Origin: a bacterium
GTDB lineage: Bacteria; Elusimicrobiota; Elusimicrobia; UBA1565
DNA length: 40,430 nucleotides
Assembly (NCBI GenBank): GCA_004322435.1
Contig: SCTT01000025.1
Span: 1 to 40,430, forward strand
Direction: 5' to 3'
Under the pieces are notes generated by a model. That model saw nothing but the letters and a program-made list of their open reading frames with translations. It was not told the DNA's origin and ran no database searches. This document shows positions 1 through 40,430 of the stretch, in pieces. Both the position numbers and the translations under genes were made by a program. Each line of letters begins with the position of its first letter. Positions within the stretch are counted from its first letter, which is position 1.

Positions 1-13
1 GCTCTTCCGATCT
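1..13. other. Illumina adapter remnant at the contig edge (technical artefact)
   Basis: Bases 1-13 read GCTCTTCCGATCT, the exact reverse complement of AGATCGGAAGAGC, the common Illumina adapter core. Confidence 0.8.
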
Positions 14-48
14 CCTACGTCAAGGAACGCTCCGGGCTCCGGCAGACC

Positions 49-1521
49 TTGAACGACGGCTTCACCTACCTGGTGCTCGGCGCCCTCCACCGGGTCACGG
101 GAGACATGAACGCGACCTGGCTCGCGGCGCGCTGGCTCTCCTGCCTGTCCTGGTTCGTGCTCGTCTTCCTCATCGCCCGCCGGGCCGGCGTCCCGGAGGC
201 CGCGGCCCTCTTCGCGGCCGCCTTCGTCGTCTGCTTCAGCTACGTGCTGACCCTCCTTTTCGTCGGGGCGCTGTCCTGGCGCGGGCCGCCGCTGACGGTC
301 CTCGCCAAGGACGTCTGGACGCTCCTGAGCTTCGGCCGGACCGAGGGCGTGCTGCGCATCCCCCGCCCCGGGGTCACCTACGCCTTCTCCTTTGCGGCCG
401 CGCTGGCGGCGACCGCCGCCGCCGAGCGCCGCCGGCCCTGGGCCACCGCCGGGGCGGCCCTCCTGGGGGCGCTCCTGCCCTACGTGCGCCTGGACGTCTG
501 GACCACGCACGTCATCGCGGCGGGCGCCTTCGCCGCGGCGCGCGGGTTGCGGTCTCGCCTCCCGCCCTGGCACGAGGCGGCGGTGTTCCTCGCCGCGGGC
601 GTCGGCGGCCTGCCTCTCGTGCTCGCCAACATGCCGACCGACCCGGACCTCCTGATGCGCAACGGCATCCCGTTCAGCCGCCAGTTCGACCTCTGGTCGC
701 TGCCCTACCTCGCGCTGTTCCTGCACGCCGCGTGGCGCGCGCGCACGCCGATGCAGCTCTTCTTGGGCTGCCTCTCCTTCGGGACGTTCTTGATGGTGAA
801 CCTGGAGCTCGTCACCGGCTTCCGGCTCCAGCCCGAGCACTGGAAGTACTTCGGGAACATCTACGCGGCGCTCTACCTCTTCGCGCTCCTGCCGCACCGC
901 TGGACCGCCCCCCGCGCGCCCTGGCTGGCCGCGGCCGTCCTCGCCGCCGGCGTCGCCTGCCTGCAGGGCCTGGCCTACGCGGCCATCCACTACCCCTTCC
1001 AGGGCCTCCCGCGCGGCCACGACGAGGCCCTGCGCTGGCTCAAGGCCAACGCCGCGCCCGAGAGCGTCGTGCTGGCCTTGAACCCCGAGGTCGTCGGGCT
1101 CGTGCCGGTGTTCACGCGCTCGAAGACCTCGCTCGCCTTCGCGCTGCCCATCGTCTCGGACATCCCGACCGCCGAGAACGCCGCGCGGCTCGCGGGGGCG
1201 CTCGAGTTCTTCGGCGTCGACCGCGAGCGCTTCACGCGCGAGTGCGTGTACAACGACGACCGCGGCGACCGGCGCGAGCTCGTCGCCGGCGGCCTCGCGC
1301 GCGGCACGCTCGAGCGCGGGTCGGTCAAATTCCTCGTGTTCTTCCTGAGCCCGATGGAGCGCGTGAAGGCGCTCTGGGTGGATGCGTCCCCGGCCCTGCC
1401 GGAGCCCGACTACGTGTGGGTGGGCGCCTTCGAGAGAGACTACCTGCCCAAGGGGTTCGTCCGGCCCGGCTGGACGCCGGCGTACACCTCGCCGACGGTC
1501 ACCATCTACAAGAAGGGCTAG
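49..1521 (+). CDS. Polytopic integral membrane protein with a C-terminal soluble domain, possibly a GT-C/ArnT-like glycosyltransferase; probably 5'-truncated
   Basis: There are many hydrophobic helices and a soluble tail of about 150 aa. The frame is open back to base 1 and the track start is TTG, so the true N-terminus probably lies off the contig. The family assignment is weak. Confidence 0.6.
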   Translation: MNDGFTYLVLGALHRVTGDMNATWLAARWLSCLSWFVLVFLIARRAGVPEAAALFAAAFVVCFSYVLTLLFVGALSWRGPPLTVLAKDVWTLLSFGRTEGVLRIPRPGVTYAFSFAAALAATAAAERRRPWATAGAALLGALLPYVRLDVWTTHVIAAGAFAAARGLRSRLPPWHEAAVFLAAGVGGLPLVLANMPTDPDLLMRNGIPFSRQFDLWSLPYLALFLHAAWRARTPMQLFLGCLSFGTFLMVNLELVTGFRLQPEHWKYFGNIYAALYLFALLPHRWTAPRAPWLAAAVLAAGVACLQGLAYAAIHYPFQGLPRGHDEALRWLKANAAPESVVLALNPEVVGLVPVFTRSKTSLAFALPIVSDIPTAENAARLAGALEFFGVDRERFTRECVYNDDRGDRRELVAGGLARGTLERGSVKFLVFFLSPMERVKALWVDASPALPEPDYVWVGAFERDYLPKGFVRPGWTPAYTSPTVTIYKKG

Positions 1522-1528
1522 AAAGACC

Positions 1529-1591
1529 GGTGTCAGTGTTTCGGAACTTTCGGAATTCCCCTACTTCCGAAACTTCCGAAACACTGACACC
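1529..1591. terminator. 27-bp-stem hairpin between convergent genes (putative bidirectional terminator)
   Basis: The left arm (1529-1555, GGTGTCAGTGTTTCGGAACTTTCGGAA) pairs with the right arm (1565-1591, TTCCGAAACTTCCGAAACACTGACACC) with one mismatch and a 9-nt loop. It sits between the stop at 1521 and the glpK stop at 1594. There is no clear U-tract. Confidence 0.6.
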
Positions 1592-1593
1592 AA

Positions 1594-3045
1594 CTACTGG
1601 CGCAGCAGGACGGCTAGGGCCGCCTTCCAGGAGTCCCGCATCGCGCGGGCCCGGGCCCGCGGCATGCGCGGCTTGAACTCGCGGGACCGCCGCCCGGCGT
1701 CGGCCTCCGCGCCCCAGAGCCCCGCGGCGCGGCCGGCCAGCTTGGCGGCCCCCCAGGCGGTCGACTCGGCCGACGCCGCGGCCAGCACGGGCACGCCCAG
1801 GAGGTCCGCCTGCAGCTGCATGAGGAAGGCGTTGGCGGTCGCGCCGCCGTCGGCCTTGAGGACCTTGACCCCGCCCATCGCCGAAACGACGTCGGCGGTC
1901 TGATGGGCGACGGCCTCGAGCGTCGCGCGCGCCAGGTGCGCGCGCGTCGTGCCGCGCGTGAGACCGAAGACCGCGCCGCGCACGTCGGGGCGCCAGTGCG
2001 GCGCGCCGAGACCCGCGAAGGCGGGCACGAGCGTGACGCCGGCCGAGTCCGGCACGCTGCGCGCGAGGCGCTCGCTGTCGGCGGCCGACGCGATGATCCC
2101 CAACCCGTCGCGCAGCCACTGCACGGCCGCCCCCGCGGCGAACACGGAGCCCTCGAGCGCGTACGTCTTCTCGCCGCGCGCCCCGCAGGCCAAGGTCTCG
2201 AGCAGGCCCGACGGCGGCGGGCGCCTTCTCGGGCCCAGGTTCGCGACCACGAAGCAGCCGGTGCCGTAGGTGTTCTTGACCTGGCCGGGCCCGTAGCAGG
2301 ATTGGCCGTAGAGCGCGGCCTGCTGGTCGCCGAGCATGGCCGTGATAGGGATGCCCGCCGGCAAGACGCCGCCGGCTGTCAAGCCGAAACGCCCGCCCGA
2401 GGGGAGCGCCTCGGGGAGCATCGCGGCCGGCACGCCGAAGAGATCCAAGAGCCCCGCATCCCAGCGCCCGCGGCCGATGTCGAAGAGCAAGGTCCGCGAG
2501 GCGTTCGTGAGGTCGGTCGCGTGCGCGCGCCCGCCTGTCAGGTTCCACAACAGCCACGAGTCGACCGTCCCGAACAGCGCGTCGCCGCGCCGCGCGCCGG
2601 AGCGCAGGCCGGGCGTCTCGTCTAAGAGCCAGCGGAGCTTGGTGGCCGAGAAGTAGGGGTCGAGGAGGAGTCCCGTCTTGCGGCGCACCGCCGCCTCGAG
2701 CCCGCGCGCCTTAAGGCGCGCGCAGGCCGCCGCCGTCCGCCGGTCCTGCCAGACGACGGCCCGCGCGAGCGGGCGCCCCTGCCGGTCCCAGACGACCGTG
2801 GTCTCGCGCTGGTTCGTGACGCCGACCGCGGCGACGCGGCGCGCGTCGAGCCCCGCGAGCGCGGCCTTGATGACCGTCTGGGCGGAGCGCCAGATCTCGG
2901 CGGCGTCATGCTCGACCCAGCCGGGGCGCGGGAAGTGCTGCGTGAATTCGCGGTAGGCCGAGGCGACGAGCCGGCCGCCCGGGCCGTAGACGAGCGCCCG
3001 GGTGCCGGTCGTACCCTGGTCGAGCGCCAAGACGAGGCCTTTCAC
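1594..3045 (-). CDS. glpK: Glycerol kinase (FGGY carbohydrate kinase family)
   Basis: The N-terminus LALDQGTTGTRALVY...FPRPGWVEHDAAEIW is followed by GVTNQRETTVVWD and GDQQAALYGQ. This is the classic GlpK motif series at about 480 aa. Confidence 0.92.
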   Translation of the reverse strand: MKGLVLALDQGTTGTRALVYGPGGRLVASAYREFTQHFPRPGWVEHDAAEIWRSAQTVIKAALAGLDARRVAAVGVTNQRETTVVWDRQGRPLARAVVWQDRRTAAACARLKARGLEAAVRRKTGLLLDPYFSATKLRWLLDETPGLRSGARRGDALFGTVDSWLLWNLTGGRAHATDLTNASRTLLFDIGRGRWDAGLLDLFGVPAAMLPEALPSGGRFGLTAGGVLPAGIPITAMLGDQQAALYGQSCYGPGQVKNTYGTGCFVVANLGPRRRPPPSGLLETLACGARGEKTYALEGSVFAAGAAVQWLRDGLGIIASAADSERLARSVPDSAGVTLVPAFAGLGAPHWRPDVRGAVFGLTRGTTRAHLARATLEAVAHQTADVVSAMGGVKVLKADGGATANAFLMQLQADLLGVPVLAAASAESTAWGAAKLAGRAAGLWGAEADAGRRSREFKPRMPRARARAMRDSWKAALAVLLRQ

Positions 3046-3070
3046 GGCCTCATCTTAGCAAGGCGGACGG

Positions 3071-3400
3071 TTAAGGCCGCTTGACGAAGAAGATGCGCGG
3101 CTCGGACACCGTCACGGTGCCGTCCTGCTGGCGCGCGCGGGCCACGACCTCGTACTCGCCGTTCTCCAGGGTGTTCCAATCGTGCCACCAGAGCCCGACG
3201 GCCTCGCGGCAGGGGAGCCAGTCGCCCTGATTGATGCAGATGTCGACGGTGACGGCCGCCTCGGGCGCCATGACGCGGAAGGTGTAGTCGGGGCTGACGA
3301 GCGTCTCGCCCTCGATGGGAAACTCGACGCGGATGGGCAACAGACGCTTGAGGAGCGTCTTCTTGATGTTCGCGACGACGTGCTTGGGGCCTTTGGCCAT
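3071..3400 (-). CDS. Small hypothetical protein (beta-sandwich-like)
   Basis: The ORF track starts at 3433. The ATG at 3400 (MAKGPKH...) is preceded by AAGGAGG at a good spacing. I recognised no family. Confidence 0.55.
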   Translation of the reverse strand: MAKGPKHVVANIKKTLLKRLLPIRVEFPIEGETLVSPDYTFRVMAPEAAVTVDICINQGDWLPCREAVGLWWHDWNTLENGEYEVVARARQQDGTVTVSEPRIFFVKRP

Positions 3401-3413
3401 GGCGGGAACCTCC

Positions 3414-4472
3414 TTACGGCACAGAAGTGCCACGCAACGCTCGGGCCAACGCCGGGTCCGAACCGTCCAAGCGCCAGATATAGGCGTCGAGCACGTAATG
3501 GGTGGATTGGGGCAGGGCCAAGAGCGGCACGAGCAGGGCCAGCGCCGCGGGACCTAGGTCCGGCTCGGCGCGCCCCGTCCAGCCGAAGAAGAGGCCCGCG
3601 TGCTCGCGCCAGACGGCCCAGTCCCACAGGCCCTCTTCGCCGTAGGCGAACGCCAGCGGCACGAGCAGGAACACGGCGGCCCAAGCGGCCGCCGGAAGGG
3701 CGGCGGCGCGGCGCGGACGCGGCGCCGTGAGCCAGAGCAGCGCGAAGTACGGGACGCCGTGGGCCAGCACGTTCGTCAAGGTGAAGGCGACGTCCGACTC
3801 GAAGGCGACGATGCCGGTCCACCACGCGGCCGCCGTGCCTACGACGACGAGGAGCCGCCCAGGGTGGAGGCTCTCCCGCCGCGCGCGCACGGCCTGGCGC
3901 AGGACCCAGACCGCGAGCACGACGGCGTAGAGCGACGCCGCCGGCGCCGACAGCGCCGCGGGGAGCGCGGCGAAGTCTCCCGGCACGAACCACTCGAAAG
4001 GCCGCGGCAGGGACGCGTGCCAGTAGACGAGCGGGTAGAGCATCCCGCCGTAGAGCGCCGCGCGGTCGAGAGCGTCGTCGAGCCGCGACGCGCGGCCCTC
4101 GTAGCTCTGATAGAGGCGCAAGAACCCCCACTGCTGGCGGACGAAATGGAAGACCGCGAGGTAGGCGAGGACCCGCCAGAACAGGCCCGGGCCCCCCGCG
4201 CGGTAGAGGAGCGCCCCCGCCGCCCAGCAGGTGAAAGGGACGACGGCGTAGAGGCCGGGCCGGCGGGCGAGCTCCTCCGGGACCAGATAGGTGCGCCACA
4301 GCGTGGACCAGACATGGGCCACGTCCACCCCGACGACCAGGACCAGCCAGCCCCAGGCCGGGACGTCGGGCGCGCGCAAGGCAGGCAGGCCCCAGACCGC
4401 CAGGGCCGCCAGGGCCGGCGGGCCGGCGATTAGGGCCAGGTCGTAGGGAGCCGAGCGCGCCCAGCGGTGCAT
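3414..4472 (-). CDS. Hypothetical polytopic membrane protein with several conserved-looking His motifs
   Basis: There are about 9 hydrophobic segments and motifs HVWSTLWRTY, HFVRQQWGF, HGVPYF and HYVLDAYIW. It lies 13 nt upstream of the small ORF on the same strand. Confidence 0.6.
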   Translation of the reverse strand: MHRWARSAPYDLALIAGPPALAALAVWGLPALRAPDVPAWGWLVLVVGVDVAHVWSTLWRTYLVPEELARRPGLYAVVPFTCWAAGALLYRAGGPGLFWRVLAYLAVFHFVRQQWGFLRLYQSYEGRASRLDDALDRAALYGGMLYPLVYWHASLPRPFEWFVPGDFAALPAALSAPAASLYAVVLAVWVLRQAVRARRESLHPGRLLVVVGTAAAWWTGIVAFESDVAFTLTNVLAHGVPYFALLWLTAPRPRRAAALPAAAWAAVFLLVPLAFAYGEEGLWDWAVWREHAGLFFGWTGRAEPDLGPAALALLVPLLALPQSTHYVLDAYIWRLDGSDPALARALRGTSVP

Positions 4473-4545
4473 CCGGCAATTGTACCAGGCCCCTCTGGGT
4501 CCCTAGGCCCTCCCCCCCGTCGGGAAGGACCCCTATCATCAGGGG

Positions 4546-5493
4546 ATGGCGCTGCCCGTCTGGATCCTAGCCGCCCTGACCGCCTCCGCTCAGCTGCGGG
4601 CGCGGGCCGTCCCCGTCGTCCCGGCCGTCCCGGTCGCCCCGCTCGCGGGGGCCCTGCGCGCCCCCGCCCTGTCCCCCCTCCTTTCGAACCCGGCTCTGCC
4701 GACCGCCGCCCTGCCGACGCCGGTCTCCCTCTCCCCCGTTGGGGAGAGGGCCGGGGTGAGGGGGCCCTCACCCTACCCTCTCCCGCAAAGGCGGGAGAGG
4801 GCGACAACGGCGAACCCGGCGAAGGCCGCCGAAGCCTCGCAGACGATGGAGCGCTTCGGGCCCGCCTTCGCCGAGGAAGCCGCGCTCGCCGCCGAACGCC
4901 TCGCGGGCCGCAACCTCACGGGCGCCGAGCGCGAGGACGCCGTGCAGCGGACCAAGTTCGTGACCGCCAACCTCTGGAAGCGCCTCTTCAACGAGTTCGG
5001 CGTGATGTTCTCCTATCCCGACGGGGTGGCCCGCCCGGACCTCTCGATCGAGCTGACGCGCCGCGACCCGAAGACGCTCCCCGACGAGGAGTCCCACTAC
5101 CGCGCCCTCTTCGCCCACGAGTACACGCACCGCCTGCAGTTCGAGGGCCATGTCACCCGGCGCTTCGGCGTCGAGGCCCCCCCGGTCGCCGTGGAGCTTT
5201 TGCGCGGCATCGAGCTGGTGGGCCTGGACGCCCTCCACGCCGGGAAGATCCCCTTCATCACCGAGAACGTCTTGGGCGCGTTCGCGTCCGGGCGGGCCTG
5301 GGCGCGGGATTTGGCCGCCGGCAAGGCGGTCGACGCCGGCTTCCACTTCAAAGGCGCGATGGCCGGAGCCGCCTGGGAGCTCGCGCAGCGCACGGGACGC
5401 CTCGCCGACGCCTGGGAGTTCGTCCGCCGGGTCTCCTCCGAGCGCTCCCCCGAGGCGCCCGCCGCCGTCTACGCCGACATCGCCGCCCGCTGA
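4546..5493 (+). CDS. Secreted protein with an HExxH motif (putative zinc metallopeptidase-like)
   Basis: A signal-peptide-like N-terminus (MALPVWILAALTASAQ) is followed by a Pro/Ala-rich linker. The motif FAHEYTHRLQFEGH contains HEYTH, which fits HExxH. Confidence 0.6.
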   Translation: MALPVWILAALTASAQLRARAVPVVPAVPVAPLAGALRAPALSPLLSNPALPTAALPTPVSLSPVGERAGVRGPSPYPLPQRRERATTANPAKAAEASQTMERFGPAFAEEAALAAERLAGRNLTGAEREDAVQRTKFVTANLWKRLFNEFGVMFSYPDGVARPDLSIELTRRDPKTLPDEESHYRALFAHEYTHRLQFEGHVTRRFGVEAPPVAVELLRGIELVGLDALHAGKIPFITENVLGAFASGRAWARDLAAGKAVDAGFHFKGAMAGAAWELAQRTGRLADAWEFVRRVSSERSPEAPAAVYADIAAR

Positions 5494-5511
5494 TTTCCTA
5501 ACCTAACGGCC

Positions 5512-7725
5512 ATGCCGGTCATCGCCGCCATCCCCGAGCACGCCGTCCTGCTCTTCCTGGTGCAGTTCGGGGTCATCCTGCTCACGGCGCGCCTGCTGGG
5601 GGAGCTCAGCCAGCGCCTGGGCCAGCCGCCCGTCTTAGGCGAGCTCCTCGGAGGGATGCTGCTGGGCCCCTCGGTCCTCGGCGTCTGGGCGCCCGGCCTC
5701 GAGGGAGCGCTCTTCCCGCCCGACCAGCTCTCCTTCCACCTCCTCGAGCTCGCCAGCTGGCTTGGGATGATCTTCCTCCTCGTCATCGTCGGCCTCGAGG
5801 TCGACGTCCGGGTCGTGCGCAAGCTGGGGAGCTCGGCCTTCAAGGTGACGGCGTTCGGCTTCCTCGTCACCTTCGCCGCCGGCTGGTGGCTGGCCAAGTT
5901 CCTCCCCTCCCATCTGATGGGGCCGCTCAAGGACCGGACCATCCTGGGCGTCTTCATGGGCACGGCGATGTCCATCACCGCCATCCCGGTGCTGGCCAAG
6001 ATCCTCATCGACCTCGGGATGATGAAGCGCAACTTCGCCATCACCGCGCTGGGAGCGGCTCTCGTCGAAGACCTCATCGGCTGGGTCATCCTCTCGGTGG
6101 TGCTCGACATGGCCCGCCACGGCTCGGGCGACCTGGTGACGGCCGGGCGCTCGCTGGCGGTGACCCTGCTCTTCTTGGCCCTGGCCTGGTTCGTCGGCCG
6201 CCCGGTCGTCGTGCGCCTGATGCGCCTGGTGGACGCCCGCCTGCGCCAGCCCCACCGCCGCCTGACGCTGGCCCTCCTCGTCACGCTCGCCTGCGCGGCG
6301 GCGACGCAGTGGATCGGCATCCACGCCGTCTACGGGGCCTTCGTCGCCGGCATCCTCCTCGGCCAGGCCGCCCGCTTCGACGCGGAGGACCGCGAGGCCC
6401 TCGAAGGCCTGGCCTTCGGGGTCTTCACCCCCGTCTTCTTCAGCTTCGCCGGCCTCAAGCTCAACCTCCACGCCCTCCAGGAATGGGACATCCTGCTCAT
6501 CGTCCTGAGCGTCGCCGTCGCCGGCAAGCTGTTCGGCGGCTACGTGGGCGGGCGCCTGGGCGGCTTCTCGCGCGCCGAGTCCGCGGCGCTCGGCGTCGGG
6601 ATGAACGCCCGCGGCGCGATGGAGCTCGTGCTGGCCCTCTTGGGCCTCTCCGCCGGCATCGTGTCGAACCAGCTCTACTCCATCATCGTGATGATGGCGG
6701 TCATCACCACCTTGATGACGCCGCCGCTCTTGCGTGCGCTGGCCCGCTTCATCCCGCTCTCGGCCGACGAGGCCGAGCGCCTCGAGTCCACCGCGCGCGA
6801 GGCGCGCTCCGTGTTCCGCAAGGGGGACTTGAAGGCCCTCCTGCCCACCGCGGGCGGGCCCAGCGCCGCGGGCCTCCTCTCCTTCCTGGGGCCGCTCGCC
6901 GCGGCCAAACGCCTGGACCTCTCGGCCTACATGGTGCGCGAGCCCGGCAAGTCGATGAAGGAGTCTTTGCTGCGCACCCTCGGCTGGGACCCGCTGTCGA
7001 TGGACTATCAGGCCGCGGCGGCGGCCCTGGCGCGCCGCGCCGAGTCCTTCGGCCTGCGCCTCGAGCCCCGCATCGTGACACGCCCGTCGTGCGCGGAGGC
7101 CGTGCTCGCCGAGTCGGAGAAGGGCTACGACCTCATCTTCGTCGGCACGCACCGGGCCGAGGACCCCCTGGGCGGCGCCTTCCTCGCCGAGGTCGTGGCC
7201 GGCAGCCCCTGCCACGTCGCCGTCTACCGCGCGGGCCTCGGCGTGCCGCCGGGCCCCTTCTCGAAGCTCCTGCTGCCCACCAAGGGCGACCCTCTCTTTC
7301 CCTTCGTCCTCGAGTTCGCCTCGCTCTACGCCGAGAGCGTCCCGGAGGCTTCGGTCACCGTGCTCCACGCGGAGCGCGGCCGCCGCTCGAGCTGGAACCC
7401 GTTCTCGCTCCTCCTCCCGGACCCGACCGAGGACGGCGGGATGGCGCCGATGGTCGCCACCGCGCTCTCGGAGCACGCCGCCAAGACCGCCGCCGCGACG
7501 CTGCGCATCGAGCAGAAGACCGTCGCGGGCGACGGTCACGTCGACGCCATCCTGCGCGAGGCCTCGGCCGGGAAATACGACCTGCTCGTGCTGGCGGGGG
7601 TCAAGAGCCTGGTGCGCGAGCGCCTGTTCTTCGGGCACACCGTCCAGGAGATCCTGCGCCGGGCGCCCTGCCCGGTCCTGGTCCTCACCCCGGCGCGCGG
7701 CGGCCACGCCGCGCTGGGACGCTAG
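5512..7725 (+). CDS. CPA2-family cation:proton antiporter fused to C-terminal universal stress protein (USP)-like domains
   Basis: The N-terminus has LLTARLLGELSQRLGQPPVLGELLGGMLLGPSVLG, typical of Kef/NapA-type exchangers, with about 12 TM helices. The C-terminal ~300 aa form two alpha/beta halves that end in HVAVYR and PCPVLVLTP, both USP-like. Confidence 0.85.
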   Translation: MPVIAAIPEHAVLLFLVQFGVILLTARLLGELSQRLGQPPVLGELLGGMLLGPSVLGVWAPGLEGALFPPDQLSFHLLELASWLGMIFLLVIVGLEVDVRVVRKLGSSAFKVTAFGFLVTFAAGWWLAKFLPSHLMGPLKDRTILGVFMGTAMSITAIPVLAKILIDLGMMKRNFAITALGAALVEDLIGWVILSVVLDMARHGSGDLVTAGRSLAVTLLFLALAWFVGRPVVVRLMRLVDARLRQPHRRLTLALLVTLACAAATQWIGIHAVYGAFVAGILLGQAARFDAEDREALEGLAFGVFTPVFFSFAGLKLNLHALQEWDILLIVLSVAVAGKLFGGYVGGRLGGFSRAESAALGVGMNARGAMELVLALLGLSAGIVSNQLYSIIVMMAVITTLMTPPLLRALARFIPLSADEAERLESTAREARSVFRKGDLKALLPTAGGPSAAGLLSFLGPLAAAKRLDLSAYMVREPGKSMKESLLRTLGWDPLSMDYQAAAAALARRAESFGLRLEPRIVTRPSCAEAVLAESEKGYDLIFVGTHRAEDPLGGAFLAEVVAGSPCHVAVYRAGLGVPPGPFSKLLLPTKGDPLFPFVLEFASLYAESVPEASVTVLHAERGRRSSWNPFSLLLPDPTEDGGMAPMVATALSEHAAKTAAATLRIEQKTVAGDGHVDAILREASAGKYDLLVLAGVKSLVRERLFFGHTVQEILRRAPCPVLVLTPARGGHAALGR

Positions 7726-8660
7726 TCGTCCTCGGTCGGGGAGACCGGCCGCTCTTCGCCGCGGGTCAGCATCAAAGACGTGATCACGCCGATCACGAGC
7801 GACGCGAGGATGACGCCCAAGGAGACCTCGACGGGCATGTGGACCTGGTGCGACAGGAGCATCTTGAGCCCCACGAAGGCGAGCACGAAGATGACCGCGG
7901 GCTTGAGATACTTGAAGCGCGCCATCATCCACGCCAGCGCGAAGAACAGCGAGCGCAGGCCCAGGATGGCGAAGATGTTCGACGTGAAGACGATGAAGGG
8001 GTCGGTCGTGATGCCGAAGATGGCCGGGATGGAGTCGACGGCGAAGAGCACGTCGCTCGTCTCGACCACGACCAAGGCCAGGGCCATCGGGGTCAAGTAC
8101 GTGACCCCGTGCTTGACGACGGTGAAGTGGTCGCCGTGGTACTCGTGGGTGACGTGGAAGAAGCGCTTGGCGAGCTTGAGGACCGGGTTGTCCTCGGGAT
8201 GCACCTCCTCGTCGCCGGCCGCGTACATCTTCCACGCCGTGTAGATGAGGAGCGCCCCGAACACGTACATCGTCCAGTCGAACCGGCGCACGAGGGCGGT
8301 GCCCGCGCCGATCATCAGGCCGCGCAGGACCTGGGCCCCGAGGATGCCGTAGAAGAGCAGGCGGTGCTGGTTCTGCGGCGGGACCTGGAAGAACGTGAAG
8401 ATGACCGCGATGACGAAGATGTTGTCCAAGGACAAGGACATCTCGACCAAGTAGCCGGCGAGGTAGTTCATCCCCGCCTCGCGTCCCATGAAATGGAACA
8501 CGCCGACGTCGAAGGCCAAGGACACCGAAACCCACACCGCCGTCCAGGTCAGGGCGCTCTTGAGCGAAGGCGCTTCGACCTTCTTATGGAAGACTCCGAG
8601 GTCCAGCGCCAGGCAGAGCAGGATGAACAGGATGAATCCGACCCAGGCGAGGAGGGGCAT
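7722..8660 (-). CDS. TerC/Alx-family integral membrane protein
   Basis: The N-terminus FILFILLCLALDLGVFHKK and the motifs SLSLDNIFVIAVIF and LFAVDSIPAIFGIT are TerC-family signatures. Confidence 0.85.
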   Translation of the reverse strand: MPLLAWVGFILFILLCLALDLGVFHKKVEAPSLKSALTWTAVWVSVSLAFDVGVFHFMGREAGMNYLAGYLVEMSLSLDNIFVIAVIFTFFQVPPQNQHRLLFYGILGAQVLRGLMIGAGTALVRRFDWTMYVFGALLIYTAWKMYAAGDEEVHPEDNPVLKLAKRFFHVTHEYHGDHFTVVKHGVTYLTPMALALVVVETSDVLFAVDSIPAIFGITTDPFIVFTSNIFAILGLRSLFFALAWMMARFKYLKPAVIFVLAFVGLKMLLSHQVHMPVEVSLGVILASLVIGVITSLMLTRGEERPVSPTEDD

Positions 8661-8682
8661 GAGGGGGGATTCTACCTTAGAG

Positions 8683-9930
8683 CTACCAGCGCCGGGGAGC
8701 GCCCTTGACCACGCGGACCGTGTCGCGGGCGATGAGGAGCTCTTCGTTGGTGGGGATGACCCAGGCCGCCAGGCGCGAGCCCTCCGCGGAGACGCGCCCT
8801 TCCTTGCCGCCCGTCGCCGCCTTGTTGCGGGCGGCGTCCAAGCTCAGACCCAGCCAGTCGAGCCCCTTGCACAGGCGGGCGCGGACTTCGGCCGAGTTCT
8901 CGCCGATGCCGCCGGTGAACACCACCGCGTCGGCCCCGCCCATCGCCGCCAGGTAGGCGCCGACGTATTTGCGCGCGCGCGCGCAGAAGATGTCCACGGC
9001 CAGGCGCGCGCGGCGGTCGCCGTTCTCCTTCTCCTCCTCGAGGAGCTCGCGCATGTCGTTGGTGAGGCCCGAGAGCCCCAAGAGCCCCGAGGACTTGTTG
9101 AGCAAGGTGTCGAGCTGCTCGAAGGAGAGCCCCTCGCGGTGGTGCAAAAACTCGAGGATGGCCGGGTCCATGTCGCCGCCGCGCGTGCCCATGACGAGGC
9201 CTTCGGTGGGGGTCAGCCCCATCGAGGTGTCGAAGGAGTCGCCGGCCTTGATGGCGCAGGCCGAGGCGCCGTTTCCGAGGTGCAGCGCGATGATGTTCAC
9301 GTCCTTCTGCTTCTTCTCGGTCAGCTGCCGGTAGCGGTAGGCGACGTAGCGGTAGGACGTGCCGTGGAAGCCGTAGCGGCGCAGCTTGTAGCGGCGGTAG
9401 AGCTGGTAGGGCAGGGCGTAGAGATAGCTCGTGTCCGGCATCGTCGAGTGGAAGGCCGTGTCGAAGACCGCGCACTGCGGCACGCCGGGCCCCAACAGCT
9501 CGCGCGCCGCGGCGATGCCCTTGAGGTTCGCCGGGTTGTGCAGCGGGGCCAGCTCGATGTTGTCTTCGATGCCGTCGATGACGGAGTCGTCCAAGAGCAC
9601 GCACTGCTTGAACCGTTCGCCGCCGTGGACGACCCGGTGGCCCACCGCATGGATGTCCGCCAGCGAGCGCACGCCGGAGATGGCGGTCTCGGGGGCGACG
9701 ACCCAGCGCAGGATGCGGTCCAAGGCCGCGCGGTGGTCGCGCAGGGGCTCGGCGGTGCGGAACTTGGGGCCGCCCTCGGCCTGGAAGCTCACCAAGGACT
9801 CGCTGCCCACGCGCTCGACGACCCCGGAGGCCAGGCGCCGGTCGGCGTTCTTGGAAATGAGGTCCAAGTCGGTGGAGAGCAGCTGGAACTTGACCGAGGA
9901 GGAACCGCAGTTGAGGACCAGGACGTTCAT
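8683..9930 (-). CDS. ackA: Acetate kinase
   Basis: The sequence [17 protein letters not shown]...HRVVHGG...FDTAFH...YGFHGTS...HLGNGAS...EL-IARDT is the canonical AckA motif set. The ATG at 9930 is preferred over the upstream TTG at 9945. Confidence 0.93.
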
Positions 9931-10006
9931 GCGCGTATCATACAAACGAGTGACACGCGCCCGTGGCGGCCGCCGGGGGGCGTGTTATCCTTTAGAGAGA
10001 GGGGTT

Positions 10007-10705
10007 ATGGCCTTGCGGGTGTGGGCGTTGGCCGCCGCGGCCCTGCTGGCCGGGACGGACGGGACCCGGGAGGCCCGGGAGCGTATGGTGACCGGACTCC
10101 AGGCGTACCCGGAGCCGTATCGCGTCAGCGACCAGAGGGTGCTTGACGCCCTGCGGCGCGTGCCGCGCGAGCGCTTCGTGCCGCGCGCCCAGGCTCCGCG
10201 CGCCTACGCCGACACCCCGCTGCCCATCGGCGAAGGCCAGACCATCTCGGCGCCCGGCATCGTCGCCGCGATGACCCAGGCGCTCTCCCCCTCCCCGAGC
10301 GACCTCGTGCTCGAGGTGGGCACCGGCTCGGGCTATCAGGCGGCGGTGCTCTCGCTCTTGGTACGGCACGTCTATTCGGTCGAGATCGTCGAAGTCCTCG
10401 GGCGTCGGGCCGCGGCGCGGCTGGATTCGCTCGGCTACAAGAACGTCTCGGTGCGCGTGGGAGACGGCTACCGCGGCTGGCCCGAGGCGGCCCCCTTCGA
10501 CGCGGTCATCGTCACCTGCGCGCCGGAGGACGTCCCGCGGCCCTTGGTCGAGCAGCTCAAGGAGGGCGGGCGGCTCGTCATCCCGGTGGGCCCCGACGGC
10601 GGGACGCAGTGGCTGTGGGTCTACCGGAAGACCGACCGCGGCCTCGTGCGCCAGGCGCTGATGCCGGTGCGCTTCGTGCCGATGACGGGCGAAGCGCAAC
10701 ACTAG
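10007..10705 (+). CDS. pcm: Protein-L-isoaspartate O-methyltransferase with an N-terminal signal-like segment
   Basis: RVPRERFVP, GEGQTISAPGIVAAM and the SAM motif VLEVGTGSGYQAAVL are present. The ATG at 10007 is in frame with track ORF 9431, whose upstream part is antisense to ackA. Confidence 0.88.
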   Translation: MALRVWALAAAALLAGTDGTREARERMVTGLQAYPEPYRVSDQRVLDALRRVPRERFVPRAQAPRAYADTPLPIGEGQTISAPGIVAAMTQALSPSPSDLVLEVGTGSGYQAAVLSLLVRHVYSVEIVEVLGRRAAARLDSLGYKNVSVRVGDGYRGWPEAAPFDAVIVTCAPEDVPRPLVEQLKEGGRLVIPVGPDGGTQWLWVYRKTDRGLVRQALMPVRFVPMTGEAQH

Positions 10706-10718
10706 GTATCATACGCGC

Positions 10719-11204
10719 ATGCTCGTCCTCCTCTGGCGCCACGGGCCCGCCGGCGACAAGGCCCGCTGGGCCGAGTCCGGCCAAGACGACGGCCAGCGGC
10801 CGTTGACCGAAGAGGGGCGGCTCAAGACGCGGCGGGCGGCCAAGGGGCTGACCGCGCTCCTCGCGAAGCTGGACCTTGTCGCGACGAGCCCCCTCGTCCG
10901 CGCGCGGGAGACCGCGCGCTTCGCCTACGAGCGCTTCCCGAAGGCGCGCCGGAGCGTGCGCGCCGACCTGGTGCCCACGGCCGACCCGCGGCGCGCGGCG
11001 CGCTGGCTCGAGGGGCTGAGCGCGGCGGCGGTCTGCGTGGTGGGGCATGAGCCGCACCTGTCGCGGCTCGCGGCGGCGCTCCTGGCGGGGGCCTCCGAGC
11101 CGCCCTTCGAGCTGAAGAAAGGCGGGGCGGCGCTCATCGACCTTAAGGAGCGCAAGCTCCTGGCGCTCGTGACGCCGAAGATGCTGCGAAAGCTCGGGCG
11201 CTAG
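10719..11204 (+). CDS. sixA: Histidine phosphatase, SixA-type phosphohistidine phosphatase
   Basis: The N-terminal LWRHG (RHG catalytic motif), the size of about 160 aa and a later VGHEP motif support the call. Confidence 0.75.
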   Translation: MLVLLWRHGPAGDKARWAESGQDDGQRPLTEEGRLKTRRAAKGLTALLAKLDLVATSPLVRARETARFAYERFPKARRSVRADLVPTADPRRAARWLEGLSAAAVCVVGHEPHLSRLAAALLAGASEPPFELKKGGAALIDLKERKLLALVTPKMLRKLGR

Positions 11205-11320
11205 CTTTCCTTCAGGGGAGTCCTTTCCCCGACGGGTCGTTAACCAAGCAGGGGATTTAGCCCCGTTCGCCAAGACGCCCCTATCCGCCGCGGCCGCAAA
11301 GAGACATTAAGGCAACGGAC

Positions 11321-12919
11321 TCAACTCCGACGCCACCTCAACCCTACCTCGAATGCTCGGAGGATGAAGCCCACGACAGCCCCCGCTGGATTCGCGGGCG
11401 GTCGCTCCCGCAACTTGTATGCGGCTGTTTCCAATCCTGCCACCCTTGGCTCGAGCCAACCGCCATTGAGCAGGCGCGACAAGGCCTCCTGTCTGACGCG
11501 ACCATCGGCTTTCGAGCTCTTCATGACCGAGAAGAGGACTTCAGCGCTTTGGCGCTCGTTGGCCCGCGTCAACAAGCGGGTCGACGCCCAATCAATAGCC
11601 CCCGCCTCGTAGCGACGCTGGAGATACTCGAGTTCCCGACCCTCAGCCGATGCCTCGCGAAGTTCGATTTCCCAGATTGCCTCGCGCGCATCCAATGAGT
11701 TGAACCGCGTGCCGAGCCCCACGAAGGCATCGAGCAAGGGGACATCCGCGGGACTGCCCACTCGCCCCAACGTTTGGAGAGCCAATCGCATGTTGCCCAT
11801 ATGAGCCTGGCCGCCATCCTTTACAGTCCTAATGGCGTCTCGAACGGCCTCCAACGCCAGGGCATAACCTGAGGAATTCCCATGCCTGGCCAGCACGACA
11901 GCCGCATAGATTCGCACCTGCGAATCATGGTCCTCGAGAAACTTCAGCAATAAGGGAATGTGCGGCGCGGCCCACTTTGCGGTCAAGTCGTTAATTGCAC
12001 TCAGCCGAACGTGGACGTCGCTTGCATTTTCAGCCAAAGAGACGACTTTTTCGCGAGCACGCGAGTCGCCCGCGTAGAGGTGCAGCAGATGCGCACAGTG
12101 CCTGCTCGTGGCCGGATCTCGCGAATCCGCGCCACGAAGAAGCGCATCGACGACCTCTTTGCGCGGCGCGCTACCGCCACCACCCATCCGAGAAATCGAA
12201 TGGTGTATCTCCTCCTTCAGCTTCTTGTTTGCCGTCTCCTCCATGAGGGCGAGCATCGGAGGAATCGCCCTTTGCCCGCGACGCTCCAATTCCGAGAAAG
12301 CCTTGCCTGTCTCGAAGACGTTACCGCCTCGAAGCACCTCGACGGCATCGTCGACCCCGCCGAGAGGCTTGTTGCGTTTGAGCACCACATCTCGGAGAGG
12401 GCCAGGATTCTCATACTTGTCTCGCACGATCTCCCCGGCAATCTGCGCGAGTGCGAGGAGGGGGTCGCGCGAGACCCCAAGCAGATACTGGAGTTCCTCC
12501 TCGGACTTAGGTCCGGTCAGCGTCCACATCATGTACTCGCGCATCGCGCCGACTCTGAGATGCGGATTCGAGTCGGCGACCTTGCCTCTGAGCACCTGCC
12601 CGACTGAGGGGTCTTCCTGAAATGCCGGCAACAGCTGCATCCCAATACAAATGAGGCTCAGGTCGGCGCCCGCGCACAGTGCGACAGCATGCCGACGGAC
12701 GATGTCGCGGCCGGGCGGGTCGGGTCGATTTGGCTGGCGGTGGAGCCCGGCTACCATCATCGCCGCGAATTGGAAACCGTTCGGCGTCTTGAACTTCTCA
12801 AATAGGAGGGGAAGCATCGACTCGGGGTGGGTCAAGATGAGGTCCACGTCCACACCAGTCGGCAGGTGGCCTCCTTTCAATTTCTGCGCGAGTTCCCTCA
12901 ATGCGTCCGAGTCAGCCAT
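11321..12919 (-). CDS. HEAT/armadillo-like repeat protein (lower-GC island gene)
   Basis: Repeated helical units include DSRDPATSRHCAHLL, ENASDVHVRLSAINDL and EDHDSQVRIYAAVVLARHG. Codon usage is visibly less GC-rich than in the flanking genes. Confidence 0.65.
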   Translation of the reverse strand: MADSDALRELAQKLKGGHLPTGVDVDLILTHPESMLPLLFEKFKTPNGFQFAAMMVAGLHRQPNRPDPPGRDIVRRHAVALCAGADLSLICIGMQLLPAFQEDPSVGQVLRGKVADSNPHLRVGAMREYMMWTLTGPKSEEELQYLLGVSRDPLLALAQIAGEIVRDKYENPGPLRDVVLKRNKPLGGVDDAVEVLRGGNVFETGKAFSELERRGQRAIPPMLALMEETANKKLKEEIHHSISRMGGGGSAPRKEVVDALLRGADSRDPATSRHCAHLLHLYAGDSRAREKVVSLAENASDVHVRLSAINDLTAKWAAPHIPLLLKFLEDHDSQVRIYAAVVLARHGNSSGYALALEAVRDAIRTVKDGGQAHMGNMRLALQTLGRVGSPADVPLLDAFVGLGTRFNSLDAREAIWEIELREASAEGRELEYLQRRYEAGAIDWASTRLLTRANERQSAEVLFSVMKSSKADGRVRQEALSRLLNGGWLEPRVAGLETAAYKLRERPPANPAGAVVGFILRAFEVGLRWRRS

Positions 12920-13886
12920 GAGTGGCCTCCGGGTCCATCAAGTGCCAAGCGCCCTCCTTATCCTCGGCAAGGGCTCGCGCGACCTCCGCCTTATGGCGGG
13001 CCCAGACACCGACATCAATCACATTGGGACAATAAGCCGTGTTTTTCGGATGAGGGAAAACTTGAGGGAAGGAGATTCCTCCGACCGGTGAAATACGAGA
13101 GGGATCCTCGGGCTGAGCGGCCCTGAAACAATACAGAAAGACATCGCGACGGATAGCTCCCTGGACCGGAGGGACGTGGAGGATCATCCCAATGCGGTGC
13201 TCAGGTTTGTGGACGAAAAAGCCGCTGGTTGTGACCTTGGTTGCCCGATTCTCCGACTGCGTCTCATATACGAGCATCCAGCCGGTTAGGCCCTCCCCTG
13301 AGGCGACGATTATGGGGACCTCCGGGTTGACGCTCACTAAGCCCGGGGTCGTACGATAATCGACCTTGATCCGGGTCTTACCGTCCCAGAGGAGGGGATT
13401 CATCATCGCGTTCGGTCCCGGCGAGTAATTGGGTTGGAATAGTTCGGGTGGCGCGTCGGTACTGGAGATCCAGCCGTTCGCGAACGGCCCGCCGTAACGC
13501 AAGACTGCTCTAGAGGAAGCGTTCAGGAATCGCCCGGGCTCATGATCGATTGCGAATGCGTCGATAAGGAACGAGAATCCAATGAAGGACGAGAGGAACC
13601 CGGCGGTCGGGCGATACCTCCCCTTGATCTCGGTTGAATAGCGGCCAGCCTCGTTAGTCCGGAGATGGAACTTCGCTACCCTTTGACCGACCTTTCCTCC
13701 CAGTGTGCCGTAGTCCGCGCAAACCTCAACGATGACGTAGGCCCCCGCCAAAGGATACCCCTCGTCGCTGAATATCTCGCCGGAAATAGGGAACGCGTAG
13801 CTTTCGGCGCGTCTGAGCAAGTTGGCCGCCCACGAAAGCGTTGCCAGAGCGCCGAAGGCCGCAGTGCCAAGGGTTTTTCGCATCAT
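12912..13886 (-). CDS. Secreted hypothetical protein with an N-terminal carboxypeptidase-regulatory-like fold motif
   Basis: The signal peptide MMRKTLGTAAFGALATLSWA is followed by ISGEIFSDEGYPLAGAYVIVE, which resembles CarboxypepD_reg. It overlaps the downstream HEAT gene by 8 nt. Confidence 0.6.
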   Translation of the reverse strand: MMRKTLGTAAFGALATLSWAANLLRRAESYAFPISGEIFSDEGYPLAGAYVIVEVCADYGTLGGKVGQRVAKFHLRTNEAGRYSTEIKGRYRPTAGFLSSFIGFSFLIDAFAIDHEPGRFLNASSRAVLRYGGPFANGWISSTDAPPELFQPNYSPGPNAMMNPLLWDGKTRIKVDYRTTPGLVSVNPEVPIIVASGEGLTGWMLVYETQSENRATKVTTSGFFVHKPEHRIGMILHVPPVQGAIRRDVFLYCFRAAQPEDPSRISPVGGISFPQVFPHPKNTAYCPNVIDVGVWARHKAEVARALAEDKEGAWHLMDPEATHG

Positions 13887-14083
13887 CGACCTGGCGGAAT
13901 CATCTTTTCTGCCAACGAGGACTGCTCCCGAGTACTAAGGAGTGGAATCGAGCCCCTTTCGATAAGACGACCTCCCTTCCCGAGAGTCTACCCCCCACCC
14001 GAAGGATGCTCCAGGCCGGTCCGATGACGACGGCGCCCACCCAACAACGACAAGGCACTCTCGGTGAACTCAGGAATTTCGTG

Positions 14084-14857
14084 TCATTCCAGCTGGAACA
14101 CGATGGCCTGCGGCAGGGCCACCGGCACGCCCACCCCGTCCTTCATCGCCGGCGAGAACCGCATCCGCTCCGCCACCGACCGCGCCGCCGCGTCAAAAGC
14201 CGCGCCGCCCGACTGCAGGACGTCGACCGCCTCGACCGCGCCGGTGACGCCCAACCGCAAGCGCACGACGACCTTCGCCTCGCGCCCGGCCCTGCGCTCG
14301 GCCTCGGGGTAGAACTTCCGCAGGTTGGAGAGCACTTCCTCTTTGTTGAGGAGCTTAGGCAGCACGTCCGGCCGCGCGGTGCGCATGCCCGGCCCGCCCG
14401 TGCCGCCGCCCCCCGTAGCCCCCGGCGTCCCGGCGGACGTGCCCGAGGGCGAACCGACCGCCGCGGGGTCGGTCGTCGTCATCGGCGGAACGGCCGGGAC
14501 GGGCGCGAGCGCCGGCTCGGGCGGTGCGGGGCGAGGGTCGGCGGAAGGGATGAGCGCCGGGACCGGCGTAGGGGCGACGACGGGCGCCGCGGCGGGAGCG
14601 ACGGGCCCGGCCGTCGGCGGCGTCACGACGGCCGGCGCCAGCGGCAAGCCCGGCCGGCCCAGCGGCCCCGGCGCCGCGCGGTCCTTGGGGCCCAGCGGCA
14701 AGGACAGGTCGATGACGCGCTCGGGCGCCGGCACCGGCAGCTCGAAGCGGACGTTCAGGTTCCCGTAGAGGAGGAGCGCGAGGTGCAACGCCGCCGACGC
14801 CGCCAGGCAGCGGTCGAAGAGCGCGTTGGAGCGCTCCCAGGAGAGCTCAAGCCCCAC
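14084..14857 (-). CDS. tonB: TonB-family energy transducer
   Basis: An N-terminal anchor and a long Pro/Ala-rich spacer are followed by the C-terminal TonB domain (YPEAERRAGREAKVVVRLRLGVTGAV...AARSVAERMRFSPA). The start is GTG and overlaps the end of exbD. Confidence 0.85.
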   Translation of the reverse strand: MGLELSWERSNALFDRCLAASAALHLALLLYGNLNVRFELPVPAPERVIDLSLPLGPKDRAAPGPLGRPGLPLAPAVVTPPTAGPVAPAAAPVVAPTPVPALIPSADPRPAPPEPALAPVPAVPPMTTTDPAAVGSPSGTSAGTPGATGGGGTGGPGMRTARPDVLPKLLNKEEVLSNLRKFYPEAERRAGREAKVVVRLRLGVTGAVEAVDVLQSGGAAFDAAARSVAERMRFSPAMKDGVGVPVALPQAIVFQLE

Positions 14858-15251
14858 CCTTCACCTCGAGGCTGACCTTCCGCAGCCCCGCGCCGCGGAT
14901 GAGGTCCAGGACGCCCACGATGTCGCCGTACGGGAGAGCCCTGTCGGCCGAGAGGATGACCCGCATCTCGGGGTCCGAGCGCAGGCGCTCTTTGAGGTCC
15001 GCCGTCAGCGCCTCGCGCGTGAGCGCCCGCCCGCCGATGCTGAGCGCGCGGGCCTTGTCGAAGGTGACTTCGAGCGCCTCGAGGCCGGCGCGCTCCGAGT
15101 GCCGGGCCTTCGGCACGTCCACGCGCAGGGCCTTGCGCTCGATGAGCGGCGCGGTGGCCATGAAGATGATGAGGACGACCAAGATGATGTCGACGAGCGG
15201 CGTTACGTTGATGTCGGTGATGGGCCGCGAGCCTTCGGCCAGCGTCTTCAT
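14847..15251 (-). CDS. exbD: ExbD/TolR biopolymer transport protein
   Basis: It contains ITDINVTPLVDIILVVLIIFM and is 134 aa long. Confidence 0.9.
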   Translation of the reverse strand: MKTLAEGSRPITDINVTPLVDIILVVLIIFMATAPLIERKALRVDVPKARHSERAGLEALEVTFDKARALSIGGRALTREALTADLKERLRSDPEMRVILSADRALPYGDIVGVLDLIRGAGLRKVSLEVKGGA

Positions 15252-15255
15252 CGCA

Positions 15256-15858
15256 CTACTTGCCCGCCGCCAAGAGGCGCCGCGCGTCGGCTTCGACCGC
15301 GGAGAGGAGGTCCCCGACCTTCTTCTGCAGCGCGTTGTAGGCGACGACCGAGGGGATGGCCACGAACAGGCCCACCGCGGTGGCGATGAGGGCCTCCGAG
15401 AGGCCGCGCATCACGACCTCGGGGCCGGCGCCGGCGTCGGCAGAGAGGTCGTGGAAGGCCTTGATGACGCCCAAGACCGTGCCGAAGAGCCCGACGAAGG
15501 GGGCGTTCGAGCCCAAGGTGCCTAGGACCAACAGGCGCGCCTCCAAGAAGCGCTTCTCATCGAGCGCGGCGGCGACCAGGCGGTCCTCCGCGGCGGCCCG
15601 CCCCCCCGTCACCGCGGCGAGGATGCGCGCGCCGGAGCCCGCCGCCCCCAAGAGCGCGGCCGCGACCCCCTTCGCGTCGCCTTCGGCCAAGGGTCGGGCG
15701 AGGCGCCCGCGCAGCTCGGCCGCCAGGCGCGCCTCGCGCCGGAGCAGCACGCCCCGCTCGAGCATCACCGCGAGAGCCACGACGGACGCGGCGAGCAGGC
15801 CGTAGATGACCCAGTCGCCGCCCGAGAGCGCGAACGCGCGCAGGAAATCCAGGCTCAC
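15256..15858 (-). CDS. exbB: ExbB/TolQ/MotA-family proton channel
   Basis: It has three TM segments and the motif GTLGSNAPFVGLFGTVLGVIKAF...LIATAVGL. The start is GTG. Confidence 0.9.
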   Translation of the reverse strand: MSLDFLRAFALSGGDWVIYGLLAASVVALAVMLERGVLLRREARLAAELRGRLARPLAEGDAKGVAAALLGAAGSGARILAAVTGGRAAAEDRLVAAALDEKRFLEARLLVLGTLGSNAPFVGLFGTVLGVIKAFHDLSADAGAGPEVVMRGLSEALIATAVGLFVAIPSVVAYNALQKKVGDLLSAVEADARRLLAAGK

Positions 15859-17570
15859 TTGAACCTCCCCAGGCGCACGAGCGCCAAGGCGAGCTCCGCC
15901 CGCACGATGGGGTCGGTCTCGCGGCCGAGCATGTCCATGAGCTTACGGTACTCGTCGGCGCCGCCCAGGCGCCCCAGGTGGTAGACCGCCTCCGCGCGCG
16001 CGTACCAGTCGGTCTCGGTGGTCATCCGCCACAGGGCCTCGCGGCCGGCGAGGTTGCCCCGCTGCCAGTATTCGGCCGCGGCCATCCCCTTGACGGTGAA
16101 GGACGGGTCGTTCTGCGCCGCGTCGCCGAGCGTGAAGAGCGCCGCCGGCGAGGCCGAGAGCACGACCGACTCGAGCCCGCCCAGGCGCACCGTGAGGCTG
16201 ACGTCGCGCAGGGCCTCCTGGAAGAGCGGGAAGAAGCGGTCGTCTTTGGCGTGCCCGAGGGCCACCAGCGCGGCGGCCCGCATCGGGGGGTTCTTGCCCG
16301 AGCGCGACACGGCCTCGAGGCGGTTCTGGATGCCGAAGTCTTTGACGCCGGCGAGGCCCTCGGTCAGCAGGAATCCCAGCTCGCTGTAGCGCAGGCTCAG
16401 CATGTGACCGGTCAGCGTGGTGAGCTCCGCGAAGAGCGCGGCCGCCGAGTTCTGGCTGCCGGCCTCTTCGGGGCGCAGCGCGCTCTTTTGCTCCAAGAGG
16501 CGCAAGAGCAGCGCGTTGATGCGCGGGTCCACCAAAGTCTCCTGGGCGATGTGCTCCCGGGGCGCCGTGATGACGATGGGCTCGAGCATGAAGTCGAGGT
16601 CGGCCGTGAGACTCGAGGCCAGGCCCGGGCCGCCGGGCGTGTTGCCGGTCCCCGTGCCCCCGGGGGCGGGGACCGGCGGCGGCGCCGCCTCGCGGCGGCC
16701 GAAGATCTTGAGCGCGGCGATGGCGTATTCCGCGGAGAGGAACTCGTTGGCGCCGTCCCGGTCCAAGCGGTCGAGGAACACGTCGTAATCCTTGCCCTCG
16801 CCGTAATCGCCCAGCGCATGGGCCGCCATCGCCCGGCCGACCCAATCGGGGCTCGTGCTCAGGAACCCGCGCAGCTTTTCGAGCCCGCCCGCGCCGCCCA
16901 GCCGCGCCATCCCGCCCGCCGCGTAGACGCGCAAGAGGGGCGAGACGTCGTTTTCGGCGGCGAGCTTGAGGAGCGGCACCGCCTTCTCGGGGTGGCCCCA
17001 GGACAGCAGCGCCTCCATCGCGCCGAAGCGCACGGCGGGGTCATGGTGGGCCAGGGCCTCGTTGAGCACGCGTTCGTCCTGGAGGTCCTTGAGCCGGGCC
17101 AGCGCGATGAGGGCCGTCGCGCGGACCTCGGCCGACCGCTCCCAGCGCGCGAGGCGCACGAGCCGCTCGCGCAGCGCCGGGTCGGGGTCCGCGGCCAAAG
17201 CCTCCGCCAGTGGGACACCGGGATACAGGTAGCGGTTCCGCAGGCGGAAGCCGTCCGGCGAGCCGACCTTTAGGAGCTCCTCGAAGGGGGTGCCGGCCAC
17301 GGCCTTGAGGTCGGGGCGGATGGAGTCCGACTTCTCCAGGAGCTCGAAGAGGGCGCTTAAGACCGCCGGGTCGGCCTTGGGGACCGCCTGGGGAGCGCTC
17401 GAGGACGTCAACACGTCCATCGAATCGCCGATGCGGACCTTGGGGGGGGTCGGCAGGACTTCCGGCGGCAGGCCCAGCTTGGCGATCTCCTCCGGGGACA
17501 GCTCGGCGCAGCCGGAGCCCAGCAGGGCCGCCGCGGACAGGAGGACGGCGAGAAGGGGGAGCTTTCTCAT
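15855..17570 (-). CDS. HEAT-repeat lipoprotein, first gene of the ExbB-ExbD-TonB operon
   Basis: The signal peptide has a lipobox (LLGSGC). Multiple HEAT-like units are present (DPALRERLVRLA, EVRATALIALARL, DPAVRFGAMEAL, DPIVRAELALALVRLG). Its stop overlaps the exbB start as GTGA. Confidence 0.75.
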   Translation of the reverse strand: MRKLPLLAVLLSAAALLGSGCAELSPEEIAKLGLPPEVLPTPPKVRIGDSMDVLTSSSAPQAVPKADPAVLSALFELLEKSDSIRPDLKAVAGTPFEELLKVGSPDGFRLRNRYLYPGVPLAEALAADPDPALRERLVRLARWERSAEVRATALIALARLKDLQDERVLNEALAHHDPAVRFGAMEALLSWGHPEKAVPLLKLAAENDVSPLLRVYAAGGMARLGGAGGLEKLRGFLSTSPDWVGRAMAAHALGDYGEGKDYDVFLDRLDRDGANEFLSAEYAIAALKIFGRREAAPPPVPAPGGTGTGNTPGGPGLASSLTADLDFMLEPIVITAPREHIAQETLVDPRINALLLRLLEQKSALRPEEAGSQNSAAALFAELTTLTGHMLSLRYSELGFLLTEGLAGVKDFGIQNRLEAVSRSGKNPPMRAAALVALGHAKDDRFFPLFQEALRDVSLTVRLGGLESVVLSASPAALFTLGDAAQNDPSFTVKGMAAAEYWQRGNLAGREALWRMTTETDWYARAEAVYHLGRLGGADEYRKLMDMLGRETDPIVRAELALALVRLGRFK

Positions 17571-17646
17571 CTTCAGAATTTACCTTTTTCCACCCCCGCC
17601 GAACCCCCGGGGGGGTCTCCAAGTTGCCTGGGTTTGCAGGGTGTCC

Positions 17647-18191
17647 GGCCGTCGCGATCCAAGGCGGGTCCTGCCCGCGCGTCCGAATCCTCCGCTCCCC
17701 CGAACCCGTGAACCTTGACGGTTCCCCCGCGACGAGCGCGGGGGCCCCCTCCCACGGGGTCGCTTCGGACTCGGCCGCGCGGTCACCCGCCGTGGCTCGT
17801 CGATGGCCCAGTCTGGATTACGTCGGTATCCGCTTTTCCGTCCCGTCCGAATCAGAAAGTGAATCAACTCATCCTGGGATGAGCTAATTCCATATATATT
17901 CTCGCCGCTATTTTTAAAAAATTCGACAGTCGCAAACGCCTCGCTCCCGCCAACGGCAATGCCGGTCATTTAAGGGCCCTCTCCCGCTCGGGCGCCGGGC
18001 CGTCGGAAAGAAACGACGGGTGGCCGCAGAGGCGCGCTCGCAGCGACCCCGTGGGAGGGGGCCCCCGCGCCCGCTCTTAGGAAGCCGTTGTTCGAAGCGG
18101 GCACGCAGCGGGGGAACCGCCAGGTTCCAAGGTTCGGGGGAGCGGAGAGCACGCCCCCGCGGGCAGGACCCGCCCTCTCAACGCGACGGCC
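17647..18191. repeat. Large imperfect inverted repeat (foldback element) flanking an AT-rich core
   Basis: The left arm is 17647-17763 and the right arm is 18043-18191. The reverse complement of the left arm shares perfect blocks with the right arm: GCGACCCCGTGGGAGGGGGCCCCCGCGC (28 nt), GCGGGGGAACCG, GGTTCGGGGGAGCGGA, GGGCAGGACCCGCC and CGCGACGGCC. The right arm carries an extra insert of about 30 nt. The core includes TATATATT and TATTTTTAAAAAATT, which is unlike the rest of the contig. Confidence 0.85.
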
Positions 18192-18265
18192 GCAGCGCGT
18201 CAAACTCCGGGAACTTGGAGCGGGGGTCCCTTGAAATCCCCCGCTCCGGGGTCAATACTTAGGGC

Positions 18266-19300
18266 ATGGACCGCCGGGCCCCCCTCTTCCTGGCCGCCGT
18301 GCTGTCGGCCCTCCCCGCCCTGGCTCTCGAGGACGGCGGCCTGCCCGGCGTGGACCCTATAGAGGAAGGCGCCGAAGTCCCCTGCGCCCCGAGCGAGGGC
18401 AAGCCCAAACCGGCGGCCGCGAAGCCTTCCGACGAAGAGACCTCCCCGGACGCCGAGCCCAAGGCCGACCCCTGCCCCGGAGAGGCCGCGCCCGACGGGC
18501 GAGCCGCCGCCTCCGCGCCGGCCGCCCGGCCCGCCCCGACCGCCGCCCCGGCGCCCGACGAGCCGCGCGCGGCGCAGCGCCGGGAGCGTCAGCAGAACGC
18601 CGGGCGCAACGCGCGGCGCCAGGCGAGCGCGATGATCAACTCCCTTTCGGGCGAAGGCTCGGGAGCCGCCCCCGCCGCGGGAGCCGCTCCCCGCCCCGCC
18701 GCGCCGAACCCCGACCCCGGCGGAGTCGTCTCGGCCGCCGACTTCCGGCGCTTAAACGACATCCCCGCCGCCGCGGGCCCCAACACCCTGCGCACCGCGC
18801 CGACCCCCGCGCCGTCCGGGACCGCGCCGAAGGCCCCGGCCGCCGCCGCCCCCGCCTGGCGCCGCGCCTGGGAGGCGACCAAGGACTTCGTCGACCGGAA
18901 CACCCCCTCGCCCTACAAGCTCGCCAACGACGTCTCCTTCGAGGCCGAGAAGCGCTTCCCCAACTCCTCGAGCCACAACACCGAGCAGGACGCCTGGCGC
19001 CACGCGCGCTGGCACCAGAGGATGGTGGACTCGCTGTGCCCCGAGACCGGCCGCTCGGTGTGCGCGCCCGTGGCCGCCGGCGTGGCCCTGGCCGCGGGCA
19101 CCGTCCACGAGTTGATGGGCGCCGTCTCGGGCCAGCCCAAGGAAGAGTTCAAGATGGACATGTCGAACAACTGGAAGGGCGCGATGGCCGGCCTCCAGGG
19201 CAACGACCCCCGGCTCATCGACCGCGCCCTCTCCTCGGGCCAGCTCGTCGTCCTCACCCCCGCCGCCCCCGCCGGCGGCCCGATGGTCGCCCGCCGATGA
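18266..19300 (+). CDS. Secreted protein with a Pro/Ala-rich linker and a conserved-looking C-terminal domain (unknown function)
   Basis: The signal peptide is MDRRAPLFLAAVLSALPALA. A low-complexity region of about 180 aa is followed by a C-terminal ~130 aa domain with EQDAWRHARWHQRMV and HELMG. Confidence 0.65.
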   Translation: MDRRAPLFLAAVLSALPALALEDGGLPGVDPIEEGAEVPCAPSEGKPKPAAAKPSDEETSPDAEPKADPCPGEAAPDGRAAASAPAARPAPTAAPAPDEPRAAQRRERQQNAGRNARRQASAMINSLSGEGSGAAPAAGAAPRPAAPNPDPGGVVSAADFRRLNDIPAAAGPNTLRTAPTPAPSGTAPKAPAAAAPAWRRAWEATKDFVDRNTPSPYKLANDVSFEAEKRFPNSSSHNTEQDAWRHARWHQRMVDSLCPETGRSVCAPVAAGVALAAGTVHELMGAVSGQPKEEFKMDMSNNWKGAMAGLQGNDPRLIDRALSSGQLVVLTPAAPAGGPMVARR

Positions 19301-19620
19301 GGGCCCTCCCCCTCGCGCTCGCTCTGGCCCTGGCGGCCTGCGGCGGCGCCCCGGTGCAGGTCCTCGGCGGCCCCGAGGCTGTGGGCGCCAAGGTCTTGGT
19401 CGACGGGCGCGAGGCCGCGGTCATGGAGAAGAGCGTCTACGGCGGCGGCGACGCCGGCCCCGCCGGCCAAGTCTACGCGACCGCCCGCTTCCGCGCGCCC
19501 ACGGGCTCCCGCCGCTTCGAGGTCGTCGCCGCCGACGGGCGGCGCCTGTCGAGCACCGTCGACCTGCGCGGCGAGGCGTACCTGACCGCCGACTTCGCCA
19601 AAGGCGAGCTGCGCCGCTGA
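19297..19620 (+). CDS. Small lipoprotein, translationally coupled to the preceding gene
   Basis: The ATG at 19297 overlaps the upstream TGA as ATGA. The N-terminus MRALPLALALALAACGG has a good lipobox. It is the in-frame 3' part of track ORF 19036..19620. Confidence 0.6.
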   Translation: MRALPLALALALAACGGAPVQVLGGPEAVGAKVLVDGREAAVMEKSVYGGGDAGPAGQVYATARFRAPTGSRRFEVVAADGRRLSSTVDLRGEAYLTADFAKGELRR

Positions 19621-19680
19621 CCGTCCCCCTTGCCCCGCCGCCTCCCCGGGTGTATCTTGGGGAGGCCGTCCGGGGGTCCC

Positions 19681-21153
19681 ATGTTCGAAGCGGTCGAGGT
19701 CGGTGCGAAGGTCGAGAAGGCGGCCTATAAGAAGGAGGCCGAGAAGCTCCGGATGGAGCTTTTGACCGCGCAGAAGCGCCTGCCGGAGGCCAAGGTCCCG
19801 CTCGTGGTCCTCGTGTCGGGCGTCGAGGCCGCGGGCAAGACGACGTTCACCAACACCCTGCTCGAATGGCTCGACGCCCGCGGCGTGCAGGTCCACGCCC
19901 CTTGGACGCCCACCGACGAGGAGTCCGAGCGGCCGCCCTTCTGGCGCTGGTGGCGCTCGCTGCCCCCGGCCGGGCGCGCGGCGGTCTTTCTGGGCTCCTG
20001 GTACTCAGACCCCATCGTCGGCCGCGTGTTCAAGGAGCTCTCCGAGGCGGAGCTCGACGCCGAGCTCGAACGCATCGAGCGCTTCGAGAGCATGCTGGTC
20101 GCCGAAGGGGCCGTCGTGGTCAAGCTCTGGCTCCACATCACGAAGGCCGAGCAGAGGAAGCGCTTCAAGTCGCTTGAAGAGGACGCCGAGACGCGCTGGC
20201 GCGTGACCGAGCAGGACTGGAAGTTCCACAAGCGCTACGACAAGTTCCGCGCCGTCTCGGAGCGCGCGCTGCGCCACACCTCGACCGGCCAGGCGCCGTG
20301 GACGCTCGTCGAGGCGACCGACAAGCGCCACATGACGCTGACCGGCGTGCGCGCTGTGCTCGACGCCCTGCGCGCGCGCTTCGACGCGCCCGCGGCCCCG
20401 GCCCCGAAGCCGGCCCCCCCGCCCCGCAAGGCCTCCGGCGGCAAGAACATCCTGCGCTCGCTCGACTACACGCTCAAGCTCTCGGAGAAGGAGTACGACG
20501 GGCGGCTGGCCGAGGCCCAGGGACGCATCGGCAAGCTCACCCGGCGGATGCGCAAGGAGGGCCGCTCGCTGACGCTCGTGTTCGAGGGCGCCGACGCCGC
20601 CGGCAAGGGCGGCGCCATCCGGCGCCTGACGCGCGCGATGGACGCGCGGCTCTACCGCGTCATCTCGACGGCCGCGCCCACCGACGAGGAGCGCGCCCAC
20701 CCGTACCTGTGGCGCTTCTGGCGCGAGGTGCCGCGCGCGGGGCGCGTCACCGTCTACGACCGCTCCTGGTACGGGCGCGTCTTGGTCGAGCGCCTCGAGG
20801 GCTTCTGCGCCGCCGCCGACTGGAAGCGGGCGTACTCCGAGATCTGCGAGTTCGAGGAGCAGTTGGTCGCGGCCGGCACCATCCTGCGCAAGTTCTGGCT
20901 GGCCATCACCCCCGAGGAGCAGCTCAAGCGCTTCAAGGACCGCGAGCTCACGCCCTACAAGCAGTACAAGATCGGCCCCGAGGACTGGCGCAACCGGGCC
21001 AAGTGGGACGGCTACGAGGCCGCGGCCTGCGAGATGATCGAGAAGACGAGCACCGCCGAGTGCCCCTGGGTGCCGGTCGAGGCGGTCGACAAGGGCTGGG
21101 CGCGGGTCAAGGTGGCGGAGACGGTGGCCGAGGCGCTTAAAAGCGAGCTCTGA
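19681..21153 (+). CDS. Two-domain polyphosphate kinase 2 family protein (polyphosphate:AMP/nucleotide phosphotransferase type)
   Basis: It contains two tandem PPK2 halves. Each has a P-loop-like segment (VLVSGVEAAGKTT and LVFEGADAAGKGG) and a repeated W(R)FW, SWY and KFWLHI/KFWLAI pattern. The ATG at 19681 (MFEAVE) is preferred over the TTG at 19630. Confidence 0.85.
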   Translation: MFEAVEVGAKVEKAAYKKEAEKLRMELLTAQKRLPEAKVPLVVLVSGVEAAGKTTFTNTLLEWLDARGVQVHAPWTPTDEESERPPFWRWWRSLPPAGRAAVFLGSWYSDPIVGRVFKELSEAELDAELERIERFESMLVAEGAVVVKLWLHITKAEQRKRFKSLEEDAETRWRVTEQDWKFHKRYDKFRAVSERALRHTSTGQAPWTLVEATDKRHMTLTGVRAVLDALRARFDAPAAPAPKPAPPPRKASGGKNILRSLDYTLKLSEKEYDGRLAEAQGRIGKLTRRMRKEGRSLTLVFEGADAAGKGGAIRRLTRAMDARLYRVISTAAPTDEERAHPYLWRFWREVPRAGRVTVYDRSWYGRVLVERLEGFCAAADWKRAYSEICEFEEQLVAAGTILRKFWLAITPEEQLKRFKDRELTPYKQYKIGPEDWRNRAKWDGYEAAACEMIEKTSTAECPWVPVEAVDKGWARVKVAETVAEALKSEL

Positions 21154-21233
21154 GCCGCCTCCCCGTCTGAGAATGGAACCAAACGGGGGGGTTCGACGTA
21201 TACTAGGTAAGAGCCGGACCTAGAGAGGATGAT

Positions 21234-21665
21234 ATGGCCAACTTGAACAAGGTGATGCTGATCGGGCGCCTCACGCGGGACCCCGAGATCAAGACGTTCG
21301 CGAACGGGGGCAAGGTGGCCAACGTGGGATTCGCGGTCAACAACCGCAAGAAGAACGCGGCCTCCGGCCAGTGGGAGGACGTCCCCGTCTGGGTCGACCT
21401 CAAGGCCTTCAACCGCGACACCGGCCGCAAGCTCGCCGACCTCTTCGAGCAGAACCTGAAGAAGGGCCAGCAGGCCTACATCGAGGGCCACCTGGTGCTC
21501 GAGGAGTGGACCGGCAAGGAAGACGGCAAGAAGCACAACAAGACCGTCGTCTACGTCGACGACCTCCAGTTCCTCGAGAAGAAGGAGGGCGGCGCCGCGC
21601 CCTCGTCGGGGAAGTCGGCGGGCAAGCCCGCCAACGAGGAAAGCCTCGACGACGTCCCGTTCTGA
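21234..21665 (+). CDS. ssb: Single-stranded DNA-binding protein
   Basis: MANLNKVMLIGRLTRDPEI marks an OB fold. A flexible tail ends in the acidic tip DDVPF. An AGAGAGGA RBS lies upstream. Confidence 0.92.
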   Translation: MANLNKVMLIGRLTRDPEIKTFANGGKVANVGFAVNNRKKNAASGQWEDVPVWVDLKAFNRDTGRKLADLFEQNLKKGQQAYIEGHLVLEEWTGKEDGKKHNKTVVYVDDLQFLEKKEGGAAPSSGKSAGKPANEESLDDVPF

Positions 21666-21678
21666 TAGACTTGCCGGG

Positions 21679-22953
21679 ATGCTCGCGCTCGTCCTCGTAG
21701 GGCTCCTCGCCCTGCCCGCGTCCGCCGCCCCCAAGCTCGACAAGGCGGCGGCGCGGGTGGCCGAAGAGCTTTTGGAGAAGTTCACCGACAAGGGCGCCAA
21801 CGTGGCCGTCCTGCCGTTCCAGGACGCCACGGGCCGCCCCGTCGAGCTCGGGCGCGCCTTCGCCGAGGCCCTCTCACGGGAGCTCCTCAAGAGCGGCAAG
21901 GTCACGGTCCTCGACCGCGGCTACATCTCGCGGATGCTCGGCGAGATGAAGCTCGGGATGGCCGGGCTCACCGACCCCAAGACCGCGCTGCAGGTGGGCC
22001 GCTTCTCGGGCGCCAAGTACCAGCTCGTCGGCAGCTTCTCGGGCGCCGGCGACGACGTGACGGTCGACGCCAAGCTCGTCGTCACCGAGACCGCGACCTT
22101 GGCCGCGGCCGCGCGCGCCGAGCTGCGCCTGGACGCGGACTTGAGGAAGCTCCTCGAGGCTCCCGCCGCGACCGACCCCGGCACGGCGCTCTTCGACGAG
22201 GAGCGCCTCGAGACGGACGCCGTCTTCCTCGAGCGCCCCGGCAAGGACGGCTGCCGGTGGATCGCGGCGCGCGCCGACGTGCCGGCCGGCCGCGACGTCG
22301 ACGAGGGCCGGGCCGCCGCGCTGGCCTTGGCGCGGCGCAAGGCGTCGGCCCTGCTCCTCGGCCGCGACCCCGGCAAGGCCCCGGATTTCTCGGAGGCCGC
22401 CTTCTCGGGCCAGCTCGAGGACCTGCTGCGGGCGACCAAGTCCAGCCGCCAGGCCGCCGAGTCGGTCGTCAACGAGCAGCGCAAGGGGGGCCGGCACCTT
22501 CTGACCGTCGAGGCGTGCCTGAAGCCGGCCAAGGGCGGCGGCGACCTGCGGGTCGAGCTCATGCTCAACCAGAGCCGCTTCGTCGAAGGCCAGGACGCGC
22601 GGGCCATCGTCACGGTCAACCATCCCGCCCGGGTCTACCTCTTCAGCGCCGACTTCTCGGGGAAGGTCTGGCCGGTGTTCCCGGTCGGCCCGGCCTCGGA
22701 CAACGCCCTCGCGCCCGAGAAGCCTTTGGTCTTCCCCGACGAGACCGCCCGCGGCCAGGGCGTGCGGATGCGCGCCCAGCTGCCCGCCGGCCGGAAGACC
22801 TCCGTCGAGTTCCTACGCGTGCTGGCGGTGGACGGCGAGCCCGGCACGCTGCTCGACGGGCGCACCGAGTGGGCCGGCGTCGTCGCCGCGCTCGAGGACG
22901 CCGGCCTCGCGTGGGCCGAGGACGCCCGCGTCTTCACCGTCTATTCGCGGTAG
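21679..22953 (+). CDS. Secreted protein with a CsgG/LpoB/FlgO-like N-terminal domain and a DUF4384-like C-terminal domain
   Basis: A signal peptide is followed by VAVLPFQDATG...LSRELLKSGKVTVLDR...LGEMKL...GAKYQLVGSF, a pattern typical of CsgG/FlgO-like lipoprotein domains. The C-terminal beta-rich domain (RVELMLNQSRFVEGQDARAIVTVNHPARVYLFSAD) resembles DUF4384. Both assignments are from memory. Confidence 0.6.
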   Translation: MLALVLVGLLALPASAAPKLDKAAARVAEELLEKFTDKGANVAVLPFQDATGRPVELGRAFAEALSRELLKSGKVTVLDRGYISRMLGEMKLGMAGLTDPKTALQVGRFSGAKYQLVGSFSGAGDDVTVDAKLVVTETATLAAAARAELRLDADLRKLLEAPAATDPGTALFDEERLETDAVFLERPGKDGCRWIAARADVPAGRDVDEGRAAALALARRKASALLLGRDPGKAPDFSEAAFSGQLEDLLRATKSSRQAAESVVNEQRKGGRHLLTVEACLKPAKGGGDLRVELMLNQSRFVEGQDARAIVTVNHPARVYLFSADFSGKVWPVFPVGPASDNALAPEKPLVFPDETARGQGVRMRAQLPAGRKTSVEFLRVLAVDGEPGTLLDGRTEWAGVVAALEDAGLAWAEDARVFTVYSR

Positions 22954-23445
22954 GGCCCGGATCAGCTCGTCGCCGCCCTCCAGGGGCGTCTGGACCGGCA
23001 CCTCGTACTCGTCGACCGCCCAGACCGGCGAGCCCTCGGCGCAGCCGGTGAGGACCAAGAACAGCAGCACCCGGTCCCCCGCCTGCAGGTCCATCTGCAG
23101 GTACGCCAAGAGGCCCTCCGGCACCGCGACCCACTCGAGGCGCCGTCCCTCGGAGAAGGTCGCCTCCTCGGCGTACTTCGGGGCCGCGTCGGGGTCCCCG
23201 ATGTCCCGGGTCCAGGCCTTCACGGTCTCCATCCGCGCCGCGGAGGTCGCGCGCAGCGCTCCGTGCCAGCGGGTCTCGGTCGAGAACAGGATGTCCTTGA
23301 GGACGACGCCCTTGGCCGGGCAGGGCTCCGCGCGGCGCAGGACCGCCATCGACTTCCTGGGGTAGTTGGCCGCGTCGAAGGGAACCGTCGGCGCCGTCGG
23401 CGTCGACGCCGCGACCGCCGCGGCCAGGACGAGCGCGGCCGTCAC
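22813..23445 (-). CDS. Hypothetical secreted protein, coupled to the upstream HEAT lipoprotein
   Basis: The GTG at 23445 overlaps the HEAT gene stop as GTGA. The N-terminus VTAALVLAAAVAAS looks like a signal peptide. The first in-frame stop is at 22813, which gives a 141-nt antiparallel overlap with the 3' end of the 21679..22953 gene. The 3' end is therefore uncertain. Confidence 0.45.
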   Translation of the reverse strand: MTAALVLAAAVAASTPTAPTVPFDAANYPRKSMAVLRRAEPCPAKGVVLKDILFSTETRWHGALRATSAARMETVKAWTRDIGDPDAAPKYAEEATFSEGRRLEWVAVPEGLLAYLQMDLQAGDRVLLFLVLTGCAEGSPVWAVDEYEVPVQTPLEGGDELIRALPRIDGEDAGVLGPREAGVLERGDDAGPLGAPVEQRAGLAVHRQHA

Positions 23446-24416
23446 CGCGCCCCCCGCTCGGAAAGCGCCGCGCCGGCCGCCTTCGCGACGCCCGGGTCCG
23501 GGTCCACCGCCAGCGCGCGCAGGGCCGTCTCGGCCTTCTTGCCCGGCAGACGGCCCAGGGCCAAGGCCGCCAAGACCCGCGTCGAGGGCTCCTTGTCGGC
23601 CGCGGCGGGGGCCAAGGGCTCGACGGCCTCGGCGCGGCCGGTCTTTCCCAAGGCGTCCACAGCCAGGAGGCGCAAATCCGGCGGGCCGTCTTTGGCGAGC
23701 TTGGCCAAGAACGGGACCCCGGAGGGGACCCCGAGCTTGGCCAGATAGTGCGCCGCGAGGATGCCCTCCCGGGTGGGCTCGGCCGACTCCTCGAGCCAGC
23801 CCTCGAGGCGCAGCCGCCCCACCACCGAGGAGCGCAGGCCCAGCCCATAGGCCGCCGTCACCGCCAAGAAGGGCCGCGGGCCGTCGAGCGCCTTGCGCAG
23901 CGCCTCCTCGGCGCCCGCCCCGCCCACGGCGCCCAGAGCCTCGAGCGCGGTCTGGGCCAACCCCTCGTCTTGGCCCTCGGCCAGGCGCGCGAGCGCCGGC
24001 GCCGAGCCCGCGTCCCCCAAGAGCGCCAGCGCCTCCGCCGAGCGCGCCGACACCGTCCTGTCCTCGTCTAAGAGCCCGCGTCGGAGCACCGGGACCGCCT
24101 TGATGTCGCCCAAGAGGCCCAGGGCCTCGGCGGCCGCGGCGCGCACGGCCTCGAGCTCGGGCGGCAGGCCGAAGCGGTGGAACTTGCGCTCGAGGAGGGC
24201 GTCCCAGACCTTGAGCAGCGGTTCGACCGCTTCGGGGCGTCCCGAGCGGCCCAGCGCCCGGCAGGCGGACGCCGCGGCGGCCGCGTCCGGGACCGCGGGG
24301 TCGAGGCGGGCCACCCAGGCGTCGTACTCGGCCTGGGCCGCCTTCGGGCGCGGCGCCGCGCAGGCCGCCAGGAGGGCCAGGCCCAGGACGCGCAAAGCCC
24401 ATCGGGGGCGGGTCAT
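23442..24416 (-). CDS. HEAT-repeat lipoprotein
   Basis: The N-terminus has a lipobox (GLALLAAC). Repeated units of about 30 aa have the HEAT/PBS-lyase pattern (AVEPLL, AAAEALGLLGD, AVPVLRRGLLDED..VSARSAEALALLGD, DLRLLAVDALGKTG). Confidence 0.75.
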   Translation of the reverse strand: MTRPRWALRVLGLALLAACAAPRPKAAQAEYDAWVARLDPAVPDAAAAASACRALGRSGRPEAVEPLLKVWDALLERKFHRFGLPPELEAVRAAAAEALGLLGDIKAVPVLRRGLLDEDRTVSARSAEALALLGDAGSAPALARLAEGQDEGLAQTALEALGAVGGAGAEEALRKALDGPRPFLAVTAAYGLGLRSSVVGRLRLEGWLEESAEPTREGILAAHYLAKLGVPSGVPFLAKLAKDGPPDLRLLAVDALGKTGRAEAVEPLAPAAADKEPSTRVLAALALGRLPGKKAETALRALAVDPDPGVAKAAGAALSERGAR

Positions 24417-24437
24417 TCACTTGCTATTCTATAGGGA

Positions 24438-25997
24438 ATGTCCACGACCGGCCAGCAGGCTGAGCACTTCGAGCTCCTCCTCGAGGTCGGCCGCCTGCTG
24501 TCCTCCAAGATCGAGCTCGACGAGCTTTTGACCGCCGTCATGCAGCTGGCCGCGCGCGTCGTCAACGCCGAGACGGCGTCTTTGCTGCTCGTGGACCTCG
24601 CGACCGACGAGCTCTACTTCCACGTGGCGCTCGGCCTCGACCCCGCGCTCGCCAAGATCCGCCTCAAGATGGGCCAGGGCATCGCCGGGGCCACCGCCCA
24701 GTCGGCCCAGCCGATGATCATCAACGACGTGCGCAAGGACCCGCGCTGGAACTCGAAGATGGACAAGGACTCGGGGTTCGTCACCCGGTCCATCCTCGCC
24801 GCCCCCATCATGCTCAAGGGACGCTGCATCGGCGTCGTCGAGGCCATCAACCACATCAACGGGGACTTCACCGTCACCGACCTGCGCGTCTTCGAGGCCT
24901 TCGCGTCCCAGGCCGCCATCGCCATCGAGAACGCGCGCCTGTTCTCCTCCTTGAAGGAGCAGAACCAGACCCTCGACACCCTCCTCAACGAGATCCGCGA
25001 CGCGGCCTTCCTCACCGACGGCCAGGGGATGGTGCTCGTCGCCAACGCCGCGGCCAAGCAGTTTCTGGGCGCCGAGCGCGTGCGCTTGGACGCCGCCCTC
25101 GCCGGGATGACGCTCAATCCCCCTTTGGAGCGCATCGTCGGCGGCGAGGAGCCCCTGGTCGCCTTCGAGGCGGTGCGCGAGAAGCCCAACAAGCTGATCC
25201 TGGCCGGCACGGCGACCCTCATCCGCGACGGGACGAGCGGGGCGGTCAAAGGCCGGGTCGTCGTCTTCCGCGACGTCACCGACGAGCGGCGCGAGGAGGG
25301 GCTCAAGCGCAACTTCCTCTCGCTGATCTCCCACAAGCTCAAGACCCCGCTCTCCTCGATCACCGGCTACTCGCAGCTCCTCTACGAGGACGCCCGCAAG
25401 AAGCCCGAGACCGCCTTCCAGGCGACGTCGCTTCGGACCATCCTCACCCAGGGCCAGAAGCTCTCGGGCCTGGTCGACAAGCTCCTCAACTACACCGTGC
25501 TCGAAGAGCTCCAGGACCAGGCCATCGACAAGAAGCCCTTCGACCTCTCGGCCGTGATGCGCCAGACCGTGGACGCGATGGAGCCCTGGATCGTCGAGAA
25601 GCAGGCGAAGGTGGCCGTGGACCATGTGCCCGGCCTCGAGCCCGTGGGCGACTCGGGCCTCGTGCGGGAAGTCCTCAAGAACCTCGTCGAGAACGGCCTC
25701 AAGTTCTCGCGCGCCCTGCCGCCCGCCGTGACGGTCACCACCGCGCGGGTCCCGGCGGGCGTCGAGGTCCGCGTCGCCGACAACGGCCCCGGCATCCCCC
25801 CCGAGGAGCGCGCGAAGGTCTTCGAGAAGTTCTACCAGATCGACGCCTCCTTCACCGGCCAGATCGAGGGCTGGGGTCTGGGGCTGCCCTTCGTCAAGAA
25901 GGTCGTCGAGCGGCTGGACGGCACCGTCCGCCTCGACCAGGGCCCCGAAGGCGGCACCGTCGTCGTCGTGACCCTGCCGGCCGCCCCGCCCCGATGA
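24438..25997 (+). CDS. Cytoplasmic GAF-PAS sensor histidine kinase
   Basis: An N-terminal GAF-like region (ETASLLLVD...GIAG...RSILAAPI...IGVVEAIN) and a PAS-like middle are followed by an H-box (FLSLISHKLKTPLSSI), an N-box (LVENGLKFS) and G-boxes (DNGPGIP, GWGLGLP). It has no TM segments and there is no response regulator adjacent. Confidence 0.88.
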   Translation: MSTTGQQAEHFELLLEVGRLLSSKIELDELLTAVMQLAARVVNAETASLLLVDLATDELYFHVALGLDPALAKIRLKMGQGIAGATAQSAQPMIINDVRKDPRWNSKMDKDSGFVTRSILAAPIMLKGRCIGVVEAINHINGDFTVTDLRVFEAFASQAAIAIENARLFSSLKEQNQTLDTLLNEIRDAAFLTDGQGMVLVANAAAKQFLGAERVRLDAALAGMTLNPPLERIVGGEEPLVAFEAVREKPNKLILAGTATLIRDGTSGAVKGRVVVFRDVTDERREEGLKRNFLSLISHKLKTPLSSITGYSQLLYEDARKKPETAFQATSLRTILTQGQKLSGLVDKLLNYTVLEELQDQAIDKKPFDLSAVMRQTVDAMEPWIVEKQAKVAVDHVPGLEPVGDSGLVREVLKNLVENGLKFSRALPPAVTVTTARVPAGVEVRVADNGPGIPPEERAKVFEKFYQIDASFTGQIEGWGLGLPFVKKVVERLDGTVRLDQGPEGGTVVVVTLPAAPPR

Positions 25998-27370
25998 ACG
26001 TCCCGCGCTGGGACGACTGGGCCCCGGCGCTCGCCGCCGGCGACCACGCCGAGGTCTTCCTCGAAGAAGGGCGCTCCCTCTCCCTCACGCACGAGGAGGG
26101 GCGCCTGAGCGAGGCGGCCGAATCCTCCGACGCCGGAGTCGGCGTGCGCTACCTGCGCGTGGACCGGGGCCGGGCCGAGACGCGCTTCGGCTCCCAGAGC
26201 GGCTTGGACCCCGCCGCCGGCCGGGCGCTCGCCGCGCGCCTGGCCGCGGGCCTGCCCCGCCGGCCCGTCCCCGCCGCGCCGCGGCCCGAGGTCTCACGCC
26301 ACACGCCGCGCGTGCCGCCGGCCTCCGTGCCGCTGGCCGAGAAGGCCGCCCTGCTCGCCGCCGTCGACAAGGCGCTGCGCGCCGAGTTCCCGCGCCTGAC
26401 CCAGGTCCAGCTCACGTGCGCCGAGCGCGAGCGCTCCGCCGCGGTCCTGGATTCGGCGGGCTCGCACCGGCTCTCGGAGCGCGTCACCACGGTCTTCTAC
26501 GCCTCGGTCACCGCCGAGCAGGGCCGGCTGCTGCAGACCGGCGTCGAGGTCCTGGGCGGGCTCAAGGGCTGGGAGGCCCTCGAGGGCGGCGCCGCCCTTG
26601 CCGCGGGCCGCCGCGCCGCGCGCCTGGCCGTCGCCAAGCTCGAGGCCCCGGTCGCCCGCCCCGGCGACTTCCCGGTCGTCCTCGCCGCCTCGGCCGGCGG
26701 GACCTTCGTGCACGAGGCCATCGGGCATTCGCTCGAGGCCGACCACGTCCAGGAGGGCACCTCCCCCGCCTTCGCCGGCAAGATGGGCCGGCGCGTCGCC
26801 TGCGGGGCCCTGACCATCGTCGACGACCCGACGCTCCCCTTCGCGCGCGGCTCCTACGCCTTCGACGACGAGGGCGTGCCCGCCGCCGCGGTGACCTTGG
26901 TCGAGCGCGGCGTCCTGCGCGGGATGCTGCACGACCGCGTGAGCGCCCTGCGCGCCAAGGCCGCCCCGAACGGGCACGGCCGGCGCCAGTCCTTCCGCGC
27001 GCGGCCCATCCCGCGCATGTCCAACATCTACATCGCCCCCGGGCCCGACGACCCGGCGCGCATCGTGCGCGAGCTCAAGAAGGGCCTCTACGTCACCCGC
27101 ATGGGCGGCGGCGAGGTCAACACCGCCACCGGAGAGTTCGTGTTCGGCGTCGACGAGGGCTGGTGGGTGGAGGACGGGGTCGTCCGGCACATGGTGCGCG
27201 ACGCCAACATCCTGGGCGTGGGCTCCGAGGTGCTCAAGTCCATCGACCGCGTCGGCTGGGACATCGGCTGGAGCGTGGGCACCTGCGGCAAGCAGGGCCA
27301 GGGCGTGCCGGTCTCGGACGGCCAGCCGACGCTGCGCATCCCCAAGCTCCTCGTCGGAGGCCGCGCGTGA
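25994..27370 (+). CDS. tldD: TldD/PmbA-family metallopeptidase (TldD-like)
   Basis: HEAIGHSLEAD is the TldD HExxxH motif, and the C-terminus has GGEVNTATGEFVF. The ATG overlaps the kinase stop as ATGA. Confidence 0.85.
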   Translation: MNVPRWDDWAPALAAGDHAEVFLEEGRSLSLTHEEGRLSEAAESSDAGVGVRYLRVDRGRAETRFGSQSGLDPAAGRALAARLAAGLPRRPVPAAPRPEVSRHTPRVPPASVPLAEKAALLAAVDKALRAEFPRLTQVQLTCAERERSAAVLDSAGSHRLSERVTTVFYASVTAEQGRLLQTGVEVLGGLKGWEALEGGAALAAGRRAARLAVAKLEAPVARPGDFPVVLAASAGGTFVHEAIGHSLEADHVQEGTSPAFAGKMGRRVACGALTIVDDPTLPFARGSYAFDDEGVPAAAVTLVERGVLRGMLHDRVSALRAKAAPNGHGRRQSFRARPIPRMSNIYIAPGPDDPARIVRELKKGLYVTRMGGGEVNTATGEFVFGVDEGWWVEDGVVRHMVRDANILGVGSEVLKSIDRVGWDIGWSVGTCGKQGQGVPVSDGQPTLRIPKLLVGGRA

Positions 27371-27825
27371 GGCGCCTCGCGGCGGCGGCCCTCATCCTCA
27401 CCGCCCTAGGCATGGCCCGCAGGCCCCCGGAGAAGACCATGGACGACCCCGCCAAGCTCGCCGCCGTCGACGTGTCGCCGTCCGAGTGGAAGGGCCACAG
27501 CTGCGGCGTCGCCGAGCCCGGCGCCCGCGTCGTCGGCGACGCGGCCGCGTGGGGCGAGCTCTGGAAGGAGGCCTTCGGCAAAGAGGCCCCGCCGGTCGAC
27601 TTCAAGCGCTTCGTCGCCGTCGCCGCCTTCGCCGGCGCGCGCAACACCGGCGGCTGGTCGGTCGAGCTCCTCGCCCCGGAAGCCGGCTCCAAAGGCCTGC
27701 TCGCGCCCTACCGCGTGAAGGGCCCGGCGCCCGGCGGGTTCGTGACGATGGCCTTCACCGCCCCCTACGCGGTGCGCCTCTACAACCGCCCGACCGGCGC
27801 GCTGACCCCCGAGGAGCGCAAGTGA
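27367..27825 (+). CDS. PrcB-like (protease complex subunit PrcB C-terminal domain) secreted protein
   Basis: The GTG at 27367 overlaps the tldD TGA as GTGA. The N-terminus is signal-like (RRLAAAALILTALGMA). The pattern DFKRFVAVAAFAGARNTGGWSVEL is typical of PrcB_C (from memory). An alternative ATG lies at 27412. Confidence 0.6.
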   Translation: MRRLAAAALILTALGMARRPPEKTMDDPAKLAAVDVSPSEWKGHSCGVAEPGARVVGDAAAWGELWKEAFGKEAPPVDFKRFVAVAAFAGARNTGGWSVELLAPEAGSKGLLAPYRVKGPAPGGFVTMAFTAPYAVRLYNRPTGALTPEERK

Positions 27826-28577
27826 TCCCGCAGGCCCTGTTGGCCGCGATGCTCGCGCGCGCGGACCGCCCGCCGGCGCCGAGCGCCGAGCTGCCCCCGC
27901 AGGTCTACTTCGGAGCCGAGCTCGGCCGCCCCTTTCTGCCGGTGCTGCCCCCGCGCGCCGATGACGGCGCTCCGGCGCCGGCCGGCTGGTTGGCGGCGCC
28001 GGCCTCCTTGGTCCTCGCCGCCAAGGACGGGACGGTGCTCCACGAGCTGGGCGTCGGGCGCTGGTCCGCCGAGGACGGGGCGCTGCGGCGCGAGATGCGC
28101 GGCGCGGCCTCGAAGGACGGCCGCTCCGCCTGGCACTGGCAGAAGGTGGCCGAGGGCGAGAAGACGGCCTCCGTGCTCGTCTACCTGGGGGCGCACGGGC
28201 AGATCCTCCGGCGCTTGGACGGCGCCGACGCCCCCGCGGGCCTCCCGCCGGCGGCCTTAAGCGGCGACGGCGCCATCCTGCTCGCCGCCCTGCGGACGGA
28301 CGGGGCCTGGACGGCGACGGCCTATTCCTTCGGCGGCAAGGAGCTCGCCTCGGTGACGAAGGCGCACCGCGTGACGGCCCTTTCGGTGTCGGAGGACGGC
28401 CGCCGCGCGCTGGTCGCCTGGTCCGGCCTGGACCTTCCCGAGATGGTCACCTTGCTGGACCTACGGCGCGGCGAGCGGCTGGACCTGCCCGCCGAGCGTC
28501 TGCCCGCCGGCCCGTGGACTTTGGCTCCCGACGGGACGCTCTTGGCCGCCGGCCGCCCGGTCCCCCGCACCCCGTGA
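27822..28577 (+). CDS. Hypothetical protein (beta-rich, possibly propeller-like)
   Basis: The GTG at 27822 overlaps the upstream TGA as GTGA. It is the in-frame 3' part of track ORF 27486..28577. I recognised no family. Confidence 0.5.
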   Translation: MIPQALLAAMLARADRPPAPSAELPPQVYFGAELGRPFLPVLPPRADDGAPAPAGWLAAPASLVLAAKDGTVLHELGVGRWSAEDGALRREMRGAASKDGRSAWHWQKVAEGEKTASVLVYLGAHGQILRRLDGADAPAGLPPAALSGDGAILLAALRTDGAWTATAYSFGGKELASVTKAHRVTALSVSEDGRRALVAWSGLDLPEMVTLLDLRRGERLDLPAERLPAGPWTLAPDGTLLAAGRPVPRTP

Positions 28578-30100
28578 CCGCGGCGGCGGCCCTGGGCCTG
28601 GCCCTCCTGCTGGCGCCGGCCGCCCGGGCGTCCGACGCCCCTTCCATCGAAGGCCGCGAGGCCGACGTCAGCGGCACCGACCTCGTGCGGCGCATGAAGG
28701 CGGCGCTGGCCGAGGACCCCGCGAAGGCGGACGCCTTGGCCGCCCGCATCCTCCGCTCGTCCTTGGGGCCGCGGCTCTCGGAGTCGGCCGACCCGGACCT
28801 CGCCCGCGGCGAGCTGCGCGCCTGGATCGTCGCCAACCCCGCCGCCGCGGCCCACCTGGCCGTGGGCTTCGCGCGCGACGACGCCGCGGGCACCGACGCC
28901 TTCGAGCGCTCGCTCTACCGGCGCGCCGAGCACTTCCTCGAACTCTCGCCGGACCGGAACAAGGGCATCCTCGGCCGCCTCGACGGGCTGGGCAAGGCCT
29001 CGAAGGCCATCAAGGCCGACGAGGGGATGTCGGACGACGACCGGCGCAAGCTGATGAAGGACCTCTTCGAGGGCCAAGGCGCGATGAACGCCCAGGCCAA
29101 AGACCTCGGGCCGGGCGGCGCGGGGCCGGCGGCGGGAGGCGGGGCCGTGTCCTCCGACGGCGTCTACGACCGGCTGAGCGCGGTGAACCCCGCCGGCTAC
29201 TCGCCGCTGGTGCAGGCCCTGCAAAGCGAGCTCAACCGCTCGGCCGCGCCCGGTGCGCCGCGCCTCATCGAGACCGGCAAGCTCGACTACCCGACCTTGG
29301 TCTTCCCTTCCCATCCGGTGCGCTACGACCTCGAGCGCCTCGAGGCCGCGGCGGCGCTGACGGCGGCGGCGCACCGCGCGAACGCGCTCGGCGAGCGGCG
29401 GACGCCCGAACAGCTGGCCGACCCCGCGGTGCAGAAGGACCTCGAGGGCCGGGCCGCGGGCGGCCTGCCGGCCGCGCTCGGCCGGCGGCGGGAAGCGCTG
29501 TCGAAGGCCCGGACGGCCTTAAACGGCCTGCTCGCCGCGGCCGAGCCCGCCAAGCAGCCCAAGAACATCACGCCGGCGATGCTCAAAACCCTCTCGGCCA
29601 AGCGCCGCGACGCCGCGCGCTGGATCCAGCTCGCCGCGCTCGAGGAGGTGCTGGGCGTCCTCGAGGGGCTGACGAGCGTGCGCGACGCGGCCCTTAAGGA
29701 GTCCCTGGCGCGCGCGCCGGCCGACGCCGAGGAGCGCGCGCGCTTCTGGGAAGGGGGCGGGGTCCTCGAGGCCCAGGCCGCCGACGCCTTAGAGAAGGGC
29801 CGCCGCGCCCGGGAGCTCTTGTCGGACCGCGACGACGACGCGTCCTGGGGAAAGGCCGAGGGCCTGCTCAAGGCCGCGCGCGCCGCGGCCAAGCGCCTCC
29901 CCGAGGAGGCCGCCGCCTACCGCTCGGCGCCCGAGCGCCTGCGCGCGACGGCGTACACGCCGCCGCGCTGGCGGGCGTGGGCCGAGGATGCGGCGCTTAA
30001 GTGGGCGCCCGGGACGGCCTTCGCGAAGGAGGCCGCTTCGCGGCGCAAGCTGCAGCTCGACGCGCGGGTGGACTTCGCGCGGTTCATGAAGGCGCAGTAA
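28574..30100 (+). CDS. Secreted alpha-helical hypothetical protein
   Basis: The GTG at 28574 overlaps the upstream TGA as GTGA. The signal peptide is VTAAAALGLALLLAPAARA. The rest is Ala/Leu/Arg-rich and helical, with no recognised family. Confidence 0.55.
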   Translation: MTAAAALGLALLLAPAARASDAPSIEGREADVSGTDLVRRMKAALAEDPAKADALAARILRSSLGPRLSESADPDLARGELRAWIVANPAAAAHLAVGFARDDAAGTDAFERSLYRRAEHFLELSPDRNKGILGRLDGLGKASKAIKADEGMSDDDRRKLMKDLFEGQGAMNAQAKDLGPGGAGPAAGGGAVSSDGVYDRLSAVNPAGYSPLVQALQSELNRSAAPGAPRLIETGKLDYPTLVFPSHPVRYDLERLEAAAALTAAAHRANALGERRTPEQLADPAVQKDLEGRAAGGLPAALGRRREALSKARTALNGLLAAAEPAKQPKNITPAMLKTLSAKRRDAARWIQLAALEEVLGVLEGLTSVRDAALKESLARAPADAEERARFWEGGGVLEAQAADALEKGRRARELLSDRDDDASWGKAEGLLKAARAAAKRLPEEAAAYRSAPERLRATAYTPPRWRAWAEDAALKWAPGTAFAKEAASRRKLQLDARVDFARFMKAQ

Positions 30101-30113
30101 ACACAGCAACAAG

Positions 30114-30365
30114 GAACGTCGCCGTTTACGCGCTTCGGGCGCGTGGGTTCGAGGATTGTCAACAGCGACAATCCTCGAACCTCCTCTCCATGAACGGCGG
30201 AGCGAGAGTCCAAAACGCATCCGTGCCATTGAAATGATGGAAGTTCAAGTCATGAATTCATCCGGGCCGAATATGACTCTGGCCGTTCATTGAGGGGAGG
30301 TTCGAGAGTCGCGGTCGTCTGCGACTCTCGAACCCACGCGCCCGAGGCGCGTAAACGGCGCCGTT
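30114..30365. repeat. Composite nested palindromic element (MITE-like, REP-like or structured RNA) between convergent genes
   Basis: The outer arms (about 30114-30198 and 30282-30365) are reverse complements, for example CGCCGTTTACGCGCTTCGGGCGCGTGGGTTCGAG against CTCGAACCCACGCGCCCGAGGCGCGTAAACGGCG. Each arm also contains its own perfect local hairpin. The left one is GGTTCGAGGATTGTC-aacagc-GACAATCCTCGAACC and the right one is GGTTCGAGAGTCGC-ggtcgtct-GCGACTCTCGAACC. Their inner stem sequences differ but both still pair. The core is AT-richer and contains the palindrome ATGAATTCAT. Confidence 0.85.
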
Positions 30366-30374
30366 ATGGGCTCT

Positions 30375-31640
30375 TCAGGCCCGCGACAACGCCTGCGCCA
30401 AGTCCGCGCACAGGTCCTCGGGGTTCTCGACCCCGATGGAGAGCCGCACCATCTTGGGGCTAATCCCCATCCGGCGCTGGTCCTTGGGCGGGATGTCCGA
30501 GTGGGTCATCGTCGCCGGGTGCTCGGCCAAGGACTCGGTGCCGCCGAGGCTCACGGCCAGGCTGAAGAGCTCCAGGGCGTTTAAGAACTTGAAGGCCTGT
30601 TTCTCGCCGCCCTTAAGGTCGAATGAGATCATCGAGCCCGGCGCCAGGCACTGCTCCTCGTAGACCTTGCGCTGGGGCGTGCCCTCCTCCAGGTGCCCCA
30701 GGTAGTAGACCTTCTCGACCTTCGGGTGCTCGGCGAGGAAGTCGGCCACCTTCTGCGCGTTCTTCATCATGCAGGTCATGCGGAGCTTGAGCGTCTCTAG
30801 GCTCCGGAGTAGCAGCCACCCCGTCCACGGGCTGGCCAAGGTCCCCAGGAAGGTGCGCAAAGTGCGCACGCGCTTCATGTCCGCGGCCCCGCCCAGGCAG
30901 ACGCCCGCGATGAGGTCCGAGTGCCCGCCGATGAACTTGGTCGCCGAGTACAGCACGAAGTCGGCGCCGAGCTTCAAGGGATGCTGCCACAAAGGCCCCA
31001 GGAAGGTGTTGTCCACCGCCACGATGACGCGGCGGCCCTTCGTCGAGAGCCTCTTGGCGACGCGCACGCAGGCCTTGATGTCGACTAAGACGTTGGTGGG
31101 GTTGCAGGGCGTCTCGACGAAGACCATCGCGACCCGCCCGGCGGCGCGCGCGGCCTTCTCGAGCTCCGCCTCGCTTAAGTCCCCCCGAAAGCCCACGGCC
31201 TTGATGCCGTAGCGCGGCAGGATGTGGCGGAAGAAGTACTCCGAGCCGCCGTAGACGGGCTCCGAATGCATCACGACGTCGCCGGGGCGCAGGTACTCGA
31301 GCGCCAAAGTGCTGATGGCGGCCATGCCGCTCTCAAAGACCGCCGCCCCGCCCGCCTCGTCCCACAGGCAGAGCCGGTCCTCGAGTATTTCCAGGTCCGG
31401 GTTGTTGAGGCGCGAGTAGATGAGCCCCAGCTCCTCCTTGGGGCCCTGCTCGCGCAGGCCGTAGGCGATCTCGAAGAAGGCCTTGCCCTCCTCGGCGCTC
31501 TTGAAGACGAAGGTCGAGGTCTGGAAGATGGGGCACTTGAGGGCCCCTTCCGAGAGCTCGGGCTTGTAGGCGTACGTCATCATCAGGCTCTCGGGCCGAA
31601 GCTTGCGTCCGCGGATGGTCGTCTTGTGGCCGTGGCTCAT
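30375..31640 (-). CDS. Cys/Met-metabolism PLP-dependent enzyme (cystathionine gamma-synthase / methionine gamma-lyase family)
   Basis: The ATG at 31640 (MSHGHKTT...) has a GGGGAG RBS. The PLP-lysine motif is [16 protein letters not shown]. Family motifs [17 protein letters not shown] and [15 protein letters not shown] are present. The track's 631-aa N-terminal extension is spurious. Confidence 0.88.
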
Positions 31641-31693
31641 GGGTCTCCCCTGGGGTTCTCGGAGGATATTAAAAGCAACGGGCCTGCCGCGGC

Positions 31694-33349
31694 CTAGAAC
31701 GTCCGGACCAAGGACACGCTCAGGTGGGAGAAGCTGCGGGGCGTGGAGATCTCGCGGCGCTCGAAGTACACCCGCAGGACGGTCCGCCCGGCGGTCCAGG
31801 AGGCGCCCAGATAGACGTTCGCCGACTCGCCGGCCGAACTCACGCGCGCGCTGGCGCGCACCGCACGCGAGGCCTCCCACTCGAGGCCCAAGGACCCCGA
31901 AGCCACCTCGAAAGGGCCGGCGAGGTTCGTGCGGCTGCGGCTGTAGGACGCCTGGACGGACGCCGCCAGGCTCGGGCGCAGCGGCCCGTCGAGGGCGGCG
32001 GTCAGGGCGTCCGACACCGTCAAGAGGCCCGCGCCGGGCACGCTCTGGCGGGCGTGCTCGTAGCGGGCGCTCGACTGGAAGCCGCGCCGGTTCGCGCCGT
32101 TGGCCGCCAGCGTCCCGCGGTGCGTGCGCTGCGCGCCCCCGCCGCCCAAGGCCTCGGAGCCGGCGGTCTCGAGCTCGGCCGTCAGGGTCCGGCCCGTGCG
32201 CGGGGTGAGCACGCCGCGCAGCGCGGCCCCGTCGCTGCGGGTGGTCTCCCCGCCCGCCCCTTCCGCCCACCCGCCGTTGACGCTCTGCTGGAAGGAGAGG
32301 CGGCGCTTGGGGAACTCCTCGCGGACGGAGAAGGCCTCCGAGAGGCTGCGGGAGCGCCCGCCGGCGTGCGACTGGCCGGCGCTTAAGGAGTTGGTCAGGC
32401 CGCCCCAGCGCCGCTCGGAGTTCGAGAGCAGGCCCAGCTGGCTCGAATCCGACTGGTCCTCGGAGAGGTTGTTGCGCGCGAAGTCGTTCGAGTAGGCGAG
32501 TTCATTGGCCCAGCCGCGAAACTTGAGCGGCAGGCTCCGGACGGCCAGATTCGCCGTCACGTCCTCCTGAAACGTGACCCCTTGGACCTTCTGGGCGAAC
32601 GCCGAAGAGCGCAGCGAGAAGAACTGCAGTCCGAGCGCCTTCTTGGTCCCCGTGCGCACCTCGAGGTCCCCGCGCCGCGTCTCGTTACGGCGCGGCCCCT
32701 GGACCCCGGTGAGGTCGGTGACCTCATTGCGGTCCCGGTCCAGGCTCACGCGCAGCGGCCCCCGCACCCAGGCCGCGCTCTCGCGGGCGTTCTCGGCGCG
32801 CTCCCGGACCGCCCCCGAAGACAGCGGGTCGTCGCGCGTCGCGAACTGGCGCACGAAGTTCACCGAGGGCAGGCCCGGCGGCGACATCCCCCCCGAGAAG
32901 CCGTAGCCGCCCGAACGGGAGACCCGGCTCGGCGCGTCGGCCGCCGCGGCCTGCTCGGTCTGGCTCCAAGAGTAGTTCGGGGCGAAGTGGGCGTAGCGCC
33001 GGAGCGCGAAGGGGAAGAGGTCCCCGCGCGCGGACCAGGACAGGGACTTCTGCGCGGGGGACTCGGTGTTCACGGCCTGGCTGACGTTGAAGCCGTCCTT
33101 AAAGGCCGCGTTCGTGCGGAGCTCCCCGGCCAGCGGATGGACGAGGGGCCCCTGGGCCGAGACGTCGTAGGCCTGCGACCACTGCGAGCGCCGGCGCGTG
33201 CCCGTCGGCGTCTGCAGCGCGATGTCGTCGAAGCTCCAGGCCAGCGACCCCGAGCGCCAGAACAGGGGCTCAGCCGCGGCGTCGGCCGCGAGGGCGAAGG
33301 CGAGGAGGCTGGCGATGGTTCGTCTCAAGGGGTCCTTCCGGCATGTCAA
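31694..33349 (-). CDS. Outer-membrane beta-barrel (porin-like) protein, last gene of the cytochrome operon
   Basis: It has a signal peptide (RRTIASLLAFALAADAAA) and an alternating beta-strand-like composition rich in S/G/R/Y/F. The C-terminus VSLVRTF ends in Phe, the OMP signature. The TTG at 33349 overlaps the cytochrome stop as TTGA. An alternative TTG at 33328 has a GGAAGGA RBS. Confidence 0.7.
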   Translation of the reverse strand: MTCRKDPLRRTIASLLAFALAADAAAEPLFWRSGSLAWSFDDIALQTPTGTRRRSQWSQAYDVSAQGPLVHPLAGELRTNAAFKDGFNVSQAVNTESPAQKSLSWSARGDLFPFALRRYAHFAPNYSWSQTEQAAAADAPSRVSRSGGYGFSGGMSPPGLPSVNFVRQFATRDDPLSSGAVRERAENARESAAWVRGPLRVSLDRDRNEVTDLTGVQGPRRNETRRGDLEVRTGTKKALGLQFFSLRSSAFAQKVQGVTFQEDVTANLAVRSLPLKFRGWANELAYSNDFARNNLSEDQSDSSQLGLLSNSERRWGGLTNSLSAGQSHAGGRSRSLSEAFSVREEFPKRRLSFQQSVNGGWAEGAGGETTRSDGAALRGVLTPRTGRTLTAELETAGSEALGGGGAQRTHRGTLAANGANRRGFQSSARYEHARQSVPGAGLLTVSDALTAALDGPLRPSLAASVQASYSRSRTNLAGPFEVASGSLGLEWEASRAVRASARVSSAGESANVYLGASWTAGRTVLRVYFERREISTPRSFSHLSVSLVRTF

Positions 33350-35115
33350 TGGCAGCCCGCGGTCGTCGAGCAGCTGGCTCGGGCATAGGCCCCGGGGGCC
33401 GGCGTCCAAAGGGTGAGCCCCTCGGCGGTGCCGCGATAGGCGACGGGGTCCGTCGTGGTGACGATGAGCCGGGCGCGGGTGAACCCGTGCGGGATTTTGG
33501 CATGGCAGCTCATGCAGCCGACCCCGCGCCCCGTATGGCTCTTGTGGTAGTTCTTCGACCCGCTCGAGAAGGCCGTCGCGCTCGCGCCCTGCGTCGCCGC
33601 GGCGGAATAGGCCGACTCGGCGTGGCAGCGGAAGCACAGGTGGCCGGCCGAGTTGCCGGACGTGCCGGTCTGCGCCGTCCACTGGCCGCGCAGGACCCGC
33701 GCGTTCGCGGCCCCGTGCACCCCGCGCGGGTCGGCGTCGGACTCGGAGCCGTGGCAGTCGGAGCAGGTCATCACGCTCTGCGAGGTCCACGGCGAGACGT
33801 AGGCCGACGCGGCGGGCGGCGCCGTGCGGGCCTTGCTCGCCGCGCCCGGGACGCCGACGTTGTGGTACGAGGGGTTGGCCGGGTTGAACTCGATGGCCTG
33901 GTCGGTGGCGCCCGTCGGCGGGGTGTTCGAATAGGCGTAGGAGGAATGGCACTTGAAGCAGAGCTGGTACTCCTTGAAGCTCGTCGTGTTGGTGAAGGGC
34001 TGGCGCGTGTAAGAGCTGGGCGCCGTGAACGGCGTGCCCCCGTAGCTGGGCTCGGCCCCCCACTGGCCGAGCAGGACCTGCCCGACGGCGTTCGAGCCGA
34101 CGGCGTGGGTGCCGGTCTTGGCCTGGTGCGGGTTATGGCAGTCCCAGCACTCGGCGTGCCGGGCGCCGTTGCCGAGGTTCGAGGCGTCGGTCTCGGGGTT
34201 CTTGTGGAGGCCGCTCTTCGATTCGGTGGGATGCTTGTAGGCCTTCGCGAAGGCCGCCTTGACGTTCTTCGCGCCGGTGAGCGGCGGGGAGCCGTGGCAG
34301 CCGTAGCAGGTGGCCTCCTCGGCGCCGCGCAGGATGTAGGCCTGGGCCGGGTTCGCCCCGTGCGTCTGGTGGCAGCTCCGGCAGGAGTACTCGCCCACCG
34401 TGGTCGCCGCGCCGCCGGGCGGCGTATAGGCTTTGTTGCTCGTCGCGTGAGCGCTGGCCGTCCACCCGGTCTTCTGGTGGCAGGTGGTGCACAGAGCCGC
34501 GTTCGCGTTGGACTTGACCAGGAACTTCCCGTTCGCGTTGTCGTGCGGGTCGTGGCAGGAGGTGCATTCGACGCGGTTCGTCTCGCCGTACACGCGCACC
34601 TTGTCGCCGGCGGGCGGCAGGACGATCTCGGGGTTGGTGCCCGGCTGGGTGGGCGGGCCGGCGCCGGGCTTCACGTCATAGAGCACCGGGTGGTCGTTCG
34701 AGAGGTCCTTGCCGATGACGGCGGAGGCCGACAGGCTCCCCTGCACGGCGATGGGGGAGGGCAGGTTGTAGACCGCGCCCAGCGCGGTGAGGCCGTCGTG
34801 GCAGGACAGGCACAGCTTCGAGCGGCTGCCCTGCAGGTCCGTCATCGTCGGGGCCGCCATGCCGAGGTAGTTGTTGAGATAGTTCGAGGAGTAGAAGGTG
34901 AAGGTCTCCGCCGAGTCGGCGCGGCCCCAGAGGCTCTGGACGCGCGCGGGCTGGTGGACCGCGTGGCAGAACACGCAGGAGCCCTTCTCGCTGACGGCCC
35001 GGGGGCCGGTGGTGGCGCTGTCGGCGGAGAGGTCGTGCTTTGAGTCGATGACCGAGAGGGCCCCGGCCGGCGGGACGAGGAGGACGCAGAGGGCGAGGGC
35101 GGCGGCGCGTTTCAT
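33346..35115 (-). CDS. Secreted multiheme cytochrome c (11 CxxCH motifs plus a terminal CX5CH)
   Basis: The ATG at 35115 (MKRAAALALCVLLVPPAGA) gives a signal peptide. The CxxCH motifs are CVFCH, CLSCH, CTSCH, CTTCH, CRSCH, CYGCH, CWDCH, CFKCH, CSDCH, CFRCH and CMSCH. The protein ends in CSTTAGCH. The start overlaps the NHL gene stop as ATGA. Confidence 0.88.
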   Translation of the reverse strand: MKRAAALALCVLLVPPAGALSVIDSKHDLSADSATTGPRAVSEKGSCVFCHAVHQPARVQSLWGRADSAETFTFYSSNYLNNYLGMAAPTMTDLQGSRSKLCLSCHDGLTALGAVYNLPSPIAVQGSLSASAVIGKDLSNDHPVLYDVKPGAGPPTQPGTNPEIVLPPAGDKVRVYGETNRVECTSCHDPHDNANGKFLVKSNANAALCTTCHQKTGWTASAHATSNKAYTPPGGAATTVGEYSCRSCHQTHGANPAQAYILRGAEEATCYGCHGSPPLTGAKNVKAAFAKAYKHPTESKSGLHKNPETDASNLGNGARHAECWDCHNPHQAKTGTHAVGSNAVGQVLLGQWGAEPSYGGTPFTAPSSYTRQPFTNTTSFKEYQLCFKCHSSYAYSNTPPTGATDQAIEFNPANPSYHNVGVPGAASKARTAPPAASAYVSPWTSQSVMTCSDCHGSESDADPRGVHGAANARVLRGQWTAQTGTSGNSAGHLCFRCHAESAYSAAATQGASATAFSSGSKNYHKSHTGRGVGCMSCHAKIPHGFTRARLIVTTTDPVAYRGTAEGLTLWTPAPGAYARASCSTTAGCH

Positions 35116-36107
35116 GGCACGGGCTCCTTCAGGTACTGGAATATCTGGACGCGGGCGTTGTGGGTGTCGGCGACGAGGAGGCGGTCGGCGGCGTCGACGA
35201 AGGCCCCGCCGGGGAGGTTGAACTCTCCGGGGCCTCCCCCGGCGCGGCCGACGAAGAGCAGCAGCCCGCCGGCGCCGTCGAAGACCTGGAGGGCCTCGAA
35301 GGCCCCGTCGACGAGGTAGGCGTGCCCGTCCGAGTCGAAGGCCAGGCCGCGCGGCCGGGCCAGGTAGCCGGGGCGGTTGCCGGACTCGCCGAAGGAGGCG
35401 ACCGGCCGGCCGTCTGAGTCGAAGGCTTGGACCCGGAAGTTCCCCGAGTCGCACACCCACAGGCGCCCACGGCCGGCCTCGTACCACAGGTAGGTCGGGA
35501 AGTTGAACTCGCCGGGCCCGCGGCCGCGGCGCCCGAAGGAGGCCAGGTAGACGCCCGAGAGGTCGTAGAGGGAGACGCGGTGGCCCGCGGCGTCGGCGAC
35601 ATAGAGCCGTCCGCCGCCCAGGGCCAGCCCCACGGGCCGGCCCAGCCCGGCCGGGTCGCCGCGCAGCTCGCCCGTCACACGGCCGGCCGGGTCGAGGATG
35701 AGGACCTTGGCCGACCCCGAGTCGGCCACGAAGAGGCGCCCGTCCTCGGCCGCCGCCACCGCCACGGGGCTCGTCAGCGGGGTCCCGTCGCTCGGCAGCC
35801 AGCGCCCCCGCCCGCTCGCCTCGTCGTAGCGGAAGACCCCCCGGGCCCCGGGGTCGGCGACCCAGACGGTGCCGGCCCGCGCGGCGAGGCCGGTGGGCTG
35901 CACCAGCCCGCCCGGGACGCGCGCGCCCGGGGTCGGGTCGTCGACGCCCAAGAGCGTCCGGGCGAGCCGCCCCCAGCGCCCGGCGGCGGCGGCCTGCCGC
36001 GGGCCGGCGAACTCTCCCACGAAGTGCAGCCGCGCGGGCTGCGGGGCCGCCGGCCAGTCGAGGGCGGCGGCGGGGACGAGCGCCAAAAGGAGGGCGAGGG
36101 CCTTCAC
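35112..36107 (-). CDS. Secreted NHL-repeat beta-propeller protein (paralog 2)
   Basis: The GTG at 36107 (VKALALLLALVPAAA) gives a signal peptide. Repeated NHL-type blades are present (GLAARAGTVWVADPGARGVFRY, RLFVADSGSAKVLILD, GRLYVADAAGHRVSLYD, RLWVCDSGNFRVQAFD, HAYLVDGAFEALQVFD, RLLVADTHNARVQIFQY). It is close to 37394..38452 over the C-terminal blades. Confidence 0.85.
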   Translation of the reverse strand: MKALALLLALVPAAALDWPAAPQPARLHFVGEFAGPRQAAAAGRWGRLARTLLGVDDPTPGARVPGGLVQPTGLAARAGTVWVADPGARGVFRYDEASGRGRWLPSDGTPLTSPVAVAAAEDGRLFVADSGSAKVLILDPAGRVTGELRGDPAGLGRPVGLALGGGRLYVADAAGHRVSLYDLSGVYLASFGRRGRGPGEFNFPTYLWYEAGRGRLWVCDSGNFRVQAFDSDGRPVASFGESGNRPGYLARPRGLAFDSDGHAYLVDGAFEALQVFDGAGGLLLFVGRAGGGPGEFNLPGGAFVDAADRLLVADTHNARVQIFQYLKEPVP

Positions 36108-36481
36108 GGCTCCTCCATGAGGGCCGGGCCGAGGACCGGGTCGGCCAGGGCCTGGCGCAGCGCGCGGCGCAGGCGCCAGGCGGTGGCGATCTTGACCCGC
36201 AGGCGCTGCGAGAGTTCGGCGCAGGAAGGCTCCCCGTCGAGCATCAGGCGGGCGGCCCGGTGCCAGGCGGCGAGCGGCAGATGGGTCCGCGCGAGCGGCG
36301 TGCCGGTGAGGTCGTTGAAGGCCCGGCCGCAGGCCAGGCAGCGGAGCTTGCGCCGACCCGACGCGTCGGCGTTCATGAACAGCCCGCAGCGCGGGCTCGC
36401 GCAGCGCGGGCAGCGCAGCCCCTCGGGCCAGCGCGCCCGGCGCAGGCGCGCGAGGAACCGCTCTTCGAAGCCTTCGTCCAC
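36104..36481 (-). CDS. Stand-alone IS1595-type transposase N-terminal module (Zn-ribbon plus HTH), no DDE domain; candidate DNA-binding regulator
   Basis: The pattern FLARLRRARWPEGLRCPRCASPR...LRCLACGRAFNDLTGTPLARTHLPLAAWHRAA-LM...ELSQRLRVKIATAWRLRRAL matches the conserved N-terminus of IS1595-family transposases: RWPNG-x-CPxCG...CxxC...FS-x-TAGT...T...PL..W, then an HTH and YKTAW. The GTG at 36481 has a GGAGG RBS 6 nt upstream. The track start at 36508 is TTG. The stop overlaps the NHL start as GTGA. Confidence 0.7.
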   Translation of the reverse strand: MDEGFEERFLARLRRARWPEGLRCPRCASPRCGLFMNADASGRRKLRCLACGRAFNDLTGTPLARTHLPLAAWHRAARLMLDGEPSCAELSQRLRVKIATAWRLRRALRQALADPVLGPALMEEP

Positions 36482-36562
36482 GGCCAACCTCCGGGGGTAC
36501 AACCTCAAACGGAACGTCGCGGGCCGAAAAGACCCCGGTCTCCCGGGGTCTCTCCTTACGGA

Positions 36563-37204
36563 TTACCGGTCGTGGCAGGCCAAGCAGCGGTCGCCCGAGC
36601 GGAGGATCTTGGAGGACGCCTCGCTCGAGTGCATCGAGTGGCAGCTCGTGCAGCCGACGACCCCGCCGGTCTCCGTCTTGACCTTGGCGGCGGCGCTGGC
36701 CGGGGCGCCGGGGTAGTCCGTGCGCAGCGCGGCGAACCAGCCTTCCGTGCCGAACGGGACCACGACGCCGACCGGGTGCTTCCCGTGCAGGTCGCGCCCG
36801 AAGTTCTTGGTGTTGGCGGCCATCACGACCGACCCGCCGAGCGTCGTCTGCCCGTCGTGGCAGGACAAGCAGCGGCCGGAGTTGGTCTTCACGAAGTCCG
36901 CCGCCGAGAGGAAGCGGGTGTCGCCCGCGCCCAGCGTCATGCCGACGCTCGGATTGGCGGCGTCGTAGACGACCCAGCCGGTCGTCGTCGGAGCGCTGCG
37001 TTTCCAGATCTGCACCACGTCCGCGGCCTTGTGGGCCGAGTGACACATGCCGCAGGACCCGCCGTACGTGTAGGTGTACGTGCTCGTCCCGTTGAAATAT
37101 CCCGTGCTGAAGTCGTGCTTCGTCCCCGCGACCTTGAGTCCCTCGGCCCGAACCGGGGCGCCGAAGAGGGTCACGAGGAAGAGTCCGGCGATGAGTGCTT
37201 TCAT
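36563..37204 (-). CDS. Secreted tetraheme cytochrome c
   Basis: The signal peptide is MKALIAGLFLVTLFGAPVRA. The CxxCH motifs are CGMCH, CLSCH, CTSCH and CLACH. The N-terminal module KHDFS...CGMCHSAH parallels KHDLS...CVFCHAVH in the 11-heme protein. A GAGGAGAG RBS is present. Confidence 0.88.
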   Translation of the reverse strand: MKALIAGLFLVTLFGAPVRAEGLKVAGTKHDFSTGYFNGTSTYTYTYGGSCGMCHSAHKAADVVQIWKRSAPTTTGWVVYDAANPSVGMTLGAGDTRFLSAADFVKTNSGRCLSCHDGQTTLGGSVVMAANTKNFGRDLHGKHPVGVVVPFGTEGWFAALRTDYPGAPASAAAKVKTETGGVVGCTSCHSMHSSEASSKILRSGDRCLACHDR

Positions 37205-37252
37205 TTCTGTTCTCTCCTCACTACGTAGTTTGGCGGCTAGCCGACAGGCTAA

Positions 37253-37272
37253 ATGGCAACGATGGTTCCGGA
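37253..37272 (-). promoter_or_regulatory. Candidate sigma-54 (-24/-12) promoter upstream of the tetraheme cytochrome operon
   Basis: The minus strand reads CCGGAACCATCGTTGCCA. The GG and GC are at the canonical spacing (GG-N10-GC) and the -12 element is TTGC. It matches the consensus TGGCAC-N5-TTGCW at GG, A, C and TTGC. It lies about 50 nt upstream of the ATG at 37204. Confidence 0.45.
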
Positions 37273-37327
37273 GCCCGATGTCCGCCGCTTTCGGCCCGAA
37301 GACCCCTCAGAACACGCCGGACGGGGA

Positions 37328-37372
37328 GCAAAAGGCGCGCGCGGCCCGGGAGAACGCCGGGCCGCGCGCGAC
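37328..37372 (-). terminator. Rho-independent-like terminator after NHL paralog 1
   Basis: A 14-bp GC stem pairs 37336-37349 with 37357-37370 (CGCGCGCGGCCCGG / CCGGGCCGCGCGCG) around a 7-nt loop. On the minus strand it is followed by CCTTTTG. It sits about 25 nt after the stop at 37394. Confidence 0.6.
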
Positions 37373-37393
37373 GAGGCGCGATAACGCGCGCGC

Positions 37394-38452
37394 TTACTTG
37401 TAGGCCGTCTCCGGGACCTTGATGTATTGGAAGACCTGCAGGCGCGCGTTGCCGGCGTCCACCAGGTAGATCCGGTCCGCGGCGTCGATGAAGAGCCCGG
37501 CCGGCAGGCTCAGCTCGCCGTCGCGGGCGCCGGGAGCGGCGAAGTAGAGCAGCAGCTTGCCCTGGCCGTTGAAGATCTGGACGCGGTTGAACACCGCGTC
37601 CACCACGTAGACGTTCCCGTCCGAGTCCGTGGCCACCCCGCGCGGCCGGGCCATGTAGCCCGGACGGTCGCCGTTCTCGCCGAAGCCGAACTTGATCTTC
37701 CCGTCGGGCGAGAAGATGTGGATGCGGCCCGCCACCGGGTCGGACTCGTAGATGGAGCCCTCCTTGTCCACCCAGAGGTTGGCCGTCATCCCCAGCGCCG
37801 CCTCGTCCTTGCCCCCGCGCAGGAACTCGCGCAGGAATTTTCCCTCGGGCGAGAGCGCCACCACGCTGCGCCGCCCGGCGTCGAGGACGAGGACCTCGCC
37901 CTTGGGCGACCAGGCCGCCGCCGCGGGGCGCCCGAAGGTCCCCTCGCCCCCCAGCGCCTCCGTCTTCCAGCGGAATTTGCGGTCGGGGCCGAAGCACTTG
38001 AGCGACGCGTCGCCGGAATCGGCGACGTAGAGGTTGCCGGCCGGGTCGGAGGCGGCGCCGGAGGGGCTGACCAACGCCCCGGCACCCTCCCCCGTGAACT
38101 TCTCATCGGTGCGCGCCGACAGGTCCAGCACGTGCACGGCCCCCTGGGCGGTGTCCGGCAGCAGCACGCGCCCGCGGGCGTCGACCCAGACGCCGTAGGG
38201 GCGGTCGAAGAGCGCCGCCGACGAGTCCCCGCCCAGCACGGCGTCGGAGAGCTTCGACAGGAACCCGCGCTTGCGGCCGCGCAGGTCGTCGATGCTGCGG
38301 ACGGTGCGCACCCAGCGGATGCGCGTCGGCTCGGGCGGCGTGGGGAACTCGAGCTGGGGGGCCTTGGGCTCCTCGGCGGGCTTGGCGGCGACGGCGGCCC
38401 CGGCGCGGACCGCGGACAAGGACAGCAGGACGGCGAGCAGTGGAGTCTTCAT
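37394..38452 (-). CDS. Secreted NHL-repeat beta-propeller protein (paralog 1)
   Basis: The ATG at 38452 (MKTPLLAVLLSLSAVRAGAA) gives a signal peptide. NHL blades are present (NLYVADSGDASLKCF, EVLVLDAGRRSVVAL, SIYESDPVAGRIHIF, NVYVVDAVFNRVQIF, RIYLVDAGNARLQVFQY). The start overlaps the upstream stop as ATGA. Confidence 0.85.
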   Translation of the reverse strand: MKTPLLAVLLSLSAVRAGAAVAAKPAEEPKAPQLEFPTPPEPTRIRWVRTVRSIDDLRGRKRGFLSKLSDAVLGGDSSAALFDRPYGVWVDARGRVLLPDTAQGAVHVLDLSARTDEKFTGEGAGALVSPSGAASDPAGNLYVADSGDASLKCFGPDRKFRWKTEALGGEGTFGRPAAAAWSPKGEVLVLDAGRRSVVALSPEGKFLREFLRGGKDEAALGMTANLWVDKEGSIYESDPVAGRIHIFSPDGKIKFGFGENGDRPGYMARPRGVATDSDGNVYVVDAVFNRVQIFNGQGKLLLYFAAPGARDGELSLPAGLFIDAADRIYLVDAGNARLQVFQYIKVPETAYK

Positions 38453-40430
38453 TTTTCGTGGCAGACCTCGCAGTGTCCGGGCTCGAAGGTGAGGAGCTTG
38501 GGTTTTGCGCCCGCGTGCGGGTCGTGGCATGAGGCGCAGTCGAAGGGCTTGTCCTTGCGCCGCGGGTCGGCCTTGCCCTCCTTGGACGTGGAGTGCCCCG
38601 CCACGGGGTGGTTGTTCTTGAGGCCGACCTCGTGGCAGGCGAAGCAGACGCCGTCCAAGGCGTCCTTCATCAGCGCCGGGCGGCGCCGGGCGTGGGGGTC
38701 GTGGCAGGCCACGCAGTCGCCGCCGGCGAAGGGCGCGTGCACGACGGCGAGCTCTCCCTTCTTGCGGAAGTCGGAGTGGCAGGTGAAGCAGGTCTTCTCG
38801 GGGGTCTCCTTGAGGGCGGCCTTGGCGTCGGCGCCCGTCGGCGCGTGGCACATCTCGCAGGAGCGCGAGCCGAAGGGCACATGCGGCTTGCCGCCGGCGA
38901 TGAGCTTAGGCTGCTCGCCCGCGTGCGGGTCATGGCAGGCCAGGCAGGAGCCCGCGAACTCGGACACGCCGAAGTGGGCCTTCTTGAGCGGCTCGTCGGC
39001 CGGGGTGTGGCAGTTGAGGCACAGCTCCTTGGCGGGCTGGAGCAGCAGGTGCGGCTCCTTAGAGGCGTGGGGCTGATGGCAGGTCGCGCAGTCCCCGTCT
39101 ACGAACGGCGAGTGGAGGACCGGCTTCTTGAGGCCGGCTTCCCGGGCCGGATGGCAGGACAGGCACAGCGGCTTGTACTCCTTAAGGAGCTTCTTGGGGT
39201 CTTGGGGGTCCGCGTGGCAGGCGGCGCAGCGCCCCTCGGCCACCGGCTTGTGCGCGCCCTCGGCCCGCGTCAGCTCCGCCGCCTTCTCCTTGTGGGCCGC
39301 GAAAAAGGCGTCCCCGTCGCCGGCCTCCGCCTTCTTGGCCGGGCCGAACCAGCCGGCCCCGGCCCCGCCCGCCGACAGCGCGAGGAGCAGCGCCGCGGCG
39401 GCGGCCTTGATGCCGAACTTCTCGAGGCGCCGGCGCAGCGCGTCGCGCCCGATGCCAAGGACCTGGGCCGCCTTCTGGTGGTTGCCGTTCGCGCGCGACA
39501 GGGCTTCTTTGACCATGGCCTTCTCCATCTCCTCGAGGTTGAGGCCGCCCTCCGGGGCGGCCGGGGCCGGAGCGGCGGGAGCCCGCTGCGGGCGGAGCTC
39601 GGTCTCCCCCAAGATCAGCATGCGCTCGAGGGTGTTGCGCAGCTCGCGGACGTTGCCGGGCCAGGAGTGCTCCCGGAAGGCCGCCAACGTCTCCTCGCTG
39701 AACGCCGGACGCGGCCGGCCCAGCTCGCGGCACAGGCGGCCCAAGATGAGGTCGGCCAGGGGCCGGATGTCCTCGCGCCGCTCCCGCAACGGGGCCAGCC
39801 GGATGGTGAGGACGTTGATGCGGTAGTAGAGGTCGGTGCGGAAGCGCCCCTCGGCCACGGCCTTCTCCAGGTCCTCGTTGGTGGCGGCCAGCACGCGCAC
39901 GTCCACCACGACGTCCTCGGTCCCCCCCACGCGCATGAAGGTCTTGTCCTCGAGCACCCGCAGCACCTTGGCCTGCAGGCCCTGCGGCATGTGGCCGATC
40001 TCGTTTAAGAACACCGTGCCGCCGTCGGCCGACTCGAAGATGCCCTTCTTGCGGGCCAGCGCGCCGGTGAAGGCCCCTTTCTCGTAGCCGAAGAGCTCGC
40101 TTTCGAGGAGATGCTCCGGGATGGCCGTGGCGTTGACCTCGAGGAGGGGCTGGTGCGCCCGCGCGCTCTCGTAGTGGATGGCCCGGGCCAGGCGGTCCTT
40201 GCCGCAGCCGGACTCCCCGAGGATGAGGACGTTGCCCTGCGGGCTCGCGGCGATCTTGCGCGCCATCCCGAGGGCCTCCCGCATCGAGGGGCTCTCGCAG
40301 ACGATGGAGTCGAAGTTGTACTTGTCGCGCCGCTTGCGATGCGTCTCGGCCAGGCGGGTGCGCAGCTGGGCGGTCTCGAGGACGCGCTCCAAGGTGATCT
40401 TGAGGCCGCCAAGCTGCAAGGGCTTCGAGA
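38449..40430 (-). CDS. NtrC-type sigma-54 enhancer-binding protein fused in frame to a TM/signal-anchor segment and an 11-heme cytochrome c domain (5'-truncated at the window edge)
   Basis: The frame is open to base 40430. The first residues, ..SKPLQLGGLKITLERVLE, look like the end of a receiver domain (KP). The AAA+ sigma-54 interaction domain has GESGCGKD, ESELFGYEKGAFTGA, VRVLAATN and NVRELRN. A Fis-type HTH follows (HQKAAQVLGIGRDALRRRLEKFGI). With no stop, the frame then runs into the hydrophobic AAAAALLLALSAGGAGAGWF (nt 39346-39405). Eleven CxxCH motifs follow (CAACH, CLSCH, CATCH, CLNCH, CLACH, CEMCH, CFTCH, CVACH, CFACH, CASCH, CEVCH) in c7/c3-like H-x-PF-x-G-x-C-x-x-CH-x-PH repeats. 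Confidence 0.75.
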   Translation of the reverse strand, partial: SKPLQLGGLKITLERVLETAQLRTRLAETHRKRRDKYNFDSIVCESPSMREALGMARKIAASPQGNVLILGESGCGKDRLARAIHYESARAHQPLLEVNATAIPEHLLESELFGYEKGAFTGALARKKGIFESADGGTVFLNEIGHMPQGLQAKVLRVLEDKTFMRVGGTEDVVVDVRVLAATNEDLEKAVAEGRFRTDLYYRINVLTIRLAPLRERREDIRPLADLILGRLCRELGRPRPAFSEETLAAFREHSWPGNVRELRNTLERMLILGETELRPQRAPAAPAPAAPEGGLNLEEMEKAMVKEALSRANGNHQKAAQVLGIGRDALRRRLEKFGIKAAAAALLLALSAGGAGAGWFGPAKKAEAGDGDAFFAAHKEKAAELTRAEGAHKPVAEGRCAACHADPQDPKKLLKEYKPLCLSCHPAREAGLKKPVLHSPFVDGDCATCHQPHASKEPHLLLQPAKELCLNCHTPADEPLKKAHFGVSEFAGSCLACHDPHAGEQPKLIAGGKPHVPFGSRSCEMCHAPTGADAKAALKETPEKTCFTCHSDFRKKGELAVVHAPFAGGDCVACHDPHARRRPALMKDALDGVCFACHEVGLKNNHPVAGHSTSKEGKADPRRKDKPFDCASCHDPHAGAKPKLLTFEPGHCEVCHEK

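Follow-up and report, generated by a model that had tools for sequence, protein, structure and literature searches.

The locus reported here is probably a version, found in groundwater Elusimicrobia, of the omcE-type extracellular-cytochrome ("nanowire") or porin-cytochrome cluster, under the control of a dedicated two-component σ54 switch. It encodes an MtrA-like 11-heme cytochrome, two NHL β-propellers, an OmcE-family tetraheme cytochrome (cyt4), an 11-heme cytochrome with an OmcE module (cyt11) and a β-barrel of about 26 strands, and this gene set is syntenic across at least six Elusimicrobia assemblies. An outer-membrane electron-transfer cluster made of multiheme cytochromes and a large barrel, as put forward in the preliminary description, is supported. 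What is new is the occurrence in Elusimicrobia of the cluster and of a barrel family not seen outside this phylum, the heme-c kinase and NtrC-type regulator upstream, and a σ54 promoter conserved in six loci. Two further features appear new, namely a Zn-ribbon/HTH gene always at the same operon position and a regulator fused in frame to an 11-heme cytochrome in at least six assemblies.

Gene organisation and synteny

The window, that is the whole stretch of 40,430 nucleotides that was analysed, contains seven co-directional minus-strand genes forming two units, with a strong terminator hairpin and a −24/−12 promoter in between. The two units and their shared direction had been recognised before, with a count of eight genes; seven are called, all on the minus strand. 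Similarly, the ATGA, GTGA and ATGA start/stop overlaps within the units are real, while the TTGA overlap proposed for the barrel gene is probably wrong, because its TTG start at 33328, backed by a ribosome-binding site (GGAAGGA) and identical to the public gene call (P0001, 544 aa), lies 17 nt past the cyt11 stop, with 5-18 nt in the orthologues.

Co-conservation among relatives was borne out. At least five further Elusimicrobia assemblies keep the gene order (L001, L007, L009, L012 and L013), and the core synteny extends to the distant L011. Barrel identity to the orthologues is 43-67% where measured (L001, L007-L009). An arrangement shared in this way lies far outside what chance would give. 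A conserved hairpin/σ54-like element (31675..31689, minus strand), whose membership in the system is uncertain, lies between the stop codon of the barrel gene and the PLP-enzyme gene downstream of it.

Multiheme cytochromes and the outer-membrane barrel

The cyt4 gene (36563..37204, minus strand) encodes a 213-aa protein with a signal peptide, which is a candidate filament subunit. It aligns over its full length with the OmcE structures of G. sulfurreducens (PDB 7TFS, chain A, E=1.9e-13) and D. soudanensis WTL (PDB 9YUQ, chain N, E=1.2e-10), and the four CXXCH motifs and four distal His of OmcE are all conserved. The former assignment of this tetraheme protein as a small periplasmic cytochrome does not hold, OmcE being an extracellular filament subunit. 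What OmcE filaments do physiologically is itself in dispute (PMC11077965, PMC13194489).

The second cytochrome of this unit, cyt11 (33346..35115, minus strand, 589 aa), carries at its N-terminus another OmcE-like tetraheme module (residues 5-215; 7TFS_A, E=5e-31), the second of the cluster. As in cyt4, the match to both 7TFS and 9YUQ includes all eight heme-ligand His. Beyond this module comes a seven-heme extension with an MtrC domain II/IV-like region (PF22113, 44 bits against a cut-off of 30), and the C-terminus shows an atypical C-X5-CH. All cyt11 orthologues are 11-heme proteins.

The barrel gene (31694..33328, minus strand) encodes a predicted outer-membrane protein of 544-551 aa, depending on the start, that ends in a terminal Phe (...LVRTF). 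It has no Pfam or NCBIfam match and no detectable sequence relationship to MtrB or to any solved protein. The strand count, for which a prediction had been proposed as a check, is about 25-26 in the AlphaFold2 model (pLDDT 75), and a Foldseek search with this model gave MtrB as the best structural match (6R2Q_B, TMq 0.47). Only 38 matches were obtained among 1.84e9 representatives, and every phylum-labelled member of the family belongs to Elusimicrobia.

These observations are consistent with a path in which the MtrA-like cytochrome would take electrons in the periplasm and plug the barrel from inside, while cyt11 would sit at its outer face. There, cyt11 could base or cap a polymer of cyt4, because the heme/His interface of its OmcE-like module is the same as that of the subunit. 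We infer filament formation by cyt4, and likewise the localisation of the proteins and the signal-peptidase cleavage discussed below. Alternatively, the locus could encode a plain porin-cytochrome conduit of the Mtr/Pcc/Uet kind, without filament, in which cyt4 and cyt11 dock on the barrel as monomers at the outer surface and the MtrA-like protein is the trans-barrel wire. The MtrA-like domain, the MtrC domain II/IV match in cyt11 and the MtrB-like size of the barrel all fit such a conduit, which is exactly what the Uet model proposes for its tetraheme and undecaheme proteins; moreover, OmcE-like tetrahemes are widespread and not all of them need polymerise. We consider it unlikely, though far from negligible, since every OmcE heme ligand is kept in cyt4 over a full-length alignment and the cluster has the composition of the minimal nanowire cluster, two facts that argue for a filament and are no proof of polymerisation.

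Probable control by σ54

Unit 1 ends with an intrinsic terminator-like hairpin (37336..37370, minus strand) whose 14-bp stem is all GC and whose loop is 7 nt long, with CCTTTTGC coming next; in an alignment read by eye, L007 has a hairpin of other sequence at this position. A σ54-type −24/−12 promoter, CGGAACCATCGTTGC (37256..37270, minus strand), precedes unit 2 and is invariant in a three-locus alignment. The number of σ54 motifs within the window is by itself not above chance, and rpoN is not among the genes of the window. What supports the σ54 control suggested earlier is position: a GG-N10-GC/TTGC element stands 67-75 nt upstream of the tetraheme-gene ATG in six orthologous loci, together with an NtrC-type activator bearing GAFTGA. 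Furthermore, the orthologous loci carry upstream a heme-c kinase and an NtrC-type regulator, and all four orthologous kinases (4/4) have a periplasmic CXXCH.

These elements suggest that the cluster is placed under a dedicated two-component σ54 switch. The heme-c kinase would sense the periplasmic redox state and phosphorylate the regulator, which would then open the σ54 promoter of the operon running from cyt4 through the Zn-ribbon/HTH gene, NHL2 and cyt11 to the barrel.

A regulator fused to an 11-heme cytochrome

Unit 1 begins with an in-frame fusion of an NtrC-type σ54 activator, a signal-anchor and an 11-heme MtrA-like cytochrome with 11 CXXCH (38449..40430, minus strand; Pfam/NCBIfam). 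The gene is 5'-truncated by the window end (>40430), so that the N-terminus of the fusion is cut; full-length orthologues are 763-768 aa long and start with a REC domain. From N to C-terminal, the layout comprises Sigma54_activat and AAA_lid_14 with GAFTGA (39601..40305, minus strand; PF00158, E=4e-65, and PF25601, E=7e-19), a Fis-type HTH_8 DNA-binding domain (39415..39537, minus strand; PF02954, E=3e-12), a hydrophobic segment and the 11 CXXCH. The C-terminal end of HTH_8 (...LEKFGIK) directly abuts the hydrophobic segment, and this joining of HTH and membrane helix without a linker looks sterically awkward for a DNA-bound hexamer, a point against the reading proposed here.

The hydrophobic segment is an internal signal-anchor, AAAAALLLALSAGGAGA (39355..39405, minus strand), for which cleavage by signal peptidase I is predicted at AGA|GWFG. 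Free-standing homologues have N-terminal signal peptides (LQA|GWFG, LHA|GLFD) with which it aligns, and a small-x-small (AXA-type) site is kept at the junction in 6/6 fusions. The cytochrome domain that follows (38452..39354, minus strand) is MtrA/DmsE-like and predicted periplasmic (6R2Q_A, MtrA, E=3.9e-14; TIGR03508, 98 bits, under its cut-off), and on these matches it is the MtrA-like periplasmic component of the cluster. Its nearest homologues are free-standing cytochromes of 313-329 aa, with an NHL gene 3' of the cytochrome in each of the five contexts read (listed as L003-L006, L011 and L012). Regulator and cytochrome are unfused in L012, L011 and other lineages; L012 is a close relative with the same operon and the two parts as separate genes.

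The fusion is most likely a cleaved polyprotein, a reading favoured over a single-chain redox sensor because the junction retains the signal-peptidase site of the free-standing homologues. The internal signal-anchor would export the cytochrome half, and signal peptidase I would cut at AGA|GWFG, setting free a soluble cytochrome and leaving behind a tail-anchored activator. The "dedicated heme-bearing activator" announced in the preliminary description thus stands as a real and conserved fusion, while its heme-bearing character may not hold, given the signal-peptidase site and the separate parts in close relatives.

If it is not cleaved, the fusion could be a single-chain transmembrane redox sensor, a one-component σ54 activator also gated by REC, whose periplasmic 11-heme domain would signal its redox state via the membrane helix to the AAA+/HTH part. 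Other transcription factors anchored in the membrane are known, ToxR and CadC among them. At least six assemblies, diverged to 75% identity, preserve the reading frame, with orthologues matched as single tblastn HSPs (82% in L009, 75% in L001), and this is the sole such architecture seen, HTH_8 being carried by only 2 of the best 120 cytochrome-domain homologues. We regard such a sensor as the less probable option but a serious one. Against it, every fusion keeps a canonical signal-peptidase site whose c-region contains Pro/Gly, and the proteins most similar to the cytochrome half are soluble electron carriers, each paired with an NHL gene. In addition, L012 has the two parts as separate genes in the same operon, the separate heme-c kinase is already a sensor, and the recognition helix meets the membrane helix without a linker. 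The regulator-cytochrome fusion was found neither described in the literature searched nor outside Elusimicrobia among the best 120 homologues.

NHL β-propellers

NHL1 (37394..38452, minus strand; PF01436, E=1e-19) carries a signal peptide and lacks a lipobox Cys; its gene is translationally coupled by ATGA to the fused cytochrome. NHL2 (35112..36107, minus strand; PF01436, E=3e-28), also with a signal peptide, overlaps the Zn-ribbon gene by GTGA and cyt11 by ATGA. Each propeller, translationally coupled to one large cytochrome, would be the periplasmic chaperone or scaffold of that cytochrome.

A different function would follow if the propellers were the catalytic subunits of a cytochrome-fed periplasmic redox enzyme, with the barrel importing the substrate and no extracellular electron transfer. 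Propeller-plus-cytochrome enzymes are known, such as cd1 nitrite reductase and hydrazine synthase, and there are weak SGL, arylesterase and phytase-like Pfam matches. Such an enzyme is nevertheless very improbable: in an alignment of 14 NHL sequences no His, Cys or Met is invariant and conservation falls on the structural positions of the NHL repeat, OmcE, MtrA and MtrC are the homologues of the partner cytochromes, and a barrel of about 26 strands far exceeds substrate porins in size.

The operon-embedded Zn-ribbon/HTH protein

The remaining gene of unit 2 (ZnHTH, 36104..36481, minus strand) encodes a predicted cytoplasmic protein matching PF12760 (27.4 bits, cut-off 25.4) and the N-terminal portion of NF033547. 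Its start is most likely GTG 36481 (ribosome-binding site GGAGG; P0173, 125 aa). By these matches, it is derived from the N-terminus of an IS1595/IS1-type transposase. The gene lies between the tetraheme gene and NHL2 also in L001, L007, L009, L012 and L013. The approximately 60 closest family members are 97-158 aa long, and every named one is from Elusimicrobia. An embedded transposase-derived DNA-binding gene, as noted before, is hence real and conserved, and no description of it was found in the literature searched. ZnHTH would be a domesticated transposase DNA-binding module, acting as a co-regulator made from within the operon.

That this ORF is instead a decaying insertion-sequence remnant, functionless in the system, might be thought from its relatives, annotated as IS1 or IS1595 transposases, and from its Pfam and NCBIfam matches, which are transposase N-termini. 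We hold this to be extremely improbable. Across loci whose barrels share only 43-64% identity, ZnHTH stays at 75-81%, its four Cys and the DLTGT motif vary little or not at all among 25 sequences, its position is constant with a start/stop overlap, a DDE domain and inverted repeats are absent, and the AlphaFold2 model is confident (pLDDT 90).

Comparison with known systems

The closest counterpart is the minimal omcE cluster, which is made up of OmcE, a large β-barrel, and two each of multiheme cytochromes and β-propeller proteins (bioRxiv 10.1101/2025.10.22.684050). The component list of the omcE cluster of Desulfuromonadia is identical to that of our locus, including the tetraheme protein with four CXXCH and four distal His; the cluster is reported from five phyla, Elusimicrobiota not among them (bioRxiv 10.1101/2025.10.22.684050). 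However, the Desulfuromonadia propellers have a lipoprotein Cys and ours have no lipobox, our barrel family is detectable only in Elusimicrobia, and the glycosylation island is absent, whereas the heme-c kinase/σ54 regulator, the regulator-cytochrome fusion and the Zn-ribbon/HTH gene are added. The OmcE-like N-terminal module that cyt11 has of its own may be a further difference from Geobacter.

The undecaheme electron transfer (Uet) cluster, uetABCDEFGHIJ, is found in Ca. Tenderia electrophaga and some Gallionella (bioRxiv 10.1101/2022.05.06.490989; PMC10734462). By gene description it resembles our locus in a tetraheme protein (UetA), NHL proteins (UetH and UetI), an 11-heme protein (UetJ) and a very large barrel (UetC, 28 predicted strands), and the conduit logic proposed for it is the same. 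Our locus lacks the triheme c7 (UetDEG), PPIase (UetB) and cupredoxin (UetF), differs in gene order, and has an MtrA-like 11-heme protein and dedicated regulators. The duplicated cytochrome-plus-NHL module, previously taken as new, is not, because the minimal omcE cluster (2025 preprint) matches it and Uet (2022) resembles it, both described with two propellers. Loci of D. ferrophilus and Geoalkalibacter also pair NHL proteins with such cytochromes. In Desulfovibrio ferrophilus IS5, multiheme cytochromes cluster with NHL β-propeller proteins (DFE_0448-0451 and DFE_0461-0465); DFE_0450 and DFE_0464 are predicted extracellular, the NHL proteins are proposed to stabilise an outer-membrane cytochrome complex, and cytochrome deletions did not abolish Fe(III) oxide reduction (PMC5815863, PMC9769857). 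Compared by description, these clusters have no reported β-barrel and no reported regulator fusion, unlike our locus.

With MtrCAB of Shewanella and Pcc/Ext of Geobacter, the locus shares a DmsE/MtrA-like multiheme cytochrome in the periplasm, a barrel (about 26 strands) closest in structure to MtrB, and a cytochrome at the surface that has a region resembling MtrC domain II/IV. It differs in that the barrel has no sequence homology to MtrB/PioB or OmbB, TIGR03508 stays under its cut-off, the outer cytochrome is not a lipoprotein, and NHL propellers and an OmcE-type subunit are present. Finally, the regulator part of the fusion has the REC - AAA+(GAFTGA) - HTH_8 architecture of NtrC-family enhancer-binding response regulators, except that a transmembrane segment and an 11-heme domain come after the HTH, and, as in systems with Geobacter-type periplasmic c-heme sensor kinases, the cognate HAMP-HisKA kinase has a single periplasmic CXXCH and the target promoter is of the −24/−12 type.

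Gene organisation and conservation of the cluster

Seven minus-strand genes lie in two units between 31.7 and 40.4 kb of the window, which has a G+C content of about 72%, and gene-by-gene annotation confirmed the cluster outlined in the preliminary description except for three details: the number of genes, counted there as eight, and the starts of two of them. The first unit consists of the σ54 activator-cytochrome fusion gene (>40430..38449), whose 5' end is cut by the window end, and of the gene of the first β-propeller, NHL1 (38452..37394), joined to the preceding stop by an ATGA overlap. The second unit starts with the tetraheme cytochrome cyt4 (37204..36563; 213 aa) and continues with the Zn-ribbon/HTH protein ZnHTH (125-134 aa), most likely starting at GTG 36481, the second propeller NHL2 (36107..35112, with a GTGA overlap) and the 11-heme cytochrome cyt11 (35115..33346; 589 aa, 11 CXXCH motifs, with an ATGA overlap). 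The last gene encodes a predicted outer-membrane β-barrel of about 544 aa that ends in Phe and has no family match. Its start had been placed at a TTGA overlap, whereas TTG 33328 is likelier, as it has a ribosome-binding site and agrees with the public gene call.

The preliminary description had held that a lack of co-conservation in relatives would speak against its proposal; the same gene order is in fact kept in five other Elusimicrobia assemblies. In tblastn comparisons with three of the related loci (L007, L009 and L001, respectively), identities to the window proteins were 64, 63 and 44% for the barrel, 76, 81 and 75% for ZnHTH, and 79, 86 and 49% for cyt4; the fusion is partial in L007 and 82 and 75% identical in L009 and L001. 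A word index gave only ten homologues of the barrel and an HMMER search of 1.84 billion representatives gave 38; every phylum-labelled member of the family comes from an Elusimicrobia MAG. A genome search with close alignment of the barrel returned only two species genomes, both of Elusimicrobia.

Several variations accompany the related loci. L001 carries, after the barrel, a second OmcE-like tetraheme gene (11739-12416; 51% identical to cyt4) and a gene for an uncharacterised 734-aa protein (12477-14681). The more distant L011 contains a second tetraheme-NHL-11-heme set without a barrel (14799-20649), which adjoins ResB/CcsA cytochrome maturation genes; a B12/radical-SAM gene also adjoins its cluster. 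A 1075-aa public entry that matches the barrel family, P0162, has an N-terminal half resembling a B12-binding/radical-SAM enzyme; it may be a genuine fusion or an artefact of gene calling. The remainder of the window holds unrelated housekeeping genes. It includes an island of lower G+C content (11000-14000; 58-63% vs about 72%), with a HEAT-repeat ORF (11321-12919, minus strand) and an ORF without family match (12912-13886, minus strand), which may have been acquired horizontally.

Relationship of the two cytochromes to OmcE

Cyt4 aligns with chain A of 7TFS, the OmcE filament of G. sulfurreducens (PMC12954529), over residues 6-212 / 7-231 (E=1.9e-13), and with the OmcE bundle of D. soudanensis (9YUQ, E=1.2e-10). 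All four CXXCH motifs, together with H30, H58, H142 and H192, align with OmcE. The N-terminal part of cyt11 (residues 5-215) matches OmcE even better than cyt4 does (E=5e-31) and keeps all ligands; the part with the remaining seven hemes includes a region that matches domains II/IV of MtrC/MtrF (PF22113, 44 bits for a cut-off of 30). The Elusimicrobia orthologues of cyt11 are all 11-heme and OmcE-headed, and the lipobox is not conserved among them.

A C-X4/5-CH motif is found right before the stop codon of cyt11 (33346-33372, minus strand), as CSTTAGCH in the window, CSTSSCH in L007 (~5510-5534) and CTTSSCH in L009 (upstream of ~9940); more distant orthologues have a conserved TNAGGYDP end instead. 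This motif is a possible twelfth, atypical heme site.

The outer-membrane barrel and the NHL propellers

The AlphaFold2 model of the barrel (mean pLDDT 75) contains about 25 confident strands between residues 93 and 542, implying about 26 in total. The preliminary description had reasoned that a lumen too small for a cytochrome would tell against a conduit; judged from its geometry, a barrel with the predicted 26 strands would be wide enough for a multiheme cytochrome, so that this objection falls away. Residues 1-101 were left unplaced (pLDDT <50). Nevertheless, the N-terminal ~100 residues (33046-33328, minus strand) are among the most conserved of the family (W31, F33, D34, Q52, Y54 and others); they may serve as a plug or bind a partner. 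Foldseek retrieved generic large barrels such as TonB-dependent receptors, LptD and ushers, with MtrB (6R2Q_B) giving the top TM-score (TMq 0.47). No match was found in Pfam or NCBIfam, and a profile built from 22 barrel sequences gave 0 matches at E<=10 against PDB sequences. The modelled resemblance to MtrB is therefore at the fold level only.

The NHL proteins form two orthologous types. None of His, Cys or Met is invariant among 14 NHL sequences; on this ground we rejected a catalytic propeller, and a scaffold or chaperone is likelier than a redox enzyme. The signal peptides of NHL1 and NHL2 contain no Cys, so the propellers would not be lipoproteins.

A σ54 activator fused to a multiheme cytochrome

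The regulatory half of the fusion comprises a σ54-interaction AAA+ domain with the GAFTGA motif (PF00158, E=4e-65), an AAA lid (PF25601) and a Fis-type HTH_8 (PF02954). Full-length orthologues are 763-768 aa long and possess an N-terminal REC domain, seen in L009, L001 and L013; the window's copy would lie beyond the window end. The AAA+ domain with GAFTGA, the C-terminal HTH_8 and, from the orthologues, the REC domain are those of the NtrC family, and a putative −24 GG/−12 GC target promoter occurs at a conserved position in six loci. A hydrophobic segment abuts HTH_8 without any linker and leads into a domain with 11 CXXCH motifs. For this cytochrome half, chain A of 6R2Q, MtrA, is a match at E=3.9e-14, whereas the score against TIGR03508 (DmsE decaheme) is 98 bits, below the cut-off of 192, and there are 11 hemes and not 10.

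The reading frame is unbroken in the window, in L009, L001 and L013, and in the public protein entries P0011 and P0012. L012 has the same kinase-regulator pair, but there the regulator gene ends in a stop codon; a 144-aa ORF without Pfam match (6582-7016) comes next, and then a free-standing 329-aa cytochrome that has a signal peptide of its own. In L011, too, the cytochrome is separate. The free-standing homologues are 50-56% identical to the fused cytochrome, and an overlapping or closely adjacent NHL gene follows in all five contexts examined.

Where the free-standing proteins have their signal peptides, the fusions have the hydrophobic segment, and the two can be aligned through the cleavage site into the start of the mature protein. 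The predicted sites read AGA↓GWFGPAKK in the window, ASA↓GWFG in L009, SWA↓GWFG in L001, AGA↓QWFG in L013 and LQA↓GWFGDKK in the free-standing homologue P0015. Across the junctions the sequence of the h-region varies and the small-x-small site persists. This persistence and the alignment with signal peptides favour a polyprotein cut by signal peptidase I. With the internal signal-anchor directing its export, the cytochrome half would be freed by signal peptidase I, and the activator would be left tail-anchored or be released further. The cytochrome b/c1 precursor FbcH of Bradyrhizobium is a precedent for such a polyprotein. The alternative, which we regard as less likely, is that the protein stays uncleaved and acts as a transmembrane enhancer-binding protein whose heme sensor lies in the periplasm.

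A HAMP-HisKA kinase gene precedes the fusion or regulator gene in the related loci, outside the window (L009 1119-2534; L001 904-2286; L012 3638-5125; L013 4156-5631). In all four loci examined, the periplasmic loop of the kinase contains one CXXCH, in a PSCARCHG-like motif, which suggests that the kinase is probably a c-heme redox sensor. Upstream of the kinase, on the opposite strand, L009 (420-1016, minus strand) and L001 (144-737, minus strand) carry a gene for a tetraheme cytochrome of ~198 aa that is weakly OmcE-like (phmmer E~1e-9 vs cyt4).

Predicted promoter and intergenic elements

The 189-bp gap after NHL1 holds a 14-bp all-GC hairpin followed by CCTTTTGC (37370..37336). Downstream of this terminator-like hairpin lies a GG-N10-GC element, CGGAACCATCGTTGC (37270..37256). 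Counting of the σ54 consensus TGGCAC-N5-TTGC, with <=2 mismatches allowed in this G+C-rich window, revealed no excess (19 observed vs 30 expected), so motif counting is uninformative by itself and conservation of position was used in its place. When three orthologous intergenic regions were aligned, the element did not vary although its flanks had diverged. Moreover, each of the six regulator-bearing loci has (C/T)(C/A/G)GG-N10-(T)TGC 67-75 nt before the start codon of cyt4, the predicted −24/−12 element of L013 being the near-consensus TGGCTGAAGTGTTGC. The distant L011, which has only a REC protein, contains a similar element, TGGCAGAAACGCTGC, 107 nt upstream. Scans of 30-40.4 kb for σ70-like promoters and for Rfam families found none.

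The −24 GG of the predicted promoter is overlapped by an inverted repeat, CGGAC-N6-GTCCG (~37262-37285, minus strand), of which L007 and L001 have a perfect copy and the window a partial one. The window, L007 and L009 also share small 5'-UTR palindromes (GGCTAGCC). An operator of ZnHTH seems less likely for such palindromes than RNA hairpins, since their sequences vary between loci although ZnHTH is 75% identical. The stretch that separates the barrel gene from a cystathionine-γ-synthase-family (PLP-enzyme) gene contains CGGCAGGCCCGTTGC (31675-31689, minus strand), conserved as ACGGCAACCCCGTTGC in L007, L008 and L009, which is at once a near-consensus σ54 −24/−12 element and a small hairpin. 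The PLP-enzyme gene may thus be σ54-dependent too. We do not count it as a member of the system, because only the closest relatives (L007-L009) have it after the barrel, whereas L001, L012 and L013 do not.

The embedded Zn-ribbon/HTH protein

ZnHTH combines a transposase zinc-ribbon (PF12760) with positions 1-53 of 215 of the IS1595 transposase model NF033547; the DDE catalytic domain and terminal inverted repeats are absent. Its roughly 60 closest proteins are 97-158 aa long, all named ones being from Elusimicrobia, and four Cys as well as the motifs RW..G and F.DLTGT...LPL..W vary little or not at all. The structural model (pLDDT 90) shows a helix, a three-stranded ribbon and a bundle of three to four helices. 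Foldseek gave nothing significant (best E=0.23), the retrieved structures being mostly HTH regulators and also zinc ribbons, which is consistent but not diagnostic. The gene sits between those of cyt4 and NHL2 in every locus examined that has it, and is absent from the distant L011. The proteins of L012 and L013 are about 50% identical to that of the window, and in the most distant locus compared by tblastn ZnHTH is conserved as well as or better than the structural proteins of the operon. The most plausible reading is a domesticated transposase DNA-binding module with a putative role as a regulator.

Proposed function of the locus

The best explanation of these data, which we hold to be reasonably probable, is that the locus encodes an OmcE-type extracellular cytochrome/porin-cytochrome system under a heme-kinase/σ54 switch. 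The MtrA-like protein would serve as the periplasmic, trans-barrel wire, cyt11 as the outer component and possible base of a filament, and the propellers as assembly scaffolds, while cyt4 would be the filament subunit. We infer the localisation of the proteins and the polymerisation, and equally how the fusion is processed, which signal is sensed and which way electrons flow. On this model, OmcE-type extracellular cytochrome machinery would also occur in Elusimicrobia, a groundwater phylum from which it has not been reported, and these uncultured organisms might exchange electrons with minerals or partners. How the OmcE polymer is anchored or capped is an open question according to the authors of the filament structure, and cyt11 is a concrete candidate for either role. 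Moreover, since kinase, activator, promoter and structural genes are found in one compact contiguous locus, the system is attractive for heterologous reconstitution.

A σ54 activator joined in frame to a secreted multiheme cytochrome, cleaved or uncleaved, was not found described in the literature searched. If processed, it would be a rare bacterial polyprotein joining a transcription factor to a secreted protein; if unprocessed, a new kind of transmembrane enhancer-binding protein. More speculatively, the fusion could be a functional coupling device and not the accident of a lost stop codon, with cyt11 forming the base or tip of the OmcE filament, a combination that we consider rather improbable as a whole. 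Coupling may take the form of a membrane-inserted σ54 pro-protein that becomes free only after export of the cytochrome and the signal-peptidase cut, the leftover signal-anchor perhaps being removed by a site-2 protease; transcription of the nanowire operon would then be tied to successful secretion of the cytochrome. Alternatively, the uncleaved protein may be the first enhancer-binding protein to read periplasmic redox directly, via its 11-heme domain.

Comparison with known systems

The minimal omcE cluster comprises two multiheme cytochromes, two β-propellers, OmcE and a large β-barrel, and has been reported in five phyla, Elusimicrobiota not among them (bioRxiv 10.1101/2025.10.22.684050). 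Similarly, the window contains an OmcE-family tetraheme, two further multiheme cytochromes, two propellers and a large barrel. However, the propellers of the omcE cluster are lipoproteins and those of the window lack a lipobox; the window barrel is lineage-specific; and the window has dedicated regulatory genes and no glycosylation island. The MtrA-family periplasmic cytochrome of MtrCAB/Pcc conduits may have a counterpart in the fused cytochrome, which matches 6R2Q_A but stays below the TIGR03508 cut-off and has 11 hemes, and their surface lipoprotein cytochrome (MtrC/OmcA/OmcB type) may have one in cyt11, which matches PF22113 but has no conserved lipobox. In contrast, the window barrel has no sequence match to the MtrB/PioB family or to OmbB-type proteins.

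The Uet cluster of Ca. Tenderia, with tetraheme UetA, NHL proteins UetH/I, undecaheme UetJ and barrel UetC (bioRxiv 10.1101/2022.05.06.490989), has a like architecture, as judged from its description; its triheme c7 proteins UetD/E/G, PPIase UetB and cupredoxin UetF are absent from the window and the orthologous loci. Clusters of D. ferrophilus also combine cytochromes and NHL proteins (PMC5815863, PMC9769857), and a Geoalkalibacter locus combines two NHL proteins with one MtoA-like and one OmcE-like cytochrome. The interpretation put forward in the preliminary description is partly supported, but the duplicated cytochrome-plus-NHL module, presented there as new, had already been described in these arrangements and, judging by the NHL genes that follow the free-standing cytochromes, is widespread. 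Indeed, the conduit architecture itself is already published, and as far as we searched what is unpublished is the phylum, the regulator-cytochrome fusion and the embedded ZnHTH gene.

Follow-up and report, generated by a model that had tools for sequence, protein, structure and literature searches.

In the window, by which we mean the whole stretch of DNA analyzed here (an entire contig of 40,430 bases), an NtrC-type sigma-54 activator and an 11-heme cytochrome are encoded by one genuine, conserved gene. Stop-free translation of positions 38452-40428 on the minus strand gave 659 aa (protein entry P0277), in which a sigma-54 AAA+ domain, its lid and a Fis-type helix-turn-helix (HTH) are followed by 19 hydrophobic residues, IKAAAAALLLALSAGGAGA, and then by 11 CxxCH motifs (Table 1). 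The features of the junction suggest that the product is probably a precursor, cut at a signal peptide within the chain into an activator and an ordinary periplasmic cytochrome.

A conserved activator-cytochrome fusion

Pfam searches of the window translation placed Sigma54_activat at residues 42-209, AAA_lid_14 at 215-276 and HTH_8 at 298-338, with six Paired_CXXCH_1 stretches C-terminal to HTH_8; the sequence across the junction reads ...LRRRLEKFG-IKAAAAALLLALSAGGAGA-GWFGPAKK. An earlier interpretation of this DNA from its letters alone (the sequence-only reading) had described the frame, without naming its strand, as a single polypeptide with 11 CxxCH motifs in its C-terminal part and with no start codon for the cytochrome near the junction. 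These descriptions were borne out: the frame is single and stop-free and its junction is kept in relatives, a recount gave 11 motifs, and in-frame ATG, GTG and TTG codons are absent from residues 306-395, the nearest being ATG at 301 and 305 and GTG at 396. A frameshift or indel hidden at the junction, a concern raised in the same reading, was ruled out because third-position GC stays at 0.87-1.00 in one frame along the entire ORF and because the Pfam matches of both halves lie in that frame, which is likewise uninterrupted in relatives. The receiver domain is missing from the window because the contig ends there. As had been predicted, a receiver (PF00072) is present in the nearest full-length relative (P0278, 87% identical, 761 aa) and in other fused relatives, with the invariant residues D10, D11, D54, T82 and K104 found in P0278 and 24 other fused proteins. 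The source genome is ~70% GC, a composition at which long open frames are frequent.

Table 1. Features of the window (positions are those of the 40,430-base contig)
Feature	Coordinates	Strand	Basis or remark
Partial fused gene: sigma-54 activator, signal-peptide-like segment and 11-heme cytochrome in one frame	38449..40430	minus	5' end cut by contig end
AAA+ sigma-54 interaction domain	39802..40305	minus	Pfam PF00158, E=4e-65; Walker A GESGCGKD, GAFTGA loop
AAA+ lid domain	39601..39786	minus	Pfam PF25601, E=7e-19
Fis-type HTH, ending ...LRRRLEKF	39415..39537	minus	Pfam PF02954, E=3e-12
Signal-peptide-like junction IKAAAAALLLALSAGGAGA	39355..39411	minus	Translation; aligned with signal peptides of stand-alone orthologues
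Predicted signal-peptidase site AGA↓G	39355-39363	minus	AxA rule
Predicted mature periplasmic cytochrome domain, 11 CxxCH, MtrA/DmsE-like	38452..39354	minus	Pfam PF09699 (Paired_CXXCH_1), E=4e-50
NHL-repeat beta-propeller protein with its own signal peptide	37394..38452	minus	Start overlaps stop of the fused gene (cytochrome end; ATGA)
Sigma-54-type promoter-like element CGGAACCATCGTTGCC (GG-N10-GC)	37255..37270	minus	50 nt upstream of next cytochrome gene
Small cytochrome, 4 CxxCH, first gene of downstream operon	36563..37204	minus	
134-aa protein with IS1595-type zinc ribbon, without transposase body	36104..36508	minus	Pfam PF12760; conserved inside cluster
Second NHL-repeat protein	35112..36107	minus	
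589-aa cytochrome, 11 CxxCH	33346..35115	minus	MtrC/MtrF-like domain matches
~551-aa protein	31694..33349	minus	Without Pfam match; position conserved in relatives

The same uninterrupted ORF, running from the HTH into 11 CxxCH motifs, was found in 12 species-representative Elusimicrobia genomes. Across NCBI, JGI, ENA and Logan assemblies, ~33 protein clusters of 746-779 aa combine Response_reg, Sigma54_activat, HTH_8 and Paired_CXXCH_1, and the two halves have diverged at a similar pace (identity to P0002 is ~54% through the junction). The fusion is beyond chance, since dozens of independent assemblies that are only 55-87% identical retain its junction. The sequence-only reading had proposed comparing homologs of the same domain order with split genes; along with the ~33 clusters of the same order, stand-alone cytochromes and unfused activators also exist, the latter ending 0-9 residues past the KFG/KYG motif. 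One Elusimicrobia relative (P0308) instead has its activator fused to the NHL protein's signal peptide. Rough neighbor-joining trees, too crude to tell fission from repeated fusion, placed the unfused L026, P0003 and P0005 inside the fused cytochrome clade and the L026 activator outside the fused activator clade.

In Gemmatimonadales, a second family of at least 55 clusters couples this type of activator to a nonhomologous 11-heme cytochrome. The junctions there carry ...PARA↓QQ-type signal peptides, with AxA and the preceding small residues conserved in 50/55, and some long forms are triple fusions in which the chain continues into an integral-membrane cytochrome b. A single fused ancestor for both phyla was rejected because the cytochrome halves have no detectable homology beyond the heme motifs; by this sequence comparison, the fusion arose at least twice, in Elusimicrobia and in Gemmatimonadales. 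A clade of groundwater Elusimicrobia has the fused architecture as a rule, and it is also found in a large soil Gemmatimonadales family. Public databases label the fused proteins simply as sigma-54 regulators or cytochromes.

The junction segment, the two halves and their neighbors

The segment between the two halves looks like an ordinary cleavable Sec signal peptide and not like a stable membrane helix. In the fused proteins its hydrophobic core is 11-15 residues long and the uncharged run 11-24 residues, AxA stands 17-22 residues past the HTH in 31/32, and in alignment the segment matches the N-terminal signal peptides of stand-alone orthologues column for column. Substitutions between the junctions of the window and L009 swap hydrophobic for hydrophobic residues. 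An n-region, a short h-region and an AxA-bearing c-region directly precede the periplasmic domain, as in FbcH (see below). Membrane-insertion energies, approximate values on a hydrophobicity scale, were ~+2.5 kcal/mol for the window junction and ~+3.0 for the fused-family median, compared with +2.1 for stand-alone signal peptides and −4.8 to +1.0 kcal/mol for real transmembrane helices of the same loci; our cleavage call combines rules with that scale, on which the segment does not resemble a stable, ToxR-like single transmembrane helix. The sequence-only reading had offered "signal peptide or signal anchor"; the cleavable-signal features stood up, and the stable anchor helix did not (short core, AxA, ~+3 kcal/mol). 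Only 0-3 residues separate the HTH recognition helix from the hydrophobic segment, and no linker, HAMP-like transmitter or signaling module was found between them in the fused proteins. An AlphaFold2 model of P0278 (25-sequence alignment) had a mean pLDDT of 60, falling below 50 over the junction and much of the cytochrome, too low to inform on the junction. Tat export, prompted by the RRR run, was set aside from general knowledge because the junction does not fit RRxFLK and multiheme c-type cytochromes are matured following Sec export.

The cytochrome domain is MtrA/DmsE-like in its paired CxxCH motifs and family similarity. Its top sequence match of solved structure was chain A of 6r2q (E=2e-14). 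The structure file labels that chain otherwise, but we take it to be the MtrA subunit of the Shewanella Mtr complex. Stand-alone orthologues of 313-327 aa are ~53% identical to the fused domain.

The activator half is of the NtrC type, with GAFTGA (EKGAFTGA in the window), an intact Walker A and a C-terminal Fis-type HTH. Its Walker B departs from the canonical hhhhDE, reading TVFLNEIG (Asn-Glu); the N-E form occurs in 55 of the 276 related activators examined, fused and unfused, and is common to the whole subfamily, such that the ATPase may behave unusually. Directly upstream of the fused gene in 11/12 related loci lies a HAMP-HisKA histidine kinase gene, whose product has one conserved periplasmic CxxCH placed between two membrane helices. 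As judged from its sequence, this kinase would be the conventional place for heme-c sensing and fits that description better than the fused cytochrome, in which the single heme, small fold and transmitter of heme-c sensors are replaced by 11 hemes in an MtrA-like domain with no transmitter. The sequence-only reading had proposed that the hemes serve as the activator's own redox sensor on a stably tethered protein. We do not favor direct heme sensing, because the junction is of the cleavable type, the receiver is intact and the upstream kinase has a CxxCH of its own.

Downstream of the fused gene, the neighboring NHL gene is shared with L001, L002, L084 and L009-L017, and the gene for the 134-aa zinc-ribbon protein with L001 and L084. 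Pfam searches of the neighbors detected no MtrB-type porin family; the conserved ~551-aa protein has counterparts of 546 and 550 aa in L001 and L084, and its assignment as an outer-membrane barrel is only a guess. A strict TGGCAC-N5-TTGC scan over the window returned chance-level matches only, and promoter-like sites surfaced only when GG-N10-GC and conservation across loci were required. Under that search, an element matching CGGAACCATCGTTGCC was found at the same position in 10/12 related loci, with GG and TTGC invariant and G before TTGC in most. Such GG-N10-GC/GTTGC elements are conserved upstream of the kinase gene in relatives and upstream of the downstream cytochrome gene, the window included, and we infer that they are sigma-54-type promoters on either side of the fused gene.

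Proposed fate of the precursor and alternative readings

In the reading that we favor, the NtrC-type regulator continues, with no stop between, through a Sec signal peptide to the mature domain of an MtrA-like periplasmic 11-heme cytochrome, itself the first gene of the operon adjoining the regulator. The ribosome would make one precursor; as the hydrophobic segment emerged, the C-terminal part would be threaded through Sec and the hemes attached in the periplasm. Signal peptidase I would then cut directly behind the conserved AxA, at AGA↓GWFG in the case of the window, freeing an ordinary periplasmic cytochrome and leaving the activator with a weakly hydrophobic C-terminal tail of ~19 residues, whose hold on the membrane would be brief or loose. 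The activator would be switched on via its receiver by the neighboring kinase, not by the hemes, and would in turn drive transcription from the promoter preceding the kinase gene and from that of the downstream cytochrome operon. Fusion would lock activator and cytochrome synthesis at one-to-one and bring new activator to the membrane, close to its kinase and to the locus that encodes it; it may be an advantage, or neutral and hard to undo. Against this reading, a fixed one-to-one output would be strange for a regulator and an electron carrier should the cytochrome be required in large amounts, and the recurrence and persistence of such fusions in two phyla point to a possible role for the physical link, one that this reading does not require.

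It is conceivable, and we hold the idea tentatively, that the link is itself a regulatory device, the activator being freed for DNA only after cytochrome export and a signal peptidase cut (perhaps followed by signal-peptide peptidase), or staying tethered and gated by the state of the periplasmic heme domain. We consider it rather unlikely that the segment is an uncleaved signal anchor, which would make the product a bitopic, membrane-tethered sigma-54 activator whose multiheme domain senses redox or simply holds the activator near its kinase and its own locus. The single ORF, leading from cytoplasmic domains through basic residues and a hydrophobic stretch to the cytochrome, is consistent with an in-to-out topology; the link has long been kept and arose at least twice, and the long Gemmatimonadales chains run on into an integral-membrane protein. 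The promoter-like sites lie within ~1-3 kb of the gene, and a protein inserted during translation would presumably be near them. However, the segment has neither the length nor the hydrophobicity of a stable helix, and a pure anchor would need neither the AxA nor the small residues, kept in 31/32 and, in the second family, 50/55 proteins. The abrupt passage from recognition helix to membrane segment without a HAMP-like transmitter, the intact receiver with a separate heme-motif kinase, and the orthology of the cytochrome to free periplasmic cytochromes also argue against an anchor.

Two further readings were weighed. An internal start near the end of the activator could yield the cytochrome alone, leaving the fused frame as incidental read-through of little weight. 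Many relatives do have an in-frame ATG four codons before KFG (RRR-M-EKFGLK) that would begin a plausible signal peptide, MEKFGLKEAIGALL..., and in the window GGAG stands six bases before the second of the ATGs at residues 301 and 305. This explanation is nevertheless improbable: at the RRR-M position the window, L009 and L016 carry CTC and L018 carries CTG, residues 301 and 305 are non-Met in most relatives, the RRR-M codon lacks a Shine-Dalgarno sequence whereas downstream genes have a clear AGGAGG, and ribosomes translating the activator would meet no stop, so that the fused chain would still be made. None of the candidate starts (the RRR-M codon, the ATC of GIK and Met301/Met305) held up as a conserved feature. 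That the fusion comes from faulty assembly or sequencing, from a chimeric contig or from a pseudogene decaying in this genome alone is scarcely credible. The window, L001 and L002 all end within the activator gene, where the assembly graph is unstable, and in one close relative (P0279) the hydrophobic segment is entirely missing. Yet those contig breaks fall in the conserved AAA+ region, away from the junction, and long contigs (up to 191 kb) that different projects and assemblers produced contain this junction in their interior. GC3 is continuous across the junction in the window, and all catalytic and heme motifs are intact.

Enhancer-binding proteins are described as soluble cytoplasmic ATPases, and we know of none with a Sec signal peptide and periplasmic domain at its C terminus. 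A full-text literature search found no paper describing a sigma-54 activator of this kind. If cleaved, the product would yield a regulator and a secreted enzyme from a single gene, which is rare in bacteria, and would tie regulator output to export; if uncleaved, it would be the first membrane-tethered sigma-54 activator. Were the link a regulatory device, sigma-54 transcription would be coupled in a new way, invented at least twice, to whether electron-transfer assembly in the envelope succeeds or to its redox state. Cleaved or not, the fusion affects the annotation of extracellular electron-transfer clusters in uncultured bacteria.

Comparison with known systems

A similar regulatory setting is that of Geobacter sulfurreducens, in which BccR is required for cbcBA induction (bioRxiv 10.1101/2021.04.15.440034). 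BccR (GSU0598) and GSU0596 of the cbcBA cluster likewise combine a receiver, a sigma-54 AAA+ domain and a Fis-type HTH, and lie beside or inside a respiratory multiheme cytochrome operon with a −24/−12 promoter. However, the Geobacter regulators are separate cytoplasmic proteins, whereas here the regulator runs stop-free into the first cytochrome of the operon and carries the N-E Walker B. Heme-c sensors on kinases and chemoreceptors (Geobacter GSU0582/GSU0935 type) also couple a periplasmic c-type heme to signaling, a description that the upstream kinase fits; in contrast, the activator-fused domain is a full 11-heme electron-transfer module and not a single-heme sensor fold.

ToxR/CadC-type activators share the order of a cytoplasmic DNA-binding domain, one hydrophobic segment and a periplasmic domain, but they have a stable transmembrane helix, a linker and a winged helix and no ATPase, whereas the segment here scores as a cleavable signal peptide and the activator must form an AAA+ ring. 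The decaheme cytochromes MtrA and DmsE have similarly closely spaced CxxCH pairs in ~300 aa, and MtrC/MtrF-like cytochromes are among the neighbors here, as in their setting. Unlike those proteins, the fused cytochrome has 11 hemes rather than 10, has NHL-repeat propeller partners and no recognized MtrB-type porin, and has a signal peptide that is internal, following a cytoplasmic protein of ~440 aa. A precedent for the predicted processing is fbcH of Bradyrhizobium japonicum, which reportedly (the work is that of Thony-Meyer et al. 1991) specifies a single precursor of cytochromes b and c1, cut at a signal peptide inside the chain. Both genes place such a signal peptide between an upstream protein and a c-type cytochrome, and in FbcH these parts are separated after export. 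The halves of FbcH, however, are subunits of one membrane complex, whereas here the split is predicted and the upstream half is a soluble DNA-binding ATPase without an electron-transfer role.

Reading frame and spread of the fusion

In the window, a sigma-54 activator, a hydrophobic segment, and 11 CxxCH motifs (counted in the translation) lie in one stop-free frame (see the table), and translation and Pfam together bore out in every particular what the sequence-only reading had claimed for this order. The end of the HTH (...LRRRLEKFG) runs into IKAAAAALLLALSAGGAGA and on to GWFGPAKK.... No in-frame ATG, GTG, or TTG was found between residues 306 and 395, consistent with the earlier claim that the cytochrome has no start of its own near the junction. 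GC3 remained at 0.87 to 1.00 in one frame along the full open reading frame (ORF), indicating that no frameshift is hidden in it. The stop codon overlaps the start of the downstream NHL-repeat gene (ATGA). Since the window is the entire 40,430-base contig, the missing 5′ end of the gene is the contig ending. The activator half has the features of an NtrC-type response regulator except at Walker B, where an Asn-Glu pair, also seen in unfused relatives, is common to 55 of the 276 related activators examined, fused and unfused alike. By its sequence, the cytochrome half is MtrA/DmsE-like.

Features of the window and of related loci
Feature	Position	Strand	Description
Fused ORF	window, contig end 40430 down to stop 38449-38451	minus	single open frame, 659 codons
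Sigma-54 interaction domain	residues 42-209 of fragment	minus	Pfam
Walker B	window, about 39990-40010; residues 140-147	minus	FLNEIG (Asn-Glu) versus usual Asp-Glu
AAA+ lid	residues 215-276 of fragment	minus	Pfam
Fis-type HTH	residues 298-338 of fragment	minus	Pfam
Doubled-CxxCH stretches (n = 6)	last 300 residues of fragment	minus	Pfam
Sigma-54 promoter-like element	window 37255-37270	minus	CGGAACCATCGTTGCC; GG-N10-GC pattern, conserved across loci
Zinc-ribbon protein, 117-134 aa	window 36104-36508 (minus); L001:3334-3720; L084:15028-15381		only IS1595 transposase zinc ribbon; conserved inside cytochrome/NHL cluster
Conserved protein, ~551 aa	window 31694-33349	minus	end of cluster; no Pfam match
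Heme-motif histidine kinase	L084:8518-9999; L026:2843-4738; upstream ORFs in L009, L010, L012-L018, L025, L028		motif DFP..N...C.RCHG..LGY.RLV
Split locus	L026:4699-7661		activator and cytochrome as separate genes
Kinase with stand-alone cytochrome	L005:6517-8951		no activator between
Second fused family	L087:6001-8490; L088:6001-9381

Fusion of a sigma-54 activator to a cytochrome is a real and conserved architecture. A query with the full fragment recovered ~33 clusters of 746 to 779 aa from NCBI, JGI, ENA, and Logan assemblies, with Response_reg, Sigma54_activat, AAA_lid_14, HTH_8, and Paired_CXXCH_1 domains, and a scan of cluster representatives yielded a 770-aa protein that aligns end to end with the window fragment. 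When the HTH plus cytochrome served as the query, two relatives (~55% identical) had a junction identical in layout, and stand-alone cytochromes of 313 to 327 aa, all bearing a normal signal peptide at the N terminus, were recovered at a similar distance. In a scan limited to one genome per species, 12 Elusimicrobia genomes had a single stop-free frame from HTH to CxxCH, on contigs of up to 117 kb and with all 11 motifs present unless the contig ended first; one locus (L026) has a split form. P0278, which at 87% identity is the nearest relative of full length, has the receiver domain predicted to lie beyond the window edge, and the phospho-acceptor residues of the receiver are invariant in 25 aligned members. 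We consider it extremely improbable that the fusion is an artifact.

Several irregular forms were also observed. Three independent contigs (the window at its end, 40430, and the related contigs L001 and L002 at their starts) all break within the AAA+ region of the fused gene, likely because paralogous sigma-54 activators confuse assemblers. In the close relative P0279, which has 746 aa and shares 84% identity with the window protein, exactly the hydrophobic segment is absent, EKFG running directly into GAGWFG; its cytochrome part would be without an export signal, and the lack of the segment could reflect a natural deletion or a GC-rich repeat collapsed in assembly. The unfused P0307, a close relative (469 aa) sharing 82% identity with the activator half, diverges just past ...EKFGIKAA; an unrelated tail of 20 residues precedes its stop, suggestive of rearrangement at the junction. 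P0308 (802 aa), an Elusimicrobia protein from a 3247-base Logan contig, joins an activator relative in frame to the signal peptide of the NHL-repeat protein, with no cytochrome between.

Character of the junction

Unfused relatives of the activator stop 0 to 9 residues past a KFG/KYG motif (...KFGLK, ...KFGLR, ...KYGL), so the fusion begins exactly at the natural C terminus of the activator, with no spacer. The segment after the HTH aligns with the signal peptides of stand-alone cytochrome orthologues; where these have the n-region, the fused proteins have the basic end of the HTH. In the 32 fused proteins compared, the uncharged stretch at the junction is 11 to 24 residues long. AxA occurs in 31 of them, most often 17 to 20 residues past the HTH, and precedes a conserved G/Q-(G/D)-W/L/F-F pattern that is also found in the stand-alone proteins. 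Between the window protein and an 81%-identical relative, junction substitutions exchange hydrophobic for hydrophobic residues, as expected for a signal peptide. Insertion energies, calculated as simple 19-residue sums on a membrane-insertion scale with approximate values and therefore approximate themselves, had medians of +3.0 kcal/mol for fused junctions in Elusimicrobia and +2.1 kcal/mol for signal peptides of stand-alone orthologues; kinase transmembrane helices from the same loci gave −4.8 to +1.0 kcal/mol. Judged by these sequence properties, the junction looks like a cleavable Sec signal peptide and not a stable anchor.

Genomic context and a second fused family

On a 191-kb contig, a HAMP-HisKA kinase gene precedes the fused gene, which overlaps the next gene, for an NHL protein, by 4 bases; after these come genes for small cytochromes, a zinc-ribbon protein, another NHL protein, a ~620-aa cytochrome, and a ~550-aa protein for which no family match was found. 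The window shares this arrangement, starting with the fused gene. The IS1595-type zinc-ribbon protein may be a domesticated DNA-binding protein, and an outer-membrane role for the ~551-aa protein is only a guess. At 11 of 12 loci, the periplasmic domain of the upstream kinase has a single conserved CxxCH, immediately ahead of the second membrane helix; this protein is probably a heme-c sensor kinase. Elements that match the sigma-54 promoter pattern (GG-N10-GC, with a GTTGC −12 box) occur at two places: seven loci have one immediately before the kinase gene, and 10 of 12 have one 50 to 60 nt ahead of the first gene for a small cytochrome (sites equivalent to that of the window are in L001 and L009-L018).

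The split locus has the same gene order, with activator (ending ...VEKYGL) and cytochrome (with its own Met and signal peptide) 540 nt apart; the gap holds, in another frame, a fragment resembling a spermidine-synthase-type methyltransferase. In L005, the stand-alone cytochrome gene follows the heme-motif kinase gene with a 1-base overlap, and other stand-alone orthologues are located after a NapC/NirT-type cytochrome.

The representative scan also returned proteins of ~800 to 830 aa that are only 39% identical to the Elusimicrobia fusion and share its layout. This second family comprises at least 55 clusters (P0194 and P0393-P0447), the named ones from Gemmatimonadales, and is ordered as receiver, AAA+, HTH, signal peptide ending in ...PARA (followed by QQ), 11 CxxCH motifs, and, at the C terminus, a true membrane helix. 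In longer members (1126 to 1158 aa), the chain runs on into a cytochrome b domain and combines a regulator with both a multiheme cytochrome and cytochrome b. Its genes lie in the order kinase, fused gene, cytochrome b, and further cytochromes, and the CxxCH of the Elusimicrobia kinases is absent from the Gemmatimonadales kinases. Because no homology was detectable between the cytochrome parts of the two families, the fusion of activator to cytochrome arose at least twice.

Fate of the fused product and known systems

Given one ORF with a conserved junction of signal-peptide character, an intact receiver, an adjacent heme-motif kinase, and sigma-54-type motifs flanking the gene, we favor with moderate confidence the reading that one cleaved precursor yields two proteins, with the activator under kinase control. 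A single precursor would be made, its C-terminal part exported through Sec and loaded with heme, and signal peptidase I would cut after AxA; the released cytochrome would behave as its free orthologues do, and the activator would keep a weakly hydrophobic tail and be controlled through phosphorylation by the kinase. The activator is probably not permanently held at the membrane, which would answer a question raised by the sequence-only reading, namely, how DNA is reached by an activator that forms a ring and has its HTH right at the membrane. Its putative target sites lie within about 1 to 3 kb of its own gene.

That earlier reading had proposed a membrane-tethered activator sensing redox state through periplasmic c-type hemes. 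We regard an uncleaved, tethered form, whether sensor or mere tether, as unlikely, and the heme-sensor interpretation is not favored, since the junction is signal-peptide-like, the receiver is intact, and a kinase with a heme motif is adjacent. Separate translation of the cytochrome from an internal start is quite improbable: no start codon is conserved, and the candidate, a Met before EKFG in many relatives, is CTC in the window and in the related loci L009 and L016. Neutrality is a further possibility: the fusion may persist because its reversal would require the simultaneous gain of a stop, a start, and a ribosome-binding site. Its independent recurrence argues mildly against pure neutrality.

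Our literature search found no publication on an enhancer-binding protein that is fused to a cytochrome or membrane anchored, database names of the fused proteins are generic only, and the fusion of a sigma-54 activator to an exported cytochrome is apparently an undescribed domain architecture. The nearest mechanistic precedent for reading the fused gene as a source of two proteins is fbcH of Bradyrhizobium japonicum, one gene that gives rise to two proteins via an internal signal peptide. The closest characterized regulatory analogue of the activator is the sigma-54 regulator BccR of Geobacter, itself unfused, which is needed for induction of the cbcBA cytochrome operon (bioRxiv 10.1101/2021.04.15.440034).
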